A stretch of DNA of 64,000 nucleotides from an uncultured Candidatus Saccharibacteria bacterium (GTDB lineage: Bacteria; Patescibacteriota; Minisyncoccia; Minisyncoccales; MHMH01), in contig CAZMQW010000001.1 of NCBI GenBank assembly GCA_964568775.1, positions 719 to 64,718 on the forward strand, in the 5' to 3' direction. Made by a program: the position numbers and the translations under genes. Shown here piece after piece: positions 1 to 64,000 of the stretch. The notes under the pieces were generated by a model. It was given only the letters and a program-made list of their open reading frames with translations, did no database searches and was not told the origin of the DNA. Within the stretch, counting starts at the first letter, position 1. The number at the start of each line of letters is the position of its first letter.

Positions 1-151
1 TTCTTGGTATCCCTGCTCTTTTCATTGCGCGAAGAATTGTATCATCGCTAACTTTAAACAGTTTACAAAGTCTATCCATAGGTATACGAGGGTTTTGATA
101 TAAATTGCCAAGCCTGACTATCTGCTTATCTTTCAATTTGTATCTAGGCAT
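1..151 (-). CDS. partial CDS, small HTH-like protein (C-terminus lies beyond window start)
   Basis: ATG at 151..149 (minus). Reads MPRYKLKDKQIVRLGNLYQNPRIPMDRLCKLFKVSDDTILRAMKRAGIPR.. with no stop before position 1. Below the ORF-track size cutoff. Confidence 0.3.
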   Translation of the reverse strand, partial: MPRYKLKDKQIVRLGNLYQNPRIPMDRLCKLFKVSDDTILRAMKRAGIPR

Positions 152-183
152 ATTAATTATTGTAATTTATTCTATAATAAAAA

Positions 184-708
184 TCAAGTTAAAATCTGCA
201 AATCAATCAGAGCTTTCTCGTAAATGTCTAAAGCGTTTTTTGCGTCTTCTATGCTCAAGTGGTGAGTGGGATCTTGCACAAGGCTGTTGCGCAACTGGTG
301 GGCCCCGTGAACATCTTTGATATTGGGCAGAATGGCCGAAGTCAATTTTTCCAGCCTTTCCTCCAAGGCCTGGCCCTCGTAGCCCATTCTCTTCAAACAA
401 TAATCCAGCATGTCATCGGCTTCAATAACAGCTGTTTTATACTCCGACTCCAAGCCGCTCTCCAGCCTTTTGACAATTTTCCGCCATCTGCGGACCAATC
501 TTCTGGCGCCGAAAGCCCGGAAAGTCAAAAACTCTCCCACGTTCTGCATCAAAAGCCACTCCAAATAATGGCTTTTTAAAAGGATAAAGATGATTGTCGC
601 AACAAGCAACCCGGCTACGACAAAAAATCCGATCCTGACCGCAAACAGGTTTTCCTGCACCTCGGCTGAGGTTAAAAAAGGAATAATGGCGTTGAAATCA
701 ATATTCAT
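184..708 (-). CDS. hypothetical membrane-anchored protein
   Basis: 174-aa ORF with one hydrophobic helix (FFVVAGLLVATIIFILL). Overlaps the gatA stop by 11 nt, so it is probably the last gene of the operon. Confidence 0.5.
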   Translation of the reverse strand: MNIDFNAIIPFLTSAEVQENLFAVRIGFFVVAGLLVATIIFILLKSHYLEWLLMQNVGEFLTFRAFGARRLVRRWRKIVKRLESGLESEYKTAVIEADDMLDYCLKRMGYEGQALEERLEKLTSAILPNIKDVHGAHQLRNSLVQDPTHHLSIEDAKNALDIYEKALIDLQILT

Positions 709-2110
709 AGATTTTGCCTAATTCTAATATTTTATACTCTTCAAACGGCTGGCCGATGATCTGCAAGCCAACCGGCAGCTTGCCCACTTTACCAACCGGC
801 AGAGAAAGAGCGGGCAGACCCACTAGGTTTACGGAAACCGTATAGACATCGGTCAAATACATTGAAAGCGGATTATTAACTTTTTCCCCGACTTTGAAAG
901 GCAGAGAGGGAGAGGTTGGGGTTAAAATCACATCAACCTTTTTAAAAGCTTTTTTGAAATCCTCAATCACCTTGGTCCTGACTTTCTGGGCTTTTAAATA
1001 ATACGCCTCGTAATAACCCGAAGATAATGTGTAAGTGCCCAGCATAATCCTTCTTTTCACCTCGGCCCCAAAGCCCTTGCCCCTAGAATTCAGATAAACG
1101 TCCATCAAATCTTTTCCTTGCCGGTCGGAGTAGCCGTATTTTATCCCGTCGTACCTGGCTAAATTGGCCGAAGCTTCCGAAGGATTAATAATATAATAAG
1201 CTGACAAAGCATAATCGGTGTGGGGCAGGCTGACCTCAACAATCTTAACCCCCATCTTTTCGTATTTGCCGATCGCTTCTTTAATTGTTTTCTCAATGTT
1301 CTTATCTATCCCTTTGACAAAATACTCTTTGGGAATGCCCGCGCGCAAACCTTTGATTTTTATATTTCTTGCCTTTGACTTTGGAGCAATACTGGTCGAG
1401 TCAAGTGCGTCTTCCCCGGCGATCGCTTCAAAAACAAGTTGGGCGTCTTCGGCAGTTTTGGCCAAAGGACCAATTTGGTCCAAAGAAGAGGCAAAAGCGA
1501 TCAAACCGTAGCGGGAAACCGCCCCGTAAGTCGGTTTCAACCCGGCCACTCCGCAGAAAGAAGCTGGCAGACGAATGGAGCCGCCGGTATCAGAGCCTAA
1601 AGCGTAAAAAGCCATCTCACTAGCCACTGCTGCAGCCGAACCGCCGGAAGAGCCGCCCGGCACGCGGGACAAATCGTGAGGATTGCGGGTCGGTCCGAAA
1701 GCAGAATTCTCGGTTGAAGAACCCATGGCAAACTCGTCCAGATTTGTTTTCCCCAAAATAACCGCTTCCTGTTTTTTAAGCTTCTCTATCACCGTGGCAT
1801 TGTAAGGAGCTACGTAATCGGCCAAAATCTTTGAGGCAGCGGTGCACTTTACCCCTTCAACCAGAATATTGTCTTTAATGGCTACAGGAATACCCGCCAA
1901 CAAAGGGAGCTTTTTGCCACCAGCCAGCAAACTATCGACTTTCTTGGCCTGAGCTAGGGCTGATTTTTCATTAACAGTCAAAAAAGCGTGGATTGCCCTG
2001 TCTTTTTCCTTGATTTTATTTAAACAGGCCTGGCAAAGCTCCAGAGCGGAAAATTGTTTCTTCCTCAGCCCCTGGTGCGCCTGGGTGATGGTAAGTCCGG
2101 TCAAGTTCAT
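698..2110 (-). CDS. gatA: Asp/Glu-tRNA amidotransferase subunit A
   Basis: 470 aa with the amidase signature GGSSGGSAAAVA and ..DTGGSIRLPASFCG... ATGA-type overlap with gatC. Confidence 0.95.
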   Translation of the reverse strand: MNLTGLTITQAHQGLRKKQFSALELCQACLNKIKEKDRAIHAFLTVNEKSALAQAKKVDSLLAGGKKLPLLAGIPVAIKDNILVEGVKCTAASKILADYVAPYNATVIEKLKKQEAVILGKTNLDEFAMGSSTENSAFGPTRNPHDLSRVPGGSSGGSAAAVASEMAFYALGSDTGGSIRLPASFCGVAGLKPTYGAVSRYGLIAFASSLDQIGPLAKTAEDAQLVFEAIAGEDALDSTSIAPKSKARNIKIKGLRAGIPKEYFVKGIDKNIEKTIKEAIGKYEKMGVKIVEVSLPHTDYALSAYYIINPSEASANLARYDGIKYGYSDRQGKDLMDVYLNSRGKGFGAEVKRRIMLGTYTLSSGYYEAYYLKAQKVRTKVIEDFKKAFKKVDVILTPTSPSLPFKVGEKVNNPLSMYLTDVYTVSVNLVGLPALSLPVGKVGKLPVGLQIIGQPFEEYKILELGKIYEY

Positions 2111-2385
2111 TTTAAGATAGATTTTACTTTAACAAAACCGGCCTTGGTTTCCGGCGCCAAAGACAGCAGTTTTTGTTTTGACGGCCGGCCTTCGTCCCGC
2201 CTCGTCACGTTTTCCACCTGGAAAGGATGGCTAGTTGTCTCAACCCCGGTTAATTTAACTTTTTTCAATTTTTCAATATAACCCAAAATCAAAGAGAGCT
2301 CTTTCTGGTAAGTAGCTGTTTCTTTTTCGTTCAGGCCCAAGCGGGCCAGTTTGGCGATATGTTTTACTTCCTCCTTTTTGATCAT
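2107..2385 (-). CDS. gatC: Asp/Glu-tRNA amidotransferase subunit C
   Basis: 92 aa. EVKHIAKLARLGLNEKE.. is a typical GatC N-terminus, and the gene is directly upstream of gatA. Confidence 0.85.
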   Translation of the reverse strand: MIKKEEVKHIAKLARLGLNEKETATYQKELSLILGYIEKLKKVKLTGVETTSHPFQVENVTRRDEGRPSKQKLLSLAPETKAGFVKVKSILK

Positions 2386-2386
2386 G

Positions 2387-3439
2387 TTATTTGGGCGGTT
2401 CTAATTCTTCGGTGTCAGCCAGCACCTCTCTTAAAACATCAATGTTTTCGAGCACCATGCCGGCTCCCCGGGCTACGGCTGTGACCGGATCTTCAATGAT
2501 TTTGGTCGGAATTTTGGTTTCTTTGGTGATTAAAGTATCGATGCCTTTAAGTAAACTCCCCCCGCCGGTCAGATGGATTCCTTTGGTCATCACGTCAGCC
2601 AGCAGTTCGGGCGGCGTCTCCTCAATAGCTGCTTTGATAGTATCAACGATTTGCCGAACCGATTTTTCCATGGCTCTTCTGATATCATCATCCGACACCA
2701 TGATTTCCTCGGGCAGGCCGGTAACGAAATTCCTGCCCCGCAAAGGCATTTCTTTCTTCTCTTTTAAAGCGTGGGCTGAGCCGATGCCGATTTTCACTTC
2801 CTCGGCCGTCCGCTCCCCGATCAGCAGTTTATATTCTTCCTGGGCGAAATTAATTATATCTTCGTTTAGCTTGTCGCCGGCCACTTTCAGGGTTTTGGCC
2901 AGAACTATCCCGCCCAGAGAAATGACCACCACCTGGGTGGTGCCCCCGCCGATGTCAACGATGAAATTGCCTCCGGCCTCCTGAACCAGTAATCTAGCCC
3001 CGATGGCTGCAGCCATCGGCTGTTCAATCAAATAAACTTCCCTGGCGCCCGCGTTCTTGGCCGCGTCCTGAACCGCTTTTTTCTCAACTTCGGTCACGCC
3101 GCACGGCACCCCGATAATCACCCTGGGCTTGGGAGTAAACCAGAACTTTCTCCGCTGCACCTTTTCAATGAAATATCGCAGCATCTGCTCGGTCACTTCA
3201 AAATCGGAAATCACTCCTTTGACCAAGGGACGGGTGGCCACGATGTGGGCCGGAGTCCGACCCACCATTTTTTTGGCATCTTCGCCGATCGCTAAAACCT
3301 GACCGGTTTTCTGGTTGACGGCCACTACCGAAGGCTCAAAGATAACAATCCCCTGTCCTTTGGCGTAAACAAGAGTGGTGGCTGTACCCAAATCAATAGC
3401 AATATCCTGGTATAAATAGGAAAAAATTTTATTGAACAT
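2387..3439 (-). CDS. mreB: actin-like rod-shape protein MreB (paralog 1)
   Basis: 350 aa with IAIDLGTATTLVY, DIGGGTTQV and HLTGGGSLLKGID actin-fold ATPase motifs. Confidence 0.9.
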   Translation of the reverse strand: MFNKIFSYLYQDIAIDLGTATTLVYAKGQGIVIFEPSVVAVNQKTGQVLAIGEDAKKMVGRTPAHIVATRPLVKGVISDFEVTEQMLRYFIEKVQRRKFWFTPKPRVIIGVPCGVTEVEKKAVQDAAKNAGAREVYLIEQPMAAAIGARLLVQEAGGNFIVDIGGGTTQVVVISLGGIVLAKTLKVAGDKLNEDIINFAQEEYKLLIGERTAEEVKIGIGSAHALKEKKEMPLRGRNFVTGLPEEIMVSDDDIRRAMEKSVRQIVDTIKAAIEETPPELLADVMTKGIHLTGGGSLLKGIDTLITKETKIPTKIIEDPVTAVARGAGMVLENIDVLREVLADTEELEPPK

Positions 3440-4667
3440 ATTTTACAATCCGGCTAAGTTTGACCAGCTTAATCTTTTTTTCATTTCTCTTTTTAGCTTC
3501 AACCGAATTTGTTTTCAAAGTTTTCTCGCTCACCACCAGTCTTAAAGGCAGGCCAATTAAATCGGCTTCAACGAATTTCTCGCCCGCTGTCTTATTTGTT
3601 CTGTCGTCATACAATACCTCAACCCCTGACTTCTGCAAATCATAATAGAGCTTGGCGGCTGTTTCTTTGACTCTCCGGCTATTCTCAATCTTTATTAAAT
3701 GAACCTGGAACGGCGCCACTTCTTTGGGCCAGATAATGCCGTCTTTGTCATGGTGGATTTCAACGATCGTGGCCAAAGCCCTGTCCAACCCAATGCCGTA
3801 GCAACCCATAATAATTGGCTTTTTCTTGCCGTCCGCATCAACGAAATAAGCGTCTAAATCTTTGGAATATTTATCGCCCAAGGGGAAAATATTGGCCACC
3901 TCAACCCCCCGGTCTGATTTTAGCGTTTGCCCGCAAACAGGACATTTTGTTCCCGCTTTCGCTATTTCTTTATTTTGGGCAAAATGACCCCGGGGACAAA
4001 AAATTATCGTATCTTCCCCGGCTCCAGTCAAAACCTGAAACTCGTGAGTGTATTCTTCGGTAAAATCGCTCCCGGAAGCCTGAACGATCAAGGTCGGCAA
4101 ACCGCATCTTTTGAATATTTTCTGATAGACTTTCTTGATAAATTCGTAATATTTTTCAAAATCTTTCTGGTCTTCATGAAAACTGTAAAGGTCTTTCATT
4201 AAAAACTCTCTGGTCCGCAGCAGCCCGCCGGTAGCCCTTATTTCGTTGCGGAATTTGTTCTGAATCTGAAACAGGGCCAAAGGCAAGTCTTTGAAAGTTT
4301 TTATCCGCCGGCTGACCACGTAAGTTACGACCTCTTCGTGCGTGGAGCCCAAAGCCAGCTCCTTCTGATGCCGGTCTTTTAATTTGAAAAGGGGTGGATC
4401 CATCGTCTGCCAGCGGCCGGTTTTTTCCCAAAGGGATTTCGGCTGGAGGGCCGGCATGGCCATTTCCTGGGCTTTAATACCTTCCATTTCCTCCCGGATA
4501 ATCCTGGCTATTTTGTTTTGAACTCTCAACCCCAAAGGTAAAAAAACGTAAATGCCCGAAGCTATTTGTTCAATAAAATCAGCCCGGGTCAATAATTTAT
4601 GGGAAATGGTTTCTGCTTCCCGGGGCGGTTCTTTTTTAATTTTGGCGAAAAGCTGAGATTGAAACAT
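3429..4667 (-). CDS. proS: prolyl-tRNA synthetase, bacterial type, lacking the INS editing domain
   Basis: 412 aa. The N-terminus (SHKLLTRADFI.. GIYVFLPLG) and GVEVANIFPLGDKYS match bacterial ProRS. Only about 30 aa lie between THEFQVL and GVEV. Confidence 0.9.
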   Translation of the reverse strand: MFQSQLFAKIKKEPPREAETISHKLLTRADFIEQIASGIYVFLPLGLRVQNKIARIIREEMEGIKAQEMAMPALQPKSLWEKTGRWQTMDPPLFKLKDRHQKELALGSTHEEVVTYVVSRRIKTFKDLPLALFQIQNKFRNEIRATGGLLRTREFLMKDLYSFHEDQKDFEKYYEFIKKVYQKIFKRCGLPTLIVQASGSDFTEEYTHEFQVLTGAGEDTIIFCPRGHFAQNKEIAKAGTKCPVCGQTLKSDRGVEVANIFPLGDKYSKDLDAYFVDADGKKKPIIMGCYGIGLDRALATIVEIHHDKDGIIWPKEVAPFQVHLIKIENSRRVKETAAKLYYDLQKSGVEVLYDDRTNKTAGEKFVEADLIGLPLRLVVSEKTLKTNSVEAKKRNEKKIKLVKLSRIVKYVQ

Positions 4668-4671
4668 AAAG

Positions 4672-5742
4672 TTAAAATAAGCGCGGTATGTCGAATTTTA
4701 TAGTGACGAAAATCAACAAAAGAATCATCAGAATAAAGAAAGTGGCTGAAATCTTCTGCTCTATTTTGTAATTAATCGGCCGGCCACGCAGCCATTCAAC
4801 GCACAAAAACACAATTTTTCCCCCGTCCAGAGCCGGAATCGGCAGGATATTGACCAAAGCTAGAGCCACCGATATCAAAGAGACCAAAAACAGAAAGTAA
4901 TTTATCCCCAGATTGAAATATTCTCTCAAAAGATCAAGAATGCCGAGCGGCCCCCTCAATTCCATTTCCACTCCCTTGGGCAACTCTTCTAACCCAACCA
5001 TGCTTTTAACTCCCATAACCCAGCCTTGGACAATGTTGGCAGTCAGCTGACCGCAGGCCAGCACCCCCTGAACGGGCGCCTGATACCAGGGATAGGGCTT
5101 TAAAGCAACTCTGGTCAAACCAATGCCCAAAGGCCCTTCGTCAACCGGATAAGAGGTCCGCAAAGCAATGTTCTTTTCATAAACATCCTGGCCCCTCTTA
5201 ACCATTAAAGTGACTTCCTGGGCCGGCTGCTCTTTTATGAAATCCTGCAAATCCCTTACTTTGTCAAAACCAAGAATCACGTCGCCTGTTTTTAAATCAG
5301 CTGCCCGGGCCGGAGAATCGGGCATTACCAAGGCAACCTGGACTTTGGGTTCAATTAAATTACTGTTGTCATCATCGTTCACAGCCACGGGCAACCCCCA
5401 AACGCCAGCCACAACACTTAACAGAATGGCTGAAACTATCCAAAAAGAAACCACTCCCCCCAGAACTATAGAAATCCTCTGCCACATGGGCAAGCCGATA
5501 AAACTGCGGTAATCTTCCACCCCGCCCTGTTCGCCGCGTATCTTAACAAAAGCGCCGAAAGGCAAAAGGTTGATTGAATAAAAGGTTTCCCCGAACTGGC
5601 GGCCGAAAAGCCTGGGCGGATAGCCGACGCCGAATTCTTCAACCTTGGTTCCGAACTTCTTAGCTAAGATAAAATGGCCGAACTCGTGAATGACAATCAA
5701 AATAATCAGGCTGAAAAGAGCGATTAAAACAGTTAATATCAT
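4672..5742 (-). CDS. rseP: site-2 metalloprotease RseP/M50 with PDZ domain
   Basis: 356 aa with HEFGH zinc motif at the N-terminus, a central PDZ-like region (PARAADLKTGDVILG) and the NILPIPALDGG motif. Confidence 0.85.
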   Translation of the reverse strand: MILTVLIALFSLIILIVIHEFGHFILAKKFGTKVEEFGVGYPPRLFGRQFGETFYSINLLPFGAFVKIRGEQGGVEDYRSFIGLPMWQRISIVLGGVVSFWIVSAILLSVVAGVWGLPVAVNDDDNSNLIEPKVQVALVMPDSPARAADLKTGDVILGFDKVRDLQDFIKEQPAQEVTLMVKRGQDVYEKNIALRTSYPVDEGPLGIGLTRVALKPYPWYQAPVQGVLACGQLTANIVQGWVMGVKSMVGLEELPKGVEMELRGPLGILDLLREYFNLGINYFLFLVSLISVALALVNILPIPALDGGKIVFLCVEWLRGRPINYKIEQKISATFFILMILLLIFVTIKFDIPRLF

Positions 5743-5745
5743 AGG

Positions 5746-6300
5746 TTATTCGCTTATTTCCCTTTTTTTCTTATCCCCCAGATCGTCAACCTTTTTACTG
5801 TAATCGTCGATCAGTTTCTGCAGATCGTCCTTGGCCCGGAACTTGTCGTCCTCCCTGATTTTCCCGTCTTTAAACCCGTCCTGGACTTCCCGCCAGGCCT
5901 GCTCCCGCCACCTCCGCAAAACTTTGCGGGCTTCCTCCTGCTTTTCCGACAAAAGCCGGCCCAATTGTTTGCGGTAATCCTCGGTCAACGGAGGCAAATT
6001 GATTCTGACGGTGTCCTTGTCAACGATCGGGCTGGCGCCGATTCCGCTCTTTTCCAAAGCAGCCACAATGCCCTCAATGTAAGATTTGTCCCAGGGCTGG
6101 ATTGAAATCTGCTTTGTTTCGGGAGTGGAAATGGCCGCCAGCTGTTTTAAGGGAAGTTTCTGGCCGAAACAGTCAACCACAATGTCCTCGACCAAAGAAG
6201 GAGTGGCTCTGGATGTTCTGATTTTGGCCATCTCAGTTTCAAAAAAATGAATGACTTTGTCCAGTTCCGGCTTAATTTTATTGATTATTTCTTGATGCAT
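5746..6300 (-). CDS. frr: ribosome recycling factor
   Basis: 184 aa with full-length RRF-like sequence (..IRTSRATPSLVEDI.. LPPLTEDYRKQL..). Confidence 0.95.
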   Translation of the reverse strand: MHQEIINKIKPELDKVIHFFETEMAKIRTSRATPSLVEDIVVDCFGQKLPLKQLAAISTPETKQISIQPWDKSYIEGIVAALEKSGIGASPIVDKDTVRINLPPLTEDYRKQLGRLLSEKQEEARKVLRRWREQAWREVQDGFKDGKIREDDKFRAKDDLQKLIDDYSKKVDDLGDKKKREISE

Positions 6301-6329
6301 ATCTAATTAAAATAATAGCAGAATTTTTC

Positions 6330-7127
6330 CTACAATTCCAGCATTAAAATTTCCAGAGCCAGCCGGGGGTTAACGTTGGTCGTGGAAACCAAAAAATTGG
6401 TTGTTTGGATAAGCTTTAAAATATTCTTTAGCTTAACCAGGGAATATTCTTTGGATTTATTGCTGACTGCAGCCAACAGCATCTCCCGGAAATATCTGAG
6501 CCAGATATCAAGAATTTCTTTCAGGTTTTGGGGCTCTTGAGACAGCTCTTTGGCGTATTGGAAACGGTCGGCCAAATTAGATTGAGTTATTTTTAAAATA
6601 TCTTTAATTCTTTTGTCCTGGCGGTCAACACTCAAAGAGCCGCCGTAGAATCTCAAGCGCTCCACTCTAGAGAGAACTGTCGGCAGCAGCATTTCGGGAT
6701 ACTCGGTAACTAAAATAAAAACAGTTTTGCCCTTGGGCTCTTCCAACAGTTTTAAAAAAGCGCTCTGAGCTTCCTGATTCAGACAGTGGGCCTCGTCAAT
6801 AATCACCGCTTTGAAAGGGGCAGAATAAGCCCTCAAAGAAAGATGGGCAGTCAAGTCCCTGATCTGGGCTATTTTTATTTCCTTGCCTTGGGGTTCAACG
6901 ATAAACAGGTCGGGATGAACGTTCTTGGCGATGTCCCCACAGGCGCGGCACTGCTGGCAGGGTCTCTTTTCAAAATCCTTGTTCTCGCAATTGAGGAGCT
7001 TTATAAACTCTAAGGCTAGAGCTTTCTTGCCGAGAGAATTCTGGCCGTAAAATAACAGAGCGTGGGGTGTTTTTTCAAGCTCCACGCTTTTTTTAAGAAA
7101 CTGCCATTGTTTTTGATGGCCGATCAT
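6330..7127 (-). CDS. holB: DNA polymerase III delta' subunit
   Basis: HALLFYGQNSLGKKALA P-loop-like region and Cys cluster CQQCRAC. I chose the ATG at 7127 (ATGA overlap with the mreB stop) over the track start at 7202. Confidence 0.8.
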   Translation of the reverse strand: MIGHQKQWQFLKKSVELEKTPHALLFYGQNSLGKKALALEFIKLLNCENKDFEKRPCQQCRACGDIAKNVHPDLFIVEPQGKEIKIAQIRDLTAHLSLRAYSAPFKAVIIDEAHCLNQEAQSAFLKLLEEPKGKTVFILVTEYPEMLLPTVLSRVERLRFYGGSLSVDRQDKRIKDILKITQSNLADRFQYAKELSQEPQNLKEILDIWLRYFREMLLAAVSNKSKEYSLVKLKNILKLIQTTNFLVSTTNVNPRLALEILMLEL

Positions 7128-8134
7128 TTCCGCTTGCTCATTATGCTTTTTTTGTAAACCGCTAGATTCTCCAGAACAACGCCCGTACCCTTGGCCACGC
7201 ACAAAAGCGGGTCATCAGCAATAAAGCAGGGCACGCCAGTCTCCTGAGCTATCAAGGTATCAATGTTGCGCAGCAAAGCTCCCCCGCCCGACAAAATCAT
7301 GCCCTTATCCATAACGTCAGCCGACAGTTCGGGCGGTGTGTCTCTGAGAACCTGCTTGATAACCTGGATGATATCGATTAAAGAATCTCTAATCGCCCCG
7401 GAAATCTCGTTGGAAGAAATCTTAATGTTGCGCGGCAGACCCAGCACCAGGTCCCGGCCGCGGATTTCCATTTTCTTTTCTTCCTTCTCGGGCAGGGCAG
7501 TGCCGATTTTAATCTTAATGTCTTCGGCCGTCTGCTCCCCGATCGCCAGATTGTATTTCTTTTTAATGTATTCGGAAATGGCCACGTTCATCTTGTCCCC
7601 GGCCACCCTGGCCGAACTGGCAGTAACAATACCGCCCAAAGAGATAACTGCTACTTCCGAGGTGCCCCCGCCAATATCAACGATCAAATGGCCCGAGCAG
7701 GCGTTAATCGGTATGCCAGCGCCGATGGCCGCCAATATCGGCTCTTTGGCCACGAATGTCTCCTTGGCGCCCGCATTAGTAGCCGCTTCAATCACCGCCC
7801 TTCTTTCGGTTGAGGTAATGCCGGCTGGCACAGCTATCATTAATTCGGGCTTTAAAAACTTAAAAAATCCGGCTGTTTTTTTAATGAAATATCTGATCAT
7901 GGCCTGGGTAACCCTGAAATCAGCAATCACCCCGTCTCTCAACGGCCGGTAAACCCGGATAGTGTCGGGAGTCCTTCCGGTCATTTCCTTGGCTTCCTCG
8001 CCCACGGCCAAAATCCTGTTCTCGTTAAGAGAAACAGCCACGACCGATGGCTCCTGTAAAACTACGCCTTTGTTGGGAACAAAGACCAAGGAGTTGCACG
8101 TGCCCAAATCAATGCCGATTTTTCTAACTAACAT
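7124..8134 (-). CDS. mreB: actin-like protein MreB (paralog 2)
   Basis: 336 aa with IGIDLGTCNSLVF, DIGGGTSEV and ILSGGGALLRNID motifs. Confidence 0.9.
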   Translation of the reverse strand: MLVRKIGIDLGTCNSLVFVPNKGVVLQEPSVVAVSLNENRILAVGEEAKEMTGRTPDTIRVYRPLRDGVIADFRVTQAMIRYFIKKTAGFFKFLKPELMIAVPAGITSTERRAVIEAATNAGAKETFVAKEPILAAIGAGIPINACSGHLIVDIGGGTSEVAVISLGGIVTASSARVAGDKMNVAISEYIKKKYNLAIGEQTAEDIKIKIGTALPEKEEKKMEIRGRDLVLGLPRNIKISSNEISGAIRDSLIDIIQVIKQVLRDTPPELSADVMDKGMILSGGGALLRNIDTLIAQETGVPCFIADDPLLCVAKGTGVVLENLAVYKKSIMSKRK

Positions 8135-8140
8135 ATATGT

Positions 8141-9406
8141 TTAATCTTTTACCCTTTTAATATCAGCGCCCAATTTCTGCAGCCTCTCCTCTATCTGCTC
8201 GTAACCCCTGTCTATCTGGTATACATTATTAATAATAGTTTTGCCTTTGGCAATCAAGCCCGCGATTATCAGGGCGGCCCCGCCCCTTAAATCGAAAGAG
8301 CCCAATTCCCTGCCCTGCAACTGGGTCGGCCCGTTAATAATGGCACGGTGCGGATCGGCAAAATATATCTCCGCTCCCATCTTATTTATCTCTTCCAGAT
8401 ATTTCAGCCGGCCTTCGTAAAGCGGGTCGTGGATCAGGGTGGAACCGGGAGCCTGGGTAGCCAGAACTCCAAAAGCTGACTGCAAATCAGATGGTATGCC
8501 CGGATAGGGCAGGCTCTGAATCTTGTCTATTTTCAGTTTTTTCCAGGGCAGAACCCTGACAGTGTTCTTACCCACAATCTGATATGGCACCCCGCAGTCT
8601 CTGAGTTTTTTCAAAGGCAGCTCCAGATAAGCCAGCTCCACGTTTTTCACCAGTACATTGCCTCTGGTGGCGGCCGCTGTCAAAATAAAAGTGCCTGCTT
8701 CAATCGGGTCATAAATCAAATGATGCCTGACTCCTTTCAATTTAGGCGAGCCTTCAACAATAATTTCATGGGTGCCCGCCCCTTTAATTTTAACTCCCAT
8801 CTTTTTCAAAAAACTGGCCAGCTCTTTAACCTGGTAATCCTGATCAGCTGTCTTAATCACGGTCTTCTGAGGCAGCAGAGAGCTAAAAAGCATCAGGTTC
8901 TCGGTGGCGGTCACGCTGAACTCGTTCAGAACAACTTCTTTCTCTTTGTTTTTGCGAGCCTTTAATAAATATTTGTCTTTGTCTTTGGCAATCTTAACGC
9001 CTAGCTGAGCAAAACCGTCCAAATGCGTATCAATCGGTCTGGCGCCGATAACGCAGCCACCCGGCTGGGGCAGCTTTATGTGGCCGAATCTGGCCAATAA
9101 AGGCCCGAAAAAAAGCACCGAACCACGCAAAAGACAGATTAAATCCTGTTTGGCTTTAGCTGGGTTGATTTGGGTGTTTTTAATCTTAATGGAGCGCTCC
9201 CCCACCCAGGTGATTTTAGAACCCATGGCTTTGAGGATTTCAATCATGCGGAAAACGTCCTCAATCAAGGGAAGATTCTCAATTAGGCATTCCTCACGGG
9301 TCAAAAGAGAAGCAGCTAAAATCGGAAAGGCGGCGTTTTTGGCGCCCCTGACTTCGATTTCGCCTTTCAACGGCTTACCGCCGTTGATGATGAATTTATC
9401 GGCCAT
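8141..9406 (-). CDS. murA: UDP-N-acetylglucosamine 1-carboxyvinyltransferase
   Basis: 421 aa with GAKNAAFPILAASLL and the active-site region LPQPGGCVIGARPID. Confidence 0.95.
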   Translation of the reverse strand: MADKFIINGGKPLKGEIEVRGAKNAAFPILAASLLTREECLIENLPLIEDVFRMIEILKAMGSKITWVGERSIKIKNTQINPAKAKQDLICLLRGSVLFFGPLLARFGHIKLPQPGGCVIGARPIDTHLDGFAQLGVKIAKDKDKYLLKARKNKEKEVVLNEFSVTATENLMLFSSLLPQKTVIKTADQDYQVKELASFLKKMGVKIKGAGTHEIIVEGSPKLKGVRHHLIYDPIEAGTFILTAAATRGNVLVKNVELAYLELPLKKLRDCGVPYQIVGKNTVRVLPWKKLKIDKIQSLPYPGIPSDLQSAFGVLATQAPGSTLIHDPLYEGRLKYLEEINKMGAEIYFADPHRAIINGPTQLQGRELGSFDLRGGAALIIAGLIAKGKTIINNVYQIDRGYEQIEERLQKLGADIKRVKD

Positions 9407-9417
9407 ATGCTCTTTTT

Positions 9418-9446
9418 ATCCTATCTTAAAATAACGAAGTTGGCAA
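9418..9446 (-). promoter_or_regulatory. sigma70-type promoter of the murA operon
   Basis: Minus strand TTGCCA-N17-TAGGAT. The -10 ends 11 nt before the murA ATG. Confidence 0.45.
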
Positions 9447-9543
9447 ATATAAATATGGTCGATGTTTATCCTTAAGCAAATTAAAAAGGACGTCTGGCTA
9501 AATTCGGCCAGGCGCCCTATTTATTTGTAGTTTTAACGCTTTC

Positions 9544-9738
9544 TTACCAATCTTCTTTTAATATGGTATCTAATTTACCTTCGTGGTTCTCGTGGTAAAA
9601 TAGCGTTTCCGGCGACGTATCTTCCAGCGCCGCCTCTTTTACTTCTTCATAAACTCCACAATGCTTGGAGATTTTCCTCCCGTTTTTATTCATCGCGACT
9701 ACCGTGTCAAATTGAGTTCTTATCAAACTGTGAATCAT
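9544..9738 (-). CDS. hypothetical small protein
   Basis: 64-aa ORF preceded by GAAGGAGA about 7 nt upstream of the ATG. Confidence 0.5.
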   Translation of the reverse strand: MIHSLIRTQFDTVVAMNKNGRKISKHCGVYEEVKEAALEDTSPETLFYHENHEGKLDTILKEDW

Positions 9739-9786
9739 GTTTTTTCTCCTTCTGTATTAAATTTTTAACAACCCAATCTTAACAGA

Positions 9787-9815
9787 TTGATTTTAACCTG
9801 TCAATAAGATAAAAT
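9787..9815 (+). promoter_or_regulatory. sigma70-type promoter of the PEGA-domain gene
   Basis: TTGATT-N17-TAAAAT, with the -10 ending 9 nt before the ATG at 9825. Confidence 0.45.
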
Positions 9816-9824
9816 GGATAAGAT

Positions 9825-10595
9825 ATGCAAAAAAGAACCAGAACTATTTTATTCATCATCTGCGTGGTTTTATTCTGCCTGGCCGCCCCTTCAATAATTC
9901 TCTATTCCCAAGGCTACCGGGTTGATTTGGGAGGAAAAAGAATCGTGCAGACCGGCGGTCTGTATTTCAAAGCCCTGCCCCCCAACGCCGAAATCTATAT
10001 CAACGGAGAATTTAGAGACAAGACCGCTTTTCTGACTAACTCCCTTTTTATAGAAAACCTGCTGCCAAAAACCTATCAGGTAGAGGTAAAAAAAGAGGGC
10101 TACCGCTCTTGGGAGAAAAACCTGACGGTTGAGGAAAGGAAAGTGACCGACGCCAAAAACATCATTCTTATCACCCAAGAGCCCGATTTCACGCTTTTTT
10201 CAACCAGCACTCAAGAAATCAACCTGACTGTTGCCGGCATAACGGCTAGCGCCACTTCTTCCGACAAGGAAAAAATTATTGAAGCCACGGACTACGAAAT
10301 CTGGGTTTTCTTTCCGAATAAACAAACCGAAAAACCTTCAATTGAACAAAAAGAAAGGATATTTTTGACCCGCTTCTCGGAAAAAATCGGTAAAATATTC
10401 TGGTTTAACGATTACTATCTGATTTTCAACCTGAGCGATAAAATAAAAGTCGTCGAAATCGACGACCGCGACAGAATAAATATGGTTGACATAGCTGAGT
10501 TTGAAAATCCGGAGATATTCTGGAGCCAGAAAGACAAAAAGCTGTATGTTTTAAGCGAAGGCAAATTATACGTTGCAACTAACCTACTTCCCTGA
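9825..10595 (+). CDS. membrane-anchored PEGA-domain protein
   Basis: 256 aa with an N-terminal TM helix. PPNAEIYINGEF...YQVEVKKEGYRSWEKNLTV resembles a PEGA domain. Confidence 0.6.
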   Translation: MQKRTRTILFIICVVLFCLAAPSIILYSQGYRVDLGGKRIVQTGGLYFKALPPNAEIYINGEFRDKTAFLTNSLFIENLLPKTYQVEVKKEGYRSWEKNLTVEERKVTDAKNIILITQEPDFTLFSTSTQEINLTVAGITASATSSDKEKIIEATDYEIWVFFPNKQTEKPSIEQKERIFLTRFSEKIGKIFWFNDYYLIFNLSDKIKVVEIDDRDRINMVDIAEFENPEIFWSQKDKKLYVLSEGKLYVATNLLP

Positions 10596-11273
10596 AGACT
10601 CCACCTTCTTTTTAAAATCGGCCCATTTCACCTCTCCCCCGTCAACCTTGGAGCAAACATCTTTGAACTGACAATAACGACATTGCCAGTTTCCCGGATA
10701 ATCGGTCAGCCGGCCGGGGATAATGTCGGAATCGATCTTTTTCTTGATTTCGTTCAAATTATTTAACAGGGCCAAAACTCTCTTTTTGTCGTAATTATAA
10801 ACGAACTCTTTCAACTCCAAGCTGTTCTTGTTAACGTACAAAAGAATGCCTTTGGGAATTTTAAAGTAATGCAGATAAAGCTGGATCTGGTCGATATTTT
10901 CCGGCTTAGCTTCCGCCAATTTGTCAAATATCATGCTGTTCATGCTTTTAATGTCCAAAACATACATGTTTTTGCCGTCGCTCAAAATAGCGTCGGCCCG
11001 GCCGCTGATTATCTCCTGAGGAGGAATATTCACTTCGGAAGCAACCACGTGAATGTCTCTAATACTTAACAGCGGCTTCATGATCAGCTGGTGGATATGG
11101 TCGCCGTGATCAAATAATCTCAAGATATTCGCCTTCATATCTCCCCGGGGCGCGTTTTTAAACTTGAAAAAAAGCGCCCGGCCGCATTTGCCCGCGTCCG
11201 TAATATAAAAATGGTGCTGTTCCCTGTCTTTCTGCCTGTCCAAATAATATTGGTCAATAGACTCTTTAAGCAT
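10584..11273 (-). CDS. PD-(D/E)XK nuclease with Cas4-like 4-Cys cluster
   Basis: 229 aa with an N-terminal Cys (DAGKCGR), nuclease core ..ADAIL..YVLDIKS.., a QLYLHY motif and C-terminal CRYCQFKDVC. Confidence 0.65.
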   Translation of the reverse strand: MLKESIDQYYLDRQKDREQHHFYITDAGKCGRALFFKFKNAPRGDMKANILRLFDHGDHIHQLIMKPLLSIRDIHVVASEVNIPPQEIISGRADAILSDGKNMYVLDIKSMNSMIFDKLAEAKPENIDQIQLYLHYFKIPKGILLYVNKNSLELKEFVYNYDKKRVLALLNNLNEIKKKIDSDIIPGRLTDYPGNWQCRYCQFKDVCSKVDGGEVKWADFKKKVESSGK

Positions 11274-11274
11274 A

Positions 11275-11724
11275 TTATCTCTTTTTCCATTGAGGAGCTC
11301 TGCGAGCTCTTTTTAAACCTGGTTTTTTACGCTCCCGCATCCTGGAATCCCGAGTCAGAAAGCCGGCTTTTTTCAGTCTCTGGCGCAGTTCGGGGCTGAA
11401 TTTCACCAAGGCTCGGGCTATCCCGTGCCTGACGGCCTCGGCTTGGGCGTGCAACCCGCCTCCTTTCACTTTAACCACTGCTTTAAATTTATCCAAGCTA
11501 TCTGCCTGAACTAAAGAATCTTGAACGGCTTGCTGCCATTCCAAAACAGGAAAATATTTTTCCAAAGTTTTTTCGTTGACTAAAATTTCTCCCTTGCCCT
11601 GGGCTTGCAGCCTGACTCTGGCCACGGCCGTCTTTCTTCGGCCGACCGCCTCAAAATAGCGCTCTTTCTTGACTTGCGGTTTTGGCTTAGCTTTTGCTTG
11701 TTTTTTGGTTTTTTTAACTGCCAT
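11275..11724 (-). CDS. rpsI: 30S ribosomal protein S9 (K-rich N-terminal extension)
   Basis: GRRKTAVARV... and C-terminal ..RKKPGLKRARRAPQWKKR. Follows rplM. Confidence 0.95.
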   Translation of the reverse strand: MAVKKTKKQAKAKPKPQVKKERYFEAVGRRKTAVARVRLQAQGKGEILVNEKTLEKYFPVLEWQQAVQDSLVQADSLDKFKAVVKVKGGGLHAQAEAVRHGIARALVKFSPELRQRLKKAGFLTRDSRMRERKKPGLKRARRAPQWKKR

Positions 11725-11727
11725 GGA

Positions 11728-12078
11728 TTATTGAAATTTGAGCCTTTTAATTTGTTCTGCCCTTAATTTGTTCCTGGGCAGCATGCCGAAAACTGTCCTT
11801 TTTAAAACTTCTGCCGGACTCTTTTCAAAAACCTTTTTAAAGGGCGTTTCTTTCAAGCCGCCCGGATAGCCCGAATGACGGTAATATTTTTTTTGCTCCA
11901 TTTTTCGGCCGCTCAGTTTGACTTTATCAACGTTTTTTATTACCACGATATCGCCCGAATCCTGATTGGGCCGAAAATCGGGCCTGTGCTTGCCGCGCAA
12001 AAAAACAGCGATTTTTGTCGCCAGCCGGCCCAACACCATGTTGGTAGCGTCAATTGTTTGAGTTTGTCTTTTTATCAT
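11728..12078 (-). CDS. rplM: 50S ribosomal protein L13
   Basis: MIKRQTQTIDATNMVLGRLATKIA.. I chose the ATG at 12078. The track start at 12147 would add a non-homologous extension. Confidence 0.9.
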   Translation of the reverse strand: MIKRQTQTIDATNMVLGRLATKIAVFLRGKHRPDFRPNQDSGDIVVIKNVDKVKLSGRKMEQKKYYRHSGYPGGLKETPFKKVFEKSPAEVLKRTVFGMLPRNKLRAEQIKRLKFQ

Positions 12079-12433
12079 GTTGCTGTTTAACGAGTTCAAT
12101 GAAAGCGACTCTGGCGCCGTCCGACTGCCTTTGACCGATTTTAACAATACTGGTATAGCCTCCTTTTCTGGCTTTATAGCGCGGCGCTATCTCGGTAATC
12201 ATTTTTTTAACCAGGGCGGGCGAAAAAAGTCCGGACAGCTTTCGTTGGGAGGTTAAATCTTTTTTCTTGGCCAGGGTAATGAGTTTTTCAGCAAAACCGG
12301 CGACCTCTTTTGCTTTGGCTTCGGTCGTCTTGATCTTCTCCCGCAAAAATAAAGCGCTGGCCAGGGTTCTGAGCAAAGCCCGGCGCTGGTCTTTCTCTCT
12401 ATTTAGTTTTCTTCCTTTTTTTCTTTTTCGCAT
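12050..12433 (-). CDS. rplQ: 50S ribosomal protein L17
   Basis: MRKRKKGRKLNREKDQRRALLRTLA.. is a typical L17 N-terminus. The start overlaps the rpoA 3' end by 35 nt. Confidence 0.9.
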   Translation of the reverse strand: MRKRKKGRKLNREKDQRRALLRTLASALFLREKIKTTEAKAKEVAGFAEKLITLAKKKDLTSQRKLSGLFSPALVKKMITEIAPRYKARKGGYTSIVKIGQRQSDGARVAFIELVKQQHDKKTNSNN

Positions 12434-13202
12434 TTTTTTTAGCAGAAACTTTTTTCACTTTTTTGGCCGGTTTTTTTCTTGGCTTTTTCTTTAAAACTGG
12501 CGCAGCTTCAGCCGCAACTTTTTTGAATGCTTCGCCGAGCAAGCCAAAATGCTTAACTAAAATTCCGGCTGCCTCGCTCAACGCTTCTTCCGGAGTCACG
12601 GTGCCGTCGGTCTCAAGCTCAATAGAAAGGCGGTCAAAATCAGTCCTTTCTCCCACTCTCATGTTTTCCACTCGGTAGCTGACTTTTCTGACCGGAGTGA
12701 AAATAGCATCTAAAGCAATCGTGCCGATTTCCATTTTTCCCTTTTTCCTGATTTCGGCCGGCTCATAGCCTAAACCTTTTTCAATCAGAATTTCTATTTC
12801 CAAATGGGCTGTTTTGGCGGTTAAGGTTGCGACGGATGCCTCTTTGTTCATTAATTCTACCTGAGAAGGCAACTGAAAAGCCGAACCTTTGACGGTTTTT
12901 GCACCCTTGACCGACAGTTTGGCTTTCTGGGACTCCTCGCCGTAAAGCTTAAATCTCAACTGCTTAATGTTCAGCAAAATATTGATAACGTCTTCCCGGA
13001 CTCCGGGGATGGTTGAGAACTCGTGCTGGGTATTTTTAATTTTAACCTGGGTGACGGCTGCCCCGGGGAGAGAAGAAAGCAAAACTCTTCTCAAACTGTT
13101 GCCGATGGTCACCCCGTACCCGGGATAAAGACCCTCGAATTCAAAAATGGCTGAATTGCCTTTTTTCTCGACGACTTTCGGTTGAAGGGGTAAAGGAATC
13201 AT
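12399..13202 (-). CDS. rpoA: RNA polymerase alpha subunit, NTD only plus lysine-rich tail
   Basis: 267 aa. The alpha-NTD sequence (GNSLRRVLLSSLPG.. RVGERTDFDRL..) ends near aa 225. The remaining 42 aa are KKKPRKKPAKKVKKVSAKKNAKKKKRKKTK-like. Confidence 0.9.
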   Translation of the reverse strand: MIPLPLQPKVVEKKGNSAIFEFEGLYPGYGVTIGNSLRRVLLSSLPGAAVTQVKIKNTQHEFSTIPGVREDVINILLNIKQLRFKLYGEESQKAKLSVKGAKTVKGSAFQLPSQVELMNKEASVATLTAKTAHLEIEILIEKGLGYEPAEIRKKGKMEIGTIALDAIFTPVRKVSYRVENMRVGERTDFDRLSIELETDGTVTPEEALSEAAGILVKHFGLLGEAFKKVAAEAAPVLKKKPRKKPAKKVKKVSAKKNAKKKKRKKTK

Positions 13203-13231
13203 ATGATTAAAAATTAATAATTAATGTTACT

Positions 13232-13861
13232 TTAGCGCGAATAATATTCGAAAATGGTTGAGATTTCAGCTGGCGGGCTGGCTTCCTCTAAGTTGGGCAA
13301 GCCAACTACCTCGCCTTCCAATTTCTCCACATTTACTTTCAGCCAGCTCGGTGCTTGGTGTTTTTTTAATATGGGAGCCAGGTTGCTGAAAATCTTTTTT
13401 TTCTGGGATAGAGGCCGCAGAGTCACTTTGTCTCCTTTCTTCAGTTGACAGGCCGGAATGTTTACCCGCTTGCCATTGATCAGAAAATGGCCATGGGAAA
13501 CAATCTGCCGGGCCTGAGATCGGGAAGAAGCAAAACCCAAACGAAAAACAACATTGTCAAAGCGGCTCTCCAGCTTTTGGATTAAAAGGTTGGCCGCATC
13601 GCCGGTTCGGCTTTTTTTATTAAGAATCTCTTTGACGTATTTGCGAAACTGTCTTTCTCTTAGATTATACCAGTTTCTCAGTTTTTGTTTTTCCCTCAGT
13701 TCTTTGCCGTATTCGGAAAGGGCCCGTGGTCTTTTTTTTCTTTTCATACCGGGTGGATAAGGTTTTCTAATCAAAGGGCACTTAGGTGAGAGACATTTTT
13801 CGCCTTTCAAAAAAAGTTTGACACCAAGTCTGCGGCAAATTTTACATTTATTATCCAGCAT
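13232..13861 (-). CDS. rpsD: 30S ribosomal protein S4
   Basis: 209 aa with an N-terminal Cys cluster (CKICRRLG..CLSPKC) and an S4 domain. Confidence 0.95.
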   Translation of the reverse strand: MLDNKCKICRRLGVKLFLKGEKCLSPKCPLIRKPYPPGMKRKKRPRALSEYGKELREKQKLRNWYNLRERQFRKYVKEILNKKSRTGDAANLLIQKLESRFDNVVFRLGFASSRSQARQIVSHGHFLINGKRVNIPACQLKKGDKVTLRPLSQKKKIFSNLAPILKKHQAPSWLKVNVEKLEGEVVGLPNLEEASPPAEISTIFEYYSR

Positions 13862-13865
13862 AAAT

Positions 13866-14321
13866 TTAGACTCTTCTTACTTTCGGCGACCGACAGCCGT
13901 TATGAGGCACCGGGGTAATATCAGTGATGGCCACGATATCCAAGCCGCGGGCAGCCAGCGACCTGATGGCTGATTCCCGGCCCGAGCCAATACCTTTAAT
14001 GAAAACAGCGATTTTTTCTATGCCCAATTTCTGAATTGTCGGCATGATGGCTTCGGCCACCTTGGAAGCAGCAAAGGGTGTCGCTTTTTTCGTCCCCTTG
14101 AACCCGATGGCTCCTGCTGACGTCCAAGCCAAAACATTACCCCGCAAATCGGTCAGAGTAATAATGGTGTTGTTGTAGGAAGAAGAAATGTAGATTTTAC
14201 CTTCTTTGATCCTAGCTGAAGGAACTTCTACTTTTGTTTCTTTTTTAACCGCAGCTTCAATCTTTTCTCTTTCTTCCAGCAACTCCTTCTCGGTTTTTTG
14301 GATAATGCGTTTCTTGCCCAT
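13866..14321 (-). CDS. rpsK: 30S ribosomal protein S11
   Basis: ..NNTIITLTDLRGNVLAWTSAG..GFKGTKKATPFAA.. with an N-terminal extension. Confidence 0.95.
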   Translation of the reverse strand: MGKKRIIQKTEKELLEEREKIEAAVKKETKVEVPSARIKEGKIYISSSYNNTIITLTDLRGNVLAWTSAGAIGFKGTKKATPFAASKVAEAIMPTIQKLGIEKIAVFIKGIGSGRESAIRSLAARGLDIVAITDITPVPHNGCRSPKVRRV

Positions 14322-14325
14322 AATT

Positions 14326-14715
14326 TTAGGTTGGTTCGGACGGCGGTTTTCGGCCGGAGCCCACAGTTTTTCTCACGTTGCCCCTGACCGTTCTGGTATT
14401 GGTTTTGGTTCGCTGACCCCTGACCGGCAGACCTTTGATGTGACGGATGCCCCGCCACGAACCCACGTCTTTCAGTCTTTTTATATTCATCATTTTTTCC
14501 CTTCTCAATTCCCCCTCGATCTTGTAGTTCTTCTCAATCGCCTCTTTCAGCTTATTCACCTCGGTAGCGGAAAGCTTAGCGGCTTTGGTTTGAGGATTTA
14601 TTTTGGTCTCGACCAGGATTTTTCTGCTCAAAGAATGACCTATACCGTAAATATAGGTCAAAGCGGTCTCTATTTGCTTTTGCTCTGGGATATTGACTCC
14701 CGCGATTCTTGGCAT
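14326..14715 (-). CDS. rpsM: 30S ribosomal protein S13
   Basis: MPRIAGVNIPEQKQIETALTYIYGIG.. Confidence 0.95.
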   Translation of the reverse strand: MPRIAGVNIPEQKQIETALTYIYGIGHSLSRKILVETKINPQTKAAKLSATEVNKLKEAIEKNYKIEGELRREKMMNIKRLKDVGSWRGIRHIKGLPVRGQRTKTNTRTVRGNVRKTVGSGRKPPSEPT

Positions 14716-14717
14716 AA

Positions 14718-14831
14718 TTATCCTTGTCTTTGTTTATGTTTGGGATTTTTACAAATTACATAAATCCGACCTTTACGTCGGACAATTTTGCAGTTTTTGC
14801 AAATTTTTTTTACCGATGGTCTGACTTTCAT
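14718..14831 (-). CDS. rpmJ: 50S ribosomal protein L36 (Zn-binding form)
   Basis: Hand-translated and not in the ORF track: [37 protein letters not shown]. The ATG overlaps the infA TGA (ATGA). Confidence 0.9.
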
Positions 14832-15049
14832 TTCCCTCGATAGATTATCCTTCCCCGCTTCTCATCGTACGGGCTCATTTCCACTTGAACCGTGTCGCCG
14901 GGCAGTATCTTAATATGAAACATCCGCAACTTACCCGCCAAATGAGCCATTATTTCCTGGCCGTCGTCCAAACGAACCTTGAAATGAGTGCTGGGAAGGG
15001 CTTCTAAAACAATACCTGTTTTTCTCAGGTTTTTTCTGTTTAGTTCCAT
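14828..15049 (-). CDS. infA: translation initiation factor IF-1
   Basis: [42 protein letters not shown].. I chose the ATG at 15049 because the track start at 15061 is TTG. Confidence 0.9.
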
Positions 15050-15088
15050 TTGATAAGACAATTATTGATGATACCAGACTCCATTGAA

Positions 15089-16321
15089 TTAGTCAACAAT
15101 TACTTTGACTTCAATTTCAGCGCTGTCAACCGGCACGGTCGTCACCCAGAAAGGCCAGAGTCTGGCCTGGACTTGCTCGATCTCGGGGAAAGCCCTCAAA
15201 GTCGCTCTGATTTCGTCCGGCCTCAGATCCCTCACTTTTTCTTTGAGATAATTCTCGTCCAGCGCCGAATAGATTTCGCCGCTAATCTCGATGCCCAAAG
15301 TAATCTGGCCATTTTCAATATCAATGGCTTCGGGTAGATAGCTGATGCCGACCGAACCTTCAATCAAAACCTTATCCGTTGGTATTTGGCTGAGAATATA
15401 ATCTCGGGCGAAATCTTTCAGGTCAGACTTTTTCAATACCGGCACCTCTCCCTCAACTTTAATTTGACAGACAAAATTGTTAACCACCTGGCCAACCTCA
15501 GTCAAAGGAATGAACTCAATAACTTTTATCTTCATTTCTTCCTCGATCACAATATAGTCATCAGCCGAAACAGCGCTCTCCAGGGCTGTCTGGCATTCCT
15601 GCCGGGCTTTTTCTTCCAAAATCTTTTCAGCGTTGTCCAGATCGGCCTGGGTGACCTGGGTAACTGAAGTTTTTTTGCCCCCGCTCATGACCGACGAAGA
15701 TTCGCCGTAAACAGATGTGTAGCGGGGGCTGCCTTTTAAACCGGGCACGGAAAAAGTACAGGGACCGATGTTATATTCTTCCCCGGCGCTTGAAGCGATG
15801 ACTTCTACGTCAAGGTATTGCTGAGCCGGAACCACCACTCTTTCTTTAGTTTTGAATTCCCTCAGGTTTTCGTCATCAAAACACCAAAAACGGGTATTGG
15901 CCACTAGAATCTGGTCGAGAGAGTAATTATTGTAAACTCTGATAACTCCCTGGGCTTTATCTTCCCTGGCCGCCTGGCCGCTAGATGGAAACTCCTGGGA
16001 GATAAAATGCTCTTTTTTTATAATTTCCCCCGCAGAAGAAAACTGGCTGGAGAATTCAACCGGAGTTTTGACCGGCCGAATCTCTATTACTGCCTTGGAT
16101 TCAATGAAAACAAGGCAAAGGATAATAATAACCAGCAATCCCCCGATTATTAAAACTGGCTTGCGAAGCCGGAAAGCCCGGGGTAACTTGGGCATTATTT
16201 TCTTCACCTCAATCTTTTTAAACTTGGCCCGCCGCATTGCTTTGGCTGTTTTGGTCGGACTGCTGGATTTTAAGGCTTCTTGCGGCGGTGTAATGTCGAA
16301 TATTTTCTTTTTGTTGGCCAT
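15089..16321 (-). CDS. hypothetical membrane-anchored protein
   Basis: 410 aa with a basic N-terminus, one TM helix (PVLIIGGLLVIIILCLVFI) and a large extracytoplasmic part. I recognise no family. Confidence 0.6.
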   Translation of the reverse strand: MANKKKIFDITPPQEALKSSSPTKTAKAMRRAKFKKIEVKKIMPKLPRAFRLRKPVLIIGGLLVIIILCLVFIESKAVIEIRPVKTPVEFSSQFSSAGEIIKKEHFISQEFPSSGQAAREDKAQGVIRVYNNYSLDQILVANTRFWCFDDENLREFKTKERVVVPAQQYLDVEVIASSAGEEYNIGPCTFSVPGLKGSPRYTSVYGESSSVMSGGKKTSVTQVTQADLDNAEKILEEKARQECQTALESAVSADDYIVIEEEMKIKVIEFIPLTEVGQVVNNFVCQIKVEGEVPVLKKSDLKDFARDYILSQIPTDKVLIEGSVGISYLPEAIDIENGQITLGIEISGEIYSALDENYLKEKVRDLRPDEIRATLRAFPEIEQVQARLWPFWVTTVPVDSAEIEVKVIVD

Positions 16322-16337
16322 AGATATATTATATAAT

Positions 16338-18089
16338 TTATTCCAAAATTGCTCTAATGCGTCTAATGCCCGCGCCAGAAGATTCTTCTTTGACGATTTT
16401 AAAATGGCCCAATTCGCCGGTTCTCTCAGCGTGGGGGCCGGCGCAGATTTCTTTGGAAAATTCGCCGATTGAATAAACTGTCACAGTTTCGGGATATTTT
16501 TCTTTGAAAAAAGCCAAAACATCCTTTTTCACAGCTTCATTATAGCTTATTTCAGCCTTTTCTACCTTTAAATTATCTTTAATCTGCTTGTTAACCAATG
16601 TTTCGACTTTTTTTAACTCTCCGGCCGTTACTTTCTTGAAATGGGAAAAATCAAACCTTAGCCTGGCAGCGGTAATATCAGAACCCATTTGCTTGACGTG
16701 GCTGCCCAAAACTTTTCTCAAAGCGGTGTGAAGTAAATGGGTGGCGGTATGTAATTTGGCGGCGGCAACGCCGGCATCCTTGCCCACGCCGCCGAACTTC
16801 TTTTCAGCACCGGCCCGGGAAACGTCCCGGTGCTTTCTAAATGCTTCCTCAAATCCCATTCTATCAATCTTCAAACCTTTTTCCCTGGCCAATTCTTCAC
16901 TCAATTCCAAAGGAAAACCATAAGTGTCAAAAAGATGAAAGGCGTCCGCCCCGTTAATATCTCCCAGGGCAGCAATTTTTTCAAACTGTTTTAGACCCCT
17001 CTCCAGAGTCTTGGAAAACTTCTCTTCCTCTTTCTGGATTACGGTCAGAATGTCGCTTTCCCGCGAACGAACGGAGGGGTAAACGTCCTGATAAATTTCA
17101 ATGACTTTTTGAGCCAAAGGAATCAGGAAATTCTGAGGGAAGTTAAGTAATCTGCCGAATCTCATAACCCTTCTCAGCAACCTTCTTAAAACATAGCCCT
17201 GTTCGACGTTGGAGGGAAAAATTCCCTCGCTGGCCAGAAAAACAGCGCCTTTGATGTGGTCGGCGACAATACGGTAAGGTTTGGGATTCTGCTGATAGGG
17301 TTCGGCAGAAATCTTTTCGATTTCTTCGAGCAATGGCTTGAACAAATCTGTTTCAAAAACAGATGAAGTGTCTTGACTCGCTATAGCTAATCTTTCCAAA
17401 CCCATGCCCGTATCAACTCCTTTTTTCTTCAAAAGAGTCAGGTTTTTGTTTTTATCCTGATAATATTCGTTGAACACCAAATTCCAAACCTCAACGAACC
17501 GGCCGCATTTACAATTGGGTAAACATTGCTTTCCTTTTTTGCAGGGTTTTAAGGTCAGATCGTAATGGATTTCCGTAGTCGGACCGCAGGGACCGGTCTG
17601 ACCGGTCGGCCCCCAAAAGTTATCCTGCCGGCCGGACCCGTAAATCTTTTTGGGAGAAATACCCAGGCTTTGCCATATTTTCTTTGACTCTTTGTCTTCG
17701 GGCACTTCTTTATCCCCCTTGAAATAGGTAAACCACAATCTGTCTTGAGAAAGCTGGTATTTTTTAACCAAAAGTTCAAAAGCGAATTCAATCGCCTCTT
17801 TTTTGAAATAATCACCGAAACTGAAATTGCCCAGCATCTCCAGAAAAGTCAAATGATCAGTATCCCCCACCTCCTCAATATCGGAGGTACGGAAACACTG
17901 CTGGCAGGAAACCGTCCTCGGACCGTAAGGCGACTTTTTCCCCAGAAAATATTCCTTGAACTGCTGCATGCCGGCCGTAGTAAAAAGCACTGATGGATCG
18001 GTCGGCAACAACGAAGAAGAGGGCACTATTTTGTGTCCTTTTTCCTCAAAAAACTTCAAAAATTCGCTCCGCAGTTGCTTGGATGTCAT
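16338..18089 (-). CDS. alaS: alanyl-tRNA synthetase lacking the C-Ala domain
   Basis: 583 aa with N-terminus LRSEFLKFFEEKGHKIVPSSSL and editing-domain motifs HTATHLLH and CAGPH. The protein ends right after the editing domain. Confidence 0.9.
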   Translation of the reverse strand: MTSKQLRSEFLKFFEEKGHKIVPSSSLLPTDPSVLFTTAGMQQFKEYFLGKKSPYGPRTVSCQQCFRTSDIEEVGDTDHLTFLEMLGNFSFGDYFKKEAIEFAFELLVKKYQLSQDRLWFTYFKGDKEVPEDKESKKIWQSLGISPKKIYGSGRQDNFWGPTGQTGPCGPTTEIHYDLTLKPCKKGKQCLPNCKCGRFVEVWNLVFNEYYQDKNKNLTLLKKKGVDTGMGLERLAIASQDTSSVFETDLFKPLLEEIEKISAEPYQQNPKPYRIVADHIKGAVFLASEGIFPSNVEQGYVLRRLLRRVMRFGRLLNFPQNFLIPLAQKVIEIYQDVYPSVRSRESDILTVIQKEEEKFSKTLERGLKQFEKIAALGDINGADAFHLFDTYGFPLELSEELAREKGLKIDRMGFEEAFRKHRDVSRAGAEKKFGGVGKDAGVAAAKLHTATHLLHTALRKVLGSHVKQMGSDITAARLRFDFSHFKKVTAGELKKVETLVNKQIKDNLKVEKAEISYNEAVKKDVLAFFKEKYPETVTVYSIGEFSKEICAGPHAERTGELGHFKIVKEESSGAGIRRIRAILE

Positions 18090-18173
18090 TACTATTTAAA
18101 TAGTATCAGAAACAAACCAAAAACAAAAGACCAGAGGTGCTCATCGCTTCGAGAGAATCCCAAAAGGGTAATC

Positions 18174-19106
18174 TTATTTGATGATGCCCCCGCCCAAAAC
18201 TTCCTCGCCTTTATAAAAAACAACCGACTGACCGGGAGTTATAGCGCGCTGGGGGCGGCTGAAGACAACTTTGTTATTTTTATGAACCACGGCGGGAGCT
18301 GACTTCGAGCGATATCTGATTTTAGCTTTAACTTTCAAAGGAAACTTTAACGGCCTGCCCGCAATCCAATTGGCTTTTTTGAACGTCAATTCTTTTTTGA
18401 ATAAATCTTTTTCGTTTTTAGTCAGGATAAGGTTTTTCTCTGCATCCCTTCCCAAAACCCAAAATGGACCTCCTGGCAGCCCAATCCCCTTTCTTTGGCC
18501 AATTGTATAAAACTTTACCCCCGCAGGAATTTTAAAGCAGATATCTTGCGATCCAGCTTTTTCAAACATCGGCAGTCTGAATTTTTTAGTAAAATCCCTG
18601 ACTTCATCCTTAGTATACTGGCCGACCGGAAATAAAACGCGTTTCAATTGTTTTGAAGTGAGCCGCCAGAGGAAATACGACTGATCTTTATTTTTATCTT
18701 TAGCCTGCAGCAGCTTGCCCCGGAAAGCTCTGGCATAGTGGCCGGTGGCCACCAAATCAGCTTTTAAACCGAATAAAACGTCAAACTTTATTTCCTTATT
18801 GCAAACCACGCAAGGATTAGGCGTCCGGCCAGCTTGATATTCTTTCAAAAAATAATCGATGATCTTTTCTTTAAATTCTTTCCTCAAATCCAAAACCCGC
18901 AAGGGAATTTTAAGTATTCCGGCGATTCTCCGGGCTCTTTTTTCTCCTTCTTTGAAGTTCTGGGAATCGTAAAGTTTCAGAAAAACCCCTTCAACATTAA
19001 AACCAGCCCTTTTCAAAAGGGCCGCACTGACCGAGGAATCGACTCCTCCCGACATAGCGCAAATGACTTTTTTAGGAAAAACGGTCCGCAACGACTGAAG
19101 CGACAT
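18174..19106 (-). CDS. mnmA: tRNA 2-thiouridylase
   Basis: 310 aa with PP-loop CAMSGGVDSSVSA, NPCVVCN and ATGHYAR. Confidence 0.85.
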   Translation of the reverse strand: MSLQSLRTVFPKKVICAMSGGVDSSVSAALLKRAGFNVEGVFLKLYDSQNFKEGEKRARRIAGILKIPLRVLDLRKEFKEKIIDYFLKEYQAGRTPNPCVVCNKEIKFDVLFGLKADLVATGHYARAFRGKLLQAKDKNKDQSYFLWRLTSKQLKRVLFPVGQYTKDEVRDFTKKFRLPMFEKAGSQDICFKIPAGVKFYTIGQRKGIGLPGGPFWVLGRDAEKNLILTKNEKDLFKKELTFKKANWIAGRPLKFPLKVKAKIRYRSKSAPAVVHKNNKVVFSRPQRAITPGQSVVFYKGEEVLGGGIIK

Positions 19107-19587
19107 ATGATTCTGGTTTTATTTTTGGCTCAAACCCGTTGCCTCGGATCAAACCGACCACCTCTTTGATCATATCTTTGGTCTGGCCGTTCTCGCCCAC
19201 GTCAGCATGAATGTAGCGAAACTCGTAGTTGGTCGGCTTAACAGAAAACTTCTCCACGCGCTGGGCTATTTTTTCTCTCAGGGTCAAAGCCAGCTGACAG
19301 GAAAGATAAACCTCGTTCAAAATACGTTCTTTCCAGTTGTAGAATTTCTTACTGGACGGATATTTTATCCTTTTGAGAAAAAATCTACCACCTTCCCCCT
19401 TTCGCAAAGCAACTATGGCCAAAGGAAAATGAGGCTCCTCGCCCGAAGAAGAATCGCATCCGACAATAACGTCGTAGAATTTTTCCGGCTCTTCGGTAAT
19501 GTAGCTGAATAGTTCCTTAATCACCCCGTCGAGCGTCAAATTGCCCCGGGTGGGATTATAAAAATGACCGTTGATGATATCTTGCAT
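19072..19587 (-). CDS. YkuK/DUF458-like RNase-H-fold protein
   Basis: 171 aa. The layout ..VIVGCDSS.. FPLAIVALRKGEGGRFF.. IHADVGENG.. resembles the DUF458 family, recognised from memory only. Confidence 0.5.
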   Translation of the reverse strand: MQDIINGHFYNPTRGNLTLDGVIKELFSYITEEPEKFYDVIVGCDSSSGEEPHFPLAIVALRKGEGGRFFLKRIKYPSSKKFYNWKERILNEVYLSCQLALTLREKIAQRVEKFSVKPTNYEFRYIHADVGENGQTKDMIKEVVGLIRGNGFEPKIKPESYVASVVADRFS

Positions 19588-19597
19588 AAACTATCTT

Positions 19598-20221
19598 CTA
19601 ACGATAACAGACATTCTTGATTATGTCAATGAATTCTTTCGGCTTCAAGGATGCGCCCCCGACTAAAAGTCCCTGGAAGCCGGCTTCTTTAATATAGGTT
19701 GCCGCGTTTTGCGAATTAACGCTGCCACCGTACAACACCGGCACTCTTCCCGCAGCTTTATTAATAGCTATTCTCATTTTACTGGCCCTGGCCGGACTGC
19801 AGGCCTTGCCGGTGCCGATGGCAAAAAGCGGTTCGTAAGCGATAATTAGCCCTTTGGTGCTTTTGGGGATTTGCGAAACCTTATCAACGCACAAAATCGG
19901 CTTCAGCCCTGCTTTTAAAACAGCTTCCAATTTTCCAGCGATCATCTCGTTCGTTTCCCGCTGATATTTCCTTCTCTCCGAATGGCCGATAATAACGTAC
20001 TTGACCCCTAAGTTCTTAAGCATCAGGGGCGAAATTTCGCCGGTAAAAGCGCCTGATTTTTCCCAAAAAACATCCTGGGCGCCGTTAGCTTTCAAAACTG
20101 ACAAATAAATAAAAGGTGGACAAATAATGCCGCCTGATTTCTTAACCCGGCTGAAAAGAAGTTTGGCTTCTTTTAAGGTTTGGGGGTTCATTTTCCAGTT
20201 GGCGACGATTAAAGGTTTCAT
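19598..20221 (-). CDS. tpiA: triosephosphate isomerase (short form)
   Basis: 207 aa with IVANWKMN, IIGHSERR, AYEPLFAIGTG and LVGGASL. Confidence 0.85.
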   Translation of the reverse strand: MKPLIVANWKMNPQTLKEAKLLFSRVKKSGGIICPPFIYLSVLKANGAQDVFWEKSGAFTGEISPLMLKNLGVKYVIIGHSERRKYQRETNEMIAGKLEAVLKAGLKPILCVDKVSQIPKSTKGLIIAYEPLFAIGTGKACSPARASKMRIAINKAAGRVPVLYGGSVNSQNAATYIKEAGFQGLLVGGASLKPKEFIDIIKNVCYR

Positions 20222-20225
20222 AAGT

Positions 20226-20684
20226 TTAGATAAAATTTATTATTCCCAAAGTAGTTAAGGTGACGATGGCGCCGGCGATGACTACGCCGAGAACTATTAA
20301 AGGAAAAGCTTTTTTAAAAGGAATGCCGAAAACAAAAGCGCACAGAGAGCCGGTCCAGGCACCGGTAAACGGCAAAGGAATAGCCACTAAAATTACCAAG
20401 GCCAATTCTTTCCACCTCTCAAATTTCGCAGCATGCTTTTTCCTTGTTTTTTCAAACAACCAGTTGAAGAAACGATTTAAAAAAGCAAAGTGCCCGCTTA
20501 AATATCGTGAAACGGATTCTAATAGTAAAAGGATGAAAATAACCGGCACGATATTGCCAATAACGGAAAACAGATAAGCAGACCAAACCGGCAGCTGTTC
20601 GGCGCCCAAAGCCAGCGGAATCGATCCCCTCAGTTCGATAATCGGCGACATGGCGATTAAAAAAATTTTCAACTCAGCTATCAT
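20226..20684 (-). CDS. small multi-TM membrane protein (small multidrug-export-like, COG2426-like)
   Basis: 152 aa with 4 predicted TM helices. The SPIIELRGSIPLAL motif is typical of that family; this is a by-eye call. Confidence 0.5.
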   Translation of the reverse strand: MIAELKIFLIAMSPIIELRGSIPLALGAEQLPVWSAYLFSVIGNIVPVIFILLLLESVSRYLSGHFAFLNRFFNWLFEKTRKKHAAKFERWKELALVILVAIPLPFTGAWTGSLCAFVFGIPFKKAFPLIVLGVVIAGAIVTLTTLGIINFI

Positions 20685-20695
20685 GTGGTATTAAT

Positions 20696-20704
20696 ATTCT
20701 ACCA
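20696..20704 (-). promoter_or_regulatory. extended -10 element (TGgTAGAAT)
   Basis: Minus strand TGGTAGAAT, ending 11 nt before the ATG at 20684 and directly after a terminator. Confidence 0.4.
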
Positions 20705-20714
20705 TAAAAAACTT

Positions 20715-20757
20715 TAAAAATAAAAAGGGTGCTTAATCCGAAGACTAAAGCATCCTT
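20715..20757 (-). terminator. rho-independent terminator after the 72-aa ORF
   Basis: 10-bp stem AAGGAUGCUU/AAGCACCCUU (one G-U pair) followed by UUUAUUUUU on the minus strand. Confidence 0.55.
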
Positions 20758-20779
20758 TATTTTTGTTATTTAATCACGG

Positions 20780-20998
20780 CTATTTAATTATTTCGAGGTC
20801 CCAGGGATCAAAGCGTTCCCGTTCCCCCTCTATGATAACCCAGACTTTTACGTTTATATCATCAATTCCGTCGGTTTTTCCTTCTTTTCCGATGAATTTG
20901 GCAGGGTTAGAAGAGACGCCCTTGACCATTCCTTCCGGCCCCATATCTTTTATTTTAACCGTAAGCCCTTCTTCGACAAAATCAGATAAACCAGCCAT
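20780..20998 (-). CDS. hypothetical small protein
   Basis: 72-aa ORF with AAGGAGGG 5 nt upstream of the ATG. Follows map. Confidence 0.5.
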   Translation of the reverse strand: MAGLSDFVEEGLTVKIKDMGPEGMVKGVSSNPAKFIGKEGKTDGIDDINVKVWVIIEGERERFDPWDLEIIK

Positions 20999-21041
20999 TA
21001 AACCCTCCTTTGTATTTTATCTGCTCTATCTTAAGCTATTT

Positions 21042-21788
21042 TTAAACTACCGTCAATACTTTGGCTCCGTTTTTCGTCGCCACCATCATATGCTCGAAAT
21101 GGGCCGAAAGAGAACCGTCTTGCGTTTCAAAACCGAAGCCGTCTTTGTTTTTTTTAATATTATAATCCCCTACTACCACCATAGGCTCTAAACAAAAAAC
21201 CATGCCCTCCTTGATCTCTTCGCCGGTATGGCGGCTTCCATAATTCAAAATTTGCGGGTCTTCGTGCAGTTCCCGGCCGATGCCGTGGCCGCAAAGATCT
21301 CTGACCACTCCGAACCCCTGTCCCTCAACGTATCTTTGGATGGTATTGCCGATATCGCCGAAAGTGTTGCCAGGTTTTGCTTTCTTGATACCTCTTTTCA
21401 AGGCTTTCTTGGTCACCCTGATTAATCTGGCGGTCTCTGGCAAAACCTTGCCGACCGGCAAAGTCACGGCCATATCAGCGTGAAAGCCTTTATAAAAAAT
21501 ACCCAGATCAAGCGAAATAACATCGCCTTCTTTCAAAACTCTGGCCGAAGGAACAACATGAACTATCTCCTGGTTGATTGAAGCGCACAAACAGGTCGGA
21601 TATCCTTCATACCCTTTAAAAGAGCATTTTCCTCCGGATTTTAAAATCAGGGCTTCGGCTGCCCTGTTTAATTCAATAGTGGTAATGCCCGGCTTAACCC
21701 TTTTCTCCAGTTCTTTCATGATGCGGGCCAGAATTTTGCCACCTTCTCTCATTACCTCAATCTCTTTTTTCGACTTAATTGTAATCAT
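21042..21788 (-). CDS. map: methionine aminopeptidase type I
   Basis: 248 aa with metal ligands in the contexts ..ISLDLG.. FHADMA.. CGHGIG.. FCLEPM.. FEHM.. Confidence 0.95.
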   Translation of the reverse strand: MITIKSKKEIEVMREGGKILARIMKELEKRVKPGITTIELNRAAEALILKSGGKCSFKGYEGYPTCLCASINQEIVHVVPSARVLKEGDVISLDLGIFYKGFHADMAVTLPVGKVLPETARLIRVTKKALKRGIKKAKPGNTFGDIGNTIQRYVEGQGFGVVRDLCGHGIGRELHEDPQILNYGSRHTGEEIKEGMVFCLEPMVVVGDYNIKKNKDGFGFETQDGSLSAHFEHMMVATKNGAKVLTVV

Positions 21789-22450
21789 TTGACAGCTTTG
21801 AGTACGTCTTTAAAAACAGCTTCGATTAACTGCTCGCCGTTGATCCTGATCAACTTCCCTCTCTTTTTATAATAATTAATGACCGGCATTACTTCTTTCT
21901 TAAACCAGCCCAGCCTGTTCCTGATAGCTTTTTCGTTATCGTCTTTCCTGGTGAAAAGCTCTCCGCCGCACTTGTCGCATTTCTTCATTTTTCTGAATTC
22001 ACCGACAAAAGGCATAATCCGGCCGCATTTCCTGCACATCCTTCTCCTGGTCAATCGCCAGACAGCTTCTTTTAAAGAAATATCAATGTAAATGACTTTT
22101 TTATTTTTCCACTCGTACCAATCCAAAGCCAATTCCAGCATTTCTGCTTCGGGAACGGTCCGCGGGCTGCCTTCTACGGCCAATCCTTTAAATCTTTTTT
22201 TATTCTTGAACTCCTCCAGTTTATCCATCCACATTTTAAAAATAACCGGCGTGGGGACTCTTAACCCCCGGTCTATCACCCGGCCAATTTTTGCTCCGGT
22301 AAAATCTTTTTTCTTTTTTCTTGCCCTCAGTAAATCTCCGCTGCTAATGTATTCCAGGCCAAATTTTTCTATTAACATCTTAGCCTGGGTTCCTTTGCCA
22401 GAACCCTGAACGCCTAAAATAATAATGGCTAATGGTTTAGAAGGTTTCAT
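21785..22450 (-). CDS. adk: adenylate kinase (Zn-lid form)
   Basis: P-loop ILGVQGSGKGTQAK and LID region CRKCGR...CDKCGG. Confidence 0.9.
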   Translation of the reverse strand: MKPSKPLAIIILGVQGSGKGTQAKMLIEKFGLEYISSGDLLRARKKKKDFTGAKIGRVIDRGLRVPTPVIFKMWMDKLEEFKNKKRFKGLAVEGSPRTVPEAEMLELALDWYEWKNKKVIYIDISLKEAVWRLTRRRMCRKCGRIMPFVGEFRKMKKCDKCGGELFTRKDDNEKAIRNRLGWFKKEVMPVINYYKKRGKLIRINGEQLIEAVFKDVLKAVK

Positions 22451-23717
22451 ATTCTCTCATTTGCAATTGAGCGTTAATTTGCCGCATGGTTTCCAGAACA
22501 ACCGAAACAGTAATCAGCAGAGCCGTGCCGCCGATCAAGAAAGAAAAAACAGTGATGCCGGTCGCCCCCCCGACGATAGAGGGCAAAACCGCAATGGTTC
22601 CCAAAAACAGGGCGCCGATCAGCAGAATGCGGTTTAAAATATAATAAAGGAAATTGGCGGTTGACTCACCCGGTCTGATGCCGGGCACGAAACCGCCCAT
22701 TTTCTGCAAATTGGAAGCAATTGCTTTTGGGTCAAAGGTAACAGCCGTATAGAAATAAGTGAAAAGACAGACCAAAATAAAATATAAAATGCCGTAAATC
22801 CAAATGTTCTCAAAAAGAGCACCGATGTACTGCGCTACTTGACCGACCATGCCGCCAGCGCCCGACAGGAAATTGGCAATCATCCCCGGGAAAAGCATAA
22901 TAGAGAGAGCGAAAATAATCGGTATCACCCCGGCCGGATTAATGTTCAGGGGTAAATAAGTTGACACTCCCCCGTACATGCGCGTACCTTTGACTCTTTT
23001 AGCATAAGAAACGGGTATGTTGCGTCGGCCTTCGTTAATCAAAACCACGCCCGCTATAATCAGCAAAGCCATGCCGAAAAAGAGCAGATAAGCGGGTAAT
23101 TGAGACGGATCCCATTTGACGATAGATTCTCTGATGCTGGTCGGCACTTGGGCGATAATGCCGGCAAAAATCAGCAAGCTGACGCCGTTGCCGATTCCTC
23201 TTTCAGTAATCAACTCACCCAGCCACATTAAAAAGAGACAGCCGGCCGCCACGGTAATAATGGAGGTTAAAACAGTGGCCGGTGAAATTGCGCCGATTGC
23301 TCCCTGCCTTTGGAATAATGTCAGCATGGCATAGCCCTGCAGCATGGCCAATGGCACGGTTAAAATCCTGCCGTACTGGTTGAATTTTCGTTTGCCGGCC
23401 TCGCCTTCTTCTTTATACATGCGTTCCAATGGCGGGAAAATCATGGTCAAAAGCTGCATGATAATGGTGGCGGTAATGTAGGGGCCCAAACCCAACATAA
23501 CGATCGAAAGGTTGGCTAAAGTGCCGCCGGTAAAAAGATTCAAAAGGCCGAAAACCTGGAACTGGTCAAAAAACGATTTTAGATTCTCAATATCAATGCC
23601 CGGCATGGGAATGCTGGCCATCAACCGAAAAACAACAAAAACCCCCAGAACAAAGAGGATTTTCTTCCGCAGATCGGGAATTTTAAATACTTGAATGACT
23701 TTATTTAACCAGGCCAT
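22437..23717 (-). CDS. secY: preprotein translocase subunit SecY
   Basis: 426 aa, 10-TM pattern, canonical position after rplO. Confidence 0.95.
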   Translation of the reverse strand: MAWLNKVIQVFKIPDLRKKILFVLGVFVVFRLMASIPMPGIDIENLKSFFDQFQVFGLLNLFTGGTLANLSIVMLGLGPYITATIIMQLLTMIFPPLERMYKEEGEAGKRKFNQYGRILTVPLAMLQGYAMLTLFQRQGAIGAISPATVLTSIITVAAGCLFLMWLGELITERGIGNGVSLLIFAGIIAQVPTSIRESIVKWDPSQLPAYLLFFGMALLIIAGVVLINEGRRNIPVSYAKRVKGTRMYGGVSTYLPLNINPAGVIPIIFALSIMLFPGMIANFLSGAGGMVGQVAQYIGALFENIWIYGILYFILVCLFTYFYTAVTFDPKAIASNLQKMGGFVPGIRPGESTANFLYYILNRILLIGALFLGTIAVLPSIVGGATGITVFSFLIGGTALLITVSVVLETMRQINAQLQMREYETF

Positions 23718-24132
23718 TGGCTTTTTTGATTTGGTCGGCAGCTCCCTTTGATATCTTGCAGCCTTCGACCGTTAAAGATTTGCTCAACTTGCCTTTGCCC
23801 AAAATCTTGACCGGGGGCATCTTCCCTTTTATTTTACGAATTAATTTGTTCTCGAGCAAGGTTTGGGGGTTGACGGTTCCGCCGGCTTTGAACTTTTTTT
23901 CCAGTTCGGCCAAATTGACAATGGCCGGCTTTCTGCTCCGGGAACTGAATCTGTAGCCCCTTAATTTGGGATATCTTTTCAGCACGCTGCGGATAGCTGG
24001 CTTTAACCTGCGGCCCGACCTAGATTTCTGACCTTTCATGCCCCGGCCCGAATAAGTGCCTCTTTTGCCGCCTCGGCCGACTCTTTTCCTTGTTTTTTTT
24101 CTGTGAGTTGGTTTAAGTTCGTGGAGCTGCAT
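23701..24132 (-). CDS. rplO: 50S ribosomal protein L15
   Basis: MQLHELKPTHRKKTRKRVGRGGKRGTYSGRG.. Confidence 0.9.
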   Translation of the reverse strand: MQLHELKPTHRKKTRKRVGRGGKRGTYSGRGMKGQKSRSGRRLKPAIRSVLKRYPKLRGYRFSSRSRKPAIVNLAELEKKFKAGGTVNPQTLLENKLIRKIKGKMPPVKILGKGKLSKSLTVEGCKISKGAADQIKKANGLVK

Positions 24133-24610
24133 TTTGTTTAAGCTTTAATTTTTTCAAAGATTCCATGGTCGCCCGGGCATTGTTGATTTTATTGCCGGTT
24201 CGGCTGAGAATTTTCGAGGAAATGTTTCTAATGCCGGCCAAACTGCAAACCACCCTGACCGTACCGCCGGCCACCAGTCCACGGCCCTTTCGCTGCGGCC
24301 TTAATAAAACCCGGGCCGCTCCGACCTTGGCTTCAACCTCGTGAGGAATGGTATCTTCCACAATCGGTATCTCAATCAGATATTTTTTGGACAGCCGGGT
24401 GGCTTTTTCAATCGCCAGCTGGACATCGCTCCCCTTGGCAATACCCAAACCAACCTTGCCTTTTTTGTCGCCGGTCACAATTACGGCCCTAAATCTCATT
24501 TTCCGGCCGCCGGCCCTGGTATGGGAAATTCTGGCCAAATCTAAAAGCTTGGACTCAAATTCGTCTTTCGGTTTTTCTTTATGAAATTTTCTAAATCTCT
24601 CTCTGTACAT
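24113..24610 (-). CDS. rpsE: 30S ribosomal protein S5
   Basis: ..RFRAVIVTGDKKGKVGLGIAKG.. I chose the ATG at 24610 because the track start at 24619 is TTG. The 3' end overlaps rplO by 20 nt, with no L30 gene between them. Confidence 0.9.
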   Translation of the reverse strand: MYRERFRKFHKEKPKDEFESKLLDLARISHTRAGGRKMRFRAVIVTGDKKGKVGLGIAKGSDVQLAIEKATRLSKKYLIEIPIVEDTIPHEVEAKVGAARVLLRPQRKGRGLVAGGTVRVVCSLAGIRNISSKILSRTGNKINNARATMESLKKLKLKQNAAPRT

Positions 24611-24612
24611 AA

Positions 24613-24640
24613 TTGACAATTTTACCTTATTTTATAAAAT
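24613..24640 (+). promoter_or_regulatory. promoter of the plus-strand small membrane protein gene
   Basis: TTGACA-N16-TAAAAT, followed by the SD GGAAAGGAGGG 6 nt before the ATG at 24666. Confidence 0.55.
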
Positions 24641-24647
24641 GATTCAA
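24619..24647 (-). promoter_or_regulatory. promoter of rpsE-rplO-secY-adk-map
   Basis: Minus strand TTGAAT-N17-TAAAAT, with the -10 ending 8 nt before the rpsE ATG. Confidence 0.5.
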
Positions 24648-24665
24648 TAGGAAAGGAGGGCTGAA

Positions 24666-24914
24666 ATGAAAAAAGAGCTTAAGGCAATCCTGGCTGATAT
24701 CATCATACTTATCGCGGCCATGGCCCTGGTAATCGCCGGAGGAGAGGCATTAATCCGTTCCCATTATCCTGCAGGAGCTCCGGCCTGGATGTATATATCT
24801 GCTCTTTGCCTGATGACAGCGGTAATAGTGATAGCTGATAAATGGAGCTGGTATTTTATCTTCTCAAAGATCTTTGAAAAATTCCGGCACATCTTTTCTG
24901 AAAGATTTCTTTAA
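24666..24914 (+). CDS. small two-TM membrane protein encoded antisense to the spc cluster
   Basis: 82 aa with its own promoter, a strong SD and its own terminator. Confidence 0.65.
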   Translation: MKKELKAILADIIILIAAMALVIAGGEALIRSHYPAGAPAWMYISALCLMTAVIVIADKWSWYFIFSKIFEKFRHIFSERFL

Positions 24915-24947
24915 GAGGGTTTCTGCAATGCTTTGCCCTCTTTTTAT
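24914..24947 (+). terminator. rho-independent terminator
   Basis: AGAGGG(24914-19)...CCCTCT(24936-41) followed by TTTTTATTT. Confidence 0.6.
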
Positions 24948-25295
24948 TTAAAATTTCAATCCGCCTTCCCGGGCGCCTTCGGCTACGGCCTTGACCCGGC
25001 CGTGGTATTTGTACCCGCCCCGGTCAAAAACAACTTTTTCAATCTTTTTCTCCAAGGCTTTTTTGGCAACCGATTTCCCGACTTCTTTTGCCCAGTCAGC
25101 TTTTATTTTTTTGCTTTTCTTAAACTCCTGGCTACTGGCCGAAACAATCGTTTTGCCTTTGTCGTCGTCAACCAATTGAACATAGATATGCTGGTGCGAA
25201 CGGAAAACAACCAGTCTTGGTACTTTAGCCGTACCTTTTATTTTAGCTCTTACTCTCCGATGACGTCTTAATCTTTTTACTTGTTTATTCAACAT
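24948..25295 (-). CDS. rplR: 50S ribosomal protein L18
   Basis: [41 protein letters not shown].. I chose the ATG at 25295, just after the rplF stop. Confidence 0.9.
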
Positions 25296-25296
25296 A

Positions 25297-25842
25297 TTAT
25301 TGGGCGGTGGTAGCGGCTTTTTTGCCGACCTTTCTTCTAATTTGTTCTCCGGCATATCTAATGCCCTTGCCCTTATAGGGTTCGGGCGGTCTGACCTGCC
25401 TTATTTTGGCGGCCATCTGACCGACCAATCCCTTATCAACTCCGTTGATAGTAATAATATTCTTCTCGGCCGCAAATTTAATATTTTCTGGCGCTTTTAT
25501 CTTAACCGGATGGGAAAAGCCGATATTCAAAACCAAATCCTGGCCCTCTAAACTGGCTTTGTAGCCGACGCCTTCAATCTCTAATTTTTTCTCATAACCT
25601 TCGCTCACCCCCTTGACGTCGTTCTGCAGCAGAGCCCTGGTCAGTCCCCATAAAGCCCTTGTTTTTTTAGTTTCTATTTGGACTGTGGCAAAGATTTTTC
25701 CTTCTTTAGTTTCAACCTTGATCTCCGGCCGAACCGTCTGGGAAAGTTCGCCTTTTGGGCCTTTGATATTTACCTGCTGGCCAATAATTTTCACTTCGAC
25801 GCCCTGGGGTATTTCAATTGGTTTTTTGCCGATTCTTGACAT
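25297..25842 (-). CDS. rplF: 50S ribosomal protein L6
   Basis: [17 protein letters not shown].. Confidence 0.95.
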
Positions 25843-25843
25843 A

Positions 25844-26230
25844 TTACCAAATTTCGCAGAGAACTTCTCCGCCTAATTTTTGTTTTTTAGCTTCTTTCCC
25901 CGTCATAAGACCTTTAGAGGTTGAAATGATGGCCAAACCGTAGCCGCCTTTGACCGGCCTGATTTTTTTGGCCGGCAGATAGATTCTCTGGCCCGGCTTG
26001 GAAACTCTCTTCAACCCCGAAATAATCCCTACTTTATTCTCGTATTTCAAAGTAATCTCAATGGATTTTTTTTCCTTTTTGCCTGCCTTAACCACCTTTC
26101 CAATTAAGCCTTTTTTCTCCAAAAGCTTAGCTATCCCGTATTTCAAATCGGAATAAGGCATCTCAACTTGGGGATGTAAAACAGCCTGCGCGTTCCTTAT
26201 TCTGTTTAACATGTCTGTTATTGGATCCAT
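25844..26230 (-). CDS. rpsH: 30S ribosomal protein S8
   Basis: DPITDMLNRIRNA.. Confidence 0.95.
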   Translation of the reverse strand: MDPITDMLNRIRNAQAVLHPQVEMPYSDLKYGIAKLLEKKGLIGKVVKAGKKEKKSIEITLKYENKVGIISGLKRVSKPGQRIYLPAKKIRPVKGGYGLAIISTSKGLMTGKEAKKQKLGGEVLCEIW

Positions 26231-26234
26231 ATGT

Positions 26235-26420
26235 TTACCAGCTTGATTTTTTAACGCCGGGGATTAAACCTTTATTAGCCATTTCTCTAAAACAGATCCG
26301 GCAAAGGCCGAACTTTCTCATATAACCTCTTTTCCGGCCGCAGCGAAAACAACGCCGCACCAATCGACTTGAATACTTCGGTTTCTTTTTTGATTTAGCT
26401 ATTTGCGCTTTGGTGGCCAT
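26235..26420 (-). CDS. rpsN: 30S ribosomal protein S14, type Z (Zn form)
   Basis: 61 aa with [20 protein letters not shown]. Confidence 0.95.
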
Positions 26421-26421
26421 A

Positions 26422-26976
26422 TTATTTAATCGGTAAACCTAATGATTTTAATAATTTCAAACCTTTTCCCCTATCCTTGGCGGTCGTCACAATGGTAACC
26501 TCAAAACTGAAAAGCATCTTAGTTTTTTCCGGCGATATTTCCGGAAAAGCGATGTGCTCTTTAATCGCCAGGGTTAAATTGCCCTGCCCGTCAACGGCTT
26601 GCGACTCAATCCCCTGAAAATCACGGGAGCGCGGCAGAGCCATGTGAATCAGCCTTTCTAAAAAATCATACATTTTCTGGCCTCTCAGAGTAACACAAGC
26701 CCCTATCGGCATGCCTTTTCTGGTTTTAAAGCTGGCGATGGCTTTCTTGGCCCGGGTCAAGACAGCTCTCTGTCCAGCGATCAAAGTCAAATCATTAATC
26801 ACAGCTTCCTGGATTTTTTTCTGCTCTTCTCCGGTCTTGCCGACCACCTGCCGGCCAAATCCGGTATTCAAAACAATCTTGTCAATCCTGGGAACGGCCA
26901 TATTACTCCGACAGCCGAACTCTTTCATCAACTGGGGCACTATTTCTTTTTGGTATTTTTCTTTTAAACGCATCAT
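26422..26976 (-). CDS. rplE: 50S ribosomal protein L5
   Basis: [21 protein letters not shown].. The ATG at 26976 overlaps the rplX TGA. Confidence 0.9.
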
Positions 26977-27278
26977 AATTCTTTGCCGCATTTCTTGCAA
27001 ATGCGGTATTTATTATTTTCAATAATTTTATGACCGATCCGAGTGGGCTGACCGCACTTGGGACAAATCAGTTTGACGTTGGAAACAGCAATTGGTGAGG
27101 GCACCTGAACTATCTGGCCTTTTTCGCCGGATTTCTTGGGTCGGACGTGCTTTTTCCTAATGTTGACGCCTTCAACCATTACTTTCTCCTCTTGAGGAAA
27201 AACATCCAAAACCTTGCCTCTCTTGCCCCGGTCTTTGCCTGAAATTATTAATACTTGGTCGTCTTTTTTGATTTTCAT
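26973..27278 (-). CDS. rplX: 50S ribosomal protein L24 with C-terminal CxxC..CxxC
   Basis: MKIKKDDQVLIISGKDRGKRGKV.. (KOW motif). The C-terminus is CPKCGQPTRIGHKIIENNKYRICKKCG. Confidence 0.9.
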   Translation of the reverse strand: MKIKKDDQVLIISGKDRGKRGKVLDVFPQEEKVMVEGVNIRKKHVRPKKSGEKGQIVQVPSPIAVSNVKLICPKCGQPTRIGHKIIENNKYRICKKCGKEL

Positions 27279-27646
27279 ATTAGTTCTTCAGCCAAGGCGG
27301 CTATTTTATCAAAACCTTTTTCTTTTATCTCTTTGGCTACCGGACCGAAAATACGGCCGCCCTTGGGCTCTTTGGTCTTAGCATCCAGGATAACGCAGGC
27401 GTTATCATCAAACCGAATGTAAGAGCCGTCGCTCCGGCGAAGAGCCTTTTTCTGCCTGACAATCACGGCCCTGGTTTTTTCATGCTTCTTGACGATCTTT
27501 CTCGGTTCAGCTTTTTTCACCGTGCCGATGATGACGTCGCCAATCTGAGCATAGCGGTGGCGAGTTCCACCCAAAATCTGAAAACACTGCAGAATTTTTG
27601 CGCCAGTGTTGTCAGCTACTTTTAATTTGGTTTGATTTTGAATCAT
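27275..27646 (-). CDS. rplN: 50S ribosomal protein L14
   Basis: MIQNQTKLKVADNTGAK.. Confidence 0.95.
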   Translation of the reverse strand: MIQNQTKLKVADNTGAKILQCFQILGGTRHRYAQIGDVIIGTVKKAEPRKIVKKHEKTRAVIVRQKKALRRSDGSYIRFDDNACVILDAKTKEPKGGRIFGPVAKEIKEKGFDKIAALAEELI

Positions 27647-27876
27647 ATTTTTTTAATTACCTGCCATTTCTTACGTTTGGAAATCGGCCGGCACTCTTCA
27701 ATGACCACTTTGTCGCCAACCGCATAATCGCCGCTGGCAACGTGGGCTTGGTATTTTTTGTGAACCTTGTATCTTTTTTTATATTTGGGATGTTTTTTTA
27801 TCCTTTCCACCTTGACGACCGCGGTTTGGGGCGTCTTGGTTGAAACGATAAAGCCGGTTAGTTGTTTTTTAGGCAT
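27643..27876 (-). CDS. rpsQ: 30S ribosomal protein S17
   Basis: 77 aa with ..VVKVERIKKHPKYKKRY.. Confidence 0.9.
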   Translation of the reverse strand: MPKKQLTGFIVSTKTPQTAVVKVERIKKHPKYKKRYKVHKKYQAHVASGDYAVGDKVVIEECRPISKRKKWQVIKKI

Positions 27877-28054
27877 GTTGTTTTAATAAGGTTAAAATTC
27901 TGGCAATTTCTTTTTTCAATGCCCTGATTACCCTGACGTTTTTAACTTTGCCCGAAGCCAAATCGAATTTTAAATTCCTCAAATGTTCCCGCTGGTCTGA
28001 AAGTATTTTCTGCAATTCGGCTTTGGATTTTTGCCTTAATTCTTTTATCTCCAT
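27869..28054 (-). CDS. rpmC: 50S ribosomal protein L29
   Basis: 61 aa with ELRQKSKAELQKIL..L..LKF.. Confidence 0.9.
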   Translation of the reverse strand: MEIKELRQKSKAELQKILSDQREHLRNLKFDLASGKVKNVRVIRALKKEIARILTLLKQHA

Positions 28055-28470
28055 TATTTTTGTATAAATTTAGTTTTAATCGGCAGTTTGGCAGATGCCT
28101 TCTGGAAAGCTTCTCTGGCTATTTCTTCCTTGATCCCTTCCAGTTCGAAAATAATGCGGCCGGGCTTAATGGGAAAAGCGTAATGGTCAACCGACCCCTT
28201 TCCCCCGCCCATCGGCACCTCGGTCCCTTTTTGTGTTACGGGCTTGTCGGGAAAAATCCTGATCCAAAGCTTGCCACCTTTCTTCAAATACCTAATGACT
28301 GCTCGCCGGGCAGCTTCAATCTGACGGGCGCTCAGCCATTTGGATTCCATGGCTTTTAACCCAAAGCTGCCAAAACTCAATTCCGAGCCTCTTATTGAAA
28401 CGCCCAAGCCCCTTCGGCGGCCCTTGTGCCATTTACGGTGTTTTACTTTTTTCGGCATTAAAATTGACAT
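28054..28470 (-). CDS. rplP: 50S ribosomal protein L16
   Basis: ..[18 protein letters not shown].. The start may instead be the ATG at 28458. Confidence 0.9.
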
Positions 28471-28475
28471 AAGCT

Positions 28476-29123
28476 TTATTCAAATTTTTCTCCTTTATAA
28501 ATCCAGACTTTAACCCCGATGACGCCGTAAGAACAGAAAGCTTCTGCCTGATGGTAATCAATCACCGAACGAATCGTTTGACGGGGCAAACGGCCCTTTT
28601 TAAGCCATTCTCTCCTGGCTATTTCCGAACCACCCAAGCGGCCGGAAACCTCAATCCTGGCTCCCTGAACTTCCTTGCTGGCCATGATTTTTTCCAAAGA
28701 TTGTTTGATGACCCGGCGATGCGGCATTCTCCTTTCCAGCTGTTGGGCGACCCATTGAGCCGCCAGAGAAGCAGAAGCCCAAACGTTCTTCACCTCCCTA
28801 ATTTCAATCCTTAATTCTCTTTTTTCGTCTTTTCTAACGGGCAGAATCCTTTCTATTTCTTTTTTCAGGTCTTCGGCTCCTTTGCCACCTCTTCCTATAA
28901 TCAAACCCGGCCGGGCGCTGTTGATAATTAAATTAACCTTGCCCGTAGATCTTTCAATCTCAACCTTCTCAACCGCGCAATCCTTTAGTTTTTTCTCCAA
29001 AAATTCCCTAATCCTAAAATCTTCTTCCAAATACTGGGAAGTTTTCTTTTTGTCCAGCCAGCGGGAATCCCAATCCTGCGAATTTCTCAAGCGAAATGAT
29101 TTAGGATGAACTTTGTGGGACAT
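28476..29123 (-). CDS. rpsC: 30S ribosomal protein S3
   Basis: [22 protein letters not shown].. Confidence 0.95.
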
Positions 29124-29499
29124 GTTTTTTAATTACTTTAACTTTTTTCGCTGTTTTTTTCTTGGTTTTAACTTCGTCCAGGACCAAATTAATGTGGGAG
29201 GTTTTTTTCTGGATCTCATAAGCCTGTCCTCTGGCTCGCGGCCGGAATCTTTTGTATTTTGGTCCTTCATTCACTTCGATTTTTGAAATGTAAAAATCGG
29301 CTTCGGCCAGTTTGGGATTGTTCTTGGCGTTGGCTGCGGCCGAATTCAAAAGTTTCAGTAAGGGCGGGGCTCCTTTCTTAACGGTAAAACGCAGGATGTT
29401 GCGAGCTTCCTCGATTGATTTTCCCCGGATAGCATCGGCCACCAGTCTGACTTTGCGGGGTGCGATTCTTAAATATTGTAATTTGGCTGTAACAGTCAT
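29101..29499 (-). CDS. rplV: 50S ribosomal protein L22
   Basis: MTVTAKLQYLRIAPRKVRLVADAIRG.. I chose the ATG at 29499. The track ORF extends upstream into rpsS. Confidence 0.9.
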   Translation of the reverse strand: MTVTAKLQYLRIAPRKVRLVADAIRGKSIEEARNILRFTVKKGAPPLLKLLNSAAANAKNNPKLAEADFYISKIEVNEGPKYKRFRPRARGQAYEIQKKTSHINLVLDEVKTKKKTAKKVKVIKKHVPQSSS

Positions 29500-29503
29500 A
29501 AAA

Positions 29504-29839
29504 TTATTTCGGTTTTTCTTCTTTGGCCGCTTCCACTTTGGCCGCTTCTTTCTCGGTTGCTTGCGTTTCCAACTCTCTCTGCATGCGGCCGCCGTGTCGG
29601 CCGAATTTGGTGGTCGGAGCGAATTCGCCCAAGCGATGGCCGACCATGTCTTCGGAAACATAAACCGGCACATGCTCCCGGCCATTATGCACGCCAAAGG
29701 TGAAACCGACCATTTCCGGCGTTATGGTGCAAGATCGGCACCAGGTTTTAACAATGGTTTTGCTGCCTTGTTTTATATCTTTCAGCTTTTTCAATAATTT
29801 CTCGTCGATATAGGGACCTTTTTTTAAACTTCTTGACAT
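29504..29839 (-). CDS. rpsS: 30S ribosomal protein S19 (charged C-terminal extension)
   Basis: [19 protein letters not shown].. Confidence 0.95.
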
Positions 29840-29841
29840 GG

Positions 29842-30642
29842 TTATTCTTTACGTCTTCTTTGAATAATATATTTATCCGTCCATCTTCTTTTTCTGGTTT
29901 TAACCCCTAAAGCCGGTTTGCCCCAGGGAGTTTTTGGATGCTTTAAACCGATCGGCGCTTTGCCTTCCCCTCCGCCGTGGGGATGGTCGGCCGGAATCAT
30001 GGCCGAGCCTCTGACTGTCGGCCGGCGGCCCTGATGGCGCGATCTGCCCGCCTTGCCTATCTTCATATAAATATGTTCCGGCCGGGAAAGCATGCCACAA
30101 GTGGCAAAACATTCCTGGGGTATTTGCCTGACTTCGGTAGAAGGCATTTCAATCTGGGCGTATTTGCCTTCATGAGCCAGAACACTGGCAGCTGCCCCCG
30201 CTCCTCTGGCTAGCTTACCTCCTTGACCCGGTATAATTTCAATATTGTAAACCGTGGTGCCGACAGGTATGTTTTTCAATTTCAGTCGGTTACCAGGCTT
30301 TAAGTCGGCTTTATCCTGACAGATGACGCTGTCGCCGATTTTCAAGTTTTGAGGCGCCAAGCGGTAGCGCTTCTCGCCGTCTTCGTACTCCAAAAGCATG
30401 ATAAAGGCGGAACGATAAGGATCGTATTCTAAAGAAGCAACCTTGGCTTTAATATTAATTTTTTCCTGGCCAAAATCAACCATGCGATAAAGTTTTTTCT
30501 CGCCCCCGCCCTGGTGTCTGACAGTAATGCGGCCGGTGCGGCCTCTGCCTGCTTTCTGCTGCAACCTTAAAAGCAAGCTCTTTTCCGGCTTTTTCTTGGT
30601 CAACATCTTAAAGTCTTCTTTTGTCGCGTTTTTCTTCAACAT
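29842..30642 (-). CDS. rplB: 50S ribosomal protein L2
   Basis: ..[21 protein letters not shown].. HPHGGGEGK.. Confidence 0.95.
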
Positions 30643-30644
30643 AA

Positions 30645-31058
30645 TTATCTTGGCAATAATTCTATCTTCTGGCCCTCTTTTACCCTAACAACTGCTTTTT
30701 TGTAAGCTTTGCGCCAACCTTCTGTCCGGCCCAATCTTCGCTGCTTGGGAGGCACTTGGATCACCTGAACCTTAACAACATCCACCCCGTAAAGATCTTC
30801 AATGGTTTTTCTGATGTCTTTCTTGTTAGCGTCGGCAAAAACCTTAAAAACGTACTGGTTGTTTTTCGTCAAATCGGTTGCCTTTTCGGTTATCTGCGGC
30901 GTTTTCAAAACCCGGTAAGCGATAAACGGTGTTTTCTTGGGTTTGGGCGCTGCTTTAACCGGCTTCTTTTCGACCGGGGCGGTTTTCTCAACCTCTTTCT
31001 TGACTGCTTTCTTTATTTTATCTTTTTTCTTTTTTTTAAAAAAATTAAACAAAGCCAT
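30645..31058 (-). CDS. rplW: 50S ribosomal protein L23 (K-rich N-terminal extension)
   Basis: ..LKTPQITEKATDL.. with about 45 aa of basic extension. Confidence 0.9.
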   Translation of the reverse strand: MALFNFFKKKKKDKIKKAVKKEVEKTAPVEKKPVKAAPKPKKTPFIAYRVLKTPQITEKATDLTKNNQYVFKVFADANKKDIRKTIEDLYGVDVVKVQVIQVPPKQRRLGRTEGWRKAYKKAVVRVKEGQKIELLPR

Positions 31059-31060
31059 GA

Positions 31061-31690
31061 TTATTTCAAAAATGTTTCCTTAATTACTTTGACAGCGGTC
31101 TTAGGCATAATCAAATATTTAAAATTGAGCAAGTCCAAGGCGTTTAAATCTTTGGCCTGGATTGTTTCTGCCTGGGCAAGATTTTTAGCCGCCCTGATAA
31201 TATTTTTATCCATCCCCGGCAAAACAATCAGGGAACTTTGTTCTTTGCAGGGCAACTTTTTTAAAATTCCGGTCATCAGCTTTGTTTTCGGTTTTTCAAT
31301 TTTCAAATTATCAAGCAAAACCAATAATTTGTTTTTGGCCTTGGCTGATAAAACCATTAACAGGGCTTTCCTTTTTATTTTCTGGTTGATTTTCTTTTTA
31401 AAAATCCTTTGGTTGGTCGGCCCGAAAGTAACTCCGCCTCCCTTCCATAAAGGCGAACGGCGCGAACCGTGGCGGGCTCTGCCCGTGCCTTTCTGGCGCC
31501 AGGGCTTTCTGCCCCCGCCCCTGACCTCAGCCCGGCTTTTGCTGTGAGCTGAAGCTTGCCGACGGTTAGCCGTCTGGGAAACCGCCACCTGATGAATTAA
31601 ATCAGGGTTTACCTCAACGTCAAAAATCTCCTTGGGCAAAAGGGACTGGCTGATTATTTTGCCTTGTTGGTCATAAACATTAACTTTCAT
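31061..31690 (-). CDS. rplD: 50S ribosomal protein L4
   Basis: ..RGGGRKPWRQKGTGRARHGSRRSPLWKGGG.. Confidence 0.95.
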   Translation of the reverse strand: MKVNVYDQQGKIISQSLLPKEIFDVEVNPDLIHQVAVSQTANRRQASAHSKSRAEVRGGGRKPWRQKGTGRARHGSRRSPLWKGGGVTFGPTNQRIFKKKINQKIKRKALLMVLSAKAKNKLLVLLDNLKIEKPKTKLMTGILKKLPCKEQSSLIVLPGMDKNIIRAAKNLAQAETIQAKDLNALDLLNFKYLIMPKTAVKVIKETFLK

Positions 31691-32270
31691 AAATCTCCAG
31701 CAACGTGCCTTTGGGGCCAGGTACCGCTCCCTTGACCGCCAACAAATTATTTTCTTTGTCGACTTTTATTATTTCTAAATTTTTCACCGTCACCCTTTCC
31801 GAACCCATTCTGCCCGGCATCTTCTTGCCCTTGATAACTCTTTGGGGGCCGGTGGTGCCGACTGATCCCAAAGTGCGATGTTCGTGCTTGACTCCATGAG
31901 TGGCATTTCTCCCCGAAAATCCCCATCTTTTGACAGCGCCCTGAAAACCTTTACCCTTGGAAATACCTGAAACTTTGACCGTATCCCCTGCTTGAAAAAC
32001 TGAAGCGTCTATTTTCTCGCCCGCTTTATAGTCGTTACCCGGGAACTCTCGCAGAAAACGGAAAGGTTTTTTCTGCATTGGCTTTTTTATCTTTTTCTTT
32101 TTCTCAATATTCCCGAAACCAAGCTGGACGGCTACGTAGCCGTCTTTCTCTTTTGTCTTAATCTGAGTTACCTGGCATGGTCCAGCCTCAATCAAAGTGA
32201 CCGGAACCATCTTCCCTTTCTCGCCAAACACCTGCAGCATGCCTAATTTTATTCCTAAAATGAATTTCAT
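31680..32270 (-). CDS. rplC: 50S ribosomal protein L3
   Basis: ..GISKGKGFQGAVKRWGF.. Confidence 0.95.
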   Translation of the reverse strand: MKFILGIKLGMLQVFGEKGKMVPVTLIEAGPCQVTQIKTKEKDGYVAVQLGFGNIEKKKKIKKPMQKKPFRFLREFPGNDYKAGEKIDASVFQAGDTVKVSGISKGKGFQGAVKRWGFSGRNATHGVKHEHRTLGSVGTTGPQRVIKGKKMPGRMGSERVTVKNLEIIKVDKENNLLAVKGAVPGPKGTLLEIYES

Positions 32271-32285
32271 ATTTTCATCTCAATG

Positions 32286-32306
32286 AAAAACTGGGCCATT
32301 GCCCAG
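32286..32306 (-). promoter_or_regulatory. terminator-like hairpin in the rplC leader (possible attenuator)
   Basis: Minus strand CUGGGC-AAUG-GCCCAG followed by UUUUUC. The U-tract ends 15 nt upstream of the rplC ATG. Confidence 0.4.
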
Positions 32307-32493
32307 CTGTCCAAGGCAATTTAACTAATGTTTTTTTAGGAAAATAAAAACATGTTGTTGAACCTTATTATATAATAAACCTAACATTATCCGTAAAATC
32401 TGTCAATTCCCCGTTTTATATTGTCCTATCTTCTATTCTAACAAAAAACTGTCTGTTTAGCGATAAGTTGATAAAAGTTTATTCTAGGAATTG

Positions 32494-32524
32494 AAATAAA
32501 AAACCCTCTATATTGCCTAGAGGG
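32494..32524 (-). terminator. rho-independent terminator after the 105-aa ORF
   Basis: Minus strand CCCUCUA-GGCAAUA-UAGAGGG followed by UUUUUUAUUU. Confidence 0.6.
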
Positions 32525-32548
32525 TTTAGCGGCAGAAGAGCCATTTTT

Positions 32549-32866
32549 TTATTGATAAGATGGGAGAATTCTGAACACGAAAAATATTCTCGTGGCAGTT
32601 GGAGATGTTGTTTCATTATCGTCTTGCGTATAATCTATCTTGACTTCCCAGCCCGCACGCCGATATCTTTCTCTCAATGTGCGTTTAACAAGGTCTGTGA
32701 GGCGAAGATCGTCAAACGAACCGATATCAATTCTCGCGTGGCCATTGCGCTTAAGAACCTTCATCTTTTTTTTAAGGTGCTGGTCAATCTTTTTCTCCAG
32801 GTCTTTTACGGTTTTCCGCTCTTCGTCGCTAAGAAGCTTAATCACCCGTTTAGCTTTAACGACCAT
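32549..32866 (-). CDS. hypothetical basic protein inserted between rpsJ and rplC
   Basis: 105 aa with its own promoter, a perfect SD (AAGGAGG 4 nt from the ATG) and its own terminator. Confidence 0.65.
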   Translation of the reverse strand: MVVKAKRVIKLLSDEERKTVKDLEKKIDQHLKKKMKVLKRNGHARIDIGSFDDLRLTDLVKRTLRERYRRAGWEVKIDYTQDDNETTSPTATRIFFVFRILPSYQ

Positions 32867-32901
32867 CTTTCCTCCTTAACGCTGCAAAGTTTTCTCTCTA
32901 A

Positions 32902-32930
32902 CCATATTCTATCCTTGATGCATTGTCAAG
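32902..32930 (-). promoter_or_regulatory. promoter of the 105-aa ORF
   Basis: Minus strand TTGACA-N17-TATGGT. Confidence 0.5.
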
Positions 32931-32945
32931 GAAATCATTAGGAAA

Positions 32946-32972
32946 CGAAAAACCGCCTCACGGCGGTTTTTC
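32946..32972. terminator. bidirectional hairpin terminator directly after rpsJ
   Basis: ACCGCC-(4 nt)-GGCGGT, flanked by an A-run and a T-run. On the minus strand it is followed by UUUUUC. Confidence 0.6.
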
Positions 32973-32977
32973 TAACA

Positions 32978-33319
32978 TTACATTTTGATTTCTATATCCA
33001 CGCCAGCCGGCAAGGTCAAACTAGTCAGGGCGTCAATCACTCTTGAGTTGGGAGTCAGGATGTCAATCAGTCTTTTGTGGACCCTCATTTCAAACTGCTC
33101 TCTGGCGTCCTTGTGCACGAAGCTGGAACGATTAACCGTGTACTTGCGGATTTCGGTGGGCAAGGGCACGGGACCGGAAACCTCGGACCCATAGCGCAAA
33201 GCCGTCTCAACGATCTGTCGAGCGCTATTGTCAATCACCTTATGGTCATAAGCGCGGAGCTTAATTCTAATCTTGGGCTTAACGGCTCCGCTGGCTTCGG
33301 CTGTCTTTTTCTTGGGCAT
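32978..33319 (-). CDS. rpsJ: 30S ribosomal protein S10
   Basis: ..[24 protein letters not shown].. Confidence 0.95.
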
Positions 33320-34518
33320 TATTTAATTATTTTGGTAACAACACCTGCCCCAACTGTTTTGCCGCCTTCCCGAATGGCGAATCTTTGCTGCTCTTCCAGA
33401 GCCACGGGCGCGATCAGTTTGACTTTCAAATTAACCGTGTCGCCGGGCATAACCATTTCAGTGCCTTCGGGCAAAGTAACATCGCCGGTCACATCGGTAG
33501 TCCTGATGTAAAACTGGGGCTTGTAACCCGGGAAGAAAGGAGTATGACGTCCGCCTTCTTCCTTGGTTAAAACGTAAATCTCGCCTTCAAATTCAGTATG
33601 AGGAGTAATTGAACCTGGCTTAGCCAAAACCTGCCCCCTTTCCACTTCTTCCTTTTTCAACCCTCTCATCAGTATACCGACATTGTCGCCAGCCTGTCCT
33701 TCATCCAACAGCTTGTTGAACATTTCAATACTGACCGCAATGGTTTTAGTGGTTGGTTTAATACCGACCAGTTCCACTTCTTCGTTCGGCTTAACGGCTC
33801 CTCTTTCAATTCTGCCCGTAGCGACCGTACCTCTTCCGGCAATTGAGAAAACGTCTTCAATCGCCATTAAAAACGGCTTATCGGTTTCGCGGGTCGGTTC
33901 GGGGATTGATTCGTCTAAAGCCTTGACCAAATCCAAAATTGGTTTGGCTGCTTCGTCATCAGCTGACTTGGCGTCCAGAGCTTTCAAAGCTGAACCGCGG
34001 ATAATGGGAATCTTGTCGCCGGGAAACTTGTATTTGTTCAAAAGTTCCCTGACTTCCGACTCAACCAGGTCAATGATTTCTGGATCGTCCACCGCGTCGC
34101 ATTTGTTCAAAAAGACAACGATGGAAGGCAGTCCTACCTGTCGCGCCAAAAGAATATGCTCTCTGGTTTGTGGCATAGGACCGTCGGGAGCGGAAACCAC
34201 TAAAATGGCGCCGTCCATCTGCGCGGCCCCGGTAATCATGTTTTTGATGTAGTCAGCGTGACCGGGACAGTCAATGTGGGCATAGTGCCTTTTATCGGTT
34301 TCGTATTCCAGGTGCGAGACCGCAATAGTCAAACCACGAGCCTTTTCTTCGGGAGCAGAGTCAATCTGATCCACGGATTTTTCTGACGCCTTAAAGCCCT
34401 TCAACTTTAAAATGTGAAGGATAGCGGCGGTTAAGGTTGTTTTACCGTGGTCAACGTGACCGATGGTACCAACGTTAACATGGGGTTTTCCCCTGACAAA
34501 CTTTTCTTTTTCTGCCAT
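33319..34518 (-). CDS. tuf: elongation factor Tu
   Basis: 399 aa with [18 protein letters not shown] and NKCD. Confidence 0.97.
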
Positions 34519-34594
34519 GTTTTTTCTTAATTATTAATTGTTATTAATTATTAACTAATTATCATCTTAACGAACCAGAAAGATTTTGTCAACA

Positions 34595-34795
34595 TCAGAA
34601 AGGCAAATCCTCGATCTTCAGCTCTTCCTCGTTTGATTCCGGAGGAACTGGCTTTTCTGTTTTTTTCTCCGGTTCGGGTTTAGTTTTGGCATAATCTTCA
34701 AAAGAAGTAATAACCAAAATCGGCTTACCCTGCTCCACCACGATGATTTTTCCTCCTTCTTTTTCAATTATTTTTTTGATTTCGTCTAAATCCAT
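34595..34795 (-). CDS. small acidic-tailed protein (Phd/YefM-like N-terminal segment?)
   Basis: 66 aa from the ATG at 34795: MDLDEIKKIIEKEGGKIIVVEQGKPILVITSFEDYAK, then a PE-rich linker, ending ..EELKIEDLPF. Lies between fusA and tuf. Confidence 0.5.
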   Translation of the reverse strand: MDLDEIKKIIEKEGGKIIVVEQGKPILVITSFEDYAKTKPEPEKKTEKPVPPESNEEELKIEDLPF

Positions 34796-34796
34796 A

Positions 34797-36887
34797 TTAT
34801 TTTCTTTTGCCTTCAACAATCTCCTGGGCGATATTCTGGGGCACCTCTTCGTACTTGTCAAACTCCATAGTGAATGTACCCCTGCCTTCGGTCATTGAGC
34901 GCAGGGCAGTGGCGTAGCCGAACATCTGGGCTAAAGGCACTTTAGCGTCAATCACTTTCATATTAACCCGATCGCTGGTTTCTTCAATCTTGCCTCGCCT
35001 GGCCGACAAATCACCGATGCTGTCACCCAAAAATTCTGAAGGCACCACCACTTCCAGTTTCATAATAGGCTCAAGCAAAACGCTCTTGGCTTTTTTGCAT
35101 GCTGCCTGCAGGGCCTGGGAACCGGCAATCTTGAAAGCTACTTCGGAAGAATCAACTTCGTGATAGGAACCGTCGTACAAGGCAACAGACATGTCCACTA
35201 ATGGATAGCCAGCCACCACTCCCTTGTCCATGGCTTCTTTGACGCCTTTTCCAACCGCCGGGATAAATTCCTGGGGTATGGTGCCGCCCTTGATCTCGTT
35301 GATAAATTCAAATCCTTCTCCCCTTTCTTTGGGTTCCACTCTCAGCCAGACATGGCCGTATTGTCCACGGCCGCCCGATTGTCTGATATATTTTCCTTCG
35401 GCTTCCGCTTCCTTTTTGATTGTTTCCTTGTAAGCAACCTGGGGACGACCCACAGAAGCTTCCACTTTGAATTCTCTTTTCATGCGGTCGGCAATAATTT
35501 CCAAATGCAGCTCGCCCATGCCCGAAATAATTGTTTCGCCGGTTTCCGTATCGCCCTTAACCCGAAAAGTCGGATCTTCCTCTGATAATTTCTTCAGGGC
35601 CAAACCCATCTTTTCCTGGTCGGCTTTAGTCTTGGGTTCAATACGAATGGAAATGACCGGTTCGGGGAATATAATTTTTTCGAGTACAATAGGCCCGTCC
35701 TCGGCGCACAAAGTGTGGCCGGTTGAAGTATTTTTCAAACCGACCGTAGCCGCAATATCGCCGGTGAAAAGCTCCTGGACTTCTTCCCTCTCGGCCGCGT
35801 GCATTCTTAAAATTCTCCCGATCCTTTCCTTTTCTCCGGTAACTGAATTCAAAAGATAGGAACCCTTGGTTAATATACCGGAGTAAATGCGAAAGTAAGT
35901 CAAAGTACCAACGTAAGGGTCAGTAGCAACTTTAAAGGCTAAAGCGGAAAACATTTCTTTATCGTCAGCCTTTCTCTCAATTTCCTGACCGGTTTTGGGA
36001 TCGGTTCCCTTAACCGGCGGAAGATCAATCGGCGAGGGCAGATAATAGACAACGGCATCCAGTATTTGCTGCACTCCCTTGTTTTTCAGAGCTGAACCGC
36101 AGAAAACCGGCACCAGTTTGTAATCTAAAACCGCTTTTCTCAAAACTTTTCTTAATTCTTCAACCGATATTTCCTTGCCGGCTAAATACCGGTCAAGCAT
36201 TTTTTCATCTTCGGCCGCGATCTTTTCAATTAATTTTTCCCGCCAGCTTTTGGCTTCAACTGCCATGTCGGCGGGAATTTCTTCTTCTTTAACAATCTGG
36301 CCGAAATCGCCCTCGAACCTCAGAGCTTTCATGGTCAAAAGATCAACCACGCCCTCTAATTTATCTTCCAAGCCGATGGGAAGCTGCATAGCCACCGCAT
36401 CGGGCGTTAGTTTCTGCCAGATTGATTCCAGACTTTTTTCGAAAGAAGCGCCCAGCCTATCTAATTTATTAATAAAACAGAGGCGGGGAACTTTGAATTT
36501 ATCAGCCTGGCGCCAGACTGTTTCTGACTGCGGCTCCACGCCAGCCACCCCGTCAAAAACCACCACCGCTCCGTCTAAAACCCGCAGAGACCGCTGCACT
36601 TCGGCGGTAAAATCAATGTGGCCGGGCGTATCAATAATATTGAAACGATGCTCCTCTCCGCCTCCGGCTTTCCAAAAACAAGTGGTGGCGGCCGAAGTAA
36701 TAGTAATACCCCTTTCCCTTTCCTGGGCCATCCAGTCCATAATAGCTTTGCCTTCGTGCACCTCTCCGATCTTATGGGAAATGCCCGTGTAAAACAAAAC
36801 ACGCTCGGTCATGGTTGTTTTACCGGCATCAATATGGGCGATAATGCCAATATCTCTGACTCTTTCAATTGGATATTTTCTGGGCAT
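34797..36887 (-). CDS. fusA: elongation factor G
   Basis: [17 protein letters not shown] and NKLD. I chose the ATG at 36887 because the track start at 36899 is TTG. Confidence 0.95.
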
Positions 36888-36892
36888 ATAAT

Positions 36893-37360
36893 TTACCAAG
36901 CAAAATGAGCAAAGGCCCGATTGGCTTCGGCCATGCGGTGAGTATCTTCTTTCTTTTTAATGGCCGAACCTTCGTTTTTCGCTGCCATCATCAGCTCTTC
37001 GGCCAATTTTTCGGCCATCGGCCTACCTTTCTTGGAACGGGCGGCCGTAATAATCCATCTCATAGACAGGGTTATTTTTCTGTCGCCCCTGACTTCCATG
37101 GGCACCTGGTAGGTCGCTCCCCCGACTCTTTTAGGTTTAACTTCCAGCAAGGGTGAGGCATTATCCAAAGCTTTTTCAAAAACCTCAATCGGTTCTTTTT
37201 TGCTTTTTTCTTTTATAATATCAAAAGCGCGGTAAACGATTTTCCGCGCAATGTTTTTCTTGCCCCGCCTCATTATCTGGTTGATGAATTTGGCCACCAG
37301 AACATGGCGGTAAACCGAATCGGGCGATATTGCTCTTTTTGTTTTTTTACCTCGGGCCAT
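36893..37360 (-). CDS. rpsG: 30S ribosomal protein S7
   Basis: 155 aa, ending ..[15 protein letters not shown]. Confidence 0.95.
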
Positions 37361-37362
37361 AA

Positions 37363-37773
37363 TTATTCTGCTCTTTTGGTGCCGTATTTACTTCTTTCCT
37401 GCTTGCGGCCTTCTACCCCGCCCGTATCCAAAACTCCCCTGACCACGTGATACCTGACCCCGGGCAGATCCTTGACTCGGCCGCCCCGGATAACCACCAC
37501 CGAGTGCTCTTGCAGGTTGTGGCCCTCGCCGGGAATGTAAGCGGTAACCTCCATGCCGTTGGTCAAGCGAACCCGGGCCACTTTTCTTAGGGCCGAGTTG
37601 GGCTTTTTGGGAGTAGCGGTGAAAACTTTCAAACAGACTCCCCTTTTAAAAGGCGACTGGTATTCTTTGGGCCGATTTTTCAAAACGTTGAAACCGAAAG
37701 TCAGGGCGGGCGTAGCGTCCTTCTTTTTTGCTTTTTTCCTTCCTTTCTTGGTCAGTTGATGGATTGTCGGCAT
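37363..37773 (-). CDS. rpsL: 30S ribosomal protein S12
   Basis: [14 protein letters not shown].. [16 protein letters not shown].. Confidence 0.95.
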
Positions 37774-37782
37774 AATGCTCAA

Positions 37783-37811
37783 AATTTACCAGAAAATTAA
37801 ATATCTGTCAA
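37783..37811 (-). promoter_or_regulatory. promoter of the str operon (rpsL-rpsG-fusA-orf-tuf-rpsJ)
   Basis: Minus strand TTGACA-N17-TAAATT, with the -10 ending 9 nt before the rpsL ATG. Confidence 0.55.
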
Positions 37812-37816
37812 CATTT

Positions 37817-38437
37817 TTATATGACGAAAGAGTGACTGGCGATTAAATAATACAAAACTGAGGCGGCCCGGAAAACGAAACTCAGCCCGCCGAAGAATAA
37901 AAAGAAAAGCAGAATGAAGAGGCCGAACTGGTGCATAAACAGTTTGATATTGTTGAAGCTTGCAGGCAGAAAAGAAAAAAGAATATGAGAACCGTCCAAA
38001 GGCGGAATCGGCACCAGGTTGAATATGCCCCAGGCGAAATTATAGATGACGATGATGCTAAAAAGAATCAAAAGGGTTTCGGGCAAGGGAATGAATCTGA
38101 TGGCCAGACCGAAAATAATAGCCACCAGAAAATTCATACTCGGCCCGGCCACCGAAACTTTCAACGTTCCCCATTTCTGGTCCCGGAAATTAAAAGGGTT
38201 GATCGGCACTGGCTTGGCCCAGCCGAAAATCGGTCCTTGGCCGGCCGTAAACAAAAGTAAAAGTAAGGGCAGAATAACCGAACCGAAAGGATCCAAATGC
38301 TTGATCGGGTTCAAAGTCAATCTGCCAGCGTTCTTGGCGGTCGGATCCCCTAAACGCAAAGCCACTGACCCGTGGGCCAGTTCGTGAAGCACAATGGAAA
38401 AAAGCAGAACGATCAGGGAGAATATTGTCAACCACAT
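37817..38437 (-). CDS. M50-family membrane metalloprotease
   Basis: HELAHG zinc motif, multiple TM helices and LVPIPPLDGSH. Confidence 0.75.
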   Translation of the reverse strand: MWLTIFSLIVLLFSIVLHELAHGSVALRLGDPTAKNAGRLTLNPIKHLDPFGSVILPLLLLLFTAGQGPIFGWAKPVPINPFNFRDQKWGTLKVSVAGPSMNFLVAIIFGLAIRFIPLPETLLILFSIIVIYNFAWGIFNLVPIPPLDGSHILFSFLPASFNNIKLFMHQFGLFILLFFLFFGGLSFVFRAASVLYYLIASHSFVI

Positions 38438-38453
38438 ATTTTTATGATAGCAT
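38425..38453 (+). promoter_or_regulatory. promoter of rpmB-tRNA-Pro
   Basis: TTGTCA-N17-TAGCAT, with the -10 ending 8 nt before the rpmB ATG. Confidence 0.4.
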
Positions 38454-38461
38454 ACTATTAT

Positions 38462-38644
38462 ATGGCTAAACAATGCGCGATTTGCGGCAAAAAAGGCAGA
38501 ATGATTTGGAAGCTGAAAAAATTAAGAGGAAAATACAACCCAACCAGCAAAAAAAAGAAGCACCCCAATCTCCAATGGGTCAAGTTGGCTTCGGGCAAAA
38601 GAGTCAAAGCCTGCGCCCGCTGCATAAAACGGCTGAATAAATAA
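38462..38644 (+). CDS. rpmB: 50S ribosomal protein L28 (Cys4 form)
   Basis: MAKQCAICGKKG...HPNLQWVKL.SGKRVKACARCIK. The ATG is at 38462. Confidence 0.85.
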   Translation: MAKQCAICGKKGRMIWKLKKLRGKYNPTSKKKKHPNLQWVKLASGKRVKACARCIKRLNK

Positions 38645-38715
38645 CGGGCTGTGGTATATTGGTATTATGCAGAGCTGGGGGCTCTGCGAACTGAGTTCAA
38701 TTCTCAGCAGCCCGA
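38645..38715 (+). tRNA. tRNA-Pro (anticodon GGG)
   Basis: Hand-folded. Acceptor CGGGCUG/CAGCCCG (C1-G72, A73), anticodon stem CAGAG/CUCUG with loop CUGGGGG, T arm CUGAG-UUCAAUU-CUCAG. No encoded CCA. Starts immediately after the rpmB stop. Confidence 0.8.
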
Positions 38716-38729
38716 AAACAATCAAAAAG

Positions 38730-38750
38730 TCCGCCTAAAGCGGATTTTTT
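38730..38750. terminator. bidirectional hairpin terminator
   Basis: TCCGC-CTAAA-GCGGA followed by TTTTTT on plus. On minus the same hairpin is followed by CUUUUUG. Confidence 0.55.
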
Positions 38751-38899
38751 GAGGCCCTGACATTTCTAGAGAATTCTTCTGGAAAATAATGTAAGTGGGT
38801 GTCCGCAGGGTAGCCACTATGGGAAGCGCTACCAGATATAGGACTCCCTTTAAGCACGTTTGTCCCAGAATCTGCTAGAAATGATTAGGGCTCTTTTTA
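38751..38899. ncRNA. about 145-nt long imperfect hairpin element (structured RNA or MITE-like); identity unknown
   Basis: Nested pairings: GAGgCCCT/AGGGCTC, TTTCTAG/CTAGAAA, TTCTGG/CCAGAA, GGGtGTCC/GGACtCCC, GGTAGC/GCTACC. A T5 run follows on plus. Confidence 0.35.
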
Positions 38900-38929
38900 T
38901 TGTAGCACAAAAAACTCTGTCAAGAAAAT

Positions 38930-39994
38930 TTAAAGATGCAAAACCTCAACCGTTTGCTTGATCAAAGAGAGTACCACGGCCGCAGCCAGCAAACTGTAGG
39001 AGGGAACGCCCTCATCGTCAGCCACGACCCAGGGCTTTTCCTTGACAGCAACCTTCTGGCCGTCCCATTGGTAGTAGTATTCGGGAGTGAGCTCGTAGTC
39101 GTCAACGTAAGTTTTGGCTAGGGTCTCCGGCACCGAATTTCTCAGGAAGATTTTGGGAATGCCGTAGAGAGAGGCGGCCTGCTGGATCAGCTCTTCGTCT
39201 TTGAGCAGCCTGGCTTTAATGGGGCCTATCCCCTTTTCGTCGCCTTCTTTTGGTTGAAGCTTGACGCTTTTGCACCGGGGATTGTCGCACAAAAGATAAA
39301 ATTCTTTTTTCTTTGCATCGTACTCCACTTTTGAAGTGGGCAATAATTTCAAATTCCTCGATGTCTGGCATTTAGGACAAACCCGACGGTATTTCATCCG
39401 CTCGTCAATAATCTTCTCCGGCACATTGAACAAGATGAAAACATCGGGGTCTTCGCGGTAGCCGATCAGGTCGCGGAAGAAAAGCGTAAAGTTTATCTGG
39501 TCCAAGCCCCGGGGGAAGCCGTCGATAAAAAGTGTTTTCTTTTTGCCCCGGCTTATTTGTCTTTTAGCCAGAACTAAAATCAAGTCGGTCGGGAGAAGTG
39601 GGGCTGAAGTGCTTCTTTTTTTCAAAAAAGAAAGCAGTTCTTCAACCGAATGTCCGCCCCGGTAATTCTTTTCCAAGAAAGTGATTAATTCTTTCTTCTT
39701 TTTGGCGTCTTTCAAATCCCGATCAATCTCTCTGATCATGTCACCAATGGAAAAATGTTCAACGTACTGGTGGCCGATGATTTCAGCGAACATCTTGGAA
39801 TAAGTCCCTTTGCCAGAATTCTTCTTGCCTAAAAGATAAGCGATGAAAGTGTTGCCTTTTTTGAAGTAGGCTCTCAGTTTTTTAATCTCCGGACCGGCCT
39901 TCAATTCAAAATACTGCCTTCTGCCCGCAGGGCTGTTCAAGTCAAACTTTTTCGTCACGCCTTTTACTTTAGTTCTAAAGACTGGGAACTGCAT
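38930..39994 (-). CDS. divergent adenylate-kinase-like NMP kinase with N- and C-terminal extensions
   Basis: 354 aa with P-loop LLGKKNSGKGTYSKMF, IDGFPRG and a LID-like CPKC...C....C segment. About 110 extra C-terminal residues. Confidence 0.6.
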   Translation of the reverse strand: MQFPVFRTKVKGVTKKFDLNSPAGRRQYFELKAGPEIKKLRAYFKKGNTFIAYLLGKKNSGKGTYSKMFAEIIGHQYVEHFSIGDMIREIDRDLKDAKKKKELITFLEKNYRGGHSVEELLSFLKKRSTSAPLLPTDLILVLAKRQISRGKKKTLFIDGFPRGLDQINFTLFFRDLIGYREDPDVFILFNVPEKIIDERMKYRRVCPKCQTSRNLKLLPTSKVEYDAKKKEFYLLCDNPRCKSVKLQPKEGDEKGIGPIKARLLKDEELIQQAASLYGIPKIFLRNSVPETLAKTYVDDYELTPEYYYQWDGQKVAVKEKPWVVADDEGVPSYSLLAAAVVLSLIKQTVEVLHL

Positions 39995-40800
39995 AAAAAT
40001 TTAATATCGCCGTTAAGATCGGTTCTTAAAACGTTTATACCATACTTTTCCAAAATCGCCAAAGTTTCGGGATGGGGATGGCCGTAGCTGTTGTCCCGGC
40101 CAGCCGAAACAACGGCAATTTCCGGAGAAACCGCTTTGATGAATTCTTCGGCGCTGGAGGTTTTGCTGCCATGATGCCCGACCTTTAAAACATCAACGTC
40201 AACTTTCATCCCCTGCCTGACCAAATCTATCTCGACCGACTTGTAAGCGTCGCCGGTGAACAAAAAACTGTTTTCGCCGAAAACCAGCCGAACGCTGACA
40301 GAGGTATTATTGACATTGCTGACGGTTTTGCCGTTAAAATCCTCAAACGGATACAAAACCTCGATCCAGGCCGAACCACCGTTAATCTGCTGGCCGGCTT
40401 GGGCAATAAAGATTTCCGCTTCTTCTTCCCCGATCAGCCTCTGCCACTCCTGATATTCGGCCGTATCTCTCAAAACGCCGGTCCACAATATATTTTCAAC
40501 CCGATATCTCGACAAAACTTCTATCAAACCGGCAATGTGGTCGTGCTCGGGATGAGTTAAAATAATCAGATCAATTGTTCTGTCCCAAAAAGGCATCTCT
40601 TCCCCCAGCTTTTCCAAAACCGTTGCATCCGGTCCCCCATCAATCAGAATCTGGTGGTTCTGCGGGGTTTCAATGAAAATACTGTCTCCCTGACCCACGT
40701 CAAAAAAAGTCACCTTGAGAAACTGAGGCTGGCTTAAATTATAAACGGCCACCCAGGCGAGAATGTTCAGGCCGAACAGAAGAAATAAAATTTTCTTCAT
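39964..40800 (-). CDS. ComEC/Rec2-related metallo-beta-lactamase-domain protein (MBL domain only, signal/TM anchor)
   Basis: MKKILFLLFGLNILAWVAV.., DVGQGDS, HPEHDHIAGL and KVGHHGS. Confidence 0.7.
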   Translation of the reverse strand: MKKILFLLFGLNILAWVAVYNLSQPQFLKVTFFDVGQGDSIFIETPQNHQILIDGGPDATVLEKLGEEMPFWDRTIDLIILTHPEHDHIAGLIEVLSRYRVENILWTGVLRDTAEYQEWQRLIGEEEAEIFIAQAGQQINGGSAWIEVLYPFEDFNGKTVSNVNNTSVSVRLVFGENSFLFTGDAYKSVEIDLVRQGMKVDVDVLKVGHHGSKTSSAEEFIKAVSPEIAVVSAGRDNSYGHPHPETLAILEKYGINVLRTDLNGDIKFLCSSQSLELK

Positions 40801-40806
40801 TAACCT

Positions 40807-40812
40807 ATTATA
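40807..40812 (-). promoter_or_regulatory. -10 box TATAAT, 6 nt from the ATG
   Basis: Minus strand TATAAT-aggtta-ATG(40800). I saw no convincing -35. Confidence 0.35.
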
Positions 40813-40838
40813 CAACAAAAGCCGTCTTTTAAGACGAC
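40813..40838 (-). terminator. rho-independent terminator after the DUF5679-like gene
   Basis: Minus strand GUCGUC-UUAAAA-GACGGC followed by UUUUGUUG. Confidence 0.45.
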
Positions 40839-40882
40839 CTTTGTGTTTATTTCAAAGATTTCTAGAATCTTCAAATCCCAAT

Positions 40883-41038
40883 CTAGGCTTTGCCCATGAT
40901 GCGGAACATCTTGGTGCCGCATTTGGGGCATTTGCCGGTCATGGCTTTTCTTTTCACGCCGCCCTTGCCCTTCATGATTACTTCTTTAGCATCATCCATT
41001 TCTCTTTTAGCCTTACATTTGACACAATAACCTTCCAT
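40883..41038 (-). CDS. zinc-ribbon mini-protein (DUF5679-like)
   Basis: Hand-translated, 51 aa, not in the ORF track: MEGYCVKCKAKREMDDAKEVIMKGKGGVKRKAMTGKCPKCGTKMFRIMGKA*. Confidence 0.6.
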   Translation of the reverse strand: MEGYCVKCKAKREMDDAKEVIMKGKGGVKRKAMTGKCPKCGTKMFRIMGKA

Positions 41039-41143
41039 AATAAAAAATATGTTTTACTTAAAATTTTCCCAAATCGACCTTTAATTTAGTTTTCTATGTC
41101 CTTATTTTACCTTAATTTAAGCCAAAAAGCCAGTCAAGCCCCC

Positions 41144-41416
41144 TTAAGCGAATAAACTTAAAAATCCTTTTAAGCCAATCAAACCAGCAAAAATAAAAAA
41201 AACCAAAGGCGGAAAACTCATTGACAAGCTCAAAATCAGCAAAATGCCAACCATAATATCAAATAAACTACCAATATCCATTAAAAACATCAAAGCTTTC
41301 AAAAAAAGATAAACAGCCAAAGCAATCACCAAACCGTACGGCAAAGTCACCTGATAAGCCGCCCCCACTAAAAGAGCCGCTGCTAATAGATCAAAAACGC
41401 CTAAAATTTTTACCAT
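41144..41416 (-). CDS. small 3-TM membrane protein
   Basis: 90 aa, almost entirely hydrophobic helices. Confidence 0.5.
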   Translation of the reverse strand: MVKILGVFDLLAAALLVGAAYQVTLPYGLVIALAVYLFLKALMFLMDIGSLFDIMVGILLILSLSMSFPPLVFFIFAGLIGLKGFLSLFA

Positions 41417-41439
41417 ACTAATTTAAATATTAACTACTT

Positions 41440-42012
41440 TTATCCAAGTTTCTCTAAAACTTTAAAATCTTTCCTCAAGGTTTCTTTCATGTTGGAGTTG
41501 TAAGTAGCCACGGCGGGATGATAAAGAGGAATAATTTTTATACTTTGAAAGAGATTTTTAACTTCGAAAATCCTGCCGTGAATTTTACTTATTCCCTGAA
41601 CTTGGTTTTTTAATCCATATTTTTCCATTAGGTAGACTGTGGAAAAATTTCCTAACGTACAGATTATCTTCGGCCTTATAATTTCGATCTGTCTCTCCAG
41701 ATACGAAGCGCAAGCTTGAATTTCTTCTTTCTGGGGGTTGCGATTACCGGGCGGACGGCATTTAAGGATATTGCAAATATAAATATCTTTCCTTTTTATT
41801 TTTATTGAGTCTAAAAGCTCGTCTAAAATTTCTCCGGCCGCTCCGCAAAAAGGGCGACCAGTCCTGTCTTCATTAGCTCCCGGTGCTTCTCCTATAAACA
41901 TTATCTCAGCTTTATCGTCCCCTTCTCCGACTACTGGAAAATTCCTTGTTTTATAAAGAAGACATTTCCTGCAATCGGCAATTTCGGTTTTAATTTTTTC
42001 TAAATCACTCAT
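41440..42012 (-). CDS. family-4 uracil-DNA glycosylase (Fe-S type)
   Basis: CRKCLLYKTRNFPVVGEG.., IMFIGEAPG and HPAVATY. Confidence 0.8.
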   Translation of the reverse strand: MSDLEKIKTEIADCRKCLLYKTRNFPVVGEGDDKAEIMFIGEAPGANEDRTGRPFCGAAGEILDELLDSIKIKRKDIYICNILKCRPPGNRNPQKEEIQACASYLERQIEIIRPKIICTLGNFSTVYLMEKYGLKNQVQGISKIHGRIFEVKNLFQSIKIIPLYHPAVATYNSNMKETLRKDFKVLEKLG

Positions 42013-42035
42013 CTTAAAAATTTAAGTTCGCAGGT

Positions 42036-43424
42036 TCAGACCAGGCCCAGTATCATAGCTATTCCCAATCCTAACACGATCAGGCCGGAGATTAAATTCA
42101 GGTATCTTATATTTCTTACCTGCCAGCTTGAAATGTTTTCAACTCTTGACAGGCCTAAATAAATTATCAAAACCACGGCCAGCATTGGCAAGACAAATAT
42201 TAAATTATAAAACAGCAGCCAGGGCAGAGCTTTCAGTAGACCCAAAGGGCAAAGAATGCCTCCGCAGATAATATAGGGGCCGATGGTGCAGGGAAGCAAA
42301 AATATGGTCACGAAAGCTCCGACCGCAAAAGCACCCTTGGGACTGGTTATTCTTGCAATAACTTTGTCTACTTTCGGTGATATTTTGCAAACTGCCTTGG
42401 CCTGGAAAAAATCTTTTAATTTCAAACAGCCTAAAATTACGGCTCCGGCGCCTAAAATTTTATAAAGCCATAATCTAACGGCGGTTAAAACTTGAACGAG
42501 CTGGAATGATTTAATAATAATTAATCCATAAATTAAATACATAACGAAAACCGAAACAATGAAAGCTAGCCCAGCCAATAAAATATTCCTTTTTTTAGTC
42601 GGATTATAAGTCAGAATGGCGATAAGCATCAAAGTTAAAACCGCCAAGGCGCAAGGGTTGACGGCGTCTATGGCCGCCAGGGACAAAACCTTAGCCATGG
42701 TAAGTTTTAAGTCGGATTCAGCCAAGGGGGTTTCTTCCGTGGCCGTTTCTCCTTCCGAGGGCAAAACTTCCAAAGCGGGTCCATTCCACTGAAAGATCCA
42801 ATTGCCAATTGAAATTCCATTGTCAAATCCGACATATTTCCCAGAAAGAGGAATTTTAAAAGGTTTTATCTCCTGAAACTCAATGTCCTTTAAGACTTCA
42901 TTCAAATCATCTTTGACCAACAATTCTTTTAATAATTCACTGTCTCCACCTGGGCCAACTTTTATCAAAATTTTTCCTTGATACCAAATTTTTGGGAAAC
43001 CAGAAAGTGAAACAAGATTTAAATCGCTGAAATCAACAGAACTACCGTCTATTAAAGGGCATTTATTTAACTGAAATCCTTCAATCGTTTCTCTCGCTTC
43101 TTGAGGTATTGAAAAGCTGCCGGATAGACTCTGTTCTTTATTAAAAATTATCAAAGGAATCCCCAATCCAGAATTATATTCTTCATTATACCGATAAATT
43201 AAAGGAGCATTCTCTGTCTGTTGGTAAATTTCGTACTCAATCACAACAAAATTAGCGTATTCTCGGGGCAATTCTTCAAGCACGATAGGATCTGTTTCAG
43301 CGCAATGAGGACAACCAACGCCGGTAAAATAAACAGCGCAGACATAATCCTTTTGTGCTAAGACATTTTGCAAAGAAAAAAATAGCAGACCCAAAACAAA
43401 AATGGCGAAAATAAATTTCTTCAT
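42036..43424 (-). CDS. secreted thioredoxin-fold domain fused to a CcdA/DsbD-type transmembrane thiol-disulfide transporter
   Basis: Signal peptide MKKFIFAIFVLGLLFFSLQNVLAQ, CPHC motif, then a multi-TM C-terminal half with AIDAVNPCAL and LLPCTIGPY. Confidence 0.7.
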   Translation of the reverse strand: MKKFIFAIFVLGLLFFSLQNVLAQKDYVCAVYFTGVGCPHCAETDPIVLEELPREYANFVVIEYEIYQQTENAPLIYRYNEEYNSGLGIPLIIFNKEQSLSGSFSIPQEARETIEGFQLNKCPLIDGSSVDFSDLNLVSLSGFPKIWYQGKILIKVGPGGDSELLKELLVKDDLNEVLKDIEFQEIKPFKIPLSGKYVGFDNGISIGNWIFQWNGPALEVLPSEGETATEETPLAESDLKLTMAKVLSLAAIDAVNPCALAVLTLMLIAILTYNPTKKRNILLAGLAFIVSVFVMYLIYGLIIIKSFQLVQVLTAVRLWLYKILGAGAVILGCLKLKDFFQAKAVCKISPKVDKVIARITSPKGAFAVGAFVTIFLLPCTIGPYIICGGILCPLGLLKALPWLLFYNLIFVLPMLAVVLIIYLGLSRVENISSWQVRNIRYLNLISGLIVLGLGIAMILGLV

Positions 43425-43487
43425 AATTTACTCAACCTTAATTCAAGATTATATAATTTATAGTCTAACAAGCCAAGGTTTCGCCGG

Positions 43488-43775
43488 TTATTGACGAGGC
43501 ATGGTTCTTATCTTTATGGCCTTACCCTCTGTTAGGGCTTGGGCTATTTTTTTATGAGCCGAGGTAAGAATTCTCTGAAAGGTGCTCTGGGAAATATTCA
43601 TTTTTTTAGCGGCCTCAGCCTGATTCAAATCTTTCAAATCACAAAGTCTCACAGCCTCTAATTCATCAGCTGCCAAATCTACCTCTTCTAATTGAAGAAG
43701 AGGTACTGCCCTAGGTTTAAAATAAGTCACGTTTGGATCAAAGAGAATTTTTCTTTGTTTTGGAGGTCTTGCCAT
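43488..43775 (-). CDS. DUF134/UPF0251 putative DNA-binding protein
   Basis: MARPPKQRKILFDPNVTYFKPRAVP...DELEAVRLCDLKDLNQAEAAKKMNISQSTFQRIL. The start overlaps the upstream gene by 49 nt. Confidence 0.7.
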   Translation of the reverse strand: MARPPKQRKILFDPNVTYFKPRAVPLLQLEEVDLAADELEAVRLCDLKDLNQAEAAKKMNISQSTFQRILTSAHKKIAQALTEGKAIKIRTMPRQ

Positions 43776-44620
43776 ATTTCTTTAATTTCTTTTTTAGCTT
43801 TCAGGTTGGTCTCTAAAATCGGGGTCAAATCGGCAATTGCTTTGAATATTTTTTTGTCATAAGATATTTTACCCAAAAATTTTGGACCTGACCATTCTTT
43901 TATTTTTTGGCTTAGCTGAGGATTAATGTCCCATTTATTTATTACCAAGCCCCAGGGGATTTTAAAATGATTGACTACTTCTAAAACTCTTTTTAAATCA
44001 GAGAATCCGGAGGGAGTGGGCTCGGTGATTAAAACTGTAAAATCGGCTCCCTGCAAGGAAGCGATAACCGGGCACCCGGTACCGGGAGCGGAATCAATAA
44101 TCATCAAACTGTGTTTCAGTTTCTCTGCTTCTTTTTTTATTTCTGCCACCACTTTCCCGGAGCCTGTATTTCCCGGAAAAAGATTCCCCGAAACCAAGGA
44201 GAAGCCGTGCCTGTTTTTTTTAATCTTTATCTCCCCGTTCTGAACCGTCTTTAATTTTATTGCTTTTTGCGGACAAATAACTTCGCAAGCGCCGCATCCT
44301 TCACATAGGAATGGATTTAATTTCGGTTTGCCACCGGCCATTTTTATTGCTGAAAACCGACAATTTCTGGCGCAAAGACCGCAACCATCGCATTTTTTGT
44401 AGTCAATCTCTGGCAGGGCGGCAGCGAGAACCGGAATGGTTTTGTCCCATTTTTTAACTCCACCCAACCAAATCGCTAAGTTGGGTGTATCGGCGTCACA
44501 ATCCACTGCCACTGTTTTTTTAGTTTTAGCAGAAAGCACGGCTAAGGCCGAAGCTAGCATTGATTTTCCTACTCCGCCCTTTCCTGATGCAATTACCAAT
44601 TTAAATTTTTTATCTTGCAT
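43727..44620 (-). CDS. MinD/ParA-type P-loop ATPase with inserted 2x[4Fe-4S] ferredoxin domain (COG1149-like), copy 2
   Basis: ASGKGGVGKS, CDGCGLCARNC, CEGCGACEVICP and DSAPGTGCPV. I chose the ATG at 44620. Confidence 0.8.
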   Translation of the reverse strand: MQDKKFKLVIASGKGGVGKSMLASALAVLSAKTKKTVAVDCDADTPNLAIWLGGVKKWDKTIPVLAAALPEIDYKKCDGCGLCARNCRFSAIKMAGGKPKLNPFLCEGCGACEVICPQKAIKLKTVQNGEIKIKKNRHGFSLVSGNLFPGNTGSGKVVAEIKKEAEKLKHSLMIIDSAPGTGCPVIASLQGADFTVLITEPTPSGFSDLKRVLEVVNHFKIPWGLVINKWDINPQLSQKIKEWSGPKFLGKISYDKKIFKAIADLTPILETNLKAKKEIKEIWQDLQNKEKFSLIQT

Positions 44621-44628
44621 TGCGCCGT

Positions 44629-45222
44629 TTATTTTACAAACAATCCGCAAAAACAATGGCCATCTCTTTCAATTTCCTCTCGATGCCATTGGCAGGGGCA
44701 AATTTTAGGACGATCTTCTTCTTGATTCTCACTTATCCTCCGACAAGGACAATACCTGGCTCCCCATTTCTTCTCGTTGGCCAAAAGGCCCGCTACTAAT
44801 TTTTCCACTGCTTTCCTGTCCGGATTCAGCTTAAATCCATTTTTCTGAGCATAACTTTCGTAGTTTTTGATTACTTCTTCAATTTTTTCCATAACTTGAT
44901 TAATAATTTTTTGATTTTCTTCCAACCATTGCCTTATTATTTGCTCGGGCCTTGCCCCCAAAAATCCGCTGATCGGCCTTCCCCATTCAAAAAGAATGAC
45001 GGTTGGAATCTGTTCGACCTTATATTTTTGAGCAGTAAGAGGAGCTTCGTCTACGTTGACTTTAGCCAAAATCAACTTATCCTCATGATCTTCAACTACT
45101 TTTTCCAAAATAGGGGCCAGCGCAGAACAAGGCATGCACCACTGCGCCCAAAAGTCAATTAGAATCGGCTTATCCGCTGCTTGAATTTCTTTCTCAAAAT
45201 TTTCATCAGTAAGAGTAAGCAT
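44629..45222 (-). CDS. thioredoxin fused to a ferredoxin:thioredoxin-reductase catalytic-subunit-like domain
   Basis: N-terminal Trx fold with WCMPC. C-terminal CPC-x14-CPC-x12-CFC (ARYCPCRR...KICPCQWH...GHCFCGLF). Confidence 0.7.
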   Translation of the reverse strand: MLTLTDENFEKEIQAADKPILIDFWAQWCMPCSALAPILEKVVEDHEDKLILAKVNVDEAPLTAQKYKVEQIPTVILFEWGRPISGFLGARPEQIIRQWLEENQKIINQVMEKIEEVIKNYESYAQKNGFKLNPDRKAVEKLVAGLLANEKKWGARYCPCRRISENQEEDRPKICPCQWHREEIERDGHCFCGLFVK

Positions 45223-45232
45223 TTTTATTTAT

Positions 45233-46426
45233 TCACTCCGAACATAGCTTTGTTCTGGTTATTCGGGCTATCTCTGGATTTAAAGCTCTTAAACGACCTT
45301 TATCCAAATTGTGGATATTATTCTCCCCGCAGGCGCCAGCAATCATTTTTATCTCTTCGGTGCAATTTTTAATGTAATCGGCAATATCCCGGGAAGCCTC
45401 TTCAACATTTAGATTTTTCCTTAGTTCTGGGTCTTGGGTAGCAATGCCTTTCGGACATTTTCCTAAATAACATTGCTGGCAATAAGTGCAGCCCATGGCA
45501 ATTAATAATGGGAAAGCAACAAATACTGCATCAGCTCCCAAAGCCAAGGCTTTAGCGAAATCTGCTCCCTGATTGAGGCCTCCACCAATCCATAATTCCT
45601 GTTTAGCTTTAATTTTATCCAAAACCTCTCTGGCTTTTACCAAGACCGCCAAAGTAGGGATGCCGACCTCATTCAGCATTACCTCCGGCGCAGCTCCGGT
45701 TCCCCCTTCCAAACCATCAATGGCAATAATATCGGGATTCGCTTTTACCGCGAATTTTACATCGCTCTCAATATCTCCGGGTCCTAACTTTAAAATAATC
45801 GGCACTCCTCCGGTCAGATTTCTCAACCAATAGATTCTCTTTTTCAGATCGTCAACATTCTTAATGTCTGAATGATAGGCTGGAGAATGAACGTCTTTGC
45901 CTTTTTCAATTTTTCTCACTTCGGCAATTTCATCAGTTATTTTTTCCTTAGGGAGAAGACCTCCCTGGCCAGGCTTTGCTCCTTGGCCAATTTTTATTTC
46001 AATGGCATCTGCCTTTCTCAAAACGTCTTCTGTAATGCCGAACCTGCCGGTGGAATACTGGATAATGAGTTTTTCTGAAAATTCTCTCTCTTCCGGCAGC
46101 AGCCCTCCTTCACCGGTATTACCCATGGTCCCAGCCATAGCCGAAGCTTTAGCCAGGGCGATTTTAGCTTCTTTGCTTAACGCTCCGAAGCTCATTGCTC
46201 CAATTACTATTGGAGTTTTTAATTCAATCGGCCTTTTACTGTTTTTGCCAATCACGGTTCTGGAGCTTATTTCCTCTTTAAAATAATCCACCGGCCTCTT
46301 GGTTAATTGGGCAGGCACAAAAACCAAATCATTAAAGCTAATTTTATCGGCTTTATCGGACCGGCCGCCGCTTACTGGAACACCTTTAACTCTCTTTTGA
46401 ATTTCTTTAATCCAATTTCTGTCCAT
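45233..46426 (-). CDS. glutamate-synthase-related FMN-binding (GltB domain-2-like) protein
   Basis: 397 aa with ..IKIGQGAKPGQGGLLP.., DGLEGGTGAAP and CTYCQQCYLGKCPKGIATQDPELR. Confidence 0.75.
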   Translation of the reverse strand: MDRNWIKEIQKRVKGVPVSGGRSDKADKISFNDLVFVPAQLTKRPVDYFKEEISSRTVIGKNSKRPIELKTPIVIGAMSFGALSKEAKIALAKASAMAGTMGNTGEGGLLPEEREFSEKLIIQYSTGRFGITEDVLRKADAIEIKIGQGAKPGQGGLLPKEKITDEIAEVRKIEKGKDVHSPAYHSDIKNVDDLKKRIYWLRNLTGGVPIILKLGPGDIESDVKFAVKANPDIIAIDGLEGGTGAAPEVMLNEVGIPTLAVLVKAREVLDKIKAKQELWIGGGLNQGADFAKALALGADAVFVAFPLLIAMGCTYCQQCYLGKCPKGIATQDPELRKNLNVEEASRDIADYIKNCTEEIKMIAGACGENNIHNLDKGRLRALNPEIARITRTKLCSE

Positions 46427-46431
46427 AATTC

Positions 46432-47253
46432 CTAAAAATTAAAATTTATTAATTGACCCTTTGAGTAGGCTTCGACTAATTCCCGGGAATAAGGAATTTC
46501 CTGCTCTATTTTTGTTTTGAATTTTTTAATGACGGGGTAAATCTTTCTTTTGTCGCCTAAATCGGCTTGGTTCAAAATTACTTTAGTTGGTACATTTAAT
46601 TTCCGGCATAAATCTAAAATTAAATTTAAATCGTAGGCGCCCATCGGCGTAGGTTCGGTAACCGCGTAAGCCGAGTCGCAATTGATCAAGGCGGAGACAA
46701 CCGGGCAATGAATACCGGCTGCTGTATCGAATAAAACAAAATCTGCTTTAATCTTCCTAGCCAAATCCAAGGCGAATTTTTTAGTTTGAGCCACCACCGG
46801 GCCGGTCTCTTCAAGCCCGGCCTTGGCCATTCCCGTTATCAGCCAATAGTTCTTATTTATTTTATTAACGAAGACCTGGCCCGTTTCTTCTTTTTTGGGC
46901 TTAATTGCCTTATGCGGACAAATAATCCAACAAGCCCCGCAACCAGAACATAAATCCTTAAGAAAGACGGGGTATTGTCCCGGTGTCTGAAAAATGGCAT
47001 TGCTCCGGCAAGTTTTGGCGCATAAACCACATTTTTTGCATTTTTCTTCAATCAACTCTGGAAATTCGGCATAAATTTTCTCCATCGGTTTTTTTAATTT
47101 TTCTCCCAGGAGCAGATAATCATTAGGGCATTCTACGTCGCAATCACAAAGAATAACCTTCTTGTCTTTTTTAACAAACTGATTAGCAAACAAGATAGCA
47201 ATAGTGCTTTTGCCGGTGCCGCCTTTTCCCCCGCTAATGGCGATTTTTTCCAT
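46432..47253 (-). CDS. MinD/ParA-type P-loop ATPase with inserted 2x[4Fe-4S] ferredoxin domain, copy 1
   Basis: SGGKGGTGKS, CKKCGLCAKTC, CSGCGACWIICP and DTAAGIHCPV. Confidence 0.8.
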   Translation of the reverse strand: MEKIAISGGKGGTGKSTIAILFANQFVKKDKKVILCDCDVECPNDYLLLGEKLKKPMEKIYAEFPELIEEKCKKCGLCAKTCRSNAIFQTPGQYPVFLKDLCSGCGACWIICPHKAIKPKKEETGQVFVNKINKNYWLITGMAKAGLEETGPVVAQTKKFALDLARKIKADFVLFDTAAGIHCPVVSALINCDSAYAVTEPTPMGAYDLNLILDLCRKLNVPTKVILNQADLGDKRKIYPVIKKFKTKIEQEIPYSRELVEAYSKGQLINFNF

Positions 47254-47277
47254 ATTTTTTCAAAAAATATTCTTTTT

Positions 47278-47598
47278 TTACAATTTTTTTAGTTTTTCCT
47301 CTTGGAAACTTTTGACATTCTCAGCAATATTTTTTTCAAGAGCCTCATAAATTTTAATTCCGAAATCTTTGAATTTTTCAAATGCTCTCTGCCCCAAATC
47401 AAAACAAATTACCGCACTTACGTCCAGTTTATTTAAAAATTCCGGCGGCAGTTCTTTCCGGCCGGCAATTTCAGGATTCGGGAAAACATTAAAATCTTTG
47501 GTATCAGTATTATAAATCAGATAATTTTTAGCTTGGCCGAAATGAAATGTCACCAAATCATCTAAATTTTCTCCGTCGGTCGGCAGAGCAATTTTCAT
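47278..47598 (-). CDS. NifX/NifB-C-terminal-like (dinitrogenase FeMo-cofactor-binding family) protein
   Basis: 106 aa: MKIALPTDGENLDDLVTFHFGQAKNYLIY.. ..VSAVICFDLGQRAFEKFKDFGIKIY. Confidence 0.65.
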   Translation of the reverse strand: MKIALPTDGENLDDLVTFHFGQAKNYLIYNTDTKDFNVFPNPEIAGRKELPPEFLNKLDVSAVICFDLGQRAFEKFKDFGIKIYEALEKNIAENVKSFQEEKLKKL

Positions 47599-48824
47599 GC
47601 TGAGATTTCTTTAATTAGGTCCCCGAGTTTTTTATTGGTCAACTCTATTCCGATATTGAAACTCTCCAAATTGGCCCTGGCGTTAGAACCAATCTCTCTG
47701 GTAATAATCTTATCGGCTGAAACTGCTTTGGCAAACCTTGCCCCGTGAGCATTTTCCGCTTCAAAGAAAGAATTTTCAATTATTTCTTTTTGTAAAATTT
47801 TTCCATTTTTTATGTCTATCACTAAATATTGAGCGACGCCGAAAATATCGGCAATTTCGTTTTTCTTCCCGTCGAAAGGAACTATGATTCTTTCGCCTAA
47901 TTTTTTGGGTCCGATCTGCTCGAAGCCCTTCAAGGCATAAATCATCTTGCCGAAACCTGAAACAATAGTGCTGCTTTTCATTTCGTGAGATTCTATAGAA
48001 ATGACAATATATTTTAATCCAGGGATATTCCGAAGAAGTCTCTCTTCTAAAGTTTTGGTTATCTTACTGACTTCATCAACCCTTAATTCCGGGTCTAATT
48101 GAATTTTAAGTTCGGCGAAGTTGGCAGCGCCAATCTTTCTAGTTTTTAATCCTGAGATGTTGATTTTGTGGGCGGAGCAAATTTTTCTGATTCTCTCTTC
48201 TATGTTTTTGTTAGAAACATCTAAAAGAGAATCGGTGATCTCTTTGCCGATGCTGAACGACTGCCAAATCACATAAAAGCCAATTAAAATCGCAATAACG
48301 GCATCGGCATAAATGAAATATCTTATCAAAACCAACCCGATTAAAACTCCCGCAGAAGAGATAACATCGGCTCGGGAGTGCTCGGCATCAGCCACCAGGG
48401 AAAGGCTTTCATGCTTCCGACCATAATAAAATTTTAATCTGGCCATTACCTCGTTAACCACAGTGGAAACGACCATCAAGCCTATAGCCCAAAGAGTAAA
48501 AGTGACCGGTTCCAGTTTCAGAAAGCGGCCTATTCCTTCGTAAATAATCCAAACTGCCGAAATAGTTAAAAGCAAAGCCACCGTTAAGCCGGCCAGGGTT
48601 TCTGCCCGATAAAAGCCATAAGGATGTTTTTCATCAACTGGTTTTTTAGCTATCTTAATTCCTAAAAAAGTGACGAAAGAAGAAAAAACATCTAAGCCGG
48701 AATGGATGGCATCGGCAACCAAAGCTACGCTGCCAACCGTAAATCCGGCTATCAACTTAAAGACAGCCAAAATAAAATTAACGACAGTACTAATAATAGA
48801 AATTTTCTCTTGGTTCATTTTCAT
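47595..48824 (-). CDS. cation diffusion facilitator transporter fused to a C-terminal NifX-like domain
   Basis: CDF core (..VALVADAIHSGLDVFSS.. HPYGFYRAETL.. ADAEHSRADV..). The last ~110 aa (..IIVPFDG..FGVAQYLVIDIKNGK.. ..ADKIITREIGSNARANLESFNI) are NifX-like. Confidence 0.7.
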   Translation of the reverse strand: MKMNQEKISIISTVVNFILAVFKLIAGFTVGSVALVADAIHSGLDVFSSFVTFLGIKIAKKPVDEKHPYGFYRAETLAGLTVALLLTISAVWIIYEGIGRFLKLEPVTFTLWAIGLMVVSTVVNEVMARLKFYYGRKHESLSLVADAEHSRADVISSAGVLIGLVLIRYFIYADAVIAILIGFYVIWQSFSIGKEITDSLLDVSNKNIEERIRKICSAHKINISGLKTRKIGAANFAELKIQLDPELRVDEVSKITKTLEERLLRNIPGLKYIVISIESHEMKSSTIVSGFGKMIYALKGFEQIGPKKLGERIIVPFDGKKNEIADIFGVAQYLVIDIKNGKILQKEIIENSFFEAENAHGARFAKAVSADKIITREIGSNARANLESFNIGIELTNKKLGDLIKEISA

Positions 48825-49261
48825 CTTCCTCTAAATCTATTCGGGCCCATTCCCCGTCCTCTGCCACCGCCCCTTTCCCTGCCTCTTCCGGAAAAACCAA
48901 GGCCAAAGTGGCCAGGAGTAGTTGGGGTTTCTATTTCTTTTAATTCGCCTTTATTATATTTATCAATAACCTCTCTGACGGTTAAGTCAAAAACCCCGGG
49001 ATATACTTTAACTCCGGACATTCGTAAAACCGAAAAAGCGTTAGGCCCAAAATTCCCGCAAATAACTGCTTCCGCTTTTTCAAAGACAACAATTTGGGCG
49101 GCAGCCACTCCTGCTCCCCTGCCAGTTTGCAAAGCCGTATTAGGCACTGCTTTAAATTCTTCGGTCTTTTTATCGATAATTAAAAAATAAGCGCAGCGGC
49201 CAAAAACTGATGACACTTGAGAGTCTAAATCGGGGGCATTGGCGCAAATACAAATCTTCAT
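48821..49261 (-). CDS. NifX-like protein with C-terminal Arg/Gly-rich tail
   Basis: MKICICANAPDLDSQVSSVFGRCAYFLIID.. GAGVAAAQ.. ICGNFGPNAFSVL.., then the tail GRGRERGGGRGRGMGPNRFRGR. The ATG is at 49261. Confidence 0.7.
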   Translation of the reverse strand: MKICICANAPDLDSQVSSVFGRCAYFLIIDKKTEEFKAVPNTALQTGRGAGVAAAQIVVFEKAEAVICGNFGPNAFSVLRMSGVKVYPGVFDLTVREVIDKYNKGELKEIETPTTPGHFGLGFSGRGRERGGGRGRGMGPNRFRGR

Positions 49262-49269
49262 ATTATAAA

Positions 49270-49482
49270 TTATCGGGCCCGGGTCATTGGTTGACCGCAT
49301 TTGGGGCAACGATGCTCATAGCAGGTAATTCCTCGGCGATGAGGGATCCTAGTGCCACAGCCCAGACAGATACACTCGCCGCCGGGTCCCAAACCAAAAC
49401 CACCTGGCTGACGGCCTTGTCCTCCCCCGCCTAACCTTCGGCCGGTTTTTGATCCTTGATTGAATCTTTTTCCGTTTGGCAT
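49270..49482 (-). CDS. Gly-rich N-terminus plus Cys/His zinc-ribbon mini-protein
   Basis: 70 aa: MPNGKRFNQGSKTGRRLGGGGQGRQPGGFGLGPGG, then CICLGCG..H...CYEHRCPKCG. Confidence 0.6.
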   Translation of the reverse strand: MPNGKRFNQGSKTGRRLGGGGQGRQPGGFGLGPGGECICLGCGTRIPHRRGITCYEHRCPKCGQPMTRAR

Positions 49483-49483
49483 A

Positions 49484-49756
49484 TTATTTTTTTGCTCCCA
49501 GTTCTTTTATCCTATTCTCAATATTTTTCATTTCTTCTCTCAAGGCTTGCAAATCTTCATTCAGTATTGCTTTTTCCTCTTTTGGGGCGGGAGGTTGGAA
49601 TGAATAATCCGGCCCCCAGCCAAACTGCCCCCAGCCCCTGCCAAAGCCTCTCCCCCAGCCGCGACGCCGACCCAAACCGGCTCCGCAGGGACCTCTGCCC
49701 CAACCGGCGCCGGAACCACCGCCCCAAACAGGGCCTCTTCCGTCAAATCCTGGCAT
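49484..49756 (-). CDS. DUF5320-like protein (Gly/Arg/Trp-rich N-terminus plus C-terminal coiled coil)
   Basis: MPGFDGRGPVWGGGSGAGWGRGPCGAGLGRRRGWGRGFGRGWGQFGWGP..., then KEEKAILNEDLQALREEMKNIENRIKELGAKK. Confidence 0.65.
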   Translation of the reverse strand: MPGFDGRGPVWGGGSGAGWGRGPCGAGLGRRRGWGRGFGRGWGQFGWGPDYSFQPPAPKEEKAILNEDLQALREEMKNIENRIKELGAKK

Positions 49757-49806
49757 AGTTTTTTTGCTTTTAAAATTAATTGAAAATTGCGACCTTTCCT
49801 ATTTTG

Positions 49807-49835
49807 AGTATATACCCATAATAACGCCCTGTCAA
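49807..49835 (-). promoter_or_regulatory. promoter of the 12-gene operon
   Basis: Minus strand TTGACA-N17-TATACT, about 50 nt upstream of the ATG at 49756. Confidence 0.55.
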
Positions 49836-49846
49836 GTGGATAAATC

Positions 49847-49875
49847 TTGACGACCTATTAAATAAAATATATAAT
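49847..49875 (+). promoter_or_regulatory. divergent promoter of the CxxC mini-protein gene
   Basis: TTGACG-N17-TATAAT. The ~90-nt leader contains the hairpin AAAGCGGC...GTCGCTTT. Confidence 0.55.
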
Positions 49876-49965
49876 GATTACAGGCCTTGTAAGTCGTATC
49901 TTAAAGTAAATTTTTAAGCAAAGCGGCTTATAAGTTTAAAGGTCGCTTTAATTTGTAAATTCATT

Positions 49966-50154
49966 ATGATGTTCAAAAAATCAGACGATGCTCCCAGGAA
50001 GGATTTTCCTCCTCGGGAGATGGTGAAAGGCAATTGGAAGTGCGCCGAATGCGGCAAAGAAATAACCGAAATGCCGTTTGAGCCTTCACCCGACAGACCA
50101 ATTTATTGCCGAGACTGCTGGTCAAAACGAAGAAGTCAAAGATTCGGACGATAA
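49966..50154 (+). CDS. CxxC-x18-CxxC zinc-ribbon protein
   Basis: 62 aa: ..WKCAECGKEITEMPFEPSPDRPIYCRDCWSKRR.. Confidence 0.65.
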   Translation: MMFKKSDDAPRKDFPPREMVKGNWKCAECGKEITEMPFEPSPDRPIYCRDCWSKRRSQRFGR

Positions 50155-50158
50155 ATGC

Positions 50159-50186
50159 AAAAACCCCGGCCAACGCCGGGGTTTTG
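50159..50186. terminator. bidirectional terminator between convergent genes
   Basis: AAAAA-CCCCGGC-CAAC-GCCGGGG-TTTT. Confidence 0.7.
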
Positions 50187-50192
50187 GTTACA

Positions 50193-50957
50193 TTAATCTT
50201 TGTCTGGCGTTTTCTTGCCGAATCTTTCAAAGGCTCTCAGAATCTCCAGGGGTACGGCAAACACAATGGTGTTAGATTGGTCGGAGCTGATGTCGTTGAT
50301 CGACTGCAGGGTTCTCAAATGCAGAGCGCCTTTGGCTTCCGATAAGGTCTGGGCGGCCTTGGCCATGTTGTCGGCGGCAATCACTTCTCCCTCGGCCTTG
50401 ATGATAATGGCTCTTTTTTCCCTTTCGGCTTCAGCCTGCTTACCAATCACTCTTTTCATTTCTTCAGGTAAAGTAATATCCTTCAGTTCAACATTATCTA
50501 CCTTAATTCCCCACGGATCGGTGGCCTTATCGATAATGGTTCTGATTTGTTCTGAAACCCTATCTCTTTGCGACAATAACTCGTCTAGGGAAACCTGGCC
50601 GACAGCGTTTCTCATGGTGGTTTGGGCCAACTGCGAAATAGCGTAATAAAAGTTTTCCACTTCTATGACAGCTTTATTGGCATCCTGCACCTTGTAGTAA
50701 ATAACCGCATTAACGCTGACTGAAATATTGTCTTTGGTAATAGCTTCCTGGTTGGGTACATCAACCGCTTTCACTCTGAGGTCTATTTTTTTGTAAAAAT
50801 AGAGTATCGGCCAGACCAGTCTCCAGCCCGGCTCCATCAACCCAACATACTTGCCCAGCCTGAATTTGACTCCTTTCTGGTACTGGTTAATCTGCCTGAT
50901 GGAGATTAAAACGATAAAGGCGATAACGCCCAAAACTATATAGATAACTGTTAGCAT
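50193..50957 (-). CDS. SPFH/band-7 (stomatin/slipin-like) protein
   Basis: 254 aa with an N-terminal TM helix and ..AEREKRAIIIKAEGE.. Confidence 0.85.
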   Translation of the reverse strand: MLTVIYIVLGVIAFIVLISIRQINQYQKGVKFRLGKYVGLMEPGWRLVWPILYFYKKIDLRVKAVDVPNQEAITKDNISVSVNAVIYYKVQDANKAVIEVENFYYAISQLAQTTMRNAVGQVSLDELLSQRDRVSEQIRTIIDKATDPWGIKVDNVELKDITLPEEMKRVIGKQAEAEREKRAIIIKAEGEVIAADNMAKAAQTLSEAKGALHLRTLQSINDISSDQSNTIVFAVPLEILRAFERFGKKTPDKD

Positions 50958-50970
50958 ATTTTTTTTATAT

Positions 50971-51402
50971 TTAAGTTTGACGACCTTTTTTAATTAACAA
51001 AACAACACTGCCTGTCATCCCGATTAAAAAGATTATCGGACAAATGGGGATGGCAATAAAGAAGAAAGCAACGTGCAGAGCCTGGGCCAAATATCTTAAA
51101 ACAGCGATCTGGCCGGCTACTTCGTTCAAAGCGTAGAAAATATTGTGCAGGAAAACAGCCAGAAAAAATCCGACCGAGGAAATGCCGGCCAGAAACAAGA
51201 ATTTGCCCAACTTGCCTTCCACCTTCTCTTTCAAGGTTAATACCAATAGAGCTATGCCCAGTAGAGAGAAAATAGCCATCGGCGCCATAAACAATTCCAC
51301 ACCCCTGAGCAAATCCTGAAAAACCGGCAGATAAAATTGGCAGACCAAAATAATGAAAAATGCGACCTGCGTCCAAAATACGATAATGATTGACTTTTTC
51401 AT
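50971..51402 (-). CDS. hypothetical 4-TM membrane protein
   Basis: 143 aa, hydrophobic, upstream of the SPFH gene. Confidence 0.5.
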   Translation of the reverse strand: MKKSIIIVFWTQVAFFIILVCQFYLPVFQDLLRGVELFMAPMAIFSLLGIALLVLTLKEKVEGKLGKFLFLAGISSVGFFLAVFLHNIFYALNEVAGQIAVLRYLAQALHVAFFFIAIPICPIIFLIGMTGSVVLLIKKGRQT

Positions 51403-51464
51403 ATTATAGATTAATTATACCAGAAAACCGTATTTCCAGCTAATTCACATATAGCCGAAAATAA

Positions 51465-51587
51465 TCATTTGGCTATCTTTATTTTTTGTTTCAAAGTCAC
51501 CCTCGGCCTTCTCTTGGTATATTTCTTTGAAACAAATTTACCGCTGATGGCGCTACGGTAGACGGTTTTTATTTTTCTTTTTGCCAT
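51465..51587 (-). CDS. small basic protein (40 aa), hypothetical
   Basis: Hand-translated: MAKRKIKTVYRSAISGKFVSKKYTKRRPRVTLKQKIKIAK*. A TAGAAT -10-like box lies about 32 nt upstream. Confidence 0.35.
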   Translation of the reverse strand: MAKRKIKTVYRSAISGKFVSKKYTKRRPRVTLKQKIKIAK

Positions 51588-51626
51588 ATTCGGGCAATTT
51601 TAAATTTGACCTTTATATTATTCTAC

Positions 51627-51647
51627 CAAAAAACCGCCCAAAAGGCG
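51627..51647 (-). terminator. short GC hairpin plus U-tract
   Basis: Minus strand CGCC-UUUU-GGGCG followed by GUUUUUU. Confidence 0.4.
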
Positions 51648-51828
51648 ATTGTTTGAGCTCTCTAATGTCATTATAGAATGCTCCCCCTATTGGACGCATT
51701 TAGAACCTTGGATTGGAAGGAAATGAGGGAAGGATTAGAGGAATTAAGCTTTATATAAGAGAAAACCGCCTCAACTAATTAAATAGTCTATTGGCGGTTA
51801 CAGTAAACCTCCTTATCTTAGGAAGTCT

Positions 51829-52164
51829 TTAATTTTTAGGGAAGGTGATATGCAATTGTATTATACGAATCACATCCCCTACGGTTTCAATGTTCTCGTA
51901 TCTTTCTCCAGTTTCCTCTATGAAAGTCTTTTTGAATATTGAGTCTCCGGCAGCGAGACCGAATTCTTTTGCTATATCGATTTCCCAAAGAATAAAGTCC
52001 TCAGCGTCAAACCCAAGATTTTCTCCAGGATAATCATGATAGATCCCTGTTCCCGGAGTCATCTCATTTATCGCCTTCGTCTGTTGCGGTGTTAAATAGG
52101 ACACACCGAAATAATAATTTTGCTTCCTTGCGGTCTTTTTCAACCGTTCTATTATGTTTTCCAT
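51829..52164 (-). CDS. hypothetical protein
   Basis: 111-aa ORF with AGGAGAGG 6 nt upstream of the ATG. Confidence 0.55.
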   Translation of the reverse strand: MENIIERLKKTARKQNYYFGVSYLTPQQTKAINEMTPGTGIYHDYPGENLGFDAEDFILWEIDIAKEFGLAAGDSIFKKTFIEETGERYENIETVGDVIRIIQLHITFPKN

Positions 52165-52227
52165 TCCAACCTCTCCTATATTTCAAATTCTATATGAAAC
52201 AGCTTAAAGCTATATTAAGAAGTGCTA

Positions 52228-52255
52228 ACTAAATAATACCACATTTAGTGGTATT
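52228..52255 (-). terminator. hairpin downstream of tRNA-Asn
   Basis: AAUACCAC-(5 nt)-GUGGUAUU followed by AUUUAGUU. Confidence 0.3.
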
Positions 52256-52268
52256 TGTCAAGCATATG

Positions 52269-52340
52269 CTCCGGGGACAGGATTCGAACCTGTAACCATC
52301 TCCTTAACAGGGAGCCGCTCTACCGTTGAGCTACCCCGGA
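52269..52340 (-). tRNA. tRNA-Asn (anticodon GUU)
   Basis: Hand-folded. Acceptor UCCGGGG/CCCCGGA with G73, D arm GCUC-AACGGUA-GAGC, anticodon loop CUGUUAA, T arm ACAGG-UUCGAAU-CCUGU. No encoded CCA. Confidence 0.85.
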
Positions 52341-52349
52341 ATGTGCTTT

Positions 52350-52378
52350 ATTATACAATGTTTTCAATATATTTTCAA
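52350..52378 (-). promoter_or_regulatory. promoter of tRNA-Asn
   Basis: Minus strand TTGAAA-N17-TATAAT, with the -10 ending 9 nt before tRNA position 1. Confidence 0.55.
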
Positions 52379-52765
52379 CTATTGAAGAAAGAAATAACTA
52401 ACCACTACGAACGAAAAAACAAAGAAACCAAATACCGTAATAACCCTCTGCGGAACGGGAAGACCGATCCTCATTAAAACCTCTCTAGTAAAAGAGCGAT
52501 TATAGTTCTCCGGATTTGAAACCGCCAAACCCTGCAGACGCTGGCTAAGCGTTGTCAAAATGCAGGTCGGACGGAAGTTGCCTGTCCGGAATTTAATAAT
52601 ACTGCCCCAAACAAATTGATGGCCGAACATGGTGATAGTGAAGAAAAAATGAAAAGAAACTTTGTCTGGCCACCAGGCTGCCGGCACAAAAAACAAACTG
52701 CACCAAAAACACATGATGCCGTAATGAGAAAAATCAACAAACTTGCTCAAAAACTTCCGCCGCAT
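52379..52765 (-). CDS. hypothetical membrane protein
   Basis: 128 aa with 3-4 hydrophobic helices. Confidence 0.5.
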   Translation of the reverse strand: MRRKFLSKFVDFSHYGIMCFWCSLFFVPAAWWPDKVSFHFFFTITMFGHQFVWGSIIKFRTGNFRPTCILTTLSQRLQGLAVSNPENYNRSFTREVLMRIGLPVPQRVITVFGFFVFSFVVVSYFFLQ

Positions 52766-52770
52766 ATCTA

Positions 52771-54030
52771 CTAATATCCTTTTAATTTTTTTAAGGCGCG
52801 GTGTTCGCGAATCCTATCCAGGGCCTTGGCTTCAATCTGACGAATCCGCTCACGGGTCACGCCAAACTCGTTGCCAACTTCTTCCAAGGTATGGGTAATG
52901 CCGTCTTCCAAACCAAATCTCATAGCCAATATTTTCTGCTCCCGAGGCGTCAAATCAGCCAAGATTTCTTTCAATCTTCCTTTCAAAAGAGTCCTGGCTG
53001 CTTCCAGGGAAGGAGCGATTACTTTTTCGTCCTCAATAAATTCAGCCAAAACGCTATCGTCTTCGTCCTCGCCCACCGGCGTCTCCAGAGAAACTGTGTC
53101 CTGGGATATTTTCTGGATATGGTGAACCTTGCTAACGTCAATCCCCATTTCAGCCGCAATCTCCTCGGCCAAAGGCTCTCTGCCCAAATCCTGCAGCAGT
53201 CTGCGCCTGACTTGGGTATATTTGGAAATGGTTTCCACCATGTGGACCGGTATGCGGATGGTCCTGGCCTGATCGGCCAAAGCCCTGGTTATCGCCTGTC
53301 TTATCCACCAGGTAGCGTAGGTGGAAAACTTGTAGCCTCTTCTCCAATCAAATTTTTCCACGGCCCGAAAAAGCCCCAAATTTCCCTCCTGTATCAAATC
53401 CAGCAGAGTGAGATTGGGAGAGCGGCCGATGTATTTCTTGGCAATCGAAACAACCAGTCTTAAGTTGGCCCGGGCCAGTTTTTTCCTGGCTTCGTCGTCC
53501 CCTTTCTCAATTTTCTTGGACAGTTCTTTTTCTTCTTCAGCCTTCAAAAAAGCAACCTTGCCGATTTCTTTCAGATACATCTGAACCGGATCCAGCCGCA
53601 CCTCGCCGCTCGGCTCGATAAGTTTCTGGTCGTCTTTCTCGGTCTCCAGAAACTCCCTGGCTTCTTTGACTTCAATCCCCTTTTTGTCCAATTCGTCGTA
53701 CAGGTTCTCCAGAGCTTTGATATTTTTCTCTATATCGGGGAAATAATATAAAATTTCCGAGTAGGTGACGAATTTCCGGTCAACTCCTTTCTGGATCAAT
53801 TCAGCCATTTTTTCAGAAACAACCGGCGCTTTCTTTGTCCTTTTTCTCGCTCTTTTGCTCGGTTTTTTCCTTTTTCTGGCTTTTGCCTTTTTCCTGACTT
53901 TCGCCTTCTTTTTTCTGACTGTTTTTCTGGTTTTTTTCTTTGGCTTCCCTTTTGGTTTCTTAATCCTTTTCTTCCGCATTAACCTTGTTTTTTTGCAAGA
54001 AGGCTTCTTTTTGGGTTTCTTCTTCTTCAT
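52771..54030 (-). CDS. rpoD: primary sigma factor (sigma-70 family) with polybasic N-terminal extension
   Basis: Regions 2-4 are present ([37 protein letters not shown].. [20 protein letters not shown]). The first ~70 aa are almost pure K/R. Confidence 0.9.
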
Positions 54031-55757
54031 TCCTTGACCACTAGTTTATTGGCTAATTTATTGAATTCCCGGGTTAGATTCTGAACCCTTTCCAGCTCTT
54101 TTTCCGTTTCGGCCTTTTTAATCTCCTGAGAGATGCTGTCCAGCCGGCTTTTGGTGTCAATCATTTCTATTCCCCTCAAGCAAAGCTGAACCTCGTTCTT
54201 GCAGTCAATCCCCTCTCCCTCAACTTCTGCTTTCAGGTAAAGGTATTTGATGAAATCGTCTTCTTCAATCTTTTTTCCTTTTTTTAAATCAGTGAAGATA
54301 GTCTGGATGTGCGGCGAAAACCAGCACAGACAATCCTGATTAATCAATTCTAAAGTGTTTTCCGGGTTATTAACCACCAGGGCAGCCACCGTTTCTTCCA
54401 ACAGCTGCTTCCTGGGAATTATCTTAATCGGCTCTGGCTCTCCGGCCGGTTCGGCCGAAGCAACTTCGTGATAAGCGCCGTTAACGTTTTTCAAGCCTTC
54501 CTCCACCACTTCTTCTTTGACCCCCAGCCTCTTAGCCAGCTCCTGGATCCAGTGGGCCCGTTCAATGACATTGGGAATCCGTTTGATAACCGGCAGAATT
54601 ATTTTTGAAATGTCCCTTTTGCCTTCGGGAGTGCCAGCGTCAAACCTGGAGAAAGTGTTTTCAAAGTAGAACTGGAGAATAGATTTAGCCTCAACAATCT
54701 TCTGCTGCCAGGCTTCGGGGCTTTCCAGAATAAGGTCGGCCGGATCCTGGCCCTGATCCATGGTAATGATTTTTATGTTGAATCCCTGAGCCTGCGCTAA
54801 CTCAATCCCCCTTTTGGTGGCCGAATCGCCAGCCACGTCCATGTCAAAAGCGGTCAGTAAATTGCTGGAGTAGCGTTTTAAAATTTTCAACTGGAAAGGA
54901 GTTAAAGCTGTACCGGAAGTGGCAACTACGTTTTCCGTGCCGGACTGGAAAGCCATAATGGCGTCAACATAGCCCTCGACCATAATACAGGCGTCGTTCT
55001 TGCGAATAGCTACCTTGCTCTTATCCAAGCCGTAAAGCAACTTACCTTTGTCGTAAAGCATGGTCTGGGGAGTGTTGACGTATTTGGCGATTTCTTTTTT
55101 GTCTTTTTCTTTGAATACTCTGCCGCCGAAACCGATTACCTGGGAATTTAAGTCAAATATGGGAAAAATGATACGGCCGCGGAAGCGATCGTAGAAAGAA
55201 CCCTTTTCTGAAGTTAAACCGAGACCTGCTTTTTCAATCTCGCCCTTCTGATAGCCCCGGGAGTTCAAAAAATCGGACAATCCCTGCCAGACAGCCGGCG
55301 CGTAGCCGACTCGCCATTTTTTCAAAGATTCTTTGTTGATCCCCCTGCCCAGAAGATATTTTTCTGCCTCCTGCCCGACAGAGCTTGCCGCCAGCTGCTT
55401 TTCAAAAAAGCGGCAAGTTAACTCGCAAATTTCGTAAAGCCTGTTCCTTTCTGTTTTTAATTTAGGATCCTGCCTTTTCAGCTCTATCCCGGCTTTCTGG
55501 GCCAGAATTCTTAAAGCGTCGCCGAATTCCACTCCCTCAATCTGCATAACGAACCGGAAGATGTCACCGCCCTGACCGCAGCCGAAACAATGCCAGATCT
55601 GGCGGGTCGGCGAAACGAAAAGAGAAGGTTTTTTCTCGGAATGGAAAGGGCAGACAGCCCGAAAATTAGCTCCGGCCTTTTGGAGTTTTATATAGGAACT
55701 GATTACTTCGACAATGTCCAGTCGATTTTTAATTTCATCGATCGGTGAGGAAATCAT
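54027..55757 (-). CDS. dnaG: DNA primase
   Basis: Zinc finger [21 protein letters not shown] and a TOPRIM region (..MVEGYVD.. DMDVAGDSA). Confidence 0.92.
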
Positions 55758-55760
55758 AAA

Positions 55761-56576
55761 TTATTTTTCTCTTTGCCAAATTGACATTTGCGGGAAGGGA
55801 ATTTCAATGCCTTCAGCGTCAAAGGTTTTCTTCAGCCTTCGCCTGAATTCCTTGAGAACGTCCCACTGCTTCAAGGGCTTAGTTTCCCCCAGCACCTTTA
55901 TCTCAACGCCCGAAGCGCTGAAATTGTTGGGGCCGGGCCCCATAACCTGAATGGGCTTTATGATGTAATCCTGCCAGGGGGCAACGTTGGCCATTTCCTG
56001 GCCCACCCTATTAATCACCTCAATCACCTTGTCCAAATCTTCCTTGTAAGCGACCAAAACATTCATGTGGGCCCTGGAGTAATCGGTCGTCAGGTTGGCA
56101 GCCACTTTGAACGTGCCGTTGGGAATATGATGAACCTTGCCGTCTAAATCGCGCATCACCGTCTTCCTTAAAGTAATAGCTTCCACTCCCCCGCACGTCT
56201 TATCCAAACAAACCACATCGCCCACCCTATACTGATTCTCCAGTATTATAAACAATCCCGCTAAAAAGTCACGGATCATGTATTGGGCGCCAAAACCCAA
56301 AGCCACTCCCAGCACACCGGCACCGGCTAACACCGGACCGATGTCAATATCAAAAGCAGACAGAATCATCATCACAGCTGTTAACCAAACTACTATTTTC
56401 AAAATGCCGCTGAAAATGCCGATCAAGGTATCTTCTCTTTTCTTTTCCGCCTCCTTATCTTCGCCCCTGACCGTTTTTCTGACGGCACGAGCAATAAATT
56501 TTCTGCCAACTTTATTAATTATAACGACGGCCACTATTATTAGAACTGTTTTGATAATTGCTACTATAGAGTCCAT
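55761..56576 (-). CDS. MscS-family mechanosensitive channel
   Basis: 271 aa with TM helices, then ..FIILENQYRVGDVV.. HIPNG.. Confidence 0.8.
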   Translation of the reverse strand: MDSIVAIIKTVLIIVAVVIINKVGRKFIARAVRKTVRGEDKEAEKKREDTLIGIFSGILKIVVWLTAVMMILSAFDIDIGPVLAGAGVLGVALGFGAQYMIRDFLAGLFIILENQYRVGDVVCLDKTCGGVEAITLRKTVMRDLDGKVHHIPNGTFKVAANLTTDYSRAHMNVLVAYKEDLDKVIEVINRVGQEMANVAPWQDYIIKPIQVMGPGPNNFSASGVEIKVLGETKPLKQWDVLKEFRRRLKKTFDAEGIEIPFPQMSIWQREK

Positions 56577-56591
56577 AATATTGAAAACAAA

Positions 56592-57080
56592 TTAATAATT
56601 AAACTTAACCTGGGAAGAATCTCCCCCTTTTAAGATTCTATCAACCATTTCAATTTCTTCCAAGATGCCCCCGATCAAATCGTAATTCTTGGCTTCTTCA
56701 AAAGTAACCCACTGGTATTCGGTATTTTCCTCGTTCAATGCCACCTCGCCCGATTTCCAGTCGCAATAATAGCTCAGAGTGAGAACCGGGATGCCGTCGG
56801 GCCGCAGAAAAGTAAGATCAAGCAGATAATGCAGTTCGCCGACTTCCAAACCAGTTTCCTCTTTAATCTCCCGCCTTAAAGAATTCGTCAGAACAAAGTA
56901 CCAAGCATCGGGAGTAGCTTTGGGCGTATTTACGTAATCTTCAAGTTCCAGCCCGCCTCCAGTCACTGTCCAGCGGCCGGGAAAAGCTTTTTTGTCCAAG
57001 CTTCTTTTCAAAATCAGGTACTTGCCGTCTTTGTGGATAATAGCGGTGGAAGTAATGCGATGCAGTTCTTTGTTCTCCAT
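56592..57080 (-). CDS. Nudix hydrolase
   Basis: GGGLE...LRREIKEETGLEVG is a Nudix-box-like sequence. I chose the ATG at 57080. Confidence 0.75.
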   Translation of the reverse strand: MENKELHRITSTAIIHKDGKYLILKRSLDKKAFPGRWTVTGGGLELEDYVNTPKATPDAWYFVLTNSLRREIKEETGLEVGELHYLLDLTFLRPDGIPVLTLSYYCDWKSGEVALNEENTEYQWVTFEEAKNYDLIGGILEEIEMVDRILKGGDSSQVKFNY

Positions 57081-57081
57081 G

Positions 57082-57432
57082 TTATTTCTCGTTCCAATCA
57101 ATGCCTTTTCTCTTGGCTTTCTTCTGGGTAAAGCCTCCCGGATATCTCTTTTGAAGCTTGTCAATGTTTTCTTTTAGAACTTCGTCAAAATCCCAGCCGA
57201 AAAAGTTGCAGATCATGGCCATATACCACAAGGTATCGCCCAAGTTCTCTTTGATCCCTGACACCTGGCTGTTTTTATGAGAAAAGGTTTTTTTGATGCA
57301 GCTGGCCAAATCCCCTGCTTCCCCGGCCACGCCCAAGCCCCAGGTCATTATTTCTTTATCTTTGTTTTTAAACTTCTGGGCAGTTTTTTTGCAGAGTTTT
57401 TGGTAATCTTTAAGGTTTTTTATTTTCTTCAT
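57082..57432 (-). CDS. MazG-like nucleotide pyrophosphohydrolase
   Basis: 116 aa with ..GLGVAGEAGDLASCIKK.. LGDTLWYMAMIC.. Confidence 0.7.
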   Translation of the reverse strand: MKKIKNLKDYQKLCKKTAQKFKNKDKEIMTWGLGVAGEAGDLASCIKKTFSHKNSQVSGIKENLGDTLWYMAMICNFFGWDFDEVLKENIDKLQKRYPGGFTQKKAKRKGIDWNEK

Positions 57433-57441
57433 AAATTTTGG

Positions 57442-57885
57442 CTAAACTATTTTAGTTAAATCACCCCCAAGTAAAACTGGTTTTACCCCCAATATCTCTT
57501 CTTTGTATGAAGTCTCTGGAATCGGATTTAAGAGATAAATTTTTTTATTCAAATAAAACGCCAAGCCCATTTCCATTAATGTGTTTGCTCCAATATAGCC
57601 CTCAATATTATTTTTGGCGTAATTTAAAACCAATATCGCATCCGACCAAGCAACCTTATCAAAATGCTTCTTCATCGCCCATTCTTTCCTATCCCAAACC
57701 CAGCCTTCATTGCTCAAACTTGTTTTCCTGATTTTGTAATACTGTAAAGCTGAAATCGGATTGCCGTTTCCGTCTTCAAGTTGTGACGGAGGTAATTTCA
57801 CTTCGTGGCCTATTTTTCCCAATTCTTCTTTGGTTTTTAACATTTCGTTGTAAAACGCAATGCTACCGCAAATAGTGATTTTCAT
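57442..57885 (-). CDS. nucleoside 2-deoxyribosyltransferase-like protein
   Basis: 147 aa. MKITICGSIAFY.. ..DAILVLNY...GYIGANTLMEMGLAFYLNKKIYLL is NDT-fold-like by eye. Confidence 0.45.
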   Translation of the reverse strand: MKITICGSIAFYNEMLKTKEELGKIGHEVKLPPSQLEDGNGNPISALQYYKIRKTSLSNEGWVWDRKEWAMKKHFDKVAWSDAILVLNYAKNNIEGYIGANTLMEMGLAFYLNKKIYLLNPIPETSYKEEILGVKPVLLGGDLTKIV

Positions 57886-57901
57886 GGTAAAAAATTTAAA
57901 C

Positions 57902-58483
57902 TTATTCTTTATACCCGATTTCTTTTAACATCTCAACTATAGTTTCCAGAGGAATGCCTCCTAAGAGATTATAGTAACTTCCCGATATATTTTTGACGAA
58001 TGAGGCGCTATAGTGTCTGATGGGATCATATCCCAAAGCGTAGGTGTTGTAATTAGGGTCTTCATCCAGGTATCTATTAATCTCTTCTTCGGAAAGTTTC
58101 CTGGTTGAAACATCTGTTTTAACGATTCTTGATAAAGTTTTCCCGGAGCTACTATTAACCATGTGAATCCCTGTATAGAATTGATGATTATTACCGGAAA
58201 GAGCTTTCAACCTTTGGAAATCTTCCTCTTTTGACTTTGGTTTTTCAAGAATCTGGCCGTCAAAATAAGTGACCGAATCCATGCCGATTACAATGGCATC
58301 GGAATGATTTCTAGCTACTGCTTCAGCCTTTAATTTAGAAAGTCCTTTCACTAATTCTTCCGGATTATCTCTCTCCGATTGCGATTCATCTACATTACTT
58401 CCCTCCACCCCAAAAGGAATACCTAAATATCCGAAGACTTCTTTACGATAAGGCGAAATTGTGGCTAAAATTATCTTTTGCAT
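57902..58483 (-). CDS. maf: Maf-family nucleoside triphosphate pyrophosphatase
   Basis: 193 aa with ILATISPYRKEVF.. ..VIGMDSV.. ..GGIPLE.. Confidence 0.8.
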   Translation of the reverse strand: MQKIILATISPYRKEVFGYLGIPFGVEGSNVDESQSERDNPEELVKGLSKLKAEAVARNHSDAIVIGMDSVTYFDGQILEKPKSKEEDFQRLKALSGNNHQFYTGIHMVNSSSGKTLSRIVKTDVSTRKLSEEEINRYLDEDPNYNTYALGYDPIRHYSASFVKNISGSYYNLLGGIPLETIVEMLKEIGYKE

Positions 58484-58659
58484 AATGGCGGGACACTCGG
58501 GTTAAGTACCCCGAGCAGCTACGTTTTTAAGAACATTATGGCACTTTTTTGGGGTTTAAGCAAACGACTAATTTGAGGCACGTGGGTCGGGGGCTTGTTT
58601 TCTAAAAAGTCTCCTTTTATTTCGGAATAAAGATTTGGGACGATTTCGGGTTTTTTGGT

Positions 58660-58718
58660 GTGTCCCATTTTGCATTACAAATAGAAATTTTGAAGCTAAA
58701 GTGGGACAAATGGGACAC
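58660..58718. repeat. 11-bp perfect inverted repeat GTGTCCCATTT / AAATGGGACAC
   Basis: Arms at 58660-58670 and 58708-58718. GGGACA is duplicated at 58702-58717. Confidence 0.7.
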
Positions 58719-58728
58719 AAAAAGCAAT

Positions 58729-58742
58729 GTTCCGAATGGAAC
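58729..58742. repeat. 14-bp palindrome GTTCCGAATGGAAC
   Basis: Read directly from the sequence. Confidence 0.7.
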
Positions 58743-58904
58743 AGCAGGGTGTGCCGTTTTGGAGTTTTAAGAGCGTCTTATCGATGTGTCTAAGTCTAGA
58801 CGTGTTTTATTTGGGAAATAAAACAAACGAGACACTAGACAAGGGTATATTTTGGTGTTTCATCCCAGAAAGATGAAAAGGGGAAATTTTAAAGATATCC
58901 ACAG

Positions 58905-58929
58905 CCCTGTTGCTTGACAGGGGTTTTTA
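58905..58929 (+). terminator. orphan plus-strand rho-independent terminator
   Basis: CCCTGT-TGCTTG-ACAGGG followed by GTTTTTAT. No annotated plus-strand gene lies upstream. Confidence 0.5.
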
Positions 58930-58970
58930 TGATATAGTCTATTAAGAGTATCGAAAAAGGGCGTCGACCG

Positions 58971-59777
58971 TTAGGACGATGGCCCTTTTTCATTTTCGTT
59001 ATCGAAAACTAATGGCAATCTCTGTCTTGCGTCTTTATCAATAAAAATATTAAAATTATAGTTCCTAAATCCATTCTCTATAAAATTTTTAACCCCAAGG
59101 TTTGTTTTAAAATGCTCTAAAAATCTTCTTTTATATTTATCTCCTCGTAAAATTACTCCTGTTGAAAGTTTTAGATCATAATTTATGGCTCCCACCATAA
59201 GATCTGTAAGTTGCAAAAGATCGTTTGAGCGCGAATCAAAACGACATACTCCAGCAATCGCCAATCTTTTAAGATTATCGTTTATTTTTCTTTTCACATT
59301 AACTTCAAATTTTACATGATCGGGTGTAGAGACATAGTCGGCAACAACAATAAGAATTTCGTCATCAGTAGTAGCAGCGGATTTTAATACTCTAATTGAG
59401 ATATCTTCGTAGGCTTTCCAGGGATCTCCTCCGAATTCCTTGTTAAAGTATTCTCCTTGTTTATCGAGTGAATACGAATGAAAATATAAATTTCTTGTTG
59501 AGAAAAAATTATCTAAAGCATGTTTTGCGAAGTCAAGATTTTTATTAGATAATTTATTGAATTTCATCTCATCATGAAAGTTTTGTTTTTTACGTTCGTA
59601 GATAATCTTACTGTTTATGTAATATGGCTGAGAACATCTAATAAAACCTACGGTAAAAAATGGATCTTTAACATCCATTAAACTACCACTCTCATCAAGA
59701 AAACAAAATCTAGTCCAAATTCCTTTATAATCAGCGAGGGTTAATTTTTTATTATCTTTATTAAAAAGTTTAACCAT
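58971..59777 (-). CDS. DUF3800-family protein
   Basis: 268 aa. The N-terminal ..FCFLDESGS.. motif is typical of DUF3800. The gene is visibly more AT-rich than its neighbours. Confidence 0.65.
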   Translation of the reverse strand: MVKLFNKDNKKLTLADYKGIWTRFCFLDESGSLMDVKDPFFTVGFIRCSQPYYINSKIIYERKKQNFHDEMKFNKLSNKNLDFAKHALDNFFSTRNLYFHSYSLDKQGEYFNKEFGGDPWKAYEDISIRVLKSAATTDDEILIVVADYVSTPDHVKFEVNVKRKINDNLKRLAIAGVCRFDSRSNDLLQLTDLMVGAINYDLKLSTGVILRGDKYKRRFLEHFKTNLGVKNFIENGFRNYNFNIFIDKDARQRLPLVFDNENEKGPSS

Positions 59778-59916
59778 TTTTGTTTTAGGTGGATTCTTTC
59801 TTTATATTTTTCTTTCATAGCTTATCTGCTTTAAGAATAGCTCTATTTTAATGAAAACTCAAGGTGGAGTTGAAGGTAGTTATTTAGCGGTTTTGGGGCA
59901 AATTTTAGGTTAAAAG

Positions 59917-59990
59917 TTATCAACTGCTGGGGTCTGGACTAAAGGTCGCTCTTGCGTCATTCCTTGTCTTGAAAGGTCGAATTATCAACT
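59917..59990 (+). repeat. paired short repeats upstream of the recombinase gene
   Basis: TTATCAACT at 59917 and 59982. AAAGGTCG at 59941 and 59972. Confidence 0.6.
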
Positions 59991-60007
59991 AAATAATAGC
60001 TAAAAAT

Positions 60008-61336
60008 ATGGAACAAGGAATAACACAAATTCGCAGCCCACAACAGCCTATAACTACCACTCCCCTTCGGTACTGCCTTTATGCCCGTAAATCAATGGAG
60101 TCGGAAGAACGACAAGTGCTTTCCATAGATTCTCAAGTCAAAGAGATGCTCCAGTTGGCCGAACGGGAGGGCTTGGAGATCGCGGAAATCAAGCGGGAGT
60201 CCCACTCGGCGAAAGATACGGGCCAGAGGCCTATCTTCAATGAAATCGTGGAAGAAATCAAACAAGGAAAATTCAACGGGATCCTCACTTGGGCGCCGGA
60301 TAGGATATCAAGGAACGCCGGAGATTTGGGAAGAATCGTGGATTTGATGGATCAGAAGCTGTTGCTCGAAATCCGCACTTACGGCCAGAGATTCACCAAT
60401 AATCCGAATGAGAAGTTTCTTCTAATGATACTTGGCAGCCAGGCTAAGCTTGAAAATGACAATCGGGGCATCAACGTAAAACGCGGCTTGAGAACGAGGG
60501 TGGAAATGGGCTTGTGGCCCGGAGTGGCTCCTTTGGGATACCTTAACCAGAAGCTGATGGATAAAAAGTGCCAGATTCTCGTTGACCCAGCGCGGGCTCC
60601 TATTATAAAGAAAATGTTTGAAAAAGTGGCATACGAACAATTTTCCGGAAGAAAGCTTTATAACTGGCTGAAGTTCGAACTGAACTTCTATACCAGGGGC
60701 AATAAATCGCTGACGCTTTCGGGCATCTACCGGATACTCGATAATCCCTTTTATTACGGCGTCTTCGAATTCCCGAGAAACAGCGGCAACCTCTATCAGA
60801 GCAAACATCAGCCGCTGATTAATCAGGAATTGTTCGAAAAAGCCAAAGCCCAGCTGAAACGCGATCAAATAGTTAGAGAAAATAAAGAGTTTGCCTTCAC
60901 TAAACTCTTCACTTGCGGCTACTGCGGATCGGGCATATCGGCCGAAGAGAAATGGAAAGCGCTTAAAGACGGCACATCGGCTCACTACATCTATTACGGA
61001 TGCAGCCGGGCAAAGGATAGAAACTGCAAGAACAAATACATCCGCGAAGAAGAACTAATCGAAGAACTACTTAAGATCATCGATAGGGTGAATCTCAACG
61101 AGCTCGGCATGAAGCAGAAGCTCGAGGATGAAATCAGGCGATTCAACAAGCTCCAGAAAATCGTGAACGGCAGAACCGGACAGGCGCTGGTCGAAGAAAA
61201 CGACGTAAACATCCGCCAATACGCCAAATATCTTCTAAAAGAAGGCAGTATATCGGACAAACGCGAATTGCTAGCAAATCTACGAAGTAGACTGAATTAC
61301 AAAGACAAAAAAATTACCCTGATTGAGGAGACATAA
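60008..61336 (+). CDS. large serine recombinase
   Basis: 442 aa with a resolvase-type N-terminal domain (YCLYARKSMESEERQ.., DRISRN), a recombinase domain and a zinc-ribbon (CGYCGS...YYGCSRAKDRNC). Confidence 0.85.
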   Translation: MEQGITQIRSPQQPITTTPLRYCLYARKSMESEERQVLSIDSQVKEMLQLAEREGLEIAEIKRESHSAKDTGQRPIFNEIVEEIKQGKFNGILTWAPDRISRNAGDLGRIVDLMDQKLLLEIRTYGQRFTNNPNEKFLLMILGSQAKLENDNRGINVKRGLRTRVEMGLWPGVAPLGYLNQKLMDKKCQILVDPARAPIIKKMFEKVAYEQFSGRKLYNWLKFELNFYTRGNKSLTLSGIYRILDNPFYYGVFEFPRNSGNLYQSKHQPLINQELFEKAKAQLKRDQIVRENKEFAFTKLFTCGYCGSGISAEEKWKALKDGTSAHYIYYGCSRAKDRNCKNKYIREEELIEELLKIIDRVNLNELGMKQKLEDEIRRFNKLQKIVNGRTGQALVEENDVNIRQYAKYLLKEGSISDKRELLANLRSRLNYKDKKITLIEET

Positions 61337-61389
61337 AAAAATAACAGGAAGGTTATCACTGCTCTGTTACTTTTCAAATTTATTAACTA

Positions 61390-61416
61390 GAGATTGCTAT
61401 TAATCTCGGCTTTTTC
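61390..61416. terminator. weak hairpin after the recombinase gene
   Basis: GAGATT-GCTATT-AATCTC followed by GGCTTTTT. Confidence 0.3.
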
Positions 61417-61464
61417 TGCGACAAAATTTAATTAAGGTTTAAAGTTAGTCTTGTAATGTCTTCG

Positions 61465-61890
61465 TTATAAATCATACAAACCCGGAGGAGAACTCACTTT
61501 TTTTATTGGTGGTTTGCGCTCTTTTGTAATCTTTATTATTTCAGGTAGAGAAATGGCGTTCTTTTTTAAGTCGTTCTTATCTTCTTCAGATATCTCATAG
61601 CCAACCTTACAATTTGAGCAGATTAAATATAGTTTTTTGTCTGCTTTTACAATTGGTATCCACAATAGATAAAATAAACCAAAACTGGCTGTGTTTGCTA
61701 ATTCCCATATTTCAAACATGGTATCACTGCTACAGTTTTCACAATGTAGTTTTCCGACAGTTGTTTGTGAGGTAAGTGCCTTATTGGTTTTTTGATACCA
61801 AAGCCCAATCCAATTCCGCACTATTTTTACCCTGTTATTTCCCAATTCTATCGCTTTCCATCTAGATAGAGCAATTATTTTGAAACACAT
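61465..61890 (-). CDS. hypothetical CxxC..CxxC protein with one TM helix
   Basis: 141 aa with CENC...(TM FGLFYLLWIPIV)...CSNC. No SD seen. Confidence 0.4.
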   Translation of the reverse strand: MCFKIIALSRWKAIELGNNRVKIVRNWIGLWYQKTNKALTSQTTVGKLHCENCSSDTMFEIWELANTASFGLFYLLWIPIVKADKKLYLICSNCKVGYEISEEDKNDLKKNAISLPEIIKITKERKPPIKKVSSPPGLYDL

Positions 61891-61930
61891 AAAAATGAGA
61901 GTTTAATTTTCATCCCCTACAAATTAACTA

Positions 61931-63544
61931 TTATTCCAAAAACTTAAAAGTGGAAAGCATGTTATCCTTAGCCCCCAAAACTTCGCCTTTAAGCCAGCCG
62001 AAAGCGTCATAAAGGTCTCCCGTAGAAGGCCCTTTTTGCTCGTAGGCAATAAAATTTTCGTTTTCCAACACATAAGTGGCGAACATCCAAATTCCGCCTT
62101 CCGTTTCATCAAGATCCTCTCTCAGGGCCTCGCAAAATTGTTCCTTTTCCTCGTTCAAACGACAATACTCCTCAGGACAAACATAAAGGTGTATAAAGGT
62201 TTGCATTTCTGTGGGTTCTGTGGTCGAATAATATGGTGCTATGGCATGCGTTTTGAAAGAAACCACATCGCACCCCAAAGATGATTTCGTTTCCGTTATT
62301 TCGTAACCGACTTCCTCGAAAATGGGAGCTATTCGAAATTCAAAATTACCCGCTTCGCCCCTATAAACGGTCCAATTTGAAGAATCCATGACCAACGCCT
62401 CGAAATACTTCTTGCATTCTACGGATGGATCTGCCGCTTTATCGCAAATCGTCGGATCGTCTAATATAAGAGATACTTTGCTATAGCAAGCATCTCTCTC
62501 TTCAGAGTAATAAATTTTTCCGCAAATTAGCTCGTCTTCTAGCGTATAGGCCAAGTAGTAATAACAGGCGTCTCTACCTTCGGTTTCGGCAATATTTTCA
62601 CAAAAACTTTCGTCTTTCTTCTGATAAGCAAATTTTTTGTAACAAGAATTTTGTTCTTCGGCATCGGATAATTTACCGCAAACGGTTTCGTCATTCTTTT
62701 CAAGGGCGACATCTGCATAACAAGAAGGTCTTGATATGTCTAAAAGATGGACGGGAATCTTATCGCACAAGGTTTCATCTTTTTTTATGACAGCCAGAGC
62801 TTCGTAGCAATCGCTTTTATACAAATTGTCTTCAATATTTTCGCAATAAGCTTCGCTTGATTTTTCTTTGGCTAAATCTACATAGCATTGCCATTTCTCA
62901 TATGTGGATGTTATTTCATCGCAAAATTCAACTCCTTCCAGCACGCTTTCTTCTATAAACCTGAACGCAGAAAGTATCTGGTCGTAAATATCTTGAGGAA
63001 AGGTGCCAATACCGCTGCTATGCGCTTCTATTCTAAAAAGCAAATCCGGCTCTTTCTTAAATATTGTATTAAAACTGCCACTGCTTACGGCAGAGCTTGA
63101 AAATTGCAATACGGAAATATCATTGATCGTATTTTCTTCGATATCCTTAACGTCATAAAGCTGGTATGATTTTTCCGGACCAGGATCGTCAAATAAAGTG
63201 AAAGCTGTTCCATTTTCGTCCAACCATTGCTGGGCGGAAAGATCAGTTTCTATTATGTAAAGATACAGTGCCGGATTATGAATGTTCTGATTTTCCCATT
63301 GGTTATCTGTAAATCCGACAGCCAAAACGGTAGGTTTTTGAGTTGTAAATTCTTCGACAAAAAAATGGTCAGGATATTTTAACTCAAATCCGTATTTTTC
63401 GTTTGTGTATGTTTGCCAGCCAGCGTCTTCGTCTTGATTTTCTGACTTTTTCAAATTTTCCCAAGCAAAAAATCCCACAACAATTAAACCGATCAGAATG
63501 AAGATTATAACTGAAACCTTAATAGATTTTTTCATGAATTTCAT
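61931..63544 (-). CDS. secreted/anchored two-domain protein with central Cys-rich repeats
   Basis: 537 aa with an N-terminal TM/signal. Two domains each start W.(T/V)Y.(N/G)E..(G/N)FE(L/F) and end with the ILSAFRFIE / MLSTFKFLE strand. Between them are ~6 repeats of D(E/A)x-C-x9-12-D-x-CY. Confidence 0.7.
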   Translation of the reverse strand: MKFMKKSIKVSVIIFILIGLIVVGFFAWENLKKSENQDEDAGWQTYTNEKYGFELKYPDHFFVEEFTTQKPTVLAVGFTDNQWENQNIHNPALYLYIIETDLSAQQWLDENGTAFTLFDDPGPEKSYQLYDVKDIEENTINDISVLQFSSSAVSSGSFNTIFKKEPDLLFRIEAHSSGIGTFPQDIYDQILSAFRFIEESVLEGVEFCDEITSTYEKWQCYVDLAKEKSSEAYCENIEDNLYKSDCYEALAVIKKDETLCDKIPVHLLDISRPSCYADVALEKNDETVCGKLSDAEEQNSCYKKFAYQKKDESFCENIAETEGRDACYYYLAYTLEDELICGKIYYSEERDACYSKVSLILDDPTICDKAADPSVECKKYFEALVMDSSNWTVYRGEAGNFEFRIAPIFEEVGYEITETKSSLGCDVVSFKTHAIAPYYSTTEPTEMQTFIHLYVCPEEYCRLNEEKEQFCEALREDLDETEGGIWMFATYVLENENFIAYEQKGPSTGDLYDAFGWLKGEVLGAKDNMLSTFKFLE

Positions 63545-64000
63545 TCTATAAACTTAAAAGTGGAAAGCATTTTATTTATGGGTCTCTCCACATCCCTCGA
63601 GAAATCGAAGTTTCTACATTCGGTTTCGTATTGGGTGCCGCAATAAGGCCCGCAGCTTTTCCCACAGCCGTTCGTGACCCTGATTAGAAAATTTATGACA
63701 TAATATTTCAAGTCTTTTTCGGTCACATAACAATAGTGAAAATAGCTTGATCCCAACGCACCGTCCCTACCTTCGTATAGGGTGTAATCAATATCATTCA
63801 TTCTTATTTCGCTTTGGCCCTCCACGGAAAAACCGGGGCATCCCTTTTCTATGGGATCTTCCTCAACAACAACCGTTATCTGAGGCGGCCAAAAATGCGG
63901 ATTCCATACCTGCCCGCCGAAATCTTTCGGATACTTCATCTCAAACCCAGCCTCCTCGTTTCTGTAAATCTGCCAATCAGCGGTTTCACTAGTTGCTTGC
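63541..64000 (-). CDS. paralogous secreted protein, partial (N-terminus beyond window end)
   Basis: The frame stays open upstream of the track ATG to position 64000 (..ETADWQIYRNEEAGFEMKYPKDF..). It ends ..NKMLSTFKFIE and overlaps the downstream gene start by 4 nt. Confidence 0.65.
   Translation of the reverse strand, partial: QATSETADWQIYRNEEAGFEMKYPKDFGGQVWNPHFWPPQITVVVEEDPIEKGCPGFSVEGQSEIRMNDIDYTLYEGRDGALGSSYFHYCYVTEKDLKYYVINFLIRVTNGCGKSCGPYCGTQYETECRNFDFSRDVERPINKMLSTFKFIE

What the first reader, a model, noticed from the sequence alone, without database searches (positions are those of the whole stretch)
12399..12528. RNA polymerase alpha subunit has no alpha-CTD; a polylysine tail replaces it
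Seen in the sequence:
- rpoA is only 267 aa.
- The NTD homology stops near ..ILVKHFGLLGEAF.
- The last ~42 aa are KKKPRKKPAKKVKKVSAKKNAKKKKRKKTK-like, encoded in a stretch that also overlaps the rplQ start by 35 nt.

From established knowledge, the ~85-aa alpha-CTD binds UP elements and class-I activators.

By inference, this RNAP cannot use the canonical alpha-CTD contacts. The cationic tail could give sequence-independent DNA anchoring.
Basis: partly seen in the sequence, partly recalled or inferred. Interest (0 to 1): 0.55.

Follow-up and report, generated by a model that had tools for sequence, protein, structure and literature searches.

The report
RNA polymerase alpha with polylysine tail
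In this Nealsonbacteria-like (Patescibacteria) genome the RNA polymerase alpha subunit really has lost its DNA- and activator-binding C-terminal domain and ends in a disordered polylysine tail, and many relatives show the same loss, with about 40% of CTD-less proteins in a second Parcubacteria set carrying an AT-hook instead.

Summary
rpoA (12399..13202, minus strand) encodes 267 aa: a normal alpha N-terminal domain, an 11-aa linker remnant, and a 30-aa tail with 18 Lys, 2 Arg and no acidic residue. The last 35 nt overlap rplQ. No alpha-CTD lies in the gene, downstream of it, or elsewhere in the 64-kb window.

It is not an artefact. The identical gene occurs in at least 5 contigs from at least 3 samples, and 117 of its 120 closest database relatives have the same architecture.

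New points:
- The last 11 residues are a +1-frame reading of the ancestral L17 start (MRKRKKGRKL).
- CTD-less alpha is widespread in Patescibacteria/Parcubacteria.
- In a second Parcubacteria set, 38 of 97 analysable CTD-less proteins carry a canonical AT-hook (KKRGRPKK), 37 another basic tip, 8 an acidic or neutral tail, and 14 no tail.
- The primary sigma factor in this window carries a roughly 70-aa polybasic N-terminal extension, conserved in composition in relatives.

Best reading: the tails give electrostatic, sequence-independent contact with upstream DNA (inferred, not shown).

Prior literature found: one sentence noting alpha-CTD loss in Parcubacteria. The replacement tails were not found described. 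A stand-alone CTD elsewhere in the genome was not excluded.

The parts
12399..13202 (-). rpoA CDS, 267 aa, stop TAG at 12399-12401
   Evidence: ORF list; TIGR02027 252.8 bits (cut-off 227.8) and NF003519 278 bits (cut-off 277)
12525..13202 (-). alpha N-terminal domain (res 1-226): dimerisation and insert domains
   Evidence: Pfam PF01193 and PF01000; phmmer versus PDB alpha subunits, query 16-227; AF2 pLDDT about 90, last helix 204-232
12492..12524 (-). remnant of the inter-domain linker (res 227-237, KKVAAEAAPVL)
   Evidence: This variable region aligns with linker sequences of CTD-bearing relatives; for example P0097 ..PSFAKAAEGKKE.. matches CTD-less P0011 ..SSFAKAMEGKEK..
12435..12491 (-). 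polybasic tail outside the rplQ overlap (res 238-256, KKKPRKKPAKKVKKVSAKK)
   Evidence: In 115 relatives this part has 37% K+R against 10.5% D/E, with variable length and sequence. AF2 pLDDT <50 for 237-261
12399..12433 (-). 35-nt rpoA/rplQ overlap; encodes (N)AKKKKRKKTK* in the rpoA frame and MRKRKKGRKLN(R) in the rplQ frame
   Evidence: Sequence. The same L17 N-terminus occurs in CTD-bearing relatives L002-L004, where rpoA stops 13-51 nt upstream. The same 35-nt overlap occurs in L006 and L167-L169
12050..12433 (-). rplQ (ribosomal protein L17), 127 aa
   Evidence: Pfam PF01196, E 4e-31
52771..54030 (-). Primary sigma-70 factor, 419 aa. Residues 1 to about 70 (53821..54030) are a polybasic N-terminal extension preceding region 1.1. 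It is a companion feature, not part of rpoA.
   Evidence: Pfam regions 1.1, 1.2, 2, 3 and 4; sequence; most cationic 25-aa segment in the window; relatives L085-L102 carry open in-frame K/R-rich extensions

Best explanation
In this lineage a deletion removed the alpha-CTD coding region between the inter-domain linker and rplQ. The rpoA frame now runs through the linker remnant and an A-rich, Lys-coding stretch. It ends at a TAG formed inside the first 12 codons of rplQ, read in the +1 frame. These steps are shown or follow directly from the sequence comparison. RNA polymerase therefore carries two copies of an alpha N-terminal domain. Each ends in a roughly 40-residue disordered tail with a net charge of about +20. 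The enzyme lacks the folded domain that reads UP elements and is contacted by class-I activators. The proposed function is inferred, not shown. The tail leaves the alpha-NTD at the point where the flexible linker emerges in other bacteria, on the upstream face of the enzyme. It would therefore bind the phosphate backbone of DNA upstream of -35 electrostatically and without sequence preference. That would retain the non-specific upstream-DNA contribution of alpha-CTD to promoter capture while activator-dependent control is given up. Parallel Parcubacteria lineages reach a similar end with an AT-hook tip, a minor-groove binder of A/T-rich DNA, which is the kind of contact alpha-CTD makes at UP elements. 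The sigma-70 of this genome adds a third polybasic appendage. The overlap probably also couples L17 translation to termination of alpha.
For: - Loss and architecture.
- Overprint: L17 begins MRKRKKGRKL in CTD-bearing syntenic relatives as well, so the terminal AKKKKRKKTK is that DNA read one base out of frame.
- Disorder: AF2 pLDDT is below 50 for residues 237-261, while the NTD is about 90.
- Selection on charge rather than sequence: across 115 CTD-less relatives the tails are 21-61 aa, 41% K, median net +13. The part outside the overlap is 37% K+R against 10.5% D/E. Linkers of the three CTD-bearing relatives are net -2 to +1.
- Frame kept: 107 of 115 tails end in the same K-rich frame despite many length changes.
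- Not a proteome-wide habit: among 88 window ORFs only the sigma N-terminus is more cationic.
- Parallel evidence: among 97 analysable CTD-less relatives of P0268, 38 carry KKRGRPKK-type AT-hooks after unconserved, mildly acidic spacers and 37 carry other basic tips. None of 15 CTD-bearing relatives has the motif.
- These genes are complete, with rplQ 18-66 nt downstream, so the AT-hook is not an overprint.
- Sigma N-terminal polybasic extensions are conserved in composition in relatives at 51-79% identity.
- Experimental precedent: lysine repeats stabilise the enzyme-DNA complex in Streptomyces TopA (PMC5714199).
- CTD-less alpha supports assembly and basal transcription (as summarised in PMC8321222).
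Against: - No DNA-binding data exist for any of these tails.
- The last 11 residues are constrained by rplQ, so their conservation says nothing about alpha.
- The tail DNA is 61% A and all three frames are Lys-rich (12-18 K), so composition bias or mRNA-level selection upstream of the rplQ start could contribute.
- Among relatives of P0268, 14 of 97 CTD-less alphas end right after the NTD (for example Uhrbacteria, 227 aa, L170) and 8 have acidic or neutral tails. A basic tail is therefore dispensable for a CTD-less polymerase.
- The window tail has no GRP core, so the AT-hook argument applies only by analogy.
- The remainder of this genome was not searched for a separate CTD.
Confidence: 0.5

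Rival explanations
1. The tail is a by-product. After the CTD deletion, the rpoA frame simply reads through leftover A-rich linker DNA into rplQ until a chance stop. The Lys richness reflects A-rich sequence kept for rplQ translation initiation and coupling. The peptide itself has no role. RNAP in these organisms just does without upstream contacts.
For: The terminal 11 aa are fixed by the L17 codons. The tail DNA is 61% A and every frame is K-rich. Ancestral linkers were already purine-rich and K/E-rich. Some lineages have bare NTDs or acidic tails. E. coli alpha truncated after the NTD assembles and transcribes (PMC8321222).
Against: - The non-overlap part stays basic and acid-poor over 115 diverged relatives with many in-frame length changes.
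- Lineages whose rpoA does not overlap rplQ still end in basic tips.
- A precise KKRGRPKK motif is conserved in 38 proteins within otherwise unalignable tails.
- The sigma factor independently carries a polybasic extension.
Confidence: 0.3
2. The polycationic tail binds RNA or an acidic partner rather than promoter DNA. Candidates are nascent RNA, rRNA or the ribosome (transcription-translation coupling), or an acidic protein or region such as sigma region 1.1.
For: Polylysine binds any polyanion. Nelson & Stegen (PMC4508563) discuss YidC forms whose extended, positively charged C-terminal region can partly substitute for SRP, and compare parcubacterial YidC with them. rpoA is translationally linked to ribosomal protein genes.
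Against: AT-hooks in the parallel lineages are classically DNA minor-groove motifs. The attachment point on the alpha-NTD is where the linker to the upstream-DNA-binding CTD normally emerges (established structural knowledge). There is no specific evidence for any RNA or protein partner.
Confidence: 0.13
3. The gene is split. A free-standing alpha-CTD is encoded elsewhere in the genome and joins RNAP non-covalently, so canonical contacts are retained.
For: Only 64 kb of the genome was available. Diverged small HhH-like proteins could escape the searches.
Against: tblastn and HMM searches of the six-frame window gave no hit (best E 0.2-0.5). The CTD-profile search of the protein database gave 38 hits. 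Their sequences mostly look like fragments of ordinary rpoA, starting at an internal MRVGERTDFD or at a non-Met residue. The two checked in genomic context are fragments lying just upstream of rplQ: one is a frameshifted assembly, the other sits at a contig edge. A CTD detached from its tether has no known way to bind the core enzyme.
Confidence: 0.05
4. Assembly or sequencing artefact: a frameshift or chimeric join truncates a normal rpoA.
For: None found.
Against: The identical gene with the same overlap occurs in at least 5 contigs from at least 3 samples. 117 related proteins from many sources share the architecture. rplQ starts 35 nt before the rpoA stop, leaving no space for 65-85 codons.
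Confidence: 0.01

Closest known systems
Canonical bacterial RNA polymerase alpha subunit (RpoA; TIGR02027 / PRK05182; NTD + linker + CTD PF03118)
   Same: The N-terminal domain has the same dimerisation and insert domains and aligns to solved alpha subunits over residues 16-227. The operon position is the same: S13-S11-S4-rpoA-L17.
   Different: The whole CTD is missing. A disordered polylysine tail follows the linker remnant, and the gene overlaps rplQ by 35 nt.
CTD-less alpha in extremely reduced endosymbionts (Hodgkinia, Tremblaya) and Euglena chloroplasts, plus a one-line mention for Parcubacteria (PMC8321222)
   Same: Natural loss of alpha-CTD with retention of the NTD.
   Different: Those cases are described as erosion. 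No replacement polybasic or AT-hook tail is reported. The source cited for Parcubacteria (PMC4508563) does not mention RNA polymerase in its main text. Here the loss is accompanied by a compositionally conserved basic tail in hundreds of sequences.
E. coli alpha truncations lacking the CTD (alpha-235/256; Igarashi and Ishihama 1991, recalled from my own knowledge; principle stated in PMC8321222)
   Same: An NTD-only alpha assembles core enzyme and gives basal transcription but no UP-element or class-I activation. This is the expected baseline behaviour of the present enzyme.
   Different: Those are laboratory constructs with no cationic tail.
Lysine-repeat tails of actinobacterial DNA-binding proteins (TopA, HupB/HupS, sigma HrdB; PMC5714199)
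   Same: Low-complexity Lys/Ala/Pro-rich tails are appended to DNA-handling enzymes. In TopA they were shown to stabilise the enzyme-DNA complex. They are also noted on principal sigma factors.
   Different: The host protein (alpha) and phylum differ, and the genome here is 44% GC. No homology is implied; the resemblance is one of composition and presumed physics.
AT-hook motif (PF02178; HMGA proteins) and C-terminal AT-hook or basic motifs of sigma-bound Wbl proteins (PMC6954389)
   Same: Parallel CTD-less alphas end in KKRGRPKK, the canonical R-G-R-P core flanked by basic residues. Wbl proteins show how an RNAP-tethered basic motif can add DNA contacts.
   Different: The window protein has no GRP core. 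Pfam AT_hook scores in relatives are sub-threshold (11.9-12.5 against 17.4 bits), as is usual for a 13-residue motif.
Archaeal RpoD / eukaryotic Rpb3 and AC40 alpha-like subunits
   Same: They have the alpha-like fold and no alpha-CTD.
   Different: They form heterodimers with RpoL/Rpb11. The window protein scores as bacterial RpoA (278 bits) and only 28.8 bits (cut-off 153) on archaeal RpoD.

Membership tests
Bacterial RpoA (TIGR02027 / PRK05182) | N-terminal dimerisation domain (PF01193) with inserted domain (PF01000) | tested here: met
   PF01000 E 4e-29 and PF01193 E 1e-23; AF2 NTD pLDDT about 90; aligns to PDB alpha subunits
Bacterial RpoA (TIGR02027 / PRK05182) | Whole-protein score above the curated equivalog cut-off | tested here: met
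   TIGR02027 252.8 against 227.8 bits; NF003519 278 against 277 bits; the other PRK05182 sub-models fall below their cut-offs
Bacterial RpoA (TIGR02027 / PRK05182) | C-terminal domain (PF03118), tethered by a flexible linker | tested here: not met
   No PF03118 hit at E<=1. Models match only to about position 231-250. No CTD in any frame of the window.
Bacterial RpoA (TIGR02027 / PRK05182) | Position in the alpha operon: rpsM-rpsK-rpsD-rpoA-rplQ | tested here: met
   S13, S11 and S4 lie upstream, and L17, L13 and S9 downstream, on the same strand
AT-hook (PF02178) | G-R-P core, usually R-G-R-P, flanked by Lys/Arg | tested here: not met
   The window tail has no GRP; only 2 of 120 close relatives do. 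The motif is present as KKRGRPKK in 38-42 Parcubacteria CTD-less alphas, where the Pfam score is sub-threshold.
Lysine-repeat DNA-binding tails (actinobacterial TopA/HupB/HrdB type) | Low-complexity, repeated K-rich short motifs (AKK/PKK/KKV) in a disordered terminal extension | tested here: met
   KKKPRKKPAKKVKKVSAKKNAKKKKRKKTK: 20 of 30 basic, none acidic; AF2 predicts disorder
Lysine-repeat DNA-binding tails (actinobacterial TopA/HupB/HrdB type) | Tail-dependent DNA binding | not testable with these tools
   Requires EMSA or footprinting with and without residues 238-267
Archaeal RpoD / Rpb3-like subunit | Score above the RpoD equivalog cut-off | tested here: not met
   NF001988 28.8 bits against a cut-off of 153

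The most novel reading that the evidence does not exclude
A large part of the Patescibacteria has repeatedly replaced the folded alpha-CTD by disordered tails tipped with polylysine or a true AT-hook. At least in this lineage, a polybasic N-terminal arm has also been added to sigma-70. On this reading, upstream-promoter contact is made by tethered cationic peptides: electrostatic for polylysine, and A/T minor-groove reading for AT-hooks. Class-I (alpha-CTD-dependent) activation does not exist in these organisms. This would be a different solution to promoter capture in a major bacterial radiation.
Probability: 0.35. Interest if true: 0.78.

Novelty: new variant of a known kind. Interest (0 to 1): 0.62.

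Why it matters
Alpha-CTD is treated as a universal bacterial feature. [quoted passage not shown] It underlies UP-element recognition and class-I activation.

If a whole radiation of small-genome bacteria transcribes without it, then promoter models, regulon predictions and activator mechanisms from model bacteria do not transfer to them. That matters more if they substitute tethered polycationic or AT-hook peptides on alpha and a polybasic arm on sigma.

The AT-hook variants give a simple, testable hypothesis: a peptide replaces a folded domain for reading A/T-rich upstream DNA. The rpoA/rplQ overlap is also a clean example of a protein C-terminus created by overprinting a neighbouring gene's start.

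Tried and rejected
- Frameshift or artefact: rejected, because there is no space before rplQ, the other frames are closed, and the same gene occurs in several samples.
- CTD elsewhere in the window: tblastn with E. coli and clade CTDs, plus a CTD HMM on six-frame ORFs, found nothing.
- Stand-alone CTD genes in the protein database: the profile search returned 38 short proteins. By sequence they mostly look like fragments of normal rpoA. The two examined in context are fragments (a frameshifted assembly, L001, and a contig edge, L002).
- P0133 has a K-rich stretch before a CTD. It sits on a 780-bp contig and could not be resolved.
- Number of independent losses: an NJ tree of NTDs places CTD-bearing sequences among CTD-less ones, but internal branches are 0.001-0.02 and there was no bootstrap. 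Within the window's clade the result is unresolved.
- Literature: the statement that Parcubacteria lack alpha-CTD (PMC8321222) cites Nelson & Stegen 2015, whose main text contains no mention of RNA polymerase. Searches for alphaCTD or alpha-CTD with Patescibacteria returned nothing.
- Rfam: no RNA family at the junction.
- Pfam AT_hook: only sub-threshold hits, in relatives.
- Organism name for the window's own protein: not available. Placement as Nealsonbacteria-like rests on named neighbours.
Full report
**The observation**

The ORF at 12399..13202 on the minus strand encodes 267 aa. Pfam finds the two halves of the alpha N-terminal domain, PF01000 (residues 53-169) and PF01193 (residues 27-219). 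It finds no PF03118 (alpha-CTD), even at E<=1.

NCBIfam rpoA equivalogs match only their first 230-250 positions out of 298-344. The protein still passes the TIGR02027 and NF003519 cut-offs. Against solved structures, residues 16-227 align to E. coli alpha 22-232, and nothing aligns after about residue 247.

Residues 226-267 read FKKVAAEAAPVLKKKPRKKPAKKVKKVSAKKNAKKKKRKKTK. The last 30 contain 18 Lys, 2 Arg and no Asp or Glu, against 10% Lys in the window's ORFs (P about 3e-11).

rplQ (12050..12433) begins with the canonical L17 N-terminus MRKRKKGRKLNR. The 35-nt overlap 12399..12433 is therefore real.

The identical gene with the same overlap was assembled in at least 5 contigs from at least 3 samples.

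**Is the CTD somewhere else?**

tblastn with the E. coli CTD and with CTDs of close relatives found nothing in the 64-kb window. A CTD HMM run on all six-frame ORFs also found nothing (best E 0.2-0.5).

A profile of the CTDs of the three closest CTD-bearing relatives was searched against 5.8 billion proteins. It returned 38 short proteins.
- By sequence, most look like fragments of ordinary alpha genes: they start at an internal MRVGERTDFD or at a non-Met residue.
- The two checked in context are a frameshift-broken rpoA (L001) and a contig-edge fragment directly upstream of rplQ (L002).

No free-standing CTD gene was seen. The rest of this genome was not available, so a diverged split CTD is unlikely but not excluded.

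**How the tail arose**

Of the 120 closest database proteins, 117 are 249-289 aa without PF03118. They are unnamed or labelled Nealsonbacteria, Paceibacterota or Patescibacteria. Three (P0078, P0097, P0112) are 309-320 aa with a CTD.

The CTD-bearing relatives share the window's synteny: S13-S11-S4-rpoA-L17-L13-S9, followed in L002 and L003 by a PD-(D/E)XK nuclease gene. Their L17 begins MRKRKKGRKL, MRKRKRSRKL or MRKRKKGKKF, 13-51 nt after the rpoA stop.

The terminal (N)AKKKKRKKTK of the window protein is therefore pre-existing rplQ DNA read one base out of frame. The rplQ ATG sits inside the AAT-GCG codons, and the TAG stop is formed across the Asn-Arg codons.

The near-invariant ..KKH[AE]KKKKRKKTK ending of the relatives is explained by constraint on L17, not on alpha.

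Upstream of it, the variable segment still aligns with the old inter-domain linker. For example, P0097 reads ..PSFAKAAEGKKE.. and CTD-less P0011 reads ..SSFAKAMEGKEK...

The simplest history is a deletion from the end of the linker to rplQ, followed by read-through.

**Is the basic tail more than a by-product?**

Evidence that it is:
- Across 115 CTD-less relatives the tails are 21-61 aa, 41% Lys, median net charge +13.
- The part outside the overlap is 37% K+R against 10.5% D+E, with no sequence conservation and many length differences.
- 107 of 115 still end in the same frame.
- The linkers of the three CTD-bearing relatives are net -2 to +1.
- AlphaFold2 with a 50-sequence alignment gives a confident NTD (pLDDT about 90, last helix 204-232) and a tail with pLDDT below 50.
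- Among 88 non-redundant ORFs of the window, only one other 25-residue segment is as cationic.

Evidence that it may not be:
- The tail DNA is 61% A, and all three frames would be Lys-rich.
- Composition bias, or selection on the mRNA upstream of the rplQ start, could therefore contribute.

**The wider picture**

A HMMER search of 1.84 billion cluster representatives was inspected for its 150 best hits.
- 95 have a CTD and 55 do not.
- 32 of the 55 look complete.
- 23 of those 32 end in a basic tip.
- Named members are Patescibacteria or Parcubacteria group bacteria.

- CTD-less alpha occurs in records labelled Paceibacterota, Paceibacteria, Parcubacteria, Falkowbacteria and Patescibacteria group, and in a complete 1.19-Mb chromosome (L051).
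- A Nealsonbacteria record (L009), the closest GTDB representative (L005), and the true Saccharimonadales records L039 and L043 keep the CTD. Many binned MAGs in this sample carry an uninformative 'uncultured Candidatus Saccharibacteria' label, including L005, so that label alone does not place a record in Saccharimonadia.
- L006 shows the same 35-nt overlap as the window.

An NJ tree of NTDs interleaves CTD-bearing and CTD-less lineages across the phylum. This suggests repeated loss. It is unresolved inside the window's own clade, where the shared junction argues for a single event.

**AT-hooks**

Four representatives end in KRGRPKK. A search seeded with one of them (P0268, Parcubacteria) gave 105 of 120 relatives without a CTD.

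Of the 97 that could be analysed:

| Tail class | Number |
|---|---|
| Canonical AT-hook (K/R-GRP-K/R, mostly KKRGRPKK) | 38 |
| Other basic tip | 37 |
| Acidic or neutral tail | 8 |
| Ends right after the NTD | 14 |

- The AT-hooks lie near the C-terminus, after 16-60 residues of unconserved, mildly acidic spacer.
- None of the 15 CTD-bearing relatives has the motif.
- Two AT-hook genes checked in context are complete, with rplQ 18 and 66 nt downstream, so the motif is not an overprint.
- Pfam AT_hook hits the site but below threshold.
- An Uhrbacteria-type alpha of 227 aa abuts rplQ directly.

A basic tip is thus the predominant state (about 77%) but is not an obligatory accompaniment of CTD loss. 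The window protein itself has no GRP core.

**A companion feature**

The only segment in the window more cationic than the alpha tail is the N-terminus of the primary sigma factor (52771..54030; Pfam regions 1.1-4). About 70 residues of almost pure K/R/P ([33 protein letters not shown]...) precede region 1.1.

Its ATG overlaps the upstream gene's stop by 4 nt. Sigma relatives at 51-79% identity nearly all have open, in-frame N-terminal extensions of roughly 14-100 aa. These are mostly 40-50% K+R, have almost no acidic residues and are unconserved in sequence. More distant homologues have short, ordinary N-termini.

Two subunits of this holoenzyme therefore carry polybasic disordered arms.

**Mechanism**

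Shown:
- The CTD is lost.
- The tail is disordered and polycationic.
- One third of it is an overprint on rplQ.
- Basic composition is conserved outside the overlap.
- AT-hook tips occur in parallel lineages.
- Sigma carries its own polybasic arm.

From established knowledge:
- Alpha lacking the CTD assembles and supports basal transcription, but not UP-element or class-I activation (summarised in PMC8321222).
- Alpha-CTD also contributes sequence-independent upstream DNA contacts.
- AT-hooks bind the minor groove of A/T-rich DNA.
- Lysine repeats stabilise enzyme-DNA complexes in Streptomyces TopA and occur on some principal sigma factors (PMC5714199).

Inferred:
- The two alpha tails, leaving the NTD where the linker normally emerges, contact upstream DNA electrostatically.
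- They replace the non-specific part of alpha-CTD function.
- Activator-dependent control through alpha is absent.
- The overlap couples L17 translation to alpha.

I put about 0.5 on this. I put about 0.3 on the tail being a largely neutral by-product and about 0.13 on an RNA, ribosome or protein partner. About 0.05 goes to a split CTD elsewhere, and an artefact is essentially excluded.

**Novelty**

One paper states in a single sentence that alpha-CTD loss is 'also present in Parcubacteria' (PMC8321222). The main text of the source it cites does not mention RNA polymerase.

Another recent paper describes alpha-CTD as ubiquitous in Bacteria (PMC12531629). Full-text searches combining alphaCTD or alpha-CTD with Patescibacteria returned nothing.

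The loss itself is therefore not entirely new. I did not find these points described:
- the replacement tails (polylysine here, AT-hook elsewhere);
- the overprinting on rplQ;
- the sigma extension.

I rate this a new variant of a known kind, of moderate to high interest.

Noticed in passing
window 52771..54030 (-), especially 53821..54030: The primary sigma-70 factor has a roughly 70-aa, almost purely K/R/P N-terminal extension before region 1.1. It is the most cationic segment in the window. Relatives at 51-79% identity nearly all have open, in-frame K/R-rich extensions of 14-100 aa with unconserved sequence. The alternative start at M75 is not formally excluded, but the ATG overlaps the upstream stop by 4 nt.
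   Followed up: partly
L165 3001-3879; L166 3001-3849 (Parcubacteria rpoA loci); proteins P0268, P0322-P0440: CTD-less alpha subunits end in a canonical AT-hook (KKRGRPKK) after an unconserved, mildly acidic spacer. This holds for 38 of 97 analysable relatives and for none of 15 CTD-bearing ones. rplQ follows 18-66 nt downstream.
   Followed up: yes
L170 2501-3184 (Uhrbacteria-type, P0426): This alpha subunit is only 227 aa, a bare N-terminal domain with no tail. rplQ starts 1 nt after its stop. The protein is seen on 13 contigs of up to about 148 kb. CTD-less polymerases can therefore do without any basic tail.
   Followed up: partly
protein P0133 (106 aa, 780-bp contig): The fragment begins MAKKVKSKIKAKKIVKKVKKIK... 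and is followed by a normal alpha-CTD. It may be a lineage with a Lys-rich linker in front of a retained CTD, which would be a possible intermediate state. It may instead be a gene-calling artefact.
   Followed up: no
window 29101..29697 (-): Ribosomal protein L22 (Pfam domain at residues 71-173) has a roughly 70-aa N-terminal extension that includes [21 protein letters not shown]. The TTG start is uncertain.
   Followed up: no
window 12050..12433 (-): L17 is 127 aa, against 116 aa in the CTD-bearing relatives L002-L004. The extra residues are a C-terminal QQHDKKTNSNN.
   Followed up: no
window 12402..12491 (-): The tail-coding DNA contains runs of 7-8 A, for example GCTAAAAAAAATGCG at the rplQ start. 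Such runs can promote transcriptional or translational slippage. A +1 shift here would fuse alpha to L17. This is purely a sequence observation.
   Followed up: no
window 10584..11273 (-): A PD-(D/E)XK / Cas4-like nuclease gene (229 aa) lies directly downstream of rpsI. It is conserved in the same position in relatives L002 and L003.
   Followed up: no
window 15089..16321 (-): This 410-aa ORF has a basic N-terminal patch and only a sub-threshold Pfam hit to the OB fold of mRNA-capping enzyme (19.9 bits against a cut-off of 27). Its identity is unknown.
   Followed up: no
window 1..64000: Almost all long ORFs are on the minus strand. Rfam finds a single tRNA (52269..52340) and no ribosomal-protein leader. 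Window GC is 43.7%.
   Followed up: no

What the first reader, a model, noticed from the sequence alone, without database searches (positions are those of the whole stretch)
41440..49835. Twelve-gene operon linking NifX-like carriers, MinD-ferredoxin ATPases, a CDF transporter, DUF134, DUF5320/Gly-Arg proteins and thiol-redox fusions: candidate uncharacterised metallocofactor/redox system
Seen in the sequence. One TTGACA-N17-TATACT promoter at 49807-49835 is followed by twelve co-directional genes:
1. DUF5320-like protein
2. Gly-rich zinc-ribbon protein
3. NifX-like protein with an RGG tail
4. CDF transporter fused to a NifX-like domain
5. NifX-like protein
6. MinD-2x[4Fe-4S] ATPase
7. GltS-like FMN protein
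8. Trx-FTR fusion
9. second MinD-2x[4Fe-4S] ATPase
10. DUF134 protein
11. secreted-Trx/CcdA fusion
12. Fe-S UDG

The junctions between them, in order, are: +1, +8, -4, -4, +24, +5, +10, +8, -49, +63 and +23 nt.

From established knowledge:
- The NifX/NafY/NifB-C family binds FeMo-co or Fe-S precursors.
- COG1149-type MinD proteins resemble the NifH/Mrp/NBP35 cluster-carrier ATPases.
- CDF proteins move Fe, Zn, Mn or Co.
- DUF134, NifX-like and MinD-Fd genes co-occur in anaerobes without an assigned function.
- There is no nifHDK/ENB here, so this is not nitrogen fixation.

By inference, this is a dedicated pathway that takes a transported metal, assembles or stores a metal-sulfur species on ATPase scaffolds and small carriers, and couples it to ferredoxin/thiol redox chemistry. 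It appears to be under a DUF134 regulator.

That about 13% of this window goes to this cluster in a minimal genome argues it is important.
Basis: partly seen in the sequence, partly recalled or inferred. Interest (0 to 1): 0.8.

Follow-up and report, generated by a model that had tools for sequence, protein, structure and literature searches.

The report
DUF134-controlled ORP/IssA-like iron-sulfur operon
A tiny-genome (Patescibacteria) bacterium carries a tightly packed operon for handling iron-sulfur or metal species; it is related to the poorly understood "orange protein" complex and the IssA iron-sulfur store of anaerobes, and it sits behind a 20-bp palindromic switch that is shared with DPANN archaea.

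Summary
All twelve minus-strand genes, all eleven junction distances and the TTGACA-N17-TATACT promoter are present as described.

This is not one fixed 12-gene pathway. In 86 related loci a core recurs:
- DUF5320
- a small Gly/Arg-plus-Cys6 ribbon protein
- a NifX-like protein with a cationic Gly/Arg tail
- a CDF transporter fused to a NifX-like domain
- two paralogous MinD-2x[4Fe-4S] ATPases
- DUF134

The GltS-like gene (4 of 86 loci), Trx-FTR (6), UDG (19) and the Trx/CcdA-like gene (27) are interchangeable cargo, mostly in a variable slot between the two ATPase genes.

These are the Desulfovibrio ORP (orange protein) complex, whose Clostridial counterpart is DUF134-NifX-MinD-MinD-MrpORP, and the IssA thioferrate store.

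New here is a 20-bp palindrome, TTATGRRTATATAYYCATAA, that overlaps the -10 element. It is the only such site in the window. It marks these clusters in bacteria and in archaea, and it does so in a scan that was not anchored on DUF134. It is probably the DUF134 operator.

Function is inferred as iron/iron-sulfur buffering and trafficking with thiol-redox support. This is not proven.

The parts
49830..49835 (-). -35 hexamer TTGACA of the operon promoter
   Evidence: Consensus scan. TTGACA is conserved at the same spacing upstream of the palindrome in most bacterial relatives.
49802..49821 (.). 20-bp palindromic operator TTATGGGTATATACTCAAAA (consensus TTATGRRTATATAYYCATAA). It contains the -10 hexamer TATACT (49807-49812).
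   Evidence: It is the only site in the 64 kb at 3 or fewer mismatches, against 0.01 expected. There are 67 sites in 1.28 Mb of related loci, nearly all just upstream of the first cluster gene. In a motif-only scan of metagenome contigs, 63 of 80 hits are directly followed by a DUF5320, DUF134, g2 or NifX gene.
49790..49797 (-). Conserved leader element AAAGGTCG, function unknown
   Evidence: Present in 24 of 58 leaders, always 31-54 nt before the start codon. No Rfam match.
49484..49756 (-). Gene 1: DUF5320 protein. The N-terminal 55 aa are Gly/Arg/Trp-rich (pI 11.6) and the C-terminus is predicted as a coiled coil.
   Evidence: Pfam PF17253, 3.9e-15. Composition. Present in 53 of 86 loci and adjacent to DUF134 in 28. 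Fused to DUF134 in some lineages.
49270..49482 (-). Gene 2: small protein with a Gly/Arg-rich N-terminus and a Cys6/His ribbon (GRQPGGFGLGPGGECxCxxCG..H..RGxxC..CPKCG)
   Evidence: 66-78% identical in relatives. The same module is fused to the C-terminus of DUF134 in DPANN archaea and a Clostridia genome. In three loci it is fused to the CDF protein in place of the NifX-like domain.
48821..49261 (-). Gene 3: NifX-like (IPR003731) protein with a 38-42 aa cationic Gly/Arg tail (pI about 12). IssA/IssX-like.
   Evidence: Pfam Nitro_FeMo-Co, 3.4e-20. Best solved relatives are MTH1175 (7e-19) and the orange protein 2WFB (4e-16). The tail is conserved in 27 or more loci, including Micrarchaeota.
47595..48824 (-). 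[quoted passage not shown]
   Evidence: Pfam Cation_efflux 1.5e-50 and ZT_dimer. The best NCBIfam equivalogs are MamM, MamB and FieF. The C-terminal domain is weak here but gets a Pfam hit in an orthologue. Metal-site motifs.
47278..47598 (-). Gene 5: second NifX-like protein, acidic, without a tail
   Evidence: Pfam 2.6e-17. Solved relatives. Present in only some relatives.
46432..47253 (-). Gene 6: MinD-type ATPase A with an inserted 2x[4Fe-4S] ferredoxin domain (Orp3/Orp4-like)
   Evidence: Pfam CbiA plus Fer4. The top 120 of 1628 homologue clusters are 70-100% identical. All eight cluster cysteines, a GTHCPV cysteine and CDVECPN are conserved. Full-length homology to the paired ATPases of a MrpORP cluster.
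45233..46426 (-). Gene 7: GltS-like FMN/Fe-S oxidoreductase domain protein (accessory, variable slot)
   Evidence: Pfam Glu_synthase, 6e-115. Found in only 4 of 86 loci, but again paired with Trx-FTR inside a DUF5320...DUF134 cluster in L029, L052, L046 and L214.
44629..45222 (-). Gene 8: thioredoxin fused to the ferredoxin:thioredoxin reductase catalytic domain (accessory)
   Evidence: Pfam Thioredoxin 4e-28 and FeThRed_B 6e-23. The CPC..CPC..CFC cysteines are present in the sequence. The fusion is common, with at least 474 clusters.
43727..44620 (-). Gene 9: MinD-type ATPase B with an inserted ferredoxin domain, paralogue of gene 6
   Evidence: Pfam. About 36% identical to gene 6 and 70-76% to its orthologues. 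Conserved cysteines.
43488..43775 (-). Gene 10: DUF134, a sigma-region-4/DeoR-like HTH protein and the probable repressor that binds the palindrome
   Evidence: Pfam 1e-24. AlphaFold2 model with pLDDT 88.5; Foldseek matches sigma-4 and the DeoR DNA-binding domain. It is the only DNA-binding family common to all operator-bearing loci.
42036..43424 (-). Gene 11: signal peptide plus thioredoxin-fold (CPHC) domain, a beta-rich middle domain and a six-TM CcdA/DsbD-like domain
   Evidence: No Pfam hit. Homologues carry SfLAP (PF11139) and JGI names them CcdA/thioredoxin. Profile against PDB: ScsC/DsbA-like 1e-3, CcdA 0.16. Structure model. Follows DUF134 in many loci.
41440..42012 (-). Gene 12: family-4 (Fe-S) uracil-DNA glycosylase, a recurrent passenger
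   Evidence: NCBIfam Arch_udg 252 bits against a cut-off of 250. Present in 19 of 86 loci, usually inside the slot between the two MinD genes.

Best explanation
**What it is.** This is a single sigma-70-type transcription unit. It carries an ORP/IssA-type module for handling iron-sulfur or iron species, together with thiol-redox and Fe-S-client passenger genes.

**Regulation.**
- DUF134 is an HTH protein with a sigma-region-4/DeoR-like fold.
- It most likely binds as a dimer to the 20-bp palindrome that contains the -10 hexamer, and represses the operon that encodes it.
- DUF5320 and the Cys6-ribbon protein are probably its sensing partners. Both carry the conserved N-terminal peptide MPxxDxTGPxGxGPxTGRGxGxC, and both occur fused to DUF134 in other lineages.

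**Proposed mechanism once the operon is on.**
- The tailed NifX-like protein, and possibly the other Gly/Arg-rich proteins, hold an anionic Fe-S species. This would resemble IssA holding thioferrate.
- The two MinD-ferredoxin ATPases work as a heterodimer with the NifX-like carriers, as Orp3/Orp4 do with Orp8, to load, unload or reduce that species.
- The CDF-NifX fusion exports excess metal.
- The passenger genes supply thiol reducing power inside and outside the cell (GltS-like oxidoreductase to FTR to Trx to the CcdA-like protein), or are Fe-S clients (UDG, FTR, GltS-like).

**Shown here:** gene content, homologies, conservation, the operator and the fusions.

**Inferred:** repression by DUF134, the identity of the bound species, the roles of the ATPases and the direction of transport.
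For: **Operon and operator**
- Tight junctions and a single strong promoter.
- The palindrome is the only such site in the window.
- It sits upstream of the first cluster gene in 67 sites across related loci.
- In a motif-only scan, 63 of 80 hits are directly followed by a cluster gene.
- In bacteria it overlaps the -10 element. In DPANN archaea it follows a TTTAAATA box.
- DUF134 is the only common DNA-binding gene (L072 and L058 lack DUF5320).
- DUF134 has a sigma-4/DeoR-like fold.

**Core conservation**
-.

**Fusions linking the parts**
- DUF134 is fused to Nitro_FeMo-Co in 10 of 70 sampled representatives, to DUF5320 in 4 of 70, and to zinc ribbons.
- The g2 ribbon is fused to DUF134, or to the CDF protein in place of the NifX-like domain.

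**ORP link**
- Peptoclostridium has DUF134-NifX-MinD-MinD-MrpORP.
- The ATPases are homologous over their full length, E 1e-29 to 1e-54.
- Orp3-Orp4-Orp8 co-purify and receive Fe-S clusters from MrpORP (PMC6345978).

**IssA link**
- The domain is closest to MTH1175 and ORP among solved structures.
- A conserved cationic Gly/Arg/aromatic tail with pI about 12 matches the published description (PMC5524996).
- That paper reports that thiols mobilise thioferrate in vitro, which gives a rationale for the Trx genes.

**Iron theme**
- The CDF protein scores best against MamM, MamB and FieF.
- In a Pacearchaeote, a second operator copy precedes an EncFtn-like ferritin gene.
- Slot genes include a metal ABC transporter, a CobW-plus-FeS chaperone and AhpD-like proteins.
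- The Chloroflexota cluster ends in DUF59 and peroxiredoxin.
- Trx-FTR lies near NifS-NifU in L213.
Against: - No experiment bears on this organism, so every functional step is inferred.
- The physiological role of the ORP complex is itself unresolved. A cell-division role has been proposed (PMC8359166).
- The CDF metal site is HD-HD, which is typical of zinc transporters.
- The tail is 38-42 aa, against 70 aa in IssA. Placement in the IssA clade was not tested by phylogeny.
- MrpORP is absent from this cluster.
- DUF134 binding to the palindrome is deduced from co-occurrence only.
- Gly/Arg-rich tails also occur on the regulators themselves, so they may serve protein, nucleic-acid or ligand contacts other than storage.
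- A promoter-like site before gene 11 (43476..43448) means that one transcript for all twelve genes is unproven.
Confidence: 0.5

Rival explanations
1. It is a general metal (zinc or manganese) and oxidative-stress regulon, analogous to Zur/PerR regulons. DUF134 would control efflux (CDF), uptake (ABC-3), thiol antioxidants (Trx, FTR, AhpD-like, CcdA-like) and DNA repair (UDG). The NifX-like and MinD proteins would be Fe-S redox components rather than a store or assembly line.
For: - The CDF protein has an HD-HD metal site.
- Slot genes include ABC_tran plus ABC-3, a CobW-type GTPase, CMD/AhpD-like proteins, Trx and UDG.
- A peroxiredoxin lies in the Chloroflexota cluster.
- Cys-rich ribbons are attached to the regulator and to the transporter.
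- The N-terminal domain of gene 11 resembles ScsC copper-resistance proteins.
Against: - The invariant core is NifX-like carriers plus two ferredoxin-bearing ATPases, not antioxidant enzymes.
- The CDF protein scores far higher against MamM/MamB/FieF than against ZitB.
- The Clostridial cluster ends in the Fe-S carrier MrpORP.
- No catalase, SOD or peroxidase is in the window cluster.
Confidence: 0.2
2. It is the first reader's version: all twelve genes form one dedicated pathway that builds or stores an uncharacterised metallocofactor. GltS-like, Trx-FTR, CcdA-like and UDG would be obligatory steps.
For: - Tight junctions and one strong promoter.
- GltS-like plus Trx-FTR recur together inside DUF5320...DUF134 clusters in several lineages (L029, L052, L046, L214).
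- UDG and gene 11 recur.
Against: - GltS-like is in 4 of 86 loci and FTR in 6 of 86.
- Full clusters exist with nothing between the two ATPase genes (L014, L016, L034, L037, L048, L070).
- The slot content is interchangeable.
- Trx-FTR also occurs away from the cluster (L213, L215).
Confidence: 0.1
3. It has a cell-division or positioning role, as originally proposed for the Desulfovibrio ORP complex. The MinD-like ATPases would act as spatial regulators whose activity is gated by Fe-S redox state.
For: - The ATPases belong to the MinD/ParA superfamily.
- The literature reports morphological defects when orp expression is lost, and polar localisation of MrpORP (PMC8359166, PMC6345978).
Against: - Nothing in the conserved neighbourhood relates to division. 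The partners are a metal transporter, NifX-like carriers and a ferritin-like gene.
- The ORP authors themselves call the division role a hypothesis.
- The ferredoxin insert and conserved extra cysteines point to electron or cluster chemistry.
Confidence: 0.1
4. It handles molybdenum/tungsten-copper thiometallates, since the founding orange protein binds a Mo-Cu-S cluster.
For: Gene 3 is homologous to the orange protein 2WFB at 4e-16. The orange protein's cluster is described in PMC6345978.
Against: - No molybdate or tungstate transporter, molybdopterin gene or Mo enzyme was seen in the window or in the related loci.
- The MrpORP NifX-like domain binds an Fe-S cluster instead (PMC6345978).
- The tail matches IssA-type proteins.
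Confidence: 0.05

Closest known systems
[quoted passage not shown]
   Same: - Two paralogous MinD-type ATPases, each with two [4Fe-4S] motifs, are encoded next to a single-domain NifX-like protein.
- Gene 3 matches the solved orange protein at 4e-16.
- A Clostridial cluster, DUF134-NifX-MinD-MinD-MrpORP, bridges the two arrangements.
- Both are specific to anaerobes.
   Different: - There is no MrpORP and no recognised Orp5/Orp7 counterpart here.
- Regulation is by a sigma-70-type promoter plus DUF134 and a palindrome, not by sigma-54/OrpR/IHF.
- This cluster adds a CDF-NifX transporter, DUF5320, a Cys6-ribbon protein and a cationic tail on the NifX-like protein.
- The host is a Patescibacterium.
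IssA / IssX iron-sulfur storage proteins (Pyrococcus furiosus PF2025 and relatives)
   Same: - An IPR003731 domain is followed by a proline-containing linker and an unstructured cationic Gly/Arg/aromatic tail with pI about 12.
- The closest solved domain is MTH1175, which was used to model IssA (PMC5524996).
   Different: - The tail is about 40 aa rather than 70 aa.
- The gene is embedded in an operon with ATPases and a transporter.
- Thioferrate binding, nanoparticle formation and clade membership are untested.
- Similar Gly/Arg segments also sit on DUF5320, on gene 2 and on some DUF134 proteins.
Fe/Zn-type cation diffusion facilitators (FieF/YiiP, MamB, MamM)
   Same: Cation_efflux plus the ZT_dimer architecture. 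These are the highest NCBIfam scores, 150-153 bits.
   Different: - All scores are far below the equivalog cut-offs.
- The protein has an HD-HD site.
- An extra C-terminal NifX-like domain is present. In some relatives it is replaced by the Cys6 ribbon.
Ferredoxin:thioredoxin reductase / thioredoxin and CcdA-DsbD/ScsBC-type transmembrane thiol relays
   Same: - Gene 8 has a bona fide Trx domain and the six-cysteine FTR catalytic motif.
- Gene 11 has an extracytoplasmic CPHC Trx-fold domain and a six-TM domain with two Pro-Cys motifs.
   Different: - FTR is fused to its substrate Trx and has no variable subunit.
- CHC is replaced by CFC.
- Gene 11 is not recognised by the DsbD/CcdA profiles, and it carries an extra beta-rich domain.

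Membership tests
ORP complex gene cluster | Two paralogous MinD/ParA-type ATPases, each with two CxxCxxCxxxC [4Fe-4S] motifs | tested here: met
   Genes 6 and 9: Pfam CbiA plus Fer4. The cysteines are 97-100% conserved in A. The second motif is 100% conserved in B, and the first is partly degenerate in B.
ORP complex gene cluster | Adjacent single-domain NifX-like (IPR003731) protein homologous to the orange protein | tested here: met
   Gene 3 against 2WFB, 4.4e-16. Gene 5 is also NifX-like.
ORP complex gene cluster | MrpORP (Mrp/NBP35 P-loop domain fused to a NifX-like domain) encoded in the cluster | tested here: not met
   There are only partial hits to NF041136, 31-47 bits against a cut-off of 450. 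MrpORP is present in the Clostridial DUF134 cluster but not in the window cluster.
ORP complex gene cluster | Sigma-54 promoter with OrpR enhancer-binding protein and IHF | tested here: not met
   The promoter is sigma-70-type TTGACA-17-TATACT with a DUF134-associated palindrome. No EBP gene is in the cluster.
ORP complex gene cluster | Physical complex of the ATPases with the NifX-like protein | not testable with these tools
   Shown only for Desulfovibrio (PMC6345978).
IssA / IssX | N-terminal IPR003731 (Nitro_FeMo-Co) globular domain | tested here: met
   Pfam 3.4e-20.
IssA / IssX | Unstructured C-terminal tail rich in Gly, Arg and aromatics, with high pI | tested here: met
   Window tail: 42 aa with 13 Gly, 8 Arg and 3 Phe, pI 11.8. 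Orthologues have tails of 24-41 aa with 40-63% Gly+Arg. These are shorter than the 70 aa of IssA.
IssA / IssX | Placement in the IssA or IssX clade of the IPR003731 tree | not tested
IssA / IssX | Binds thioferrate and forms nanoparticles | not testable with these tools
   This needs anaerobic biochemistry with XAS or EPR.
NifX/NafY nitrogenase cofactor carriers | Encoded alongside nifHDK/nifENB | tested here: not met
   No nitrogenase family appeared among the window ORFs scanned or in the related loci.
Cation diffusion facilitator, Fe/Zn subgroup | Cation_efflux TM domain plus the cytoplasmic ZT_dimer domain | tested here: met
   1.5e-50 and 7.6e-9. TIGR01297, 232 bits against a cut-off of 82.
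Cation diffusion facilitator, Fe/Zn subgroup | Metal specificity read from the TM2/TM5 quartet | tested here: inconclusive
   The quartet is HD-HD (ADAIHSGLD / ADAEHSRAD), which is zinc-like. The best profile scores are to MamM, MamB and FieF.
Ferredoxin:thioredoxin reductase catalytic subunit | FeThRed_B domain with CPC...CPC...CxC cysteines | tested here: met
   Pfam 5.6e-23. The sequence CPC-x14-CPC-x12-CFC is seen directly.
CcdA/DsbD transmembrane thiol-disulfide transporters | Six TM helices with one conserved cysteine in each half, next to proline | tested here: met
   AlphaFold2 model with six long helices. NPC (C258) and LLPCTxGP (C379) are invariant in 34 homologues.
CcdA/DsbD transmembrane thiol-disulfide transporters | Recognised by family profiles or structures | tested here: inconclusive
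   No Pfam or NCBIfam hit. Homologues hit SfLAP. CcdA 5VKV scores E 0.16. Foldseek finds only the Trx domain.
Family-4 uracil-DNA glycosylase | Passes the equivalog profile | tested here: met
   NF040953, 252.1 bits against a cut-off of 250. TIGR00758, 225.7 bits against 125.3.
DUF134 (UPF0251) as a DNA-binding regulator | HTH fold and a cognate conserved operator | tested here: met
   Sigma-4/DeoR-like model. The palindrome co-occurs with DUF134 in anchored and unanchored samples. Direct binding was not tested.

The most novel reading that the evidence does not exclude
DUF134, DUF5320 and the Cys6-ribbon module together form a previously undescribed switch that senses iron-sulfur species (or FeS(aq)/redox state). 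Its 20-bp operator works both inside bacterial sigma-70 promoters and downstream of archaeal TATA boxes.

The whole regulon, with its ORP/IssA-like cargo, has been exchanged between Patescibacteria and DPANN archaea. DUF134 is 58-65% identical across the two domains. It would serve as the main iron-sulfur buffering system of these ultra-small, host-dependent cells.
Probability: 0.3. Interest if true: 0.8.

Novelty: new variant of a known kind. Interest (0 to 1): 0.62.

Why it matters
Patescibacteria and DPANN archaea have minimal genomes, and almost nothing is known about how they manage iron and Fe-S clusters. This analysis contributes four things:

- **A testable regulatory unit.** One protein family, one 20-bp site and one operon, for a set of domains of unknown function (DUF134, DUF5320, COG1149-type MinD-ferredoxin ATPases) that are widespread in anaerobes.
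- **A link between two partly characterised systems.** ORP and IssA have so far been studied separately.
- **A separation of core from cargo.** Seven core genes are distinguished from interchangeable passenger genes.
- **A tractable host.** The cultured Minisyncoccus archaeiphilus carries the minimal DUF5320-DUF134 unit with the operator.

If the Fe-S buffering model holds, it would describe a ferritin-independent iron-sulfur store and relay. If the operator really functions in both domains, it would be a rare case of a regulon that is portable between bacteria and archaea.

Tried and rejected
- **Nitrogen fixation or FeMo-co maturation.** Rejected. No nif genes are in the window or the related loci.
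- **Known RNA element in the leader.** Rfam gave no credible match for the leader at E ≤ 1 (only snoR9, 13.9 bits against a gathering score of 90), and across the whole window only one tRNA passed the gathering thresholds.
- **Broad DUF134 alignments for locus retrieval.** Two attempts failed for lack of a conserved stretch. A five-sequence alignment worked, but it biased the sample towards one DUF134 subfamily (58% identity or more). The motif-only metagenome scan was run as an unbiased control.
- **Literature.** Searches for DUF134, DUF5320, UPF0251, COG1149/1433/1342 and "inserted ferredoxin domain" found nothing on function. The founding ORP paper (PMC3133258) is not held, so the statement that Orp3 and Orp4 are COG1149-type MinD ATPases rests on later papers and on my own knowledge.
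- **Gene 11.** Pfam and NCBIfam gave nothing. Foldseek recognised only its thioredoxin domain.
- **Solved structures.** None exists for the MinD-ferredoxin family or for DUF134.
- **A 423-aa protein in L007.** I considered it a gene 11 homologue. It is not (tblastn).
- **A terminator-like hairpin at 48913..48901.** It lies inside the tail-coding part of gene 3, so I took it as coding sequence.
- **Co-directionality as operon evidence.** Discounted, because nearly the whole window is on the minus strand.

Full report
**1. What is in the sequence**

Twelve ORFs lie head to tail on the minus strand between 41440 and 49756. Independent gene callers made the same choices on two metagenome contigs that carry the identical locus.

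The promoter TTGACA-17-TATACT at 49835..49807 is an 11/12 match. A second 11/12 match on the other strand (49847-49875) faces a small treble-clef zinc-finger gene at 49966-50154. The intergenic region therefore holds two back-to-back promoters.

Two cautions apply. Nearly every long ORF of the 64-kb window is on the minus strand, so co-directionality adds little. No terminator-like site marks the 3' end, and two further small genes follow in the same direction (a 90-aa membrane protein at 41144-41416 and a DUF5679 gene at 40883-41038).

**2. Domain checks**

Pfam and NCBIfam confirm the following:
- DUF5320
- two NifX-like proteins
- a CDF transporter
- two MinD-type ATPases, each with two Fer4 motifs
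- a Glu_synthase FMN domain protein
- a Trx-FeThRed_B fusion
- DUF134
- a family-4 UDG

Three calls needed more work.

- **CDF C-terminus.** It scores below threshold for Nitro_FeMo-Co. An orthologue passes, and a profile built from the loci labels it NifX-like in about 30 loci.
- **Gene 2.** It has no family, but it is 66-78% identical in relatives and belongs to a sharply conserved module.
- **Gene 11.** It has no profile hit. Its homologues carry SfLAP, and JGI names them CcdA/thioredoxin. A profile of 34 homologues weakly matches ScsC/DsbA-like proteins (1e-3) and CcdA (0.16). An AlphaFold2 model (pLDDT 80) shows a thioredoxin fold, a beta-rich middle domain and six long TM helices. CPHC, NPC and LLPCTxGP are invariant.

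**3. Source and relatives**

The best homologues of the ATPase are named Patescibacteria or Parcubacteria, and the top 120 clusters are 70-100% identical. The rest of the window is housekeeping: GatA, MreB, tRNA synthetases, MurA, RpoD, DnaG and a ribosomal protein cluster.

**4. Neighbourhood conservation**

I read neighbourhoods of ATPase and gene 11 homologues. I then fetched 80 genome loci anchored on DUF134 and labelled their ORFs with profiles derived from the window proteins. Three arrangements recur.

- **Class I (Parcubacteria-type, like the window).** DUF5320, g2, NifX with tail, CDF-NifX, sometimes a second NifX, MinD-A, a variable slot, MinD-B, DUF134, sometimes gene 11.
- **Class II.** Only DUF5320-DUF134, often followed by gene 11. 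This occurs in many Patescibacteria and DPANN archaea, including the cultured Minisyncoccus archaeiphilus.
- **Class III (Woese-, Aenigm- and Micrarchaeota).** A DUF134-ribbon fusion, tandem NifX, MinD-A, CDF-NifX, MinD-B.

Presence across the 86 loci:

| Gene family | Loci with it (of 86) |
|---|---|
| DUF5320 | 53 |
| NifX-like | 39 |
| CDF | 34 |
| MinD pair | 33 |
| Gene 11 | 27 |
| UDG | 19 |
| FTR | 6 |
| GltS-like | 4 |

Six full clusters have nothing between the two ATPase genes. In the others, the slot holds:

| Slot gene | Loci |
|---|---|
| UDG | 11 |
| ABC_tran plus ABC-3 | 9 |
| Trx or Trx-FTR | 7 |
| CMD/AhpD-like | 6 |
| GDH | 4 |
| MBL | 3 |
| Gene 11 | 3 |
| GltS-like | 2 |
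| CobW-plus-FeS GTPase | 1 |

GltS-like and Trx-FTR are therefore accessory. They do recur as a pair inside such clusters in other lineages (L029, L046, L052, L214). Trx-FTR is also found elsewhere, once next to UDG and near NifS-NifU.

**5. The operator**

Aligning the regions upstream of DUF5320 genes exposed a 20-bp palindrome, TTATGRRTATATAYYCATAA.

- In the window it lies at 49802-49821 with one mismatch. It contains the -10 hexamer and is the only site in 64 kb at up to three mismatches, against 0.01 expected.
- In 1.28 Mb of related loci there are 67 sites, nearly all immediately upstream of the first gene of the cluster.

Three promoter-operator architectures occur:
- TTGACA-N11-palindrome, with the palindrome's TATAYT as the -10 element.
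- TTGACA-N17-TATAAT overlapping the left arm of the palindrome.
- In archaeal loci, TTTAAATA-N3/4-palindrome.

Extra copies precede an EncFtn-like ferritin gene in a Pacearchaeote, a ThiI-gene 11 pair, and DUF134 itself.

Those loci were chosen by DUF134, so I ran an unanchored control. An exact-pattern scan of metagenome contigs returned 80 readable stretches. Of these, 63 have a DUF5320, DUF134, g2 or NifX gene directly downstream, and 58 contain DUF134. The nine with no family member are mostly very short contigs or have the site within about 60 nt of a contig end.

DUF134 is the only DNA-binding family common to all arrangements. Its model (pLDDT 88.5) superposes on sigma-70 region 4 and on the DeoR DNA-binding domain. 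An operator over the -10 element or transcription start implies repression and autoregulation. That last step is inference.

**6. Fusions that tie the parts together**

- Of 70 sampled DUF134 representatives, 10 carry a NifX-like domain, 4 carry DUF5320 and several carry zinc ribbons.
- Many end in Gly/Arg-rich tails.
- The g2 module occurs alone, at the C-terminus of DUF134, or at the C-terminus of the CDF protein in place of the NifX-like domain.
- DUF5320, g2 and the DUF134 fusion linkers share the peptide MPxxDxTGPxGxGPxTGRGxGxC.

The NifX-like, ribbon and DUF5320 modules thus look like interchangeable partners of both the regulator and the transporter.

**7. Closest known systems**

*ORP.*
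- Gene 3 matches the solved orange protein at 4e-16 and MTH1175 at 7e-19.
- In Desulfovibrio, two ferredoxin-motif proteins (Orp3, Orp4) co-purify with the NifX-like Orp8 and are matured by MrpORP (PMC6345978).
- Expression there is under sigma-54/OrpR at low redox potential, and the function is still unclear (PMC8359166).
- In Peptoclostridium acidaminophilum the RefSeq annotation reads DUF134, NifB/NifX family, ATP-binding, ATP-binding, MrpORP. Those ATPases are full-length homologues of genes 6 and 9.
- A Chloroflexota plasmid has DUF5320 and an HTH gene divergent from NifX-MinD-MinD-DUF59-peroxiredoxin.

*IssA.*
- The published definition is an IPR003731 domain plus an unstructured cationic tail rich in Gly, Arg and aromatics (Trp), which binds anionic thioferrate. 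An uncharacterised mesophilic IssX clade is also described (PMC5524996).
- Gene 3's tail has pI 11.8, with 13 Gly and 8 Arg in 42 residues. Equivalent tails are conserved in 27 or more loci, including Micrarchaeota.
- IssA-clade proteins rise in Methanococcus voltae grown on pyrite (PMC8516115, PMC9431491).

**8. Mechanism**

The most likely reading is a DUF134-repressed module that buffers and traffics iron-sulfur (or iron) species.
- Carriers with cationic tails hold an anionic Fe-S species.
- A MinD-ferredoxin heterodimer loads, unloads or reduces it. Both paralogues conserve a GTxCPV cysteine and a CDxx(C)PN motif besides the ferredoxin cysteines.
- A CDF-NifX fusion exports excess metal.
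- Slot genes add thiol reducing power (GltS-like to FTR to Trx to the CcdA-like protein) and Fe-S clients.

I put this at about 0.5. The regulatory architecture and the homology to ORP are much firmer, at about 0.85 each.

The main rival is a zinc/manganese and oxidative-stress regulon. It is supported by the HD-HD site of the CDF protein, the ABC-3 and CobW genes, and the antioxidant-type passengers.

**9. Verdict**

The cluster is a new variant of a known, partly characterised kind (ORP/IssA-type), not a categorically new system. What is added here:
- the definition of the core genes,
- the variable slot,
- the domain-swap evidence,
- a cross-domain operator that makes DUF134 and its partners directly testable.

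Noticed in passing
window 49790-49797 (-): A conserved leader element, AAAGG(T/C)C(G/A), occurs in 24 of 58 leaders. It is always 31-54 nt before the start codon, and an A/T-rich spacer without a Shine-Dalgarno sequence follows it. Loci with GGAGG next to the start lack it. No Rfam match.
   Followed up: partly
window 49847-50154 (+): A divergent 62-aa treble-clef zinc-finger gene (Pfam zf_Tbcl_2, 3.5e-14) has its own TTGACG-17-TATAAT promoter, back to back with the operon promoter. Gene callers on the identical metagenome contigs did not call it.
   Followed up: partly
window 40883-41416 (-): A 90-aa membrane protein and a 51-aa DUF5679 zinc-ribbon protein follow the cluster with no terminator between. 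The same pair follows the gene 11 homologue in L009, and DUF5679 follows it in L029 and L035. The transcript may therefore extend past 41440.
   Followed up: partly
window 43448-43476 (-): A promoter-like site, TTGGCT-17-TATAAT, lies in the 63-nt gap before gene 11. It is not conserved, because gene 11 overlaps DUF134 in L009. It could give gene 11 and UDG an independent transcript.
   Followed up: partly
L071-L090 compared with bacterial loci: DUF134 proteins of DPANN archaea are 58-65% identical to the Patescibacterial one, and the same palindrome sits after archaeal TATA boxes. This suggests transfer of the module between domains. Some contigs labelled Bathyarchaeia or Gammaproteobacteria carry bacterial CPR-type promoters and may be mis-binned.
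   Followed up: partly
L076 9279-9543: In a Pacearchaeote a second operator copy precedes an EncFtn-like ferritin gene (Pfam 3.9e-28), which lies between DUF5320 and DUF134.
   Followed up: partly
L052 4288-4387: The leader upstream of DUF134 in this locus consists of three tandem copies of a repeat of about 38 nt (AAGAACCCGCAAAGCAGAACCTTGATTGCTTCGCAATT).
   Followed up: no
L092 5176-5592: In a Chloroflexota plasmid the regulator next to DUF5320 is not DUF134. It is a different HTH protein (probably PadR-like) with its own Gly/Arg-rich N-terminal tail. This hints that such tails are a shared feature of regulators of these clusters.
   Followed up: no
window 38645-38715 (+): ARAGORN calls a tRNA-Pro(GGG) here, on the opposite strand to almost all genes. 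Rfam at gathering score reports only the tRNA-Asn at 52269-52340.
   Followed up: no
window 38930-39994 (-): A 354-aa protein has only a partial adenylate-kinase match (residues 130-216). This is much longer than canonical Adk. It is conserved next to a ComEC-like metallo-beta-lactamase gene in L009.
   Followed up: no
window 15089-16321 (-) and 61931-63544 (-): Two large ORFs, of 410 and 537 aa, have no Pfam hit at 1e-5.
   Followed up: no
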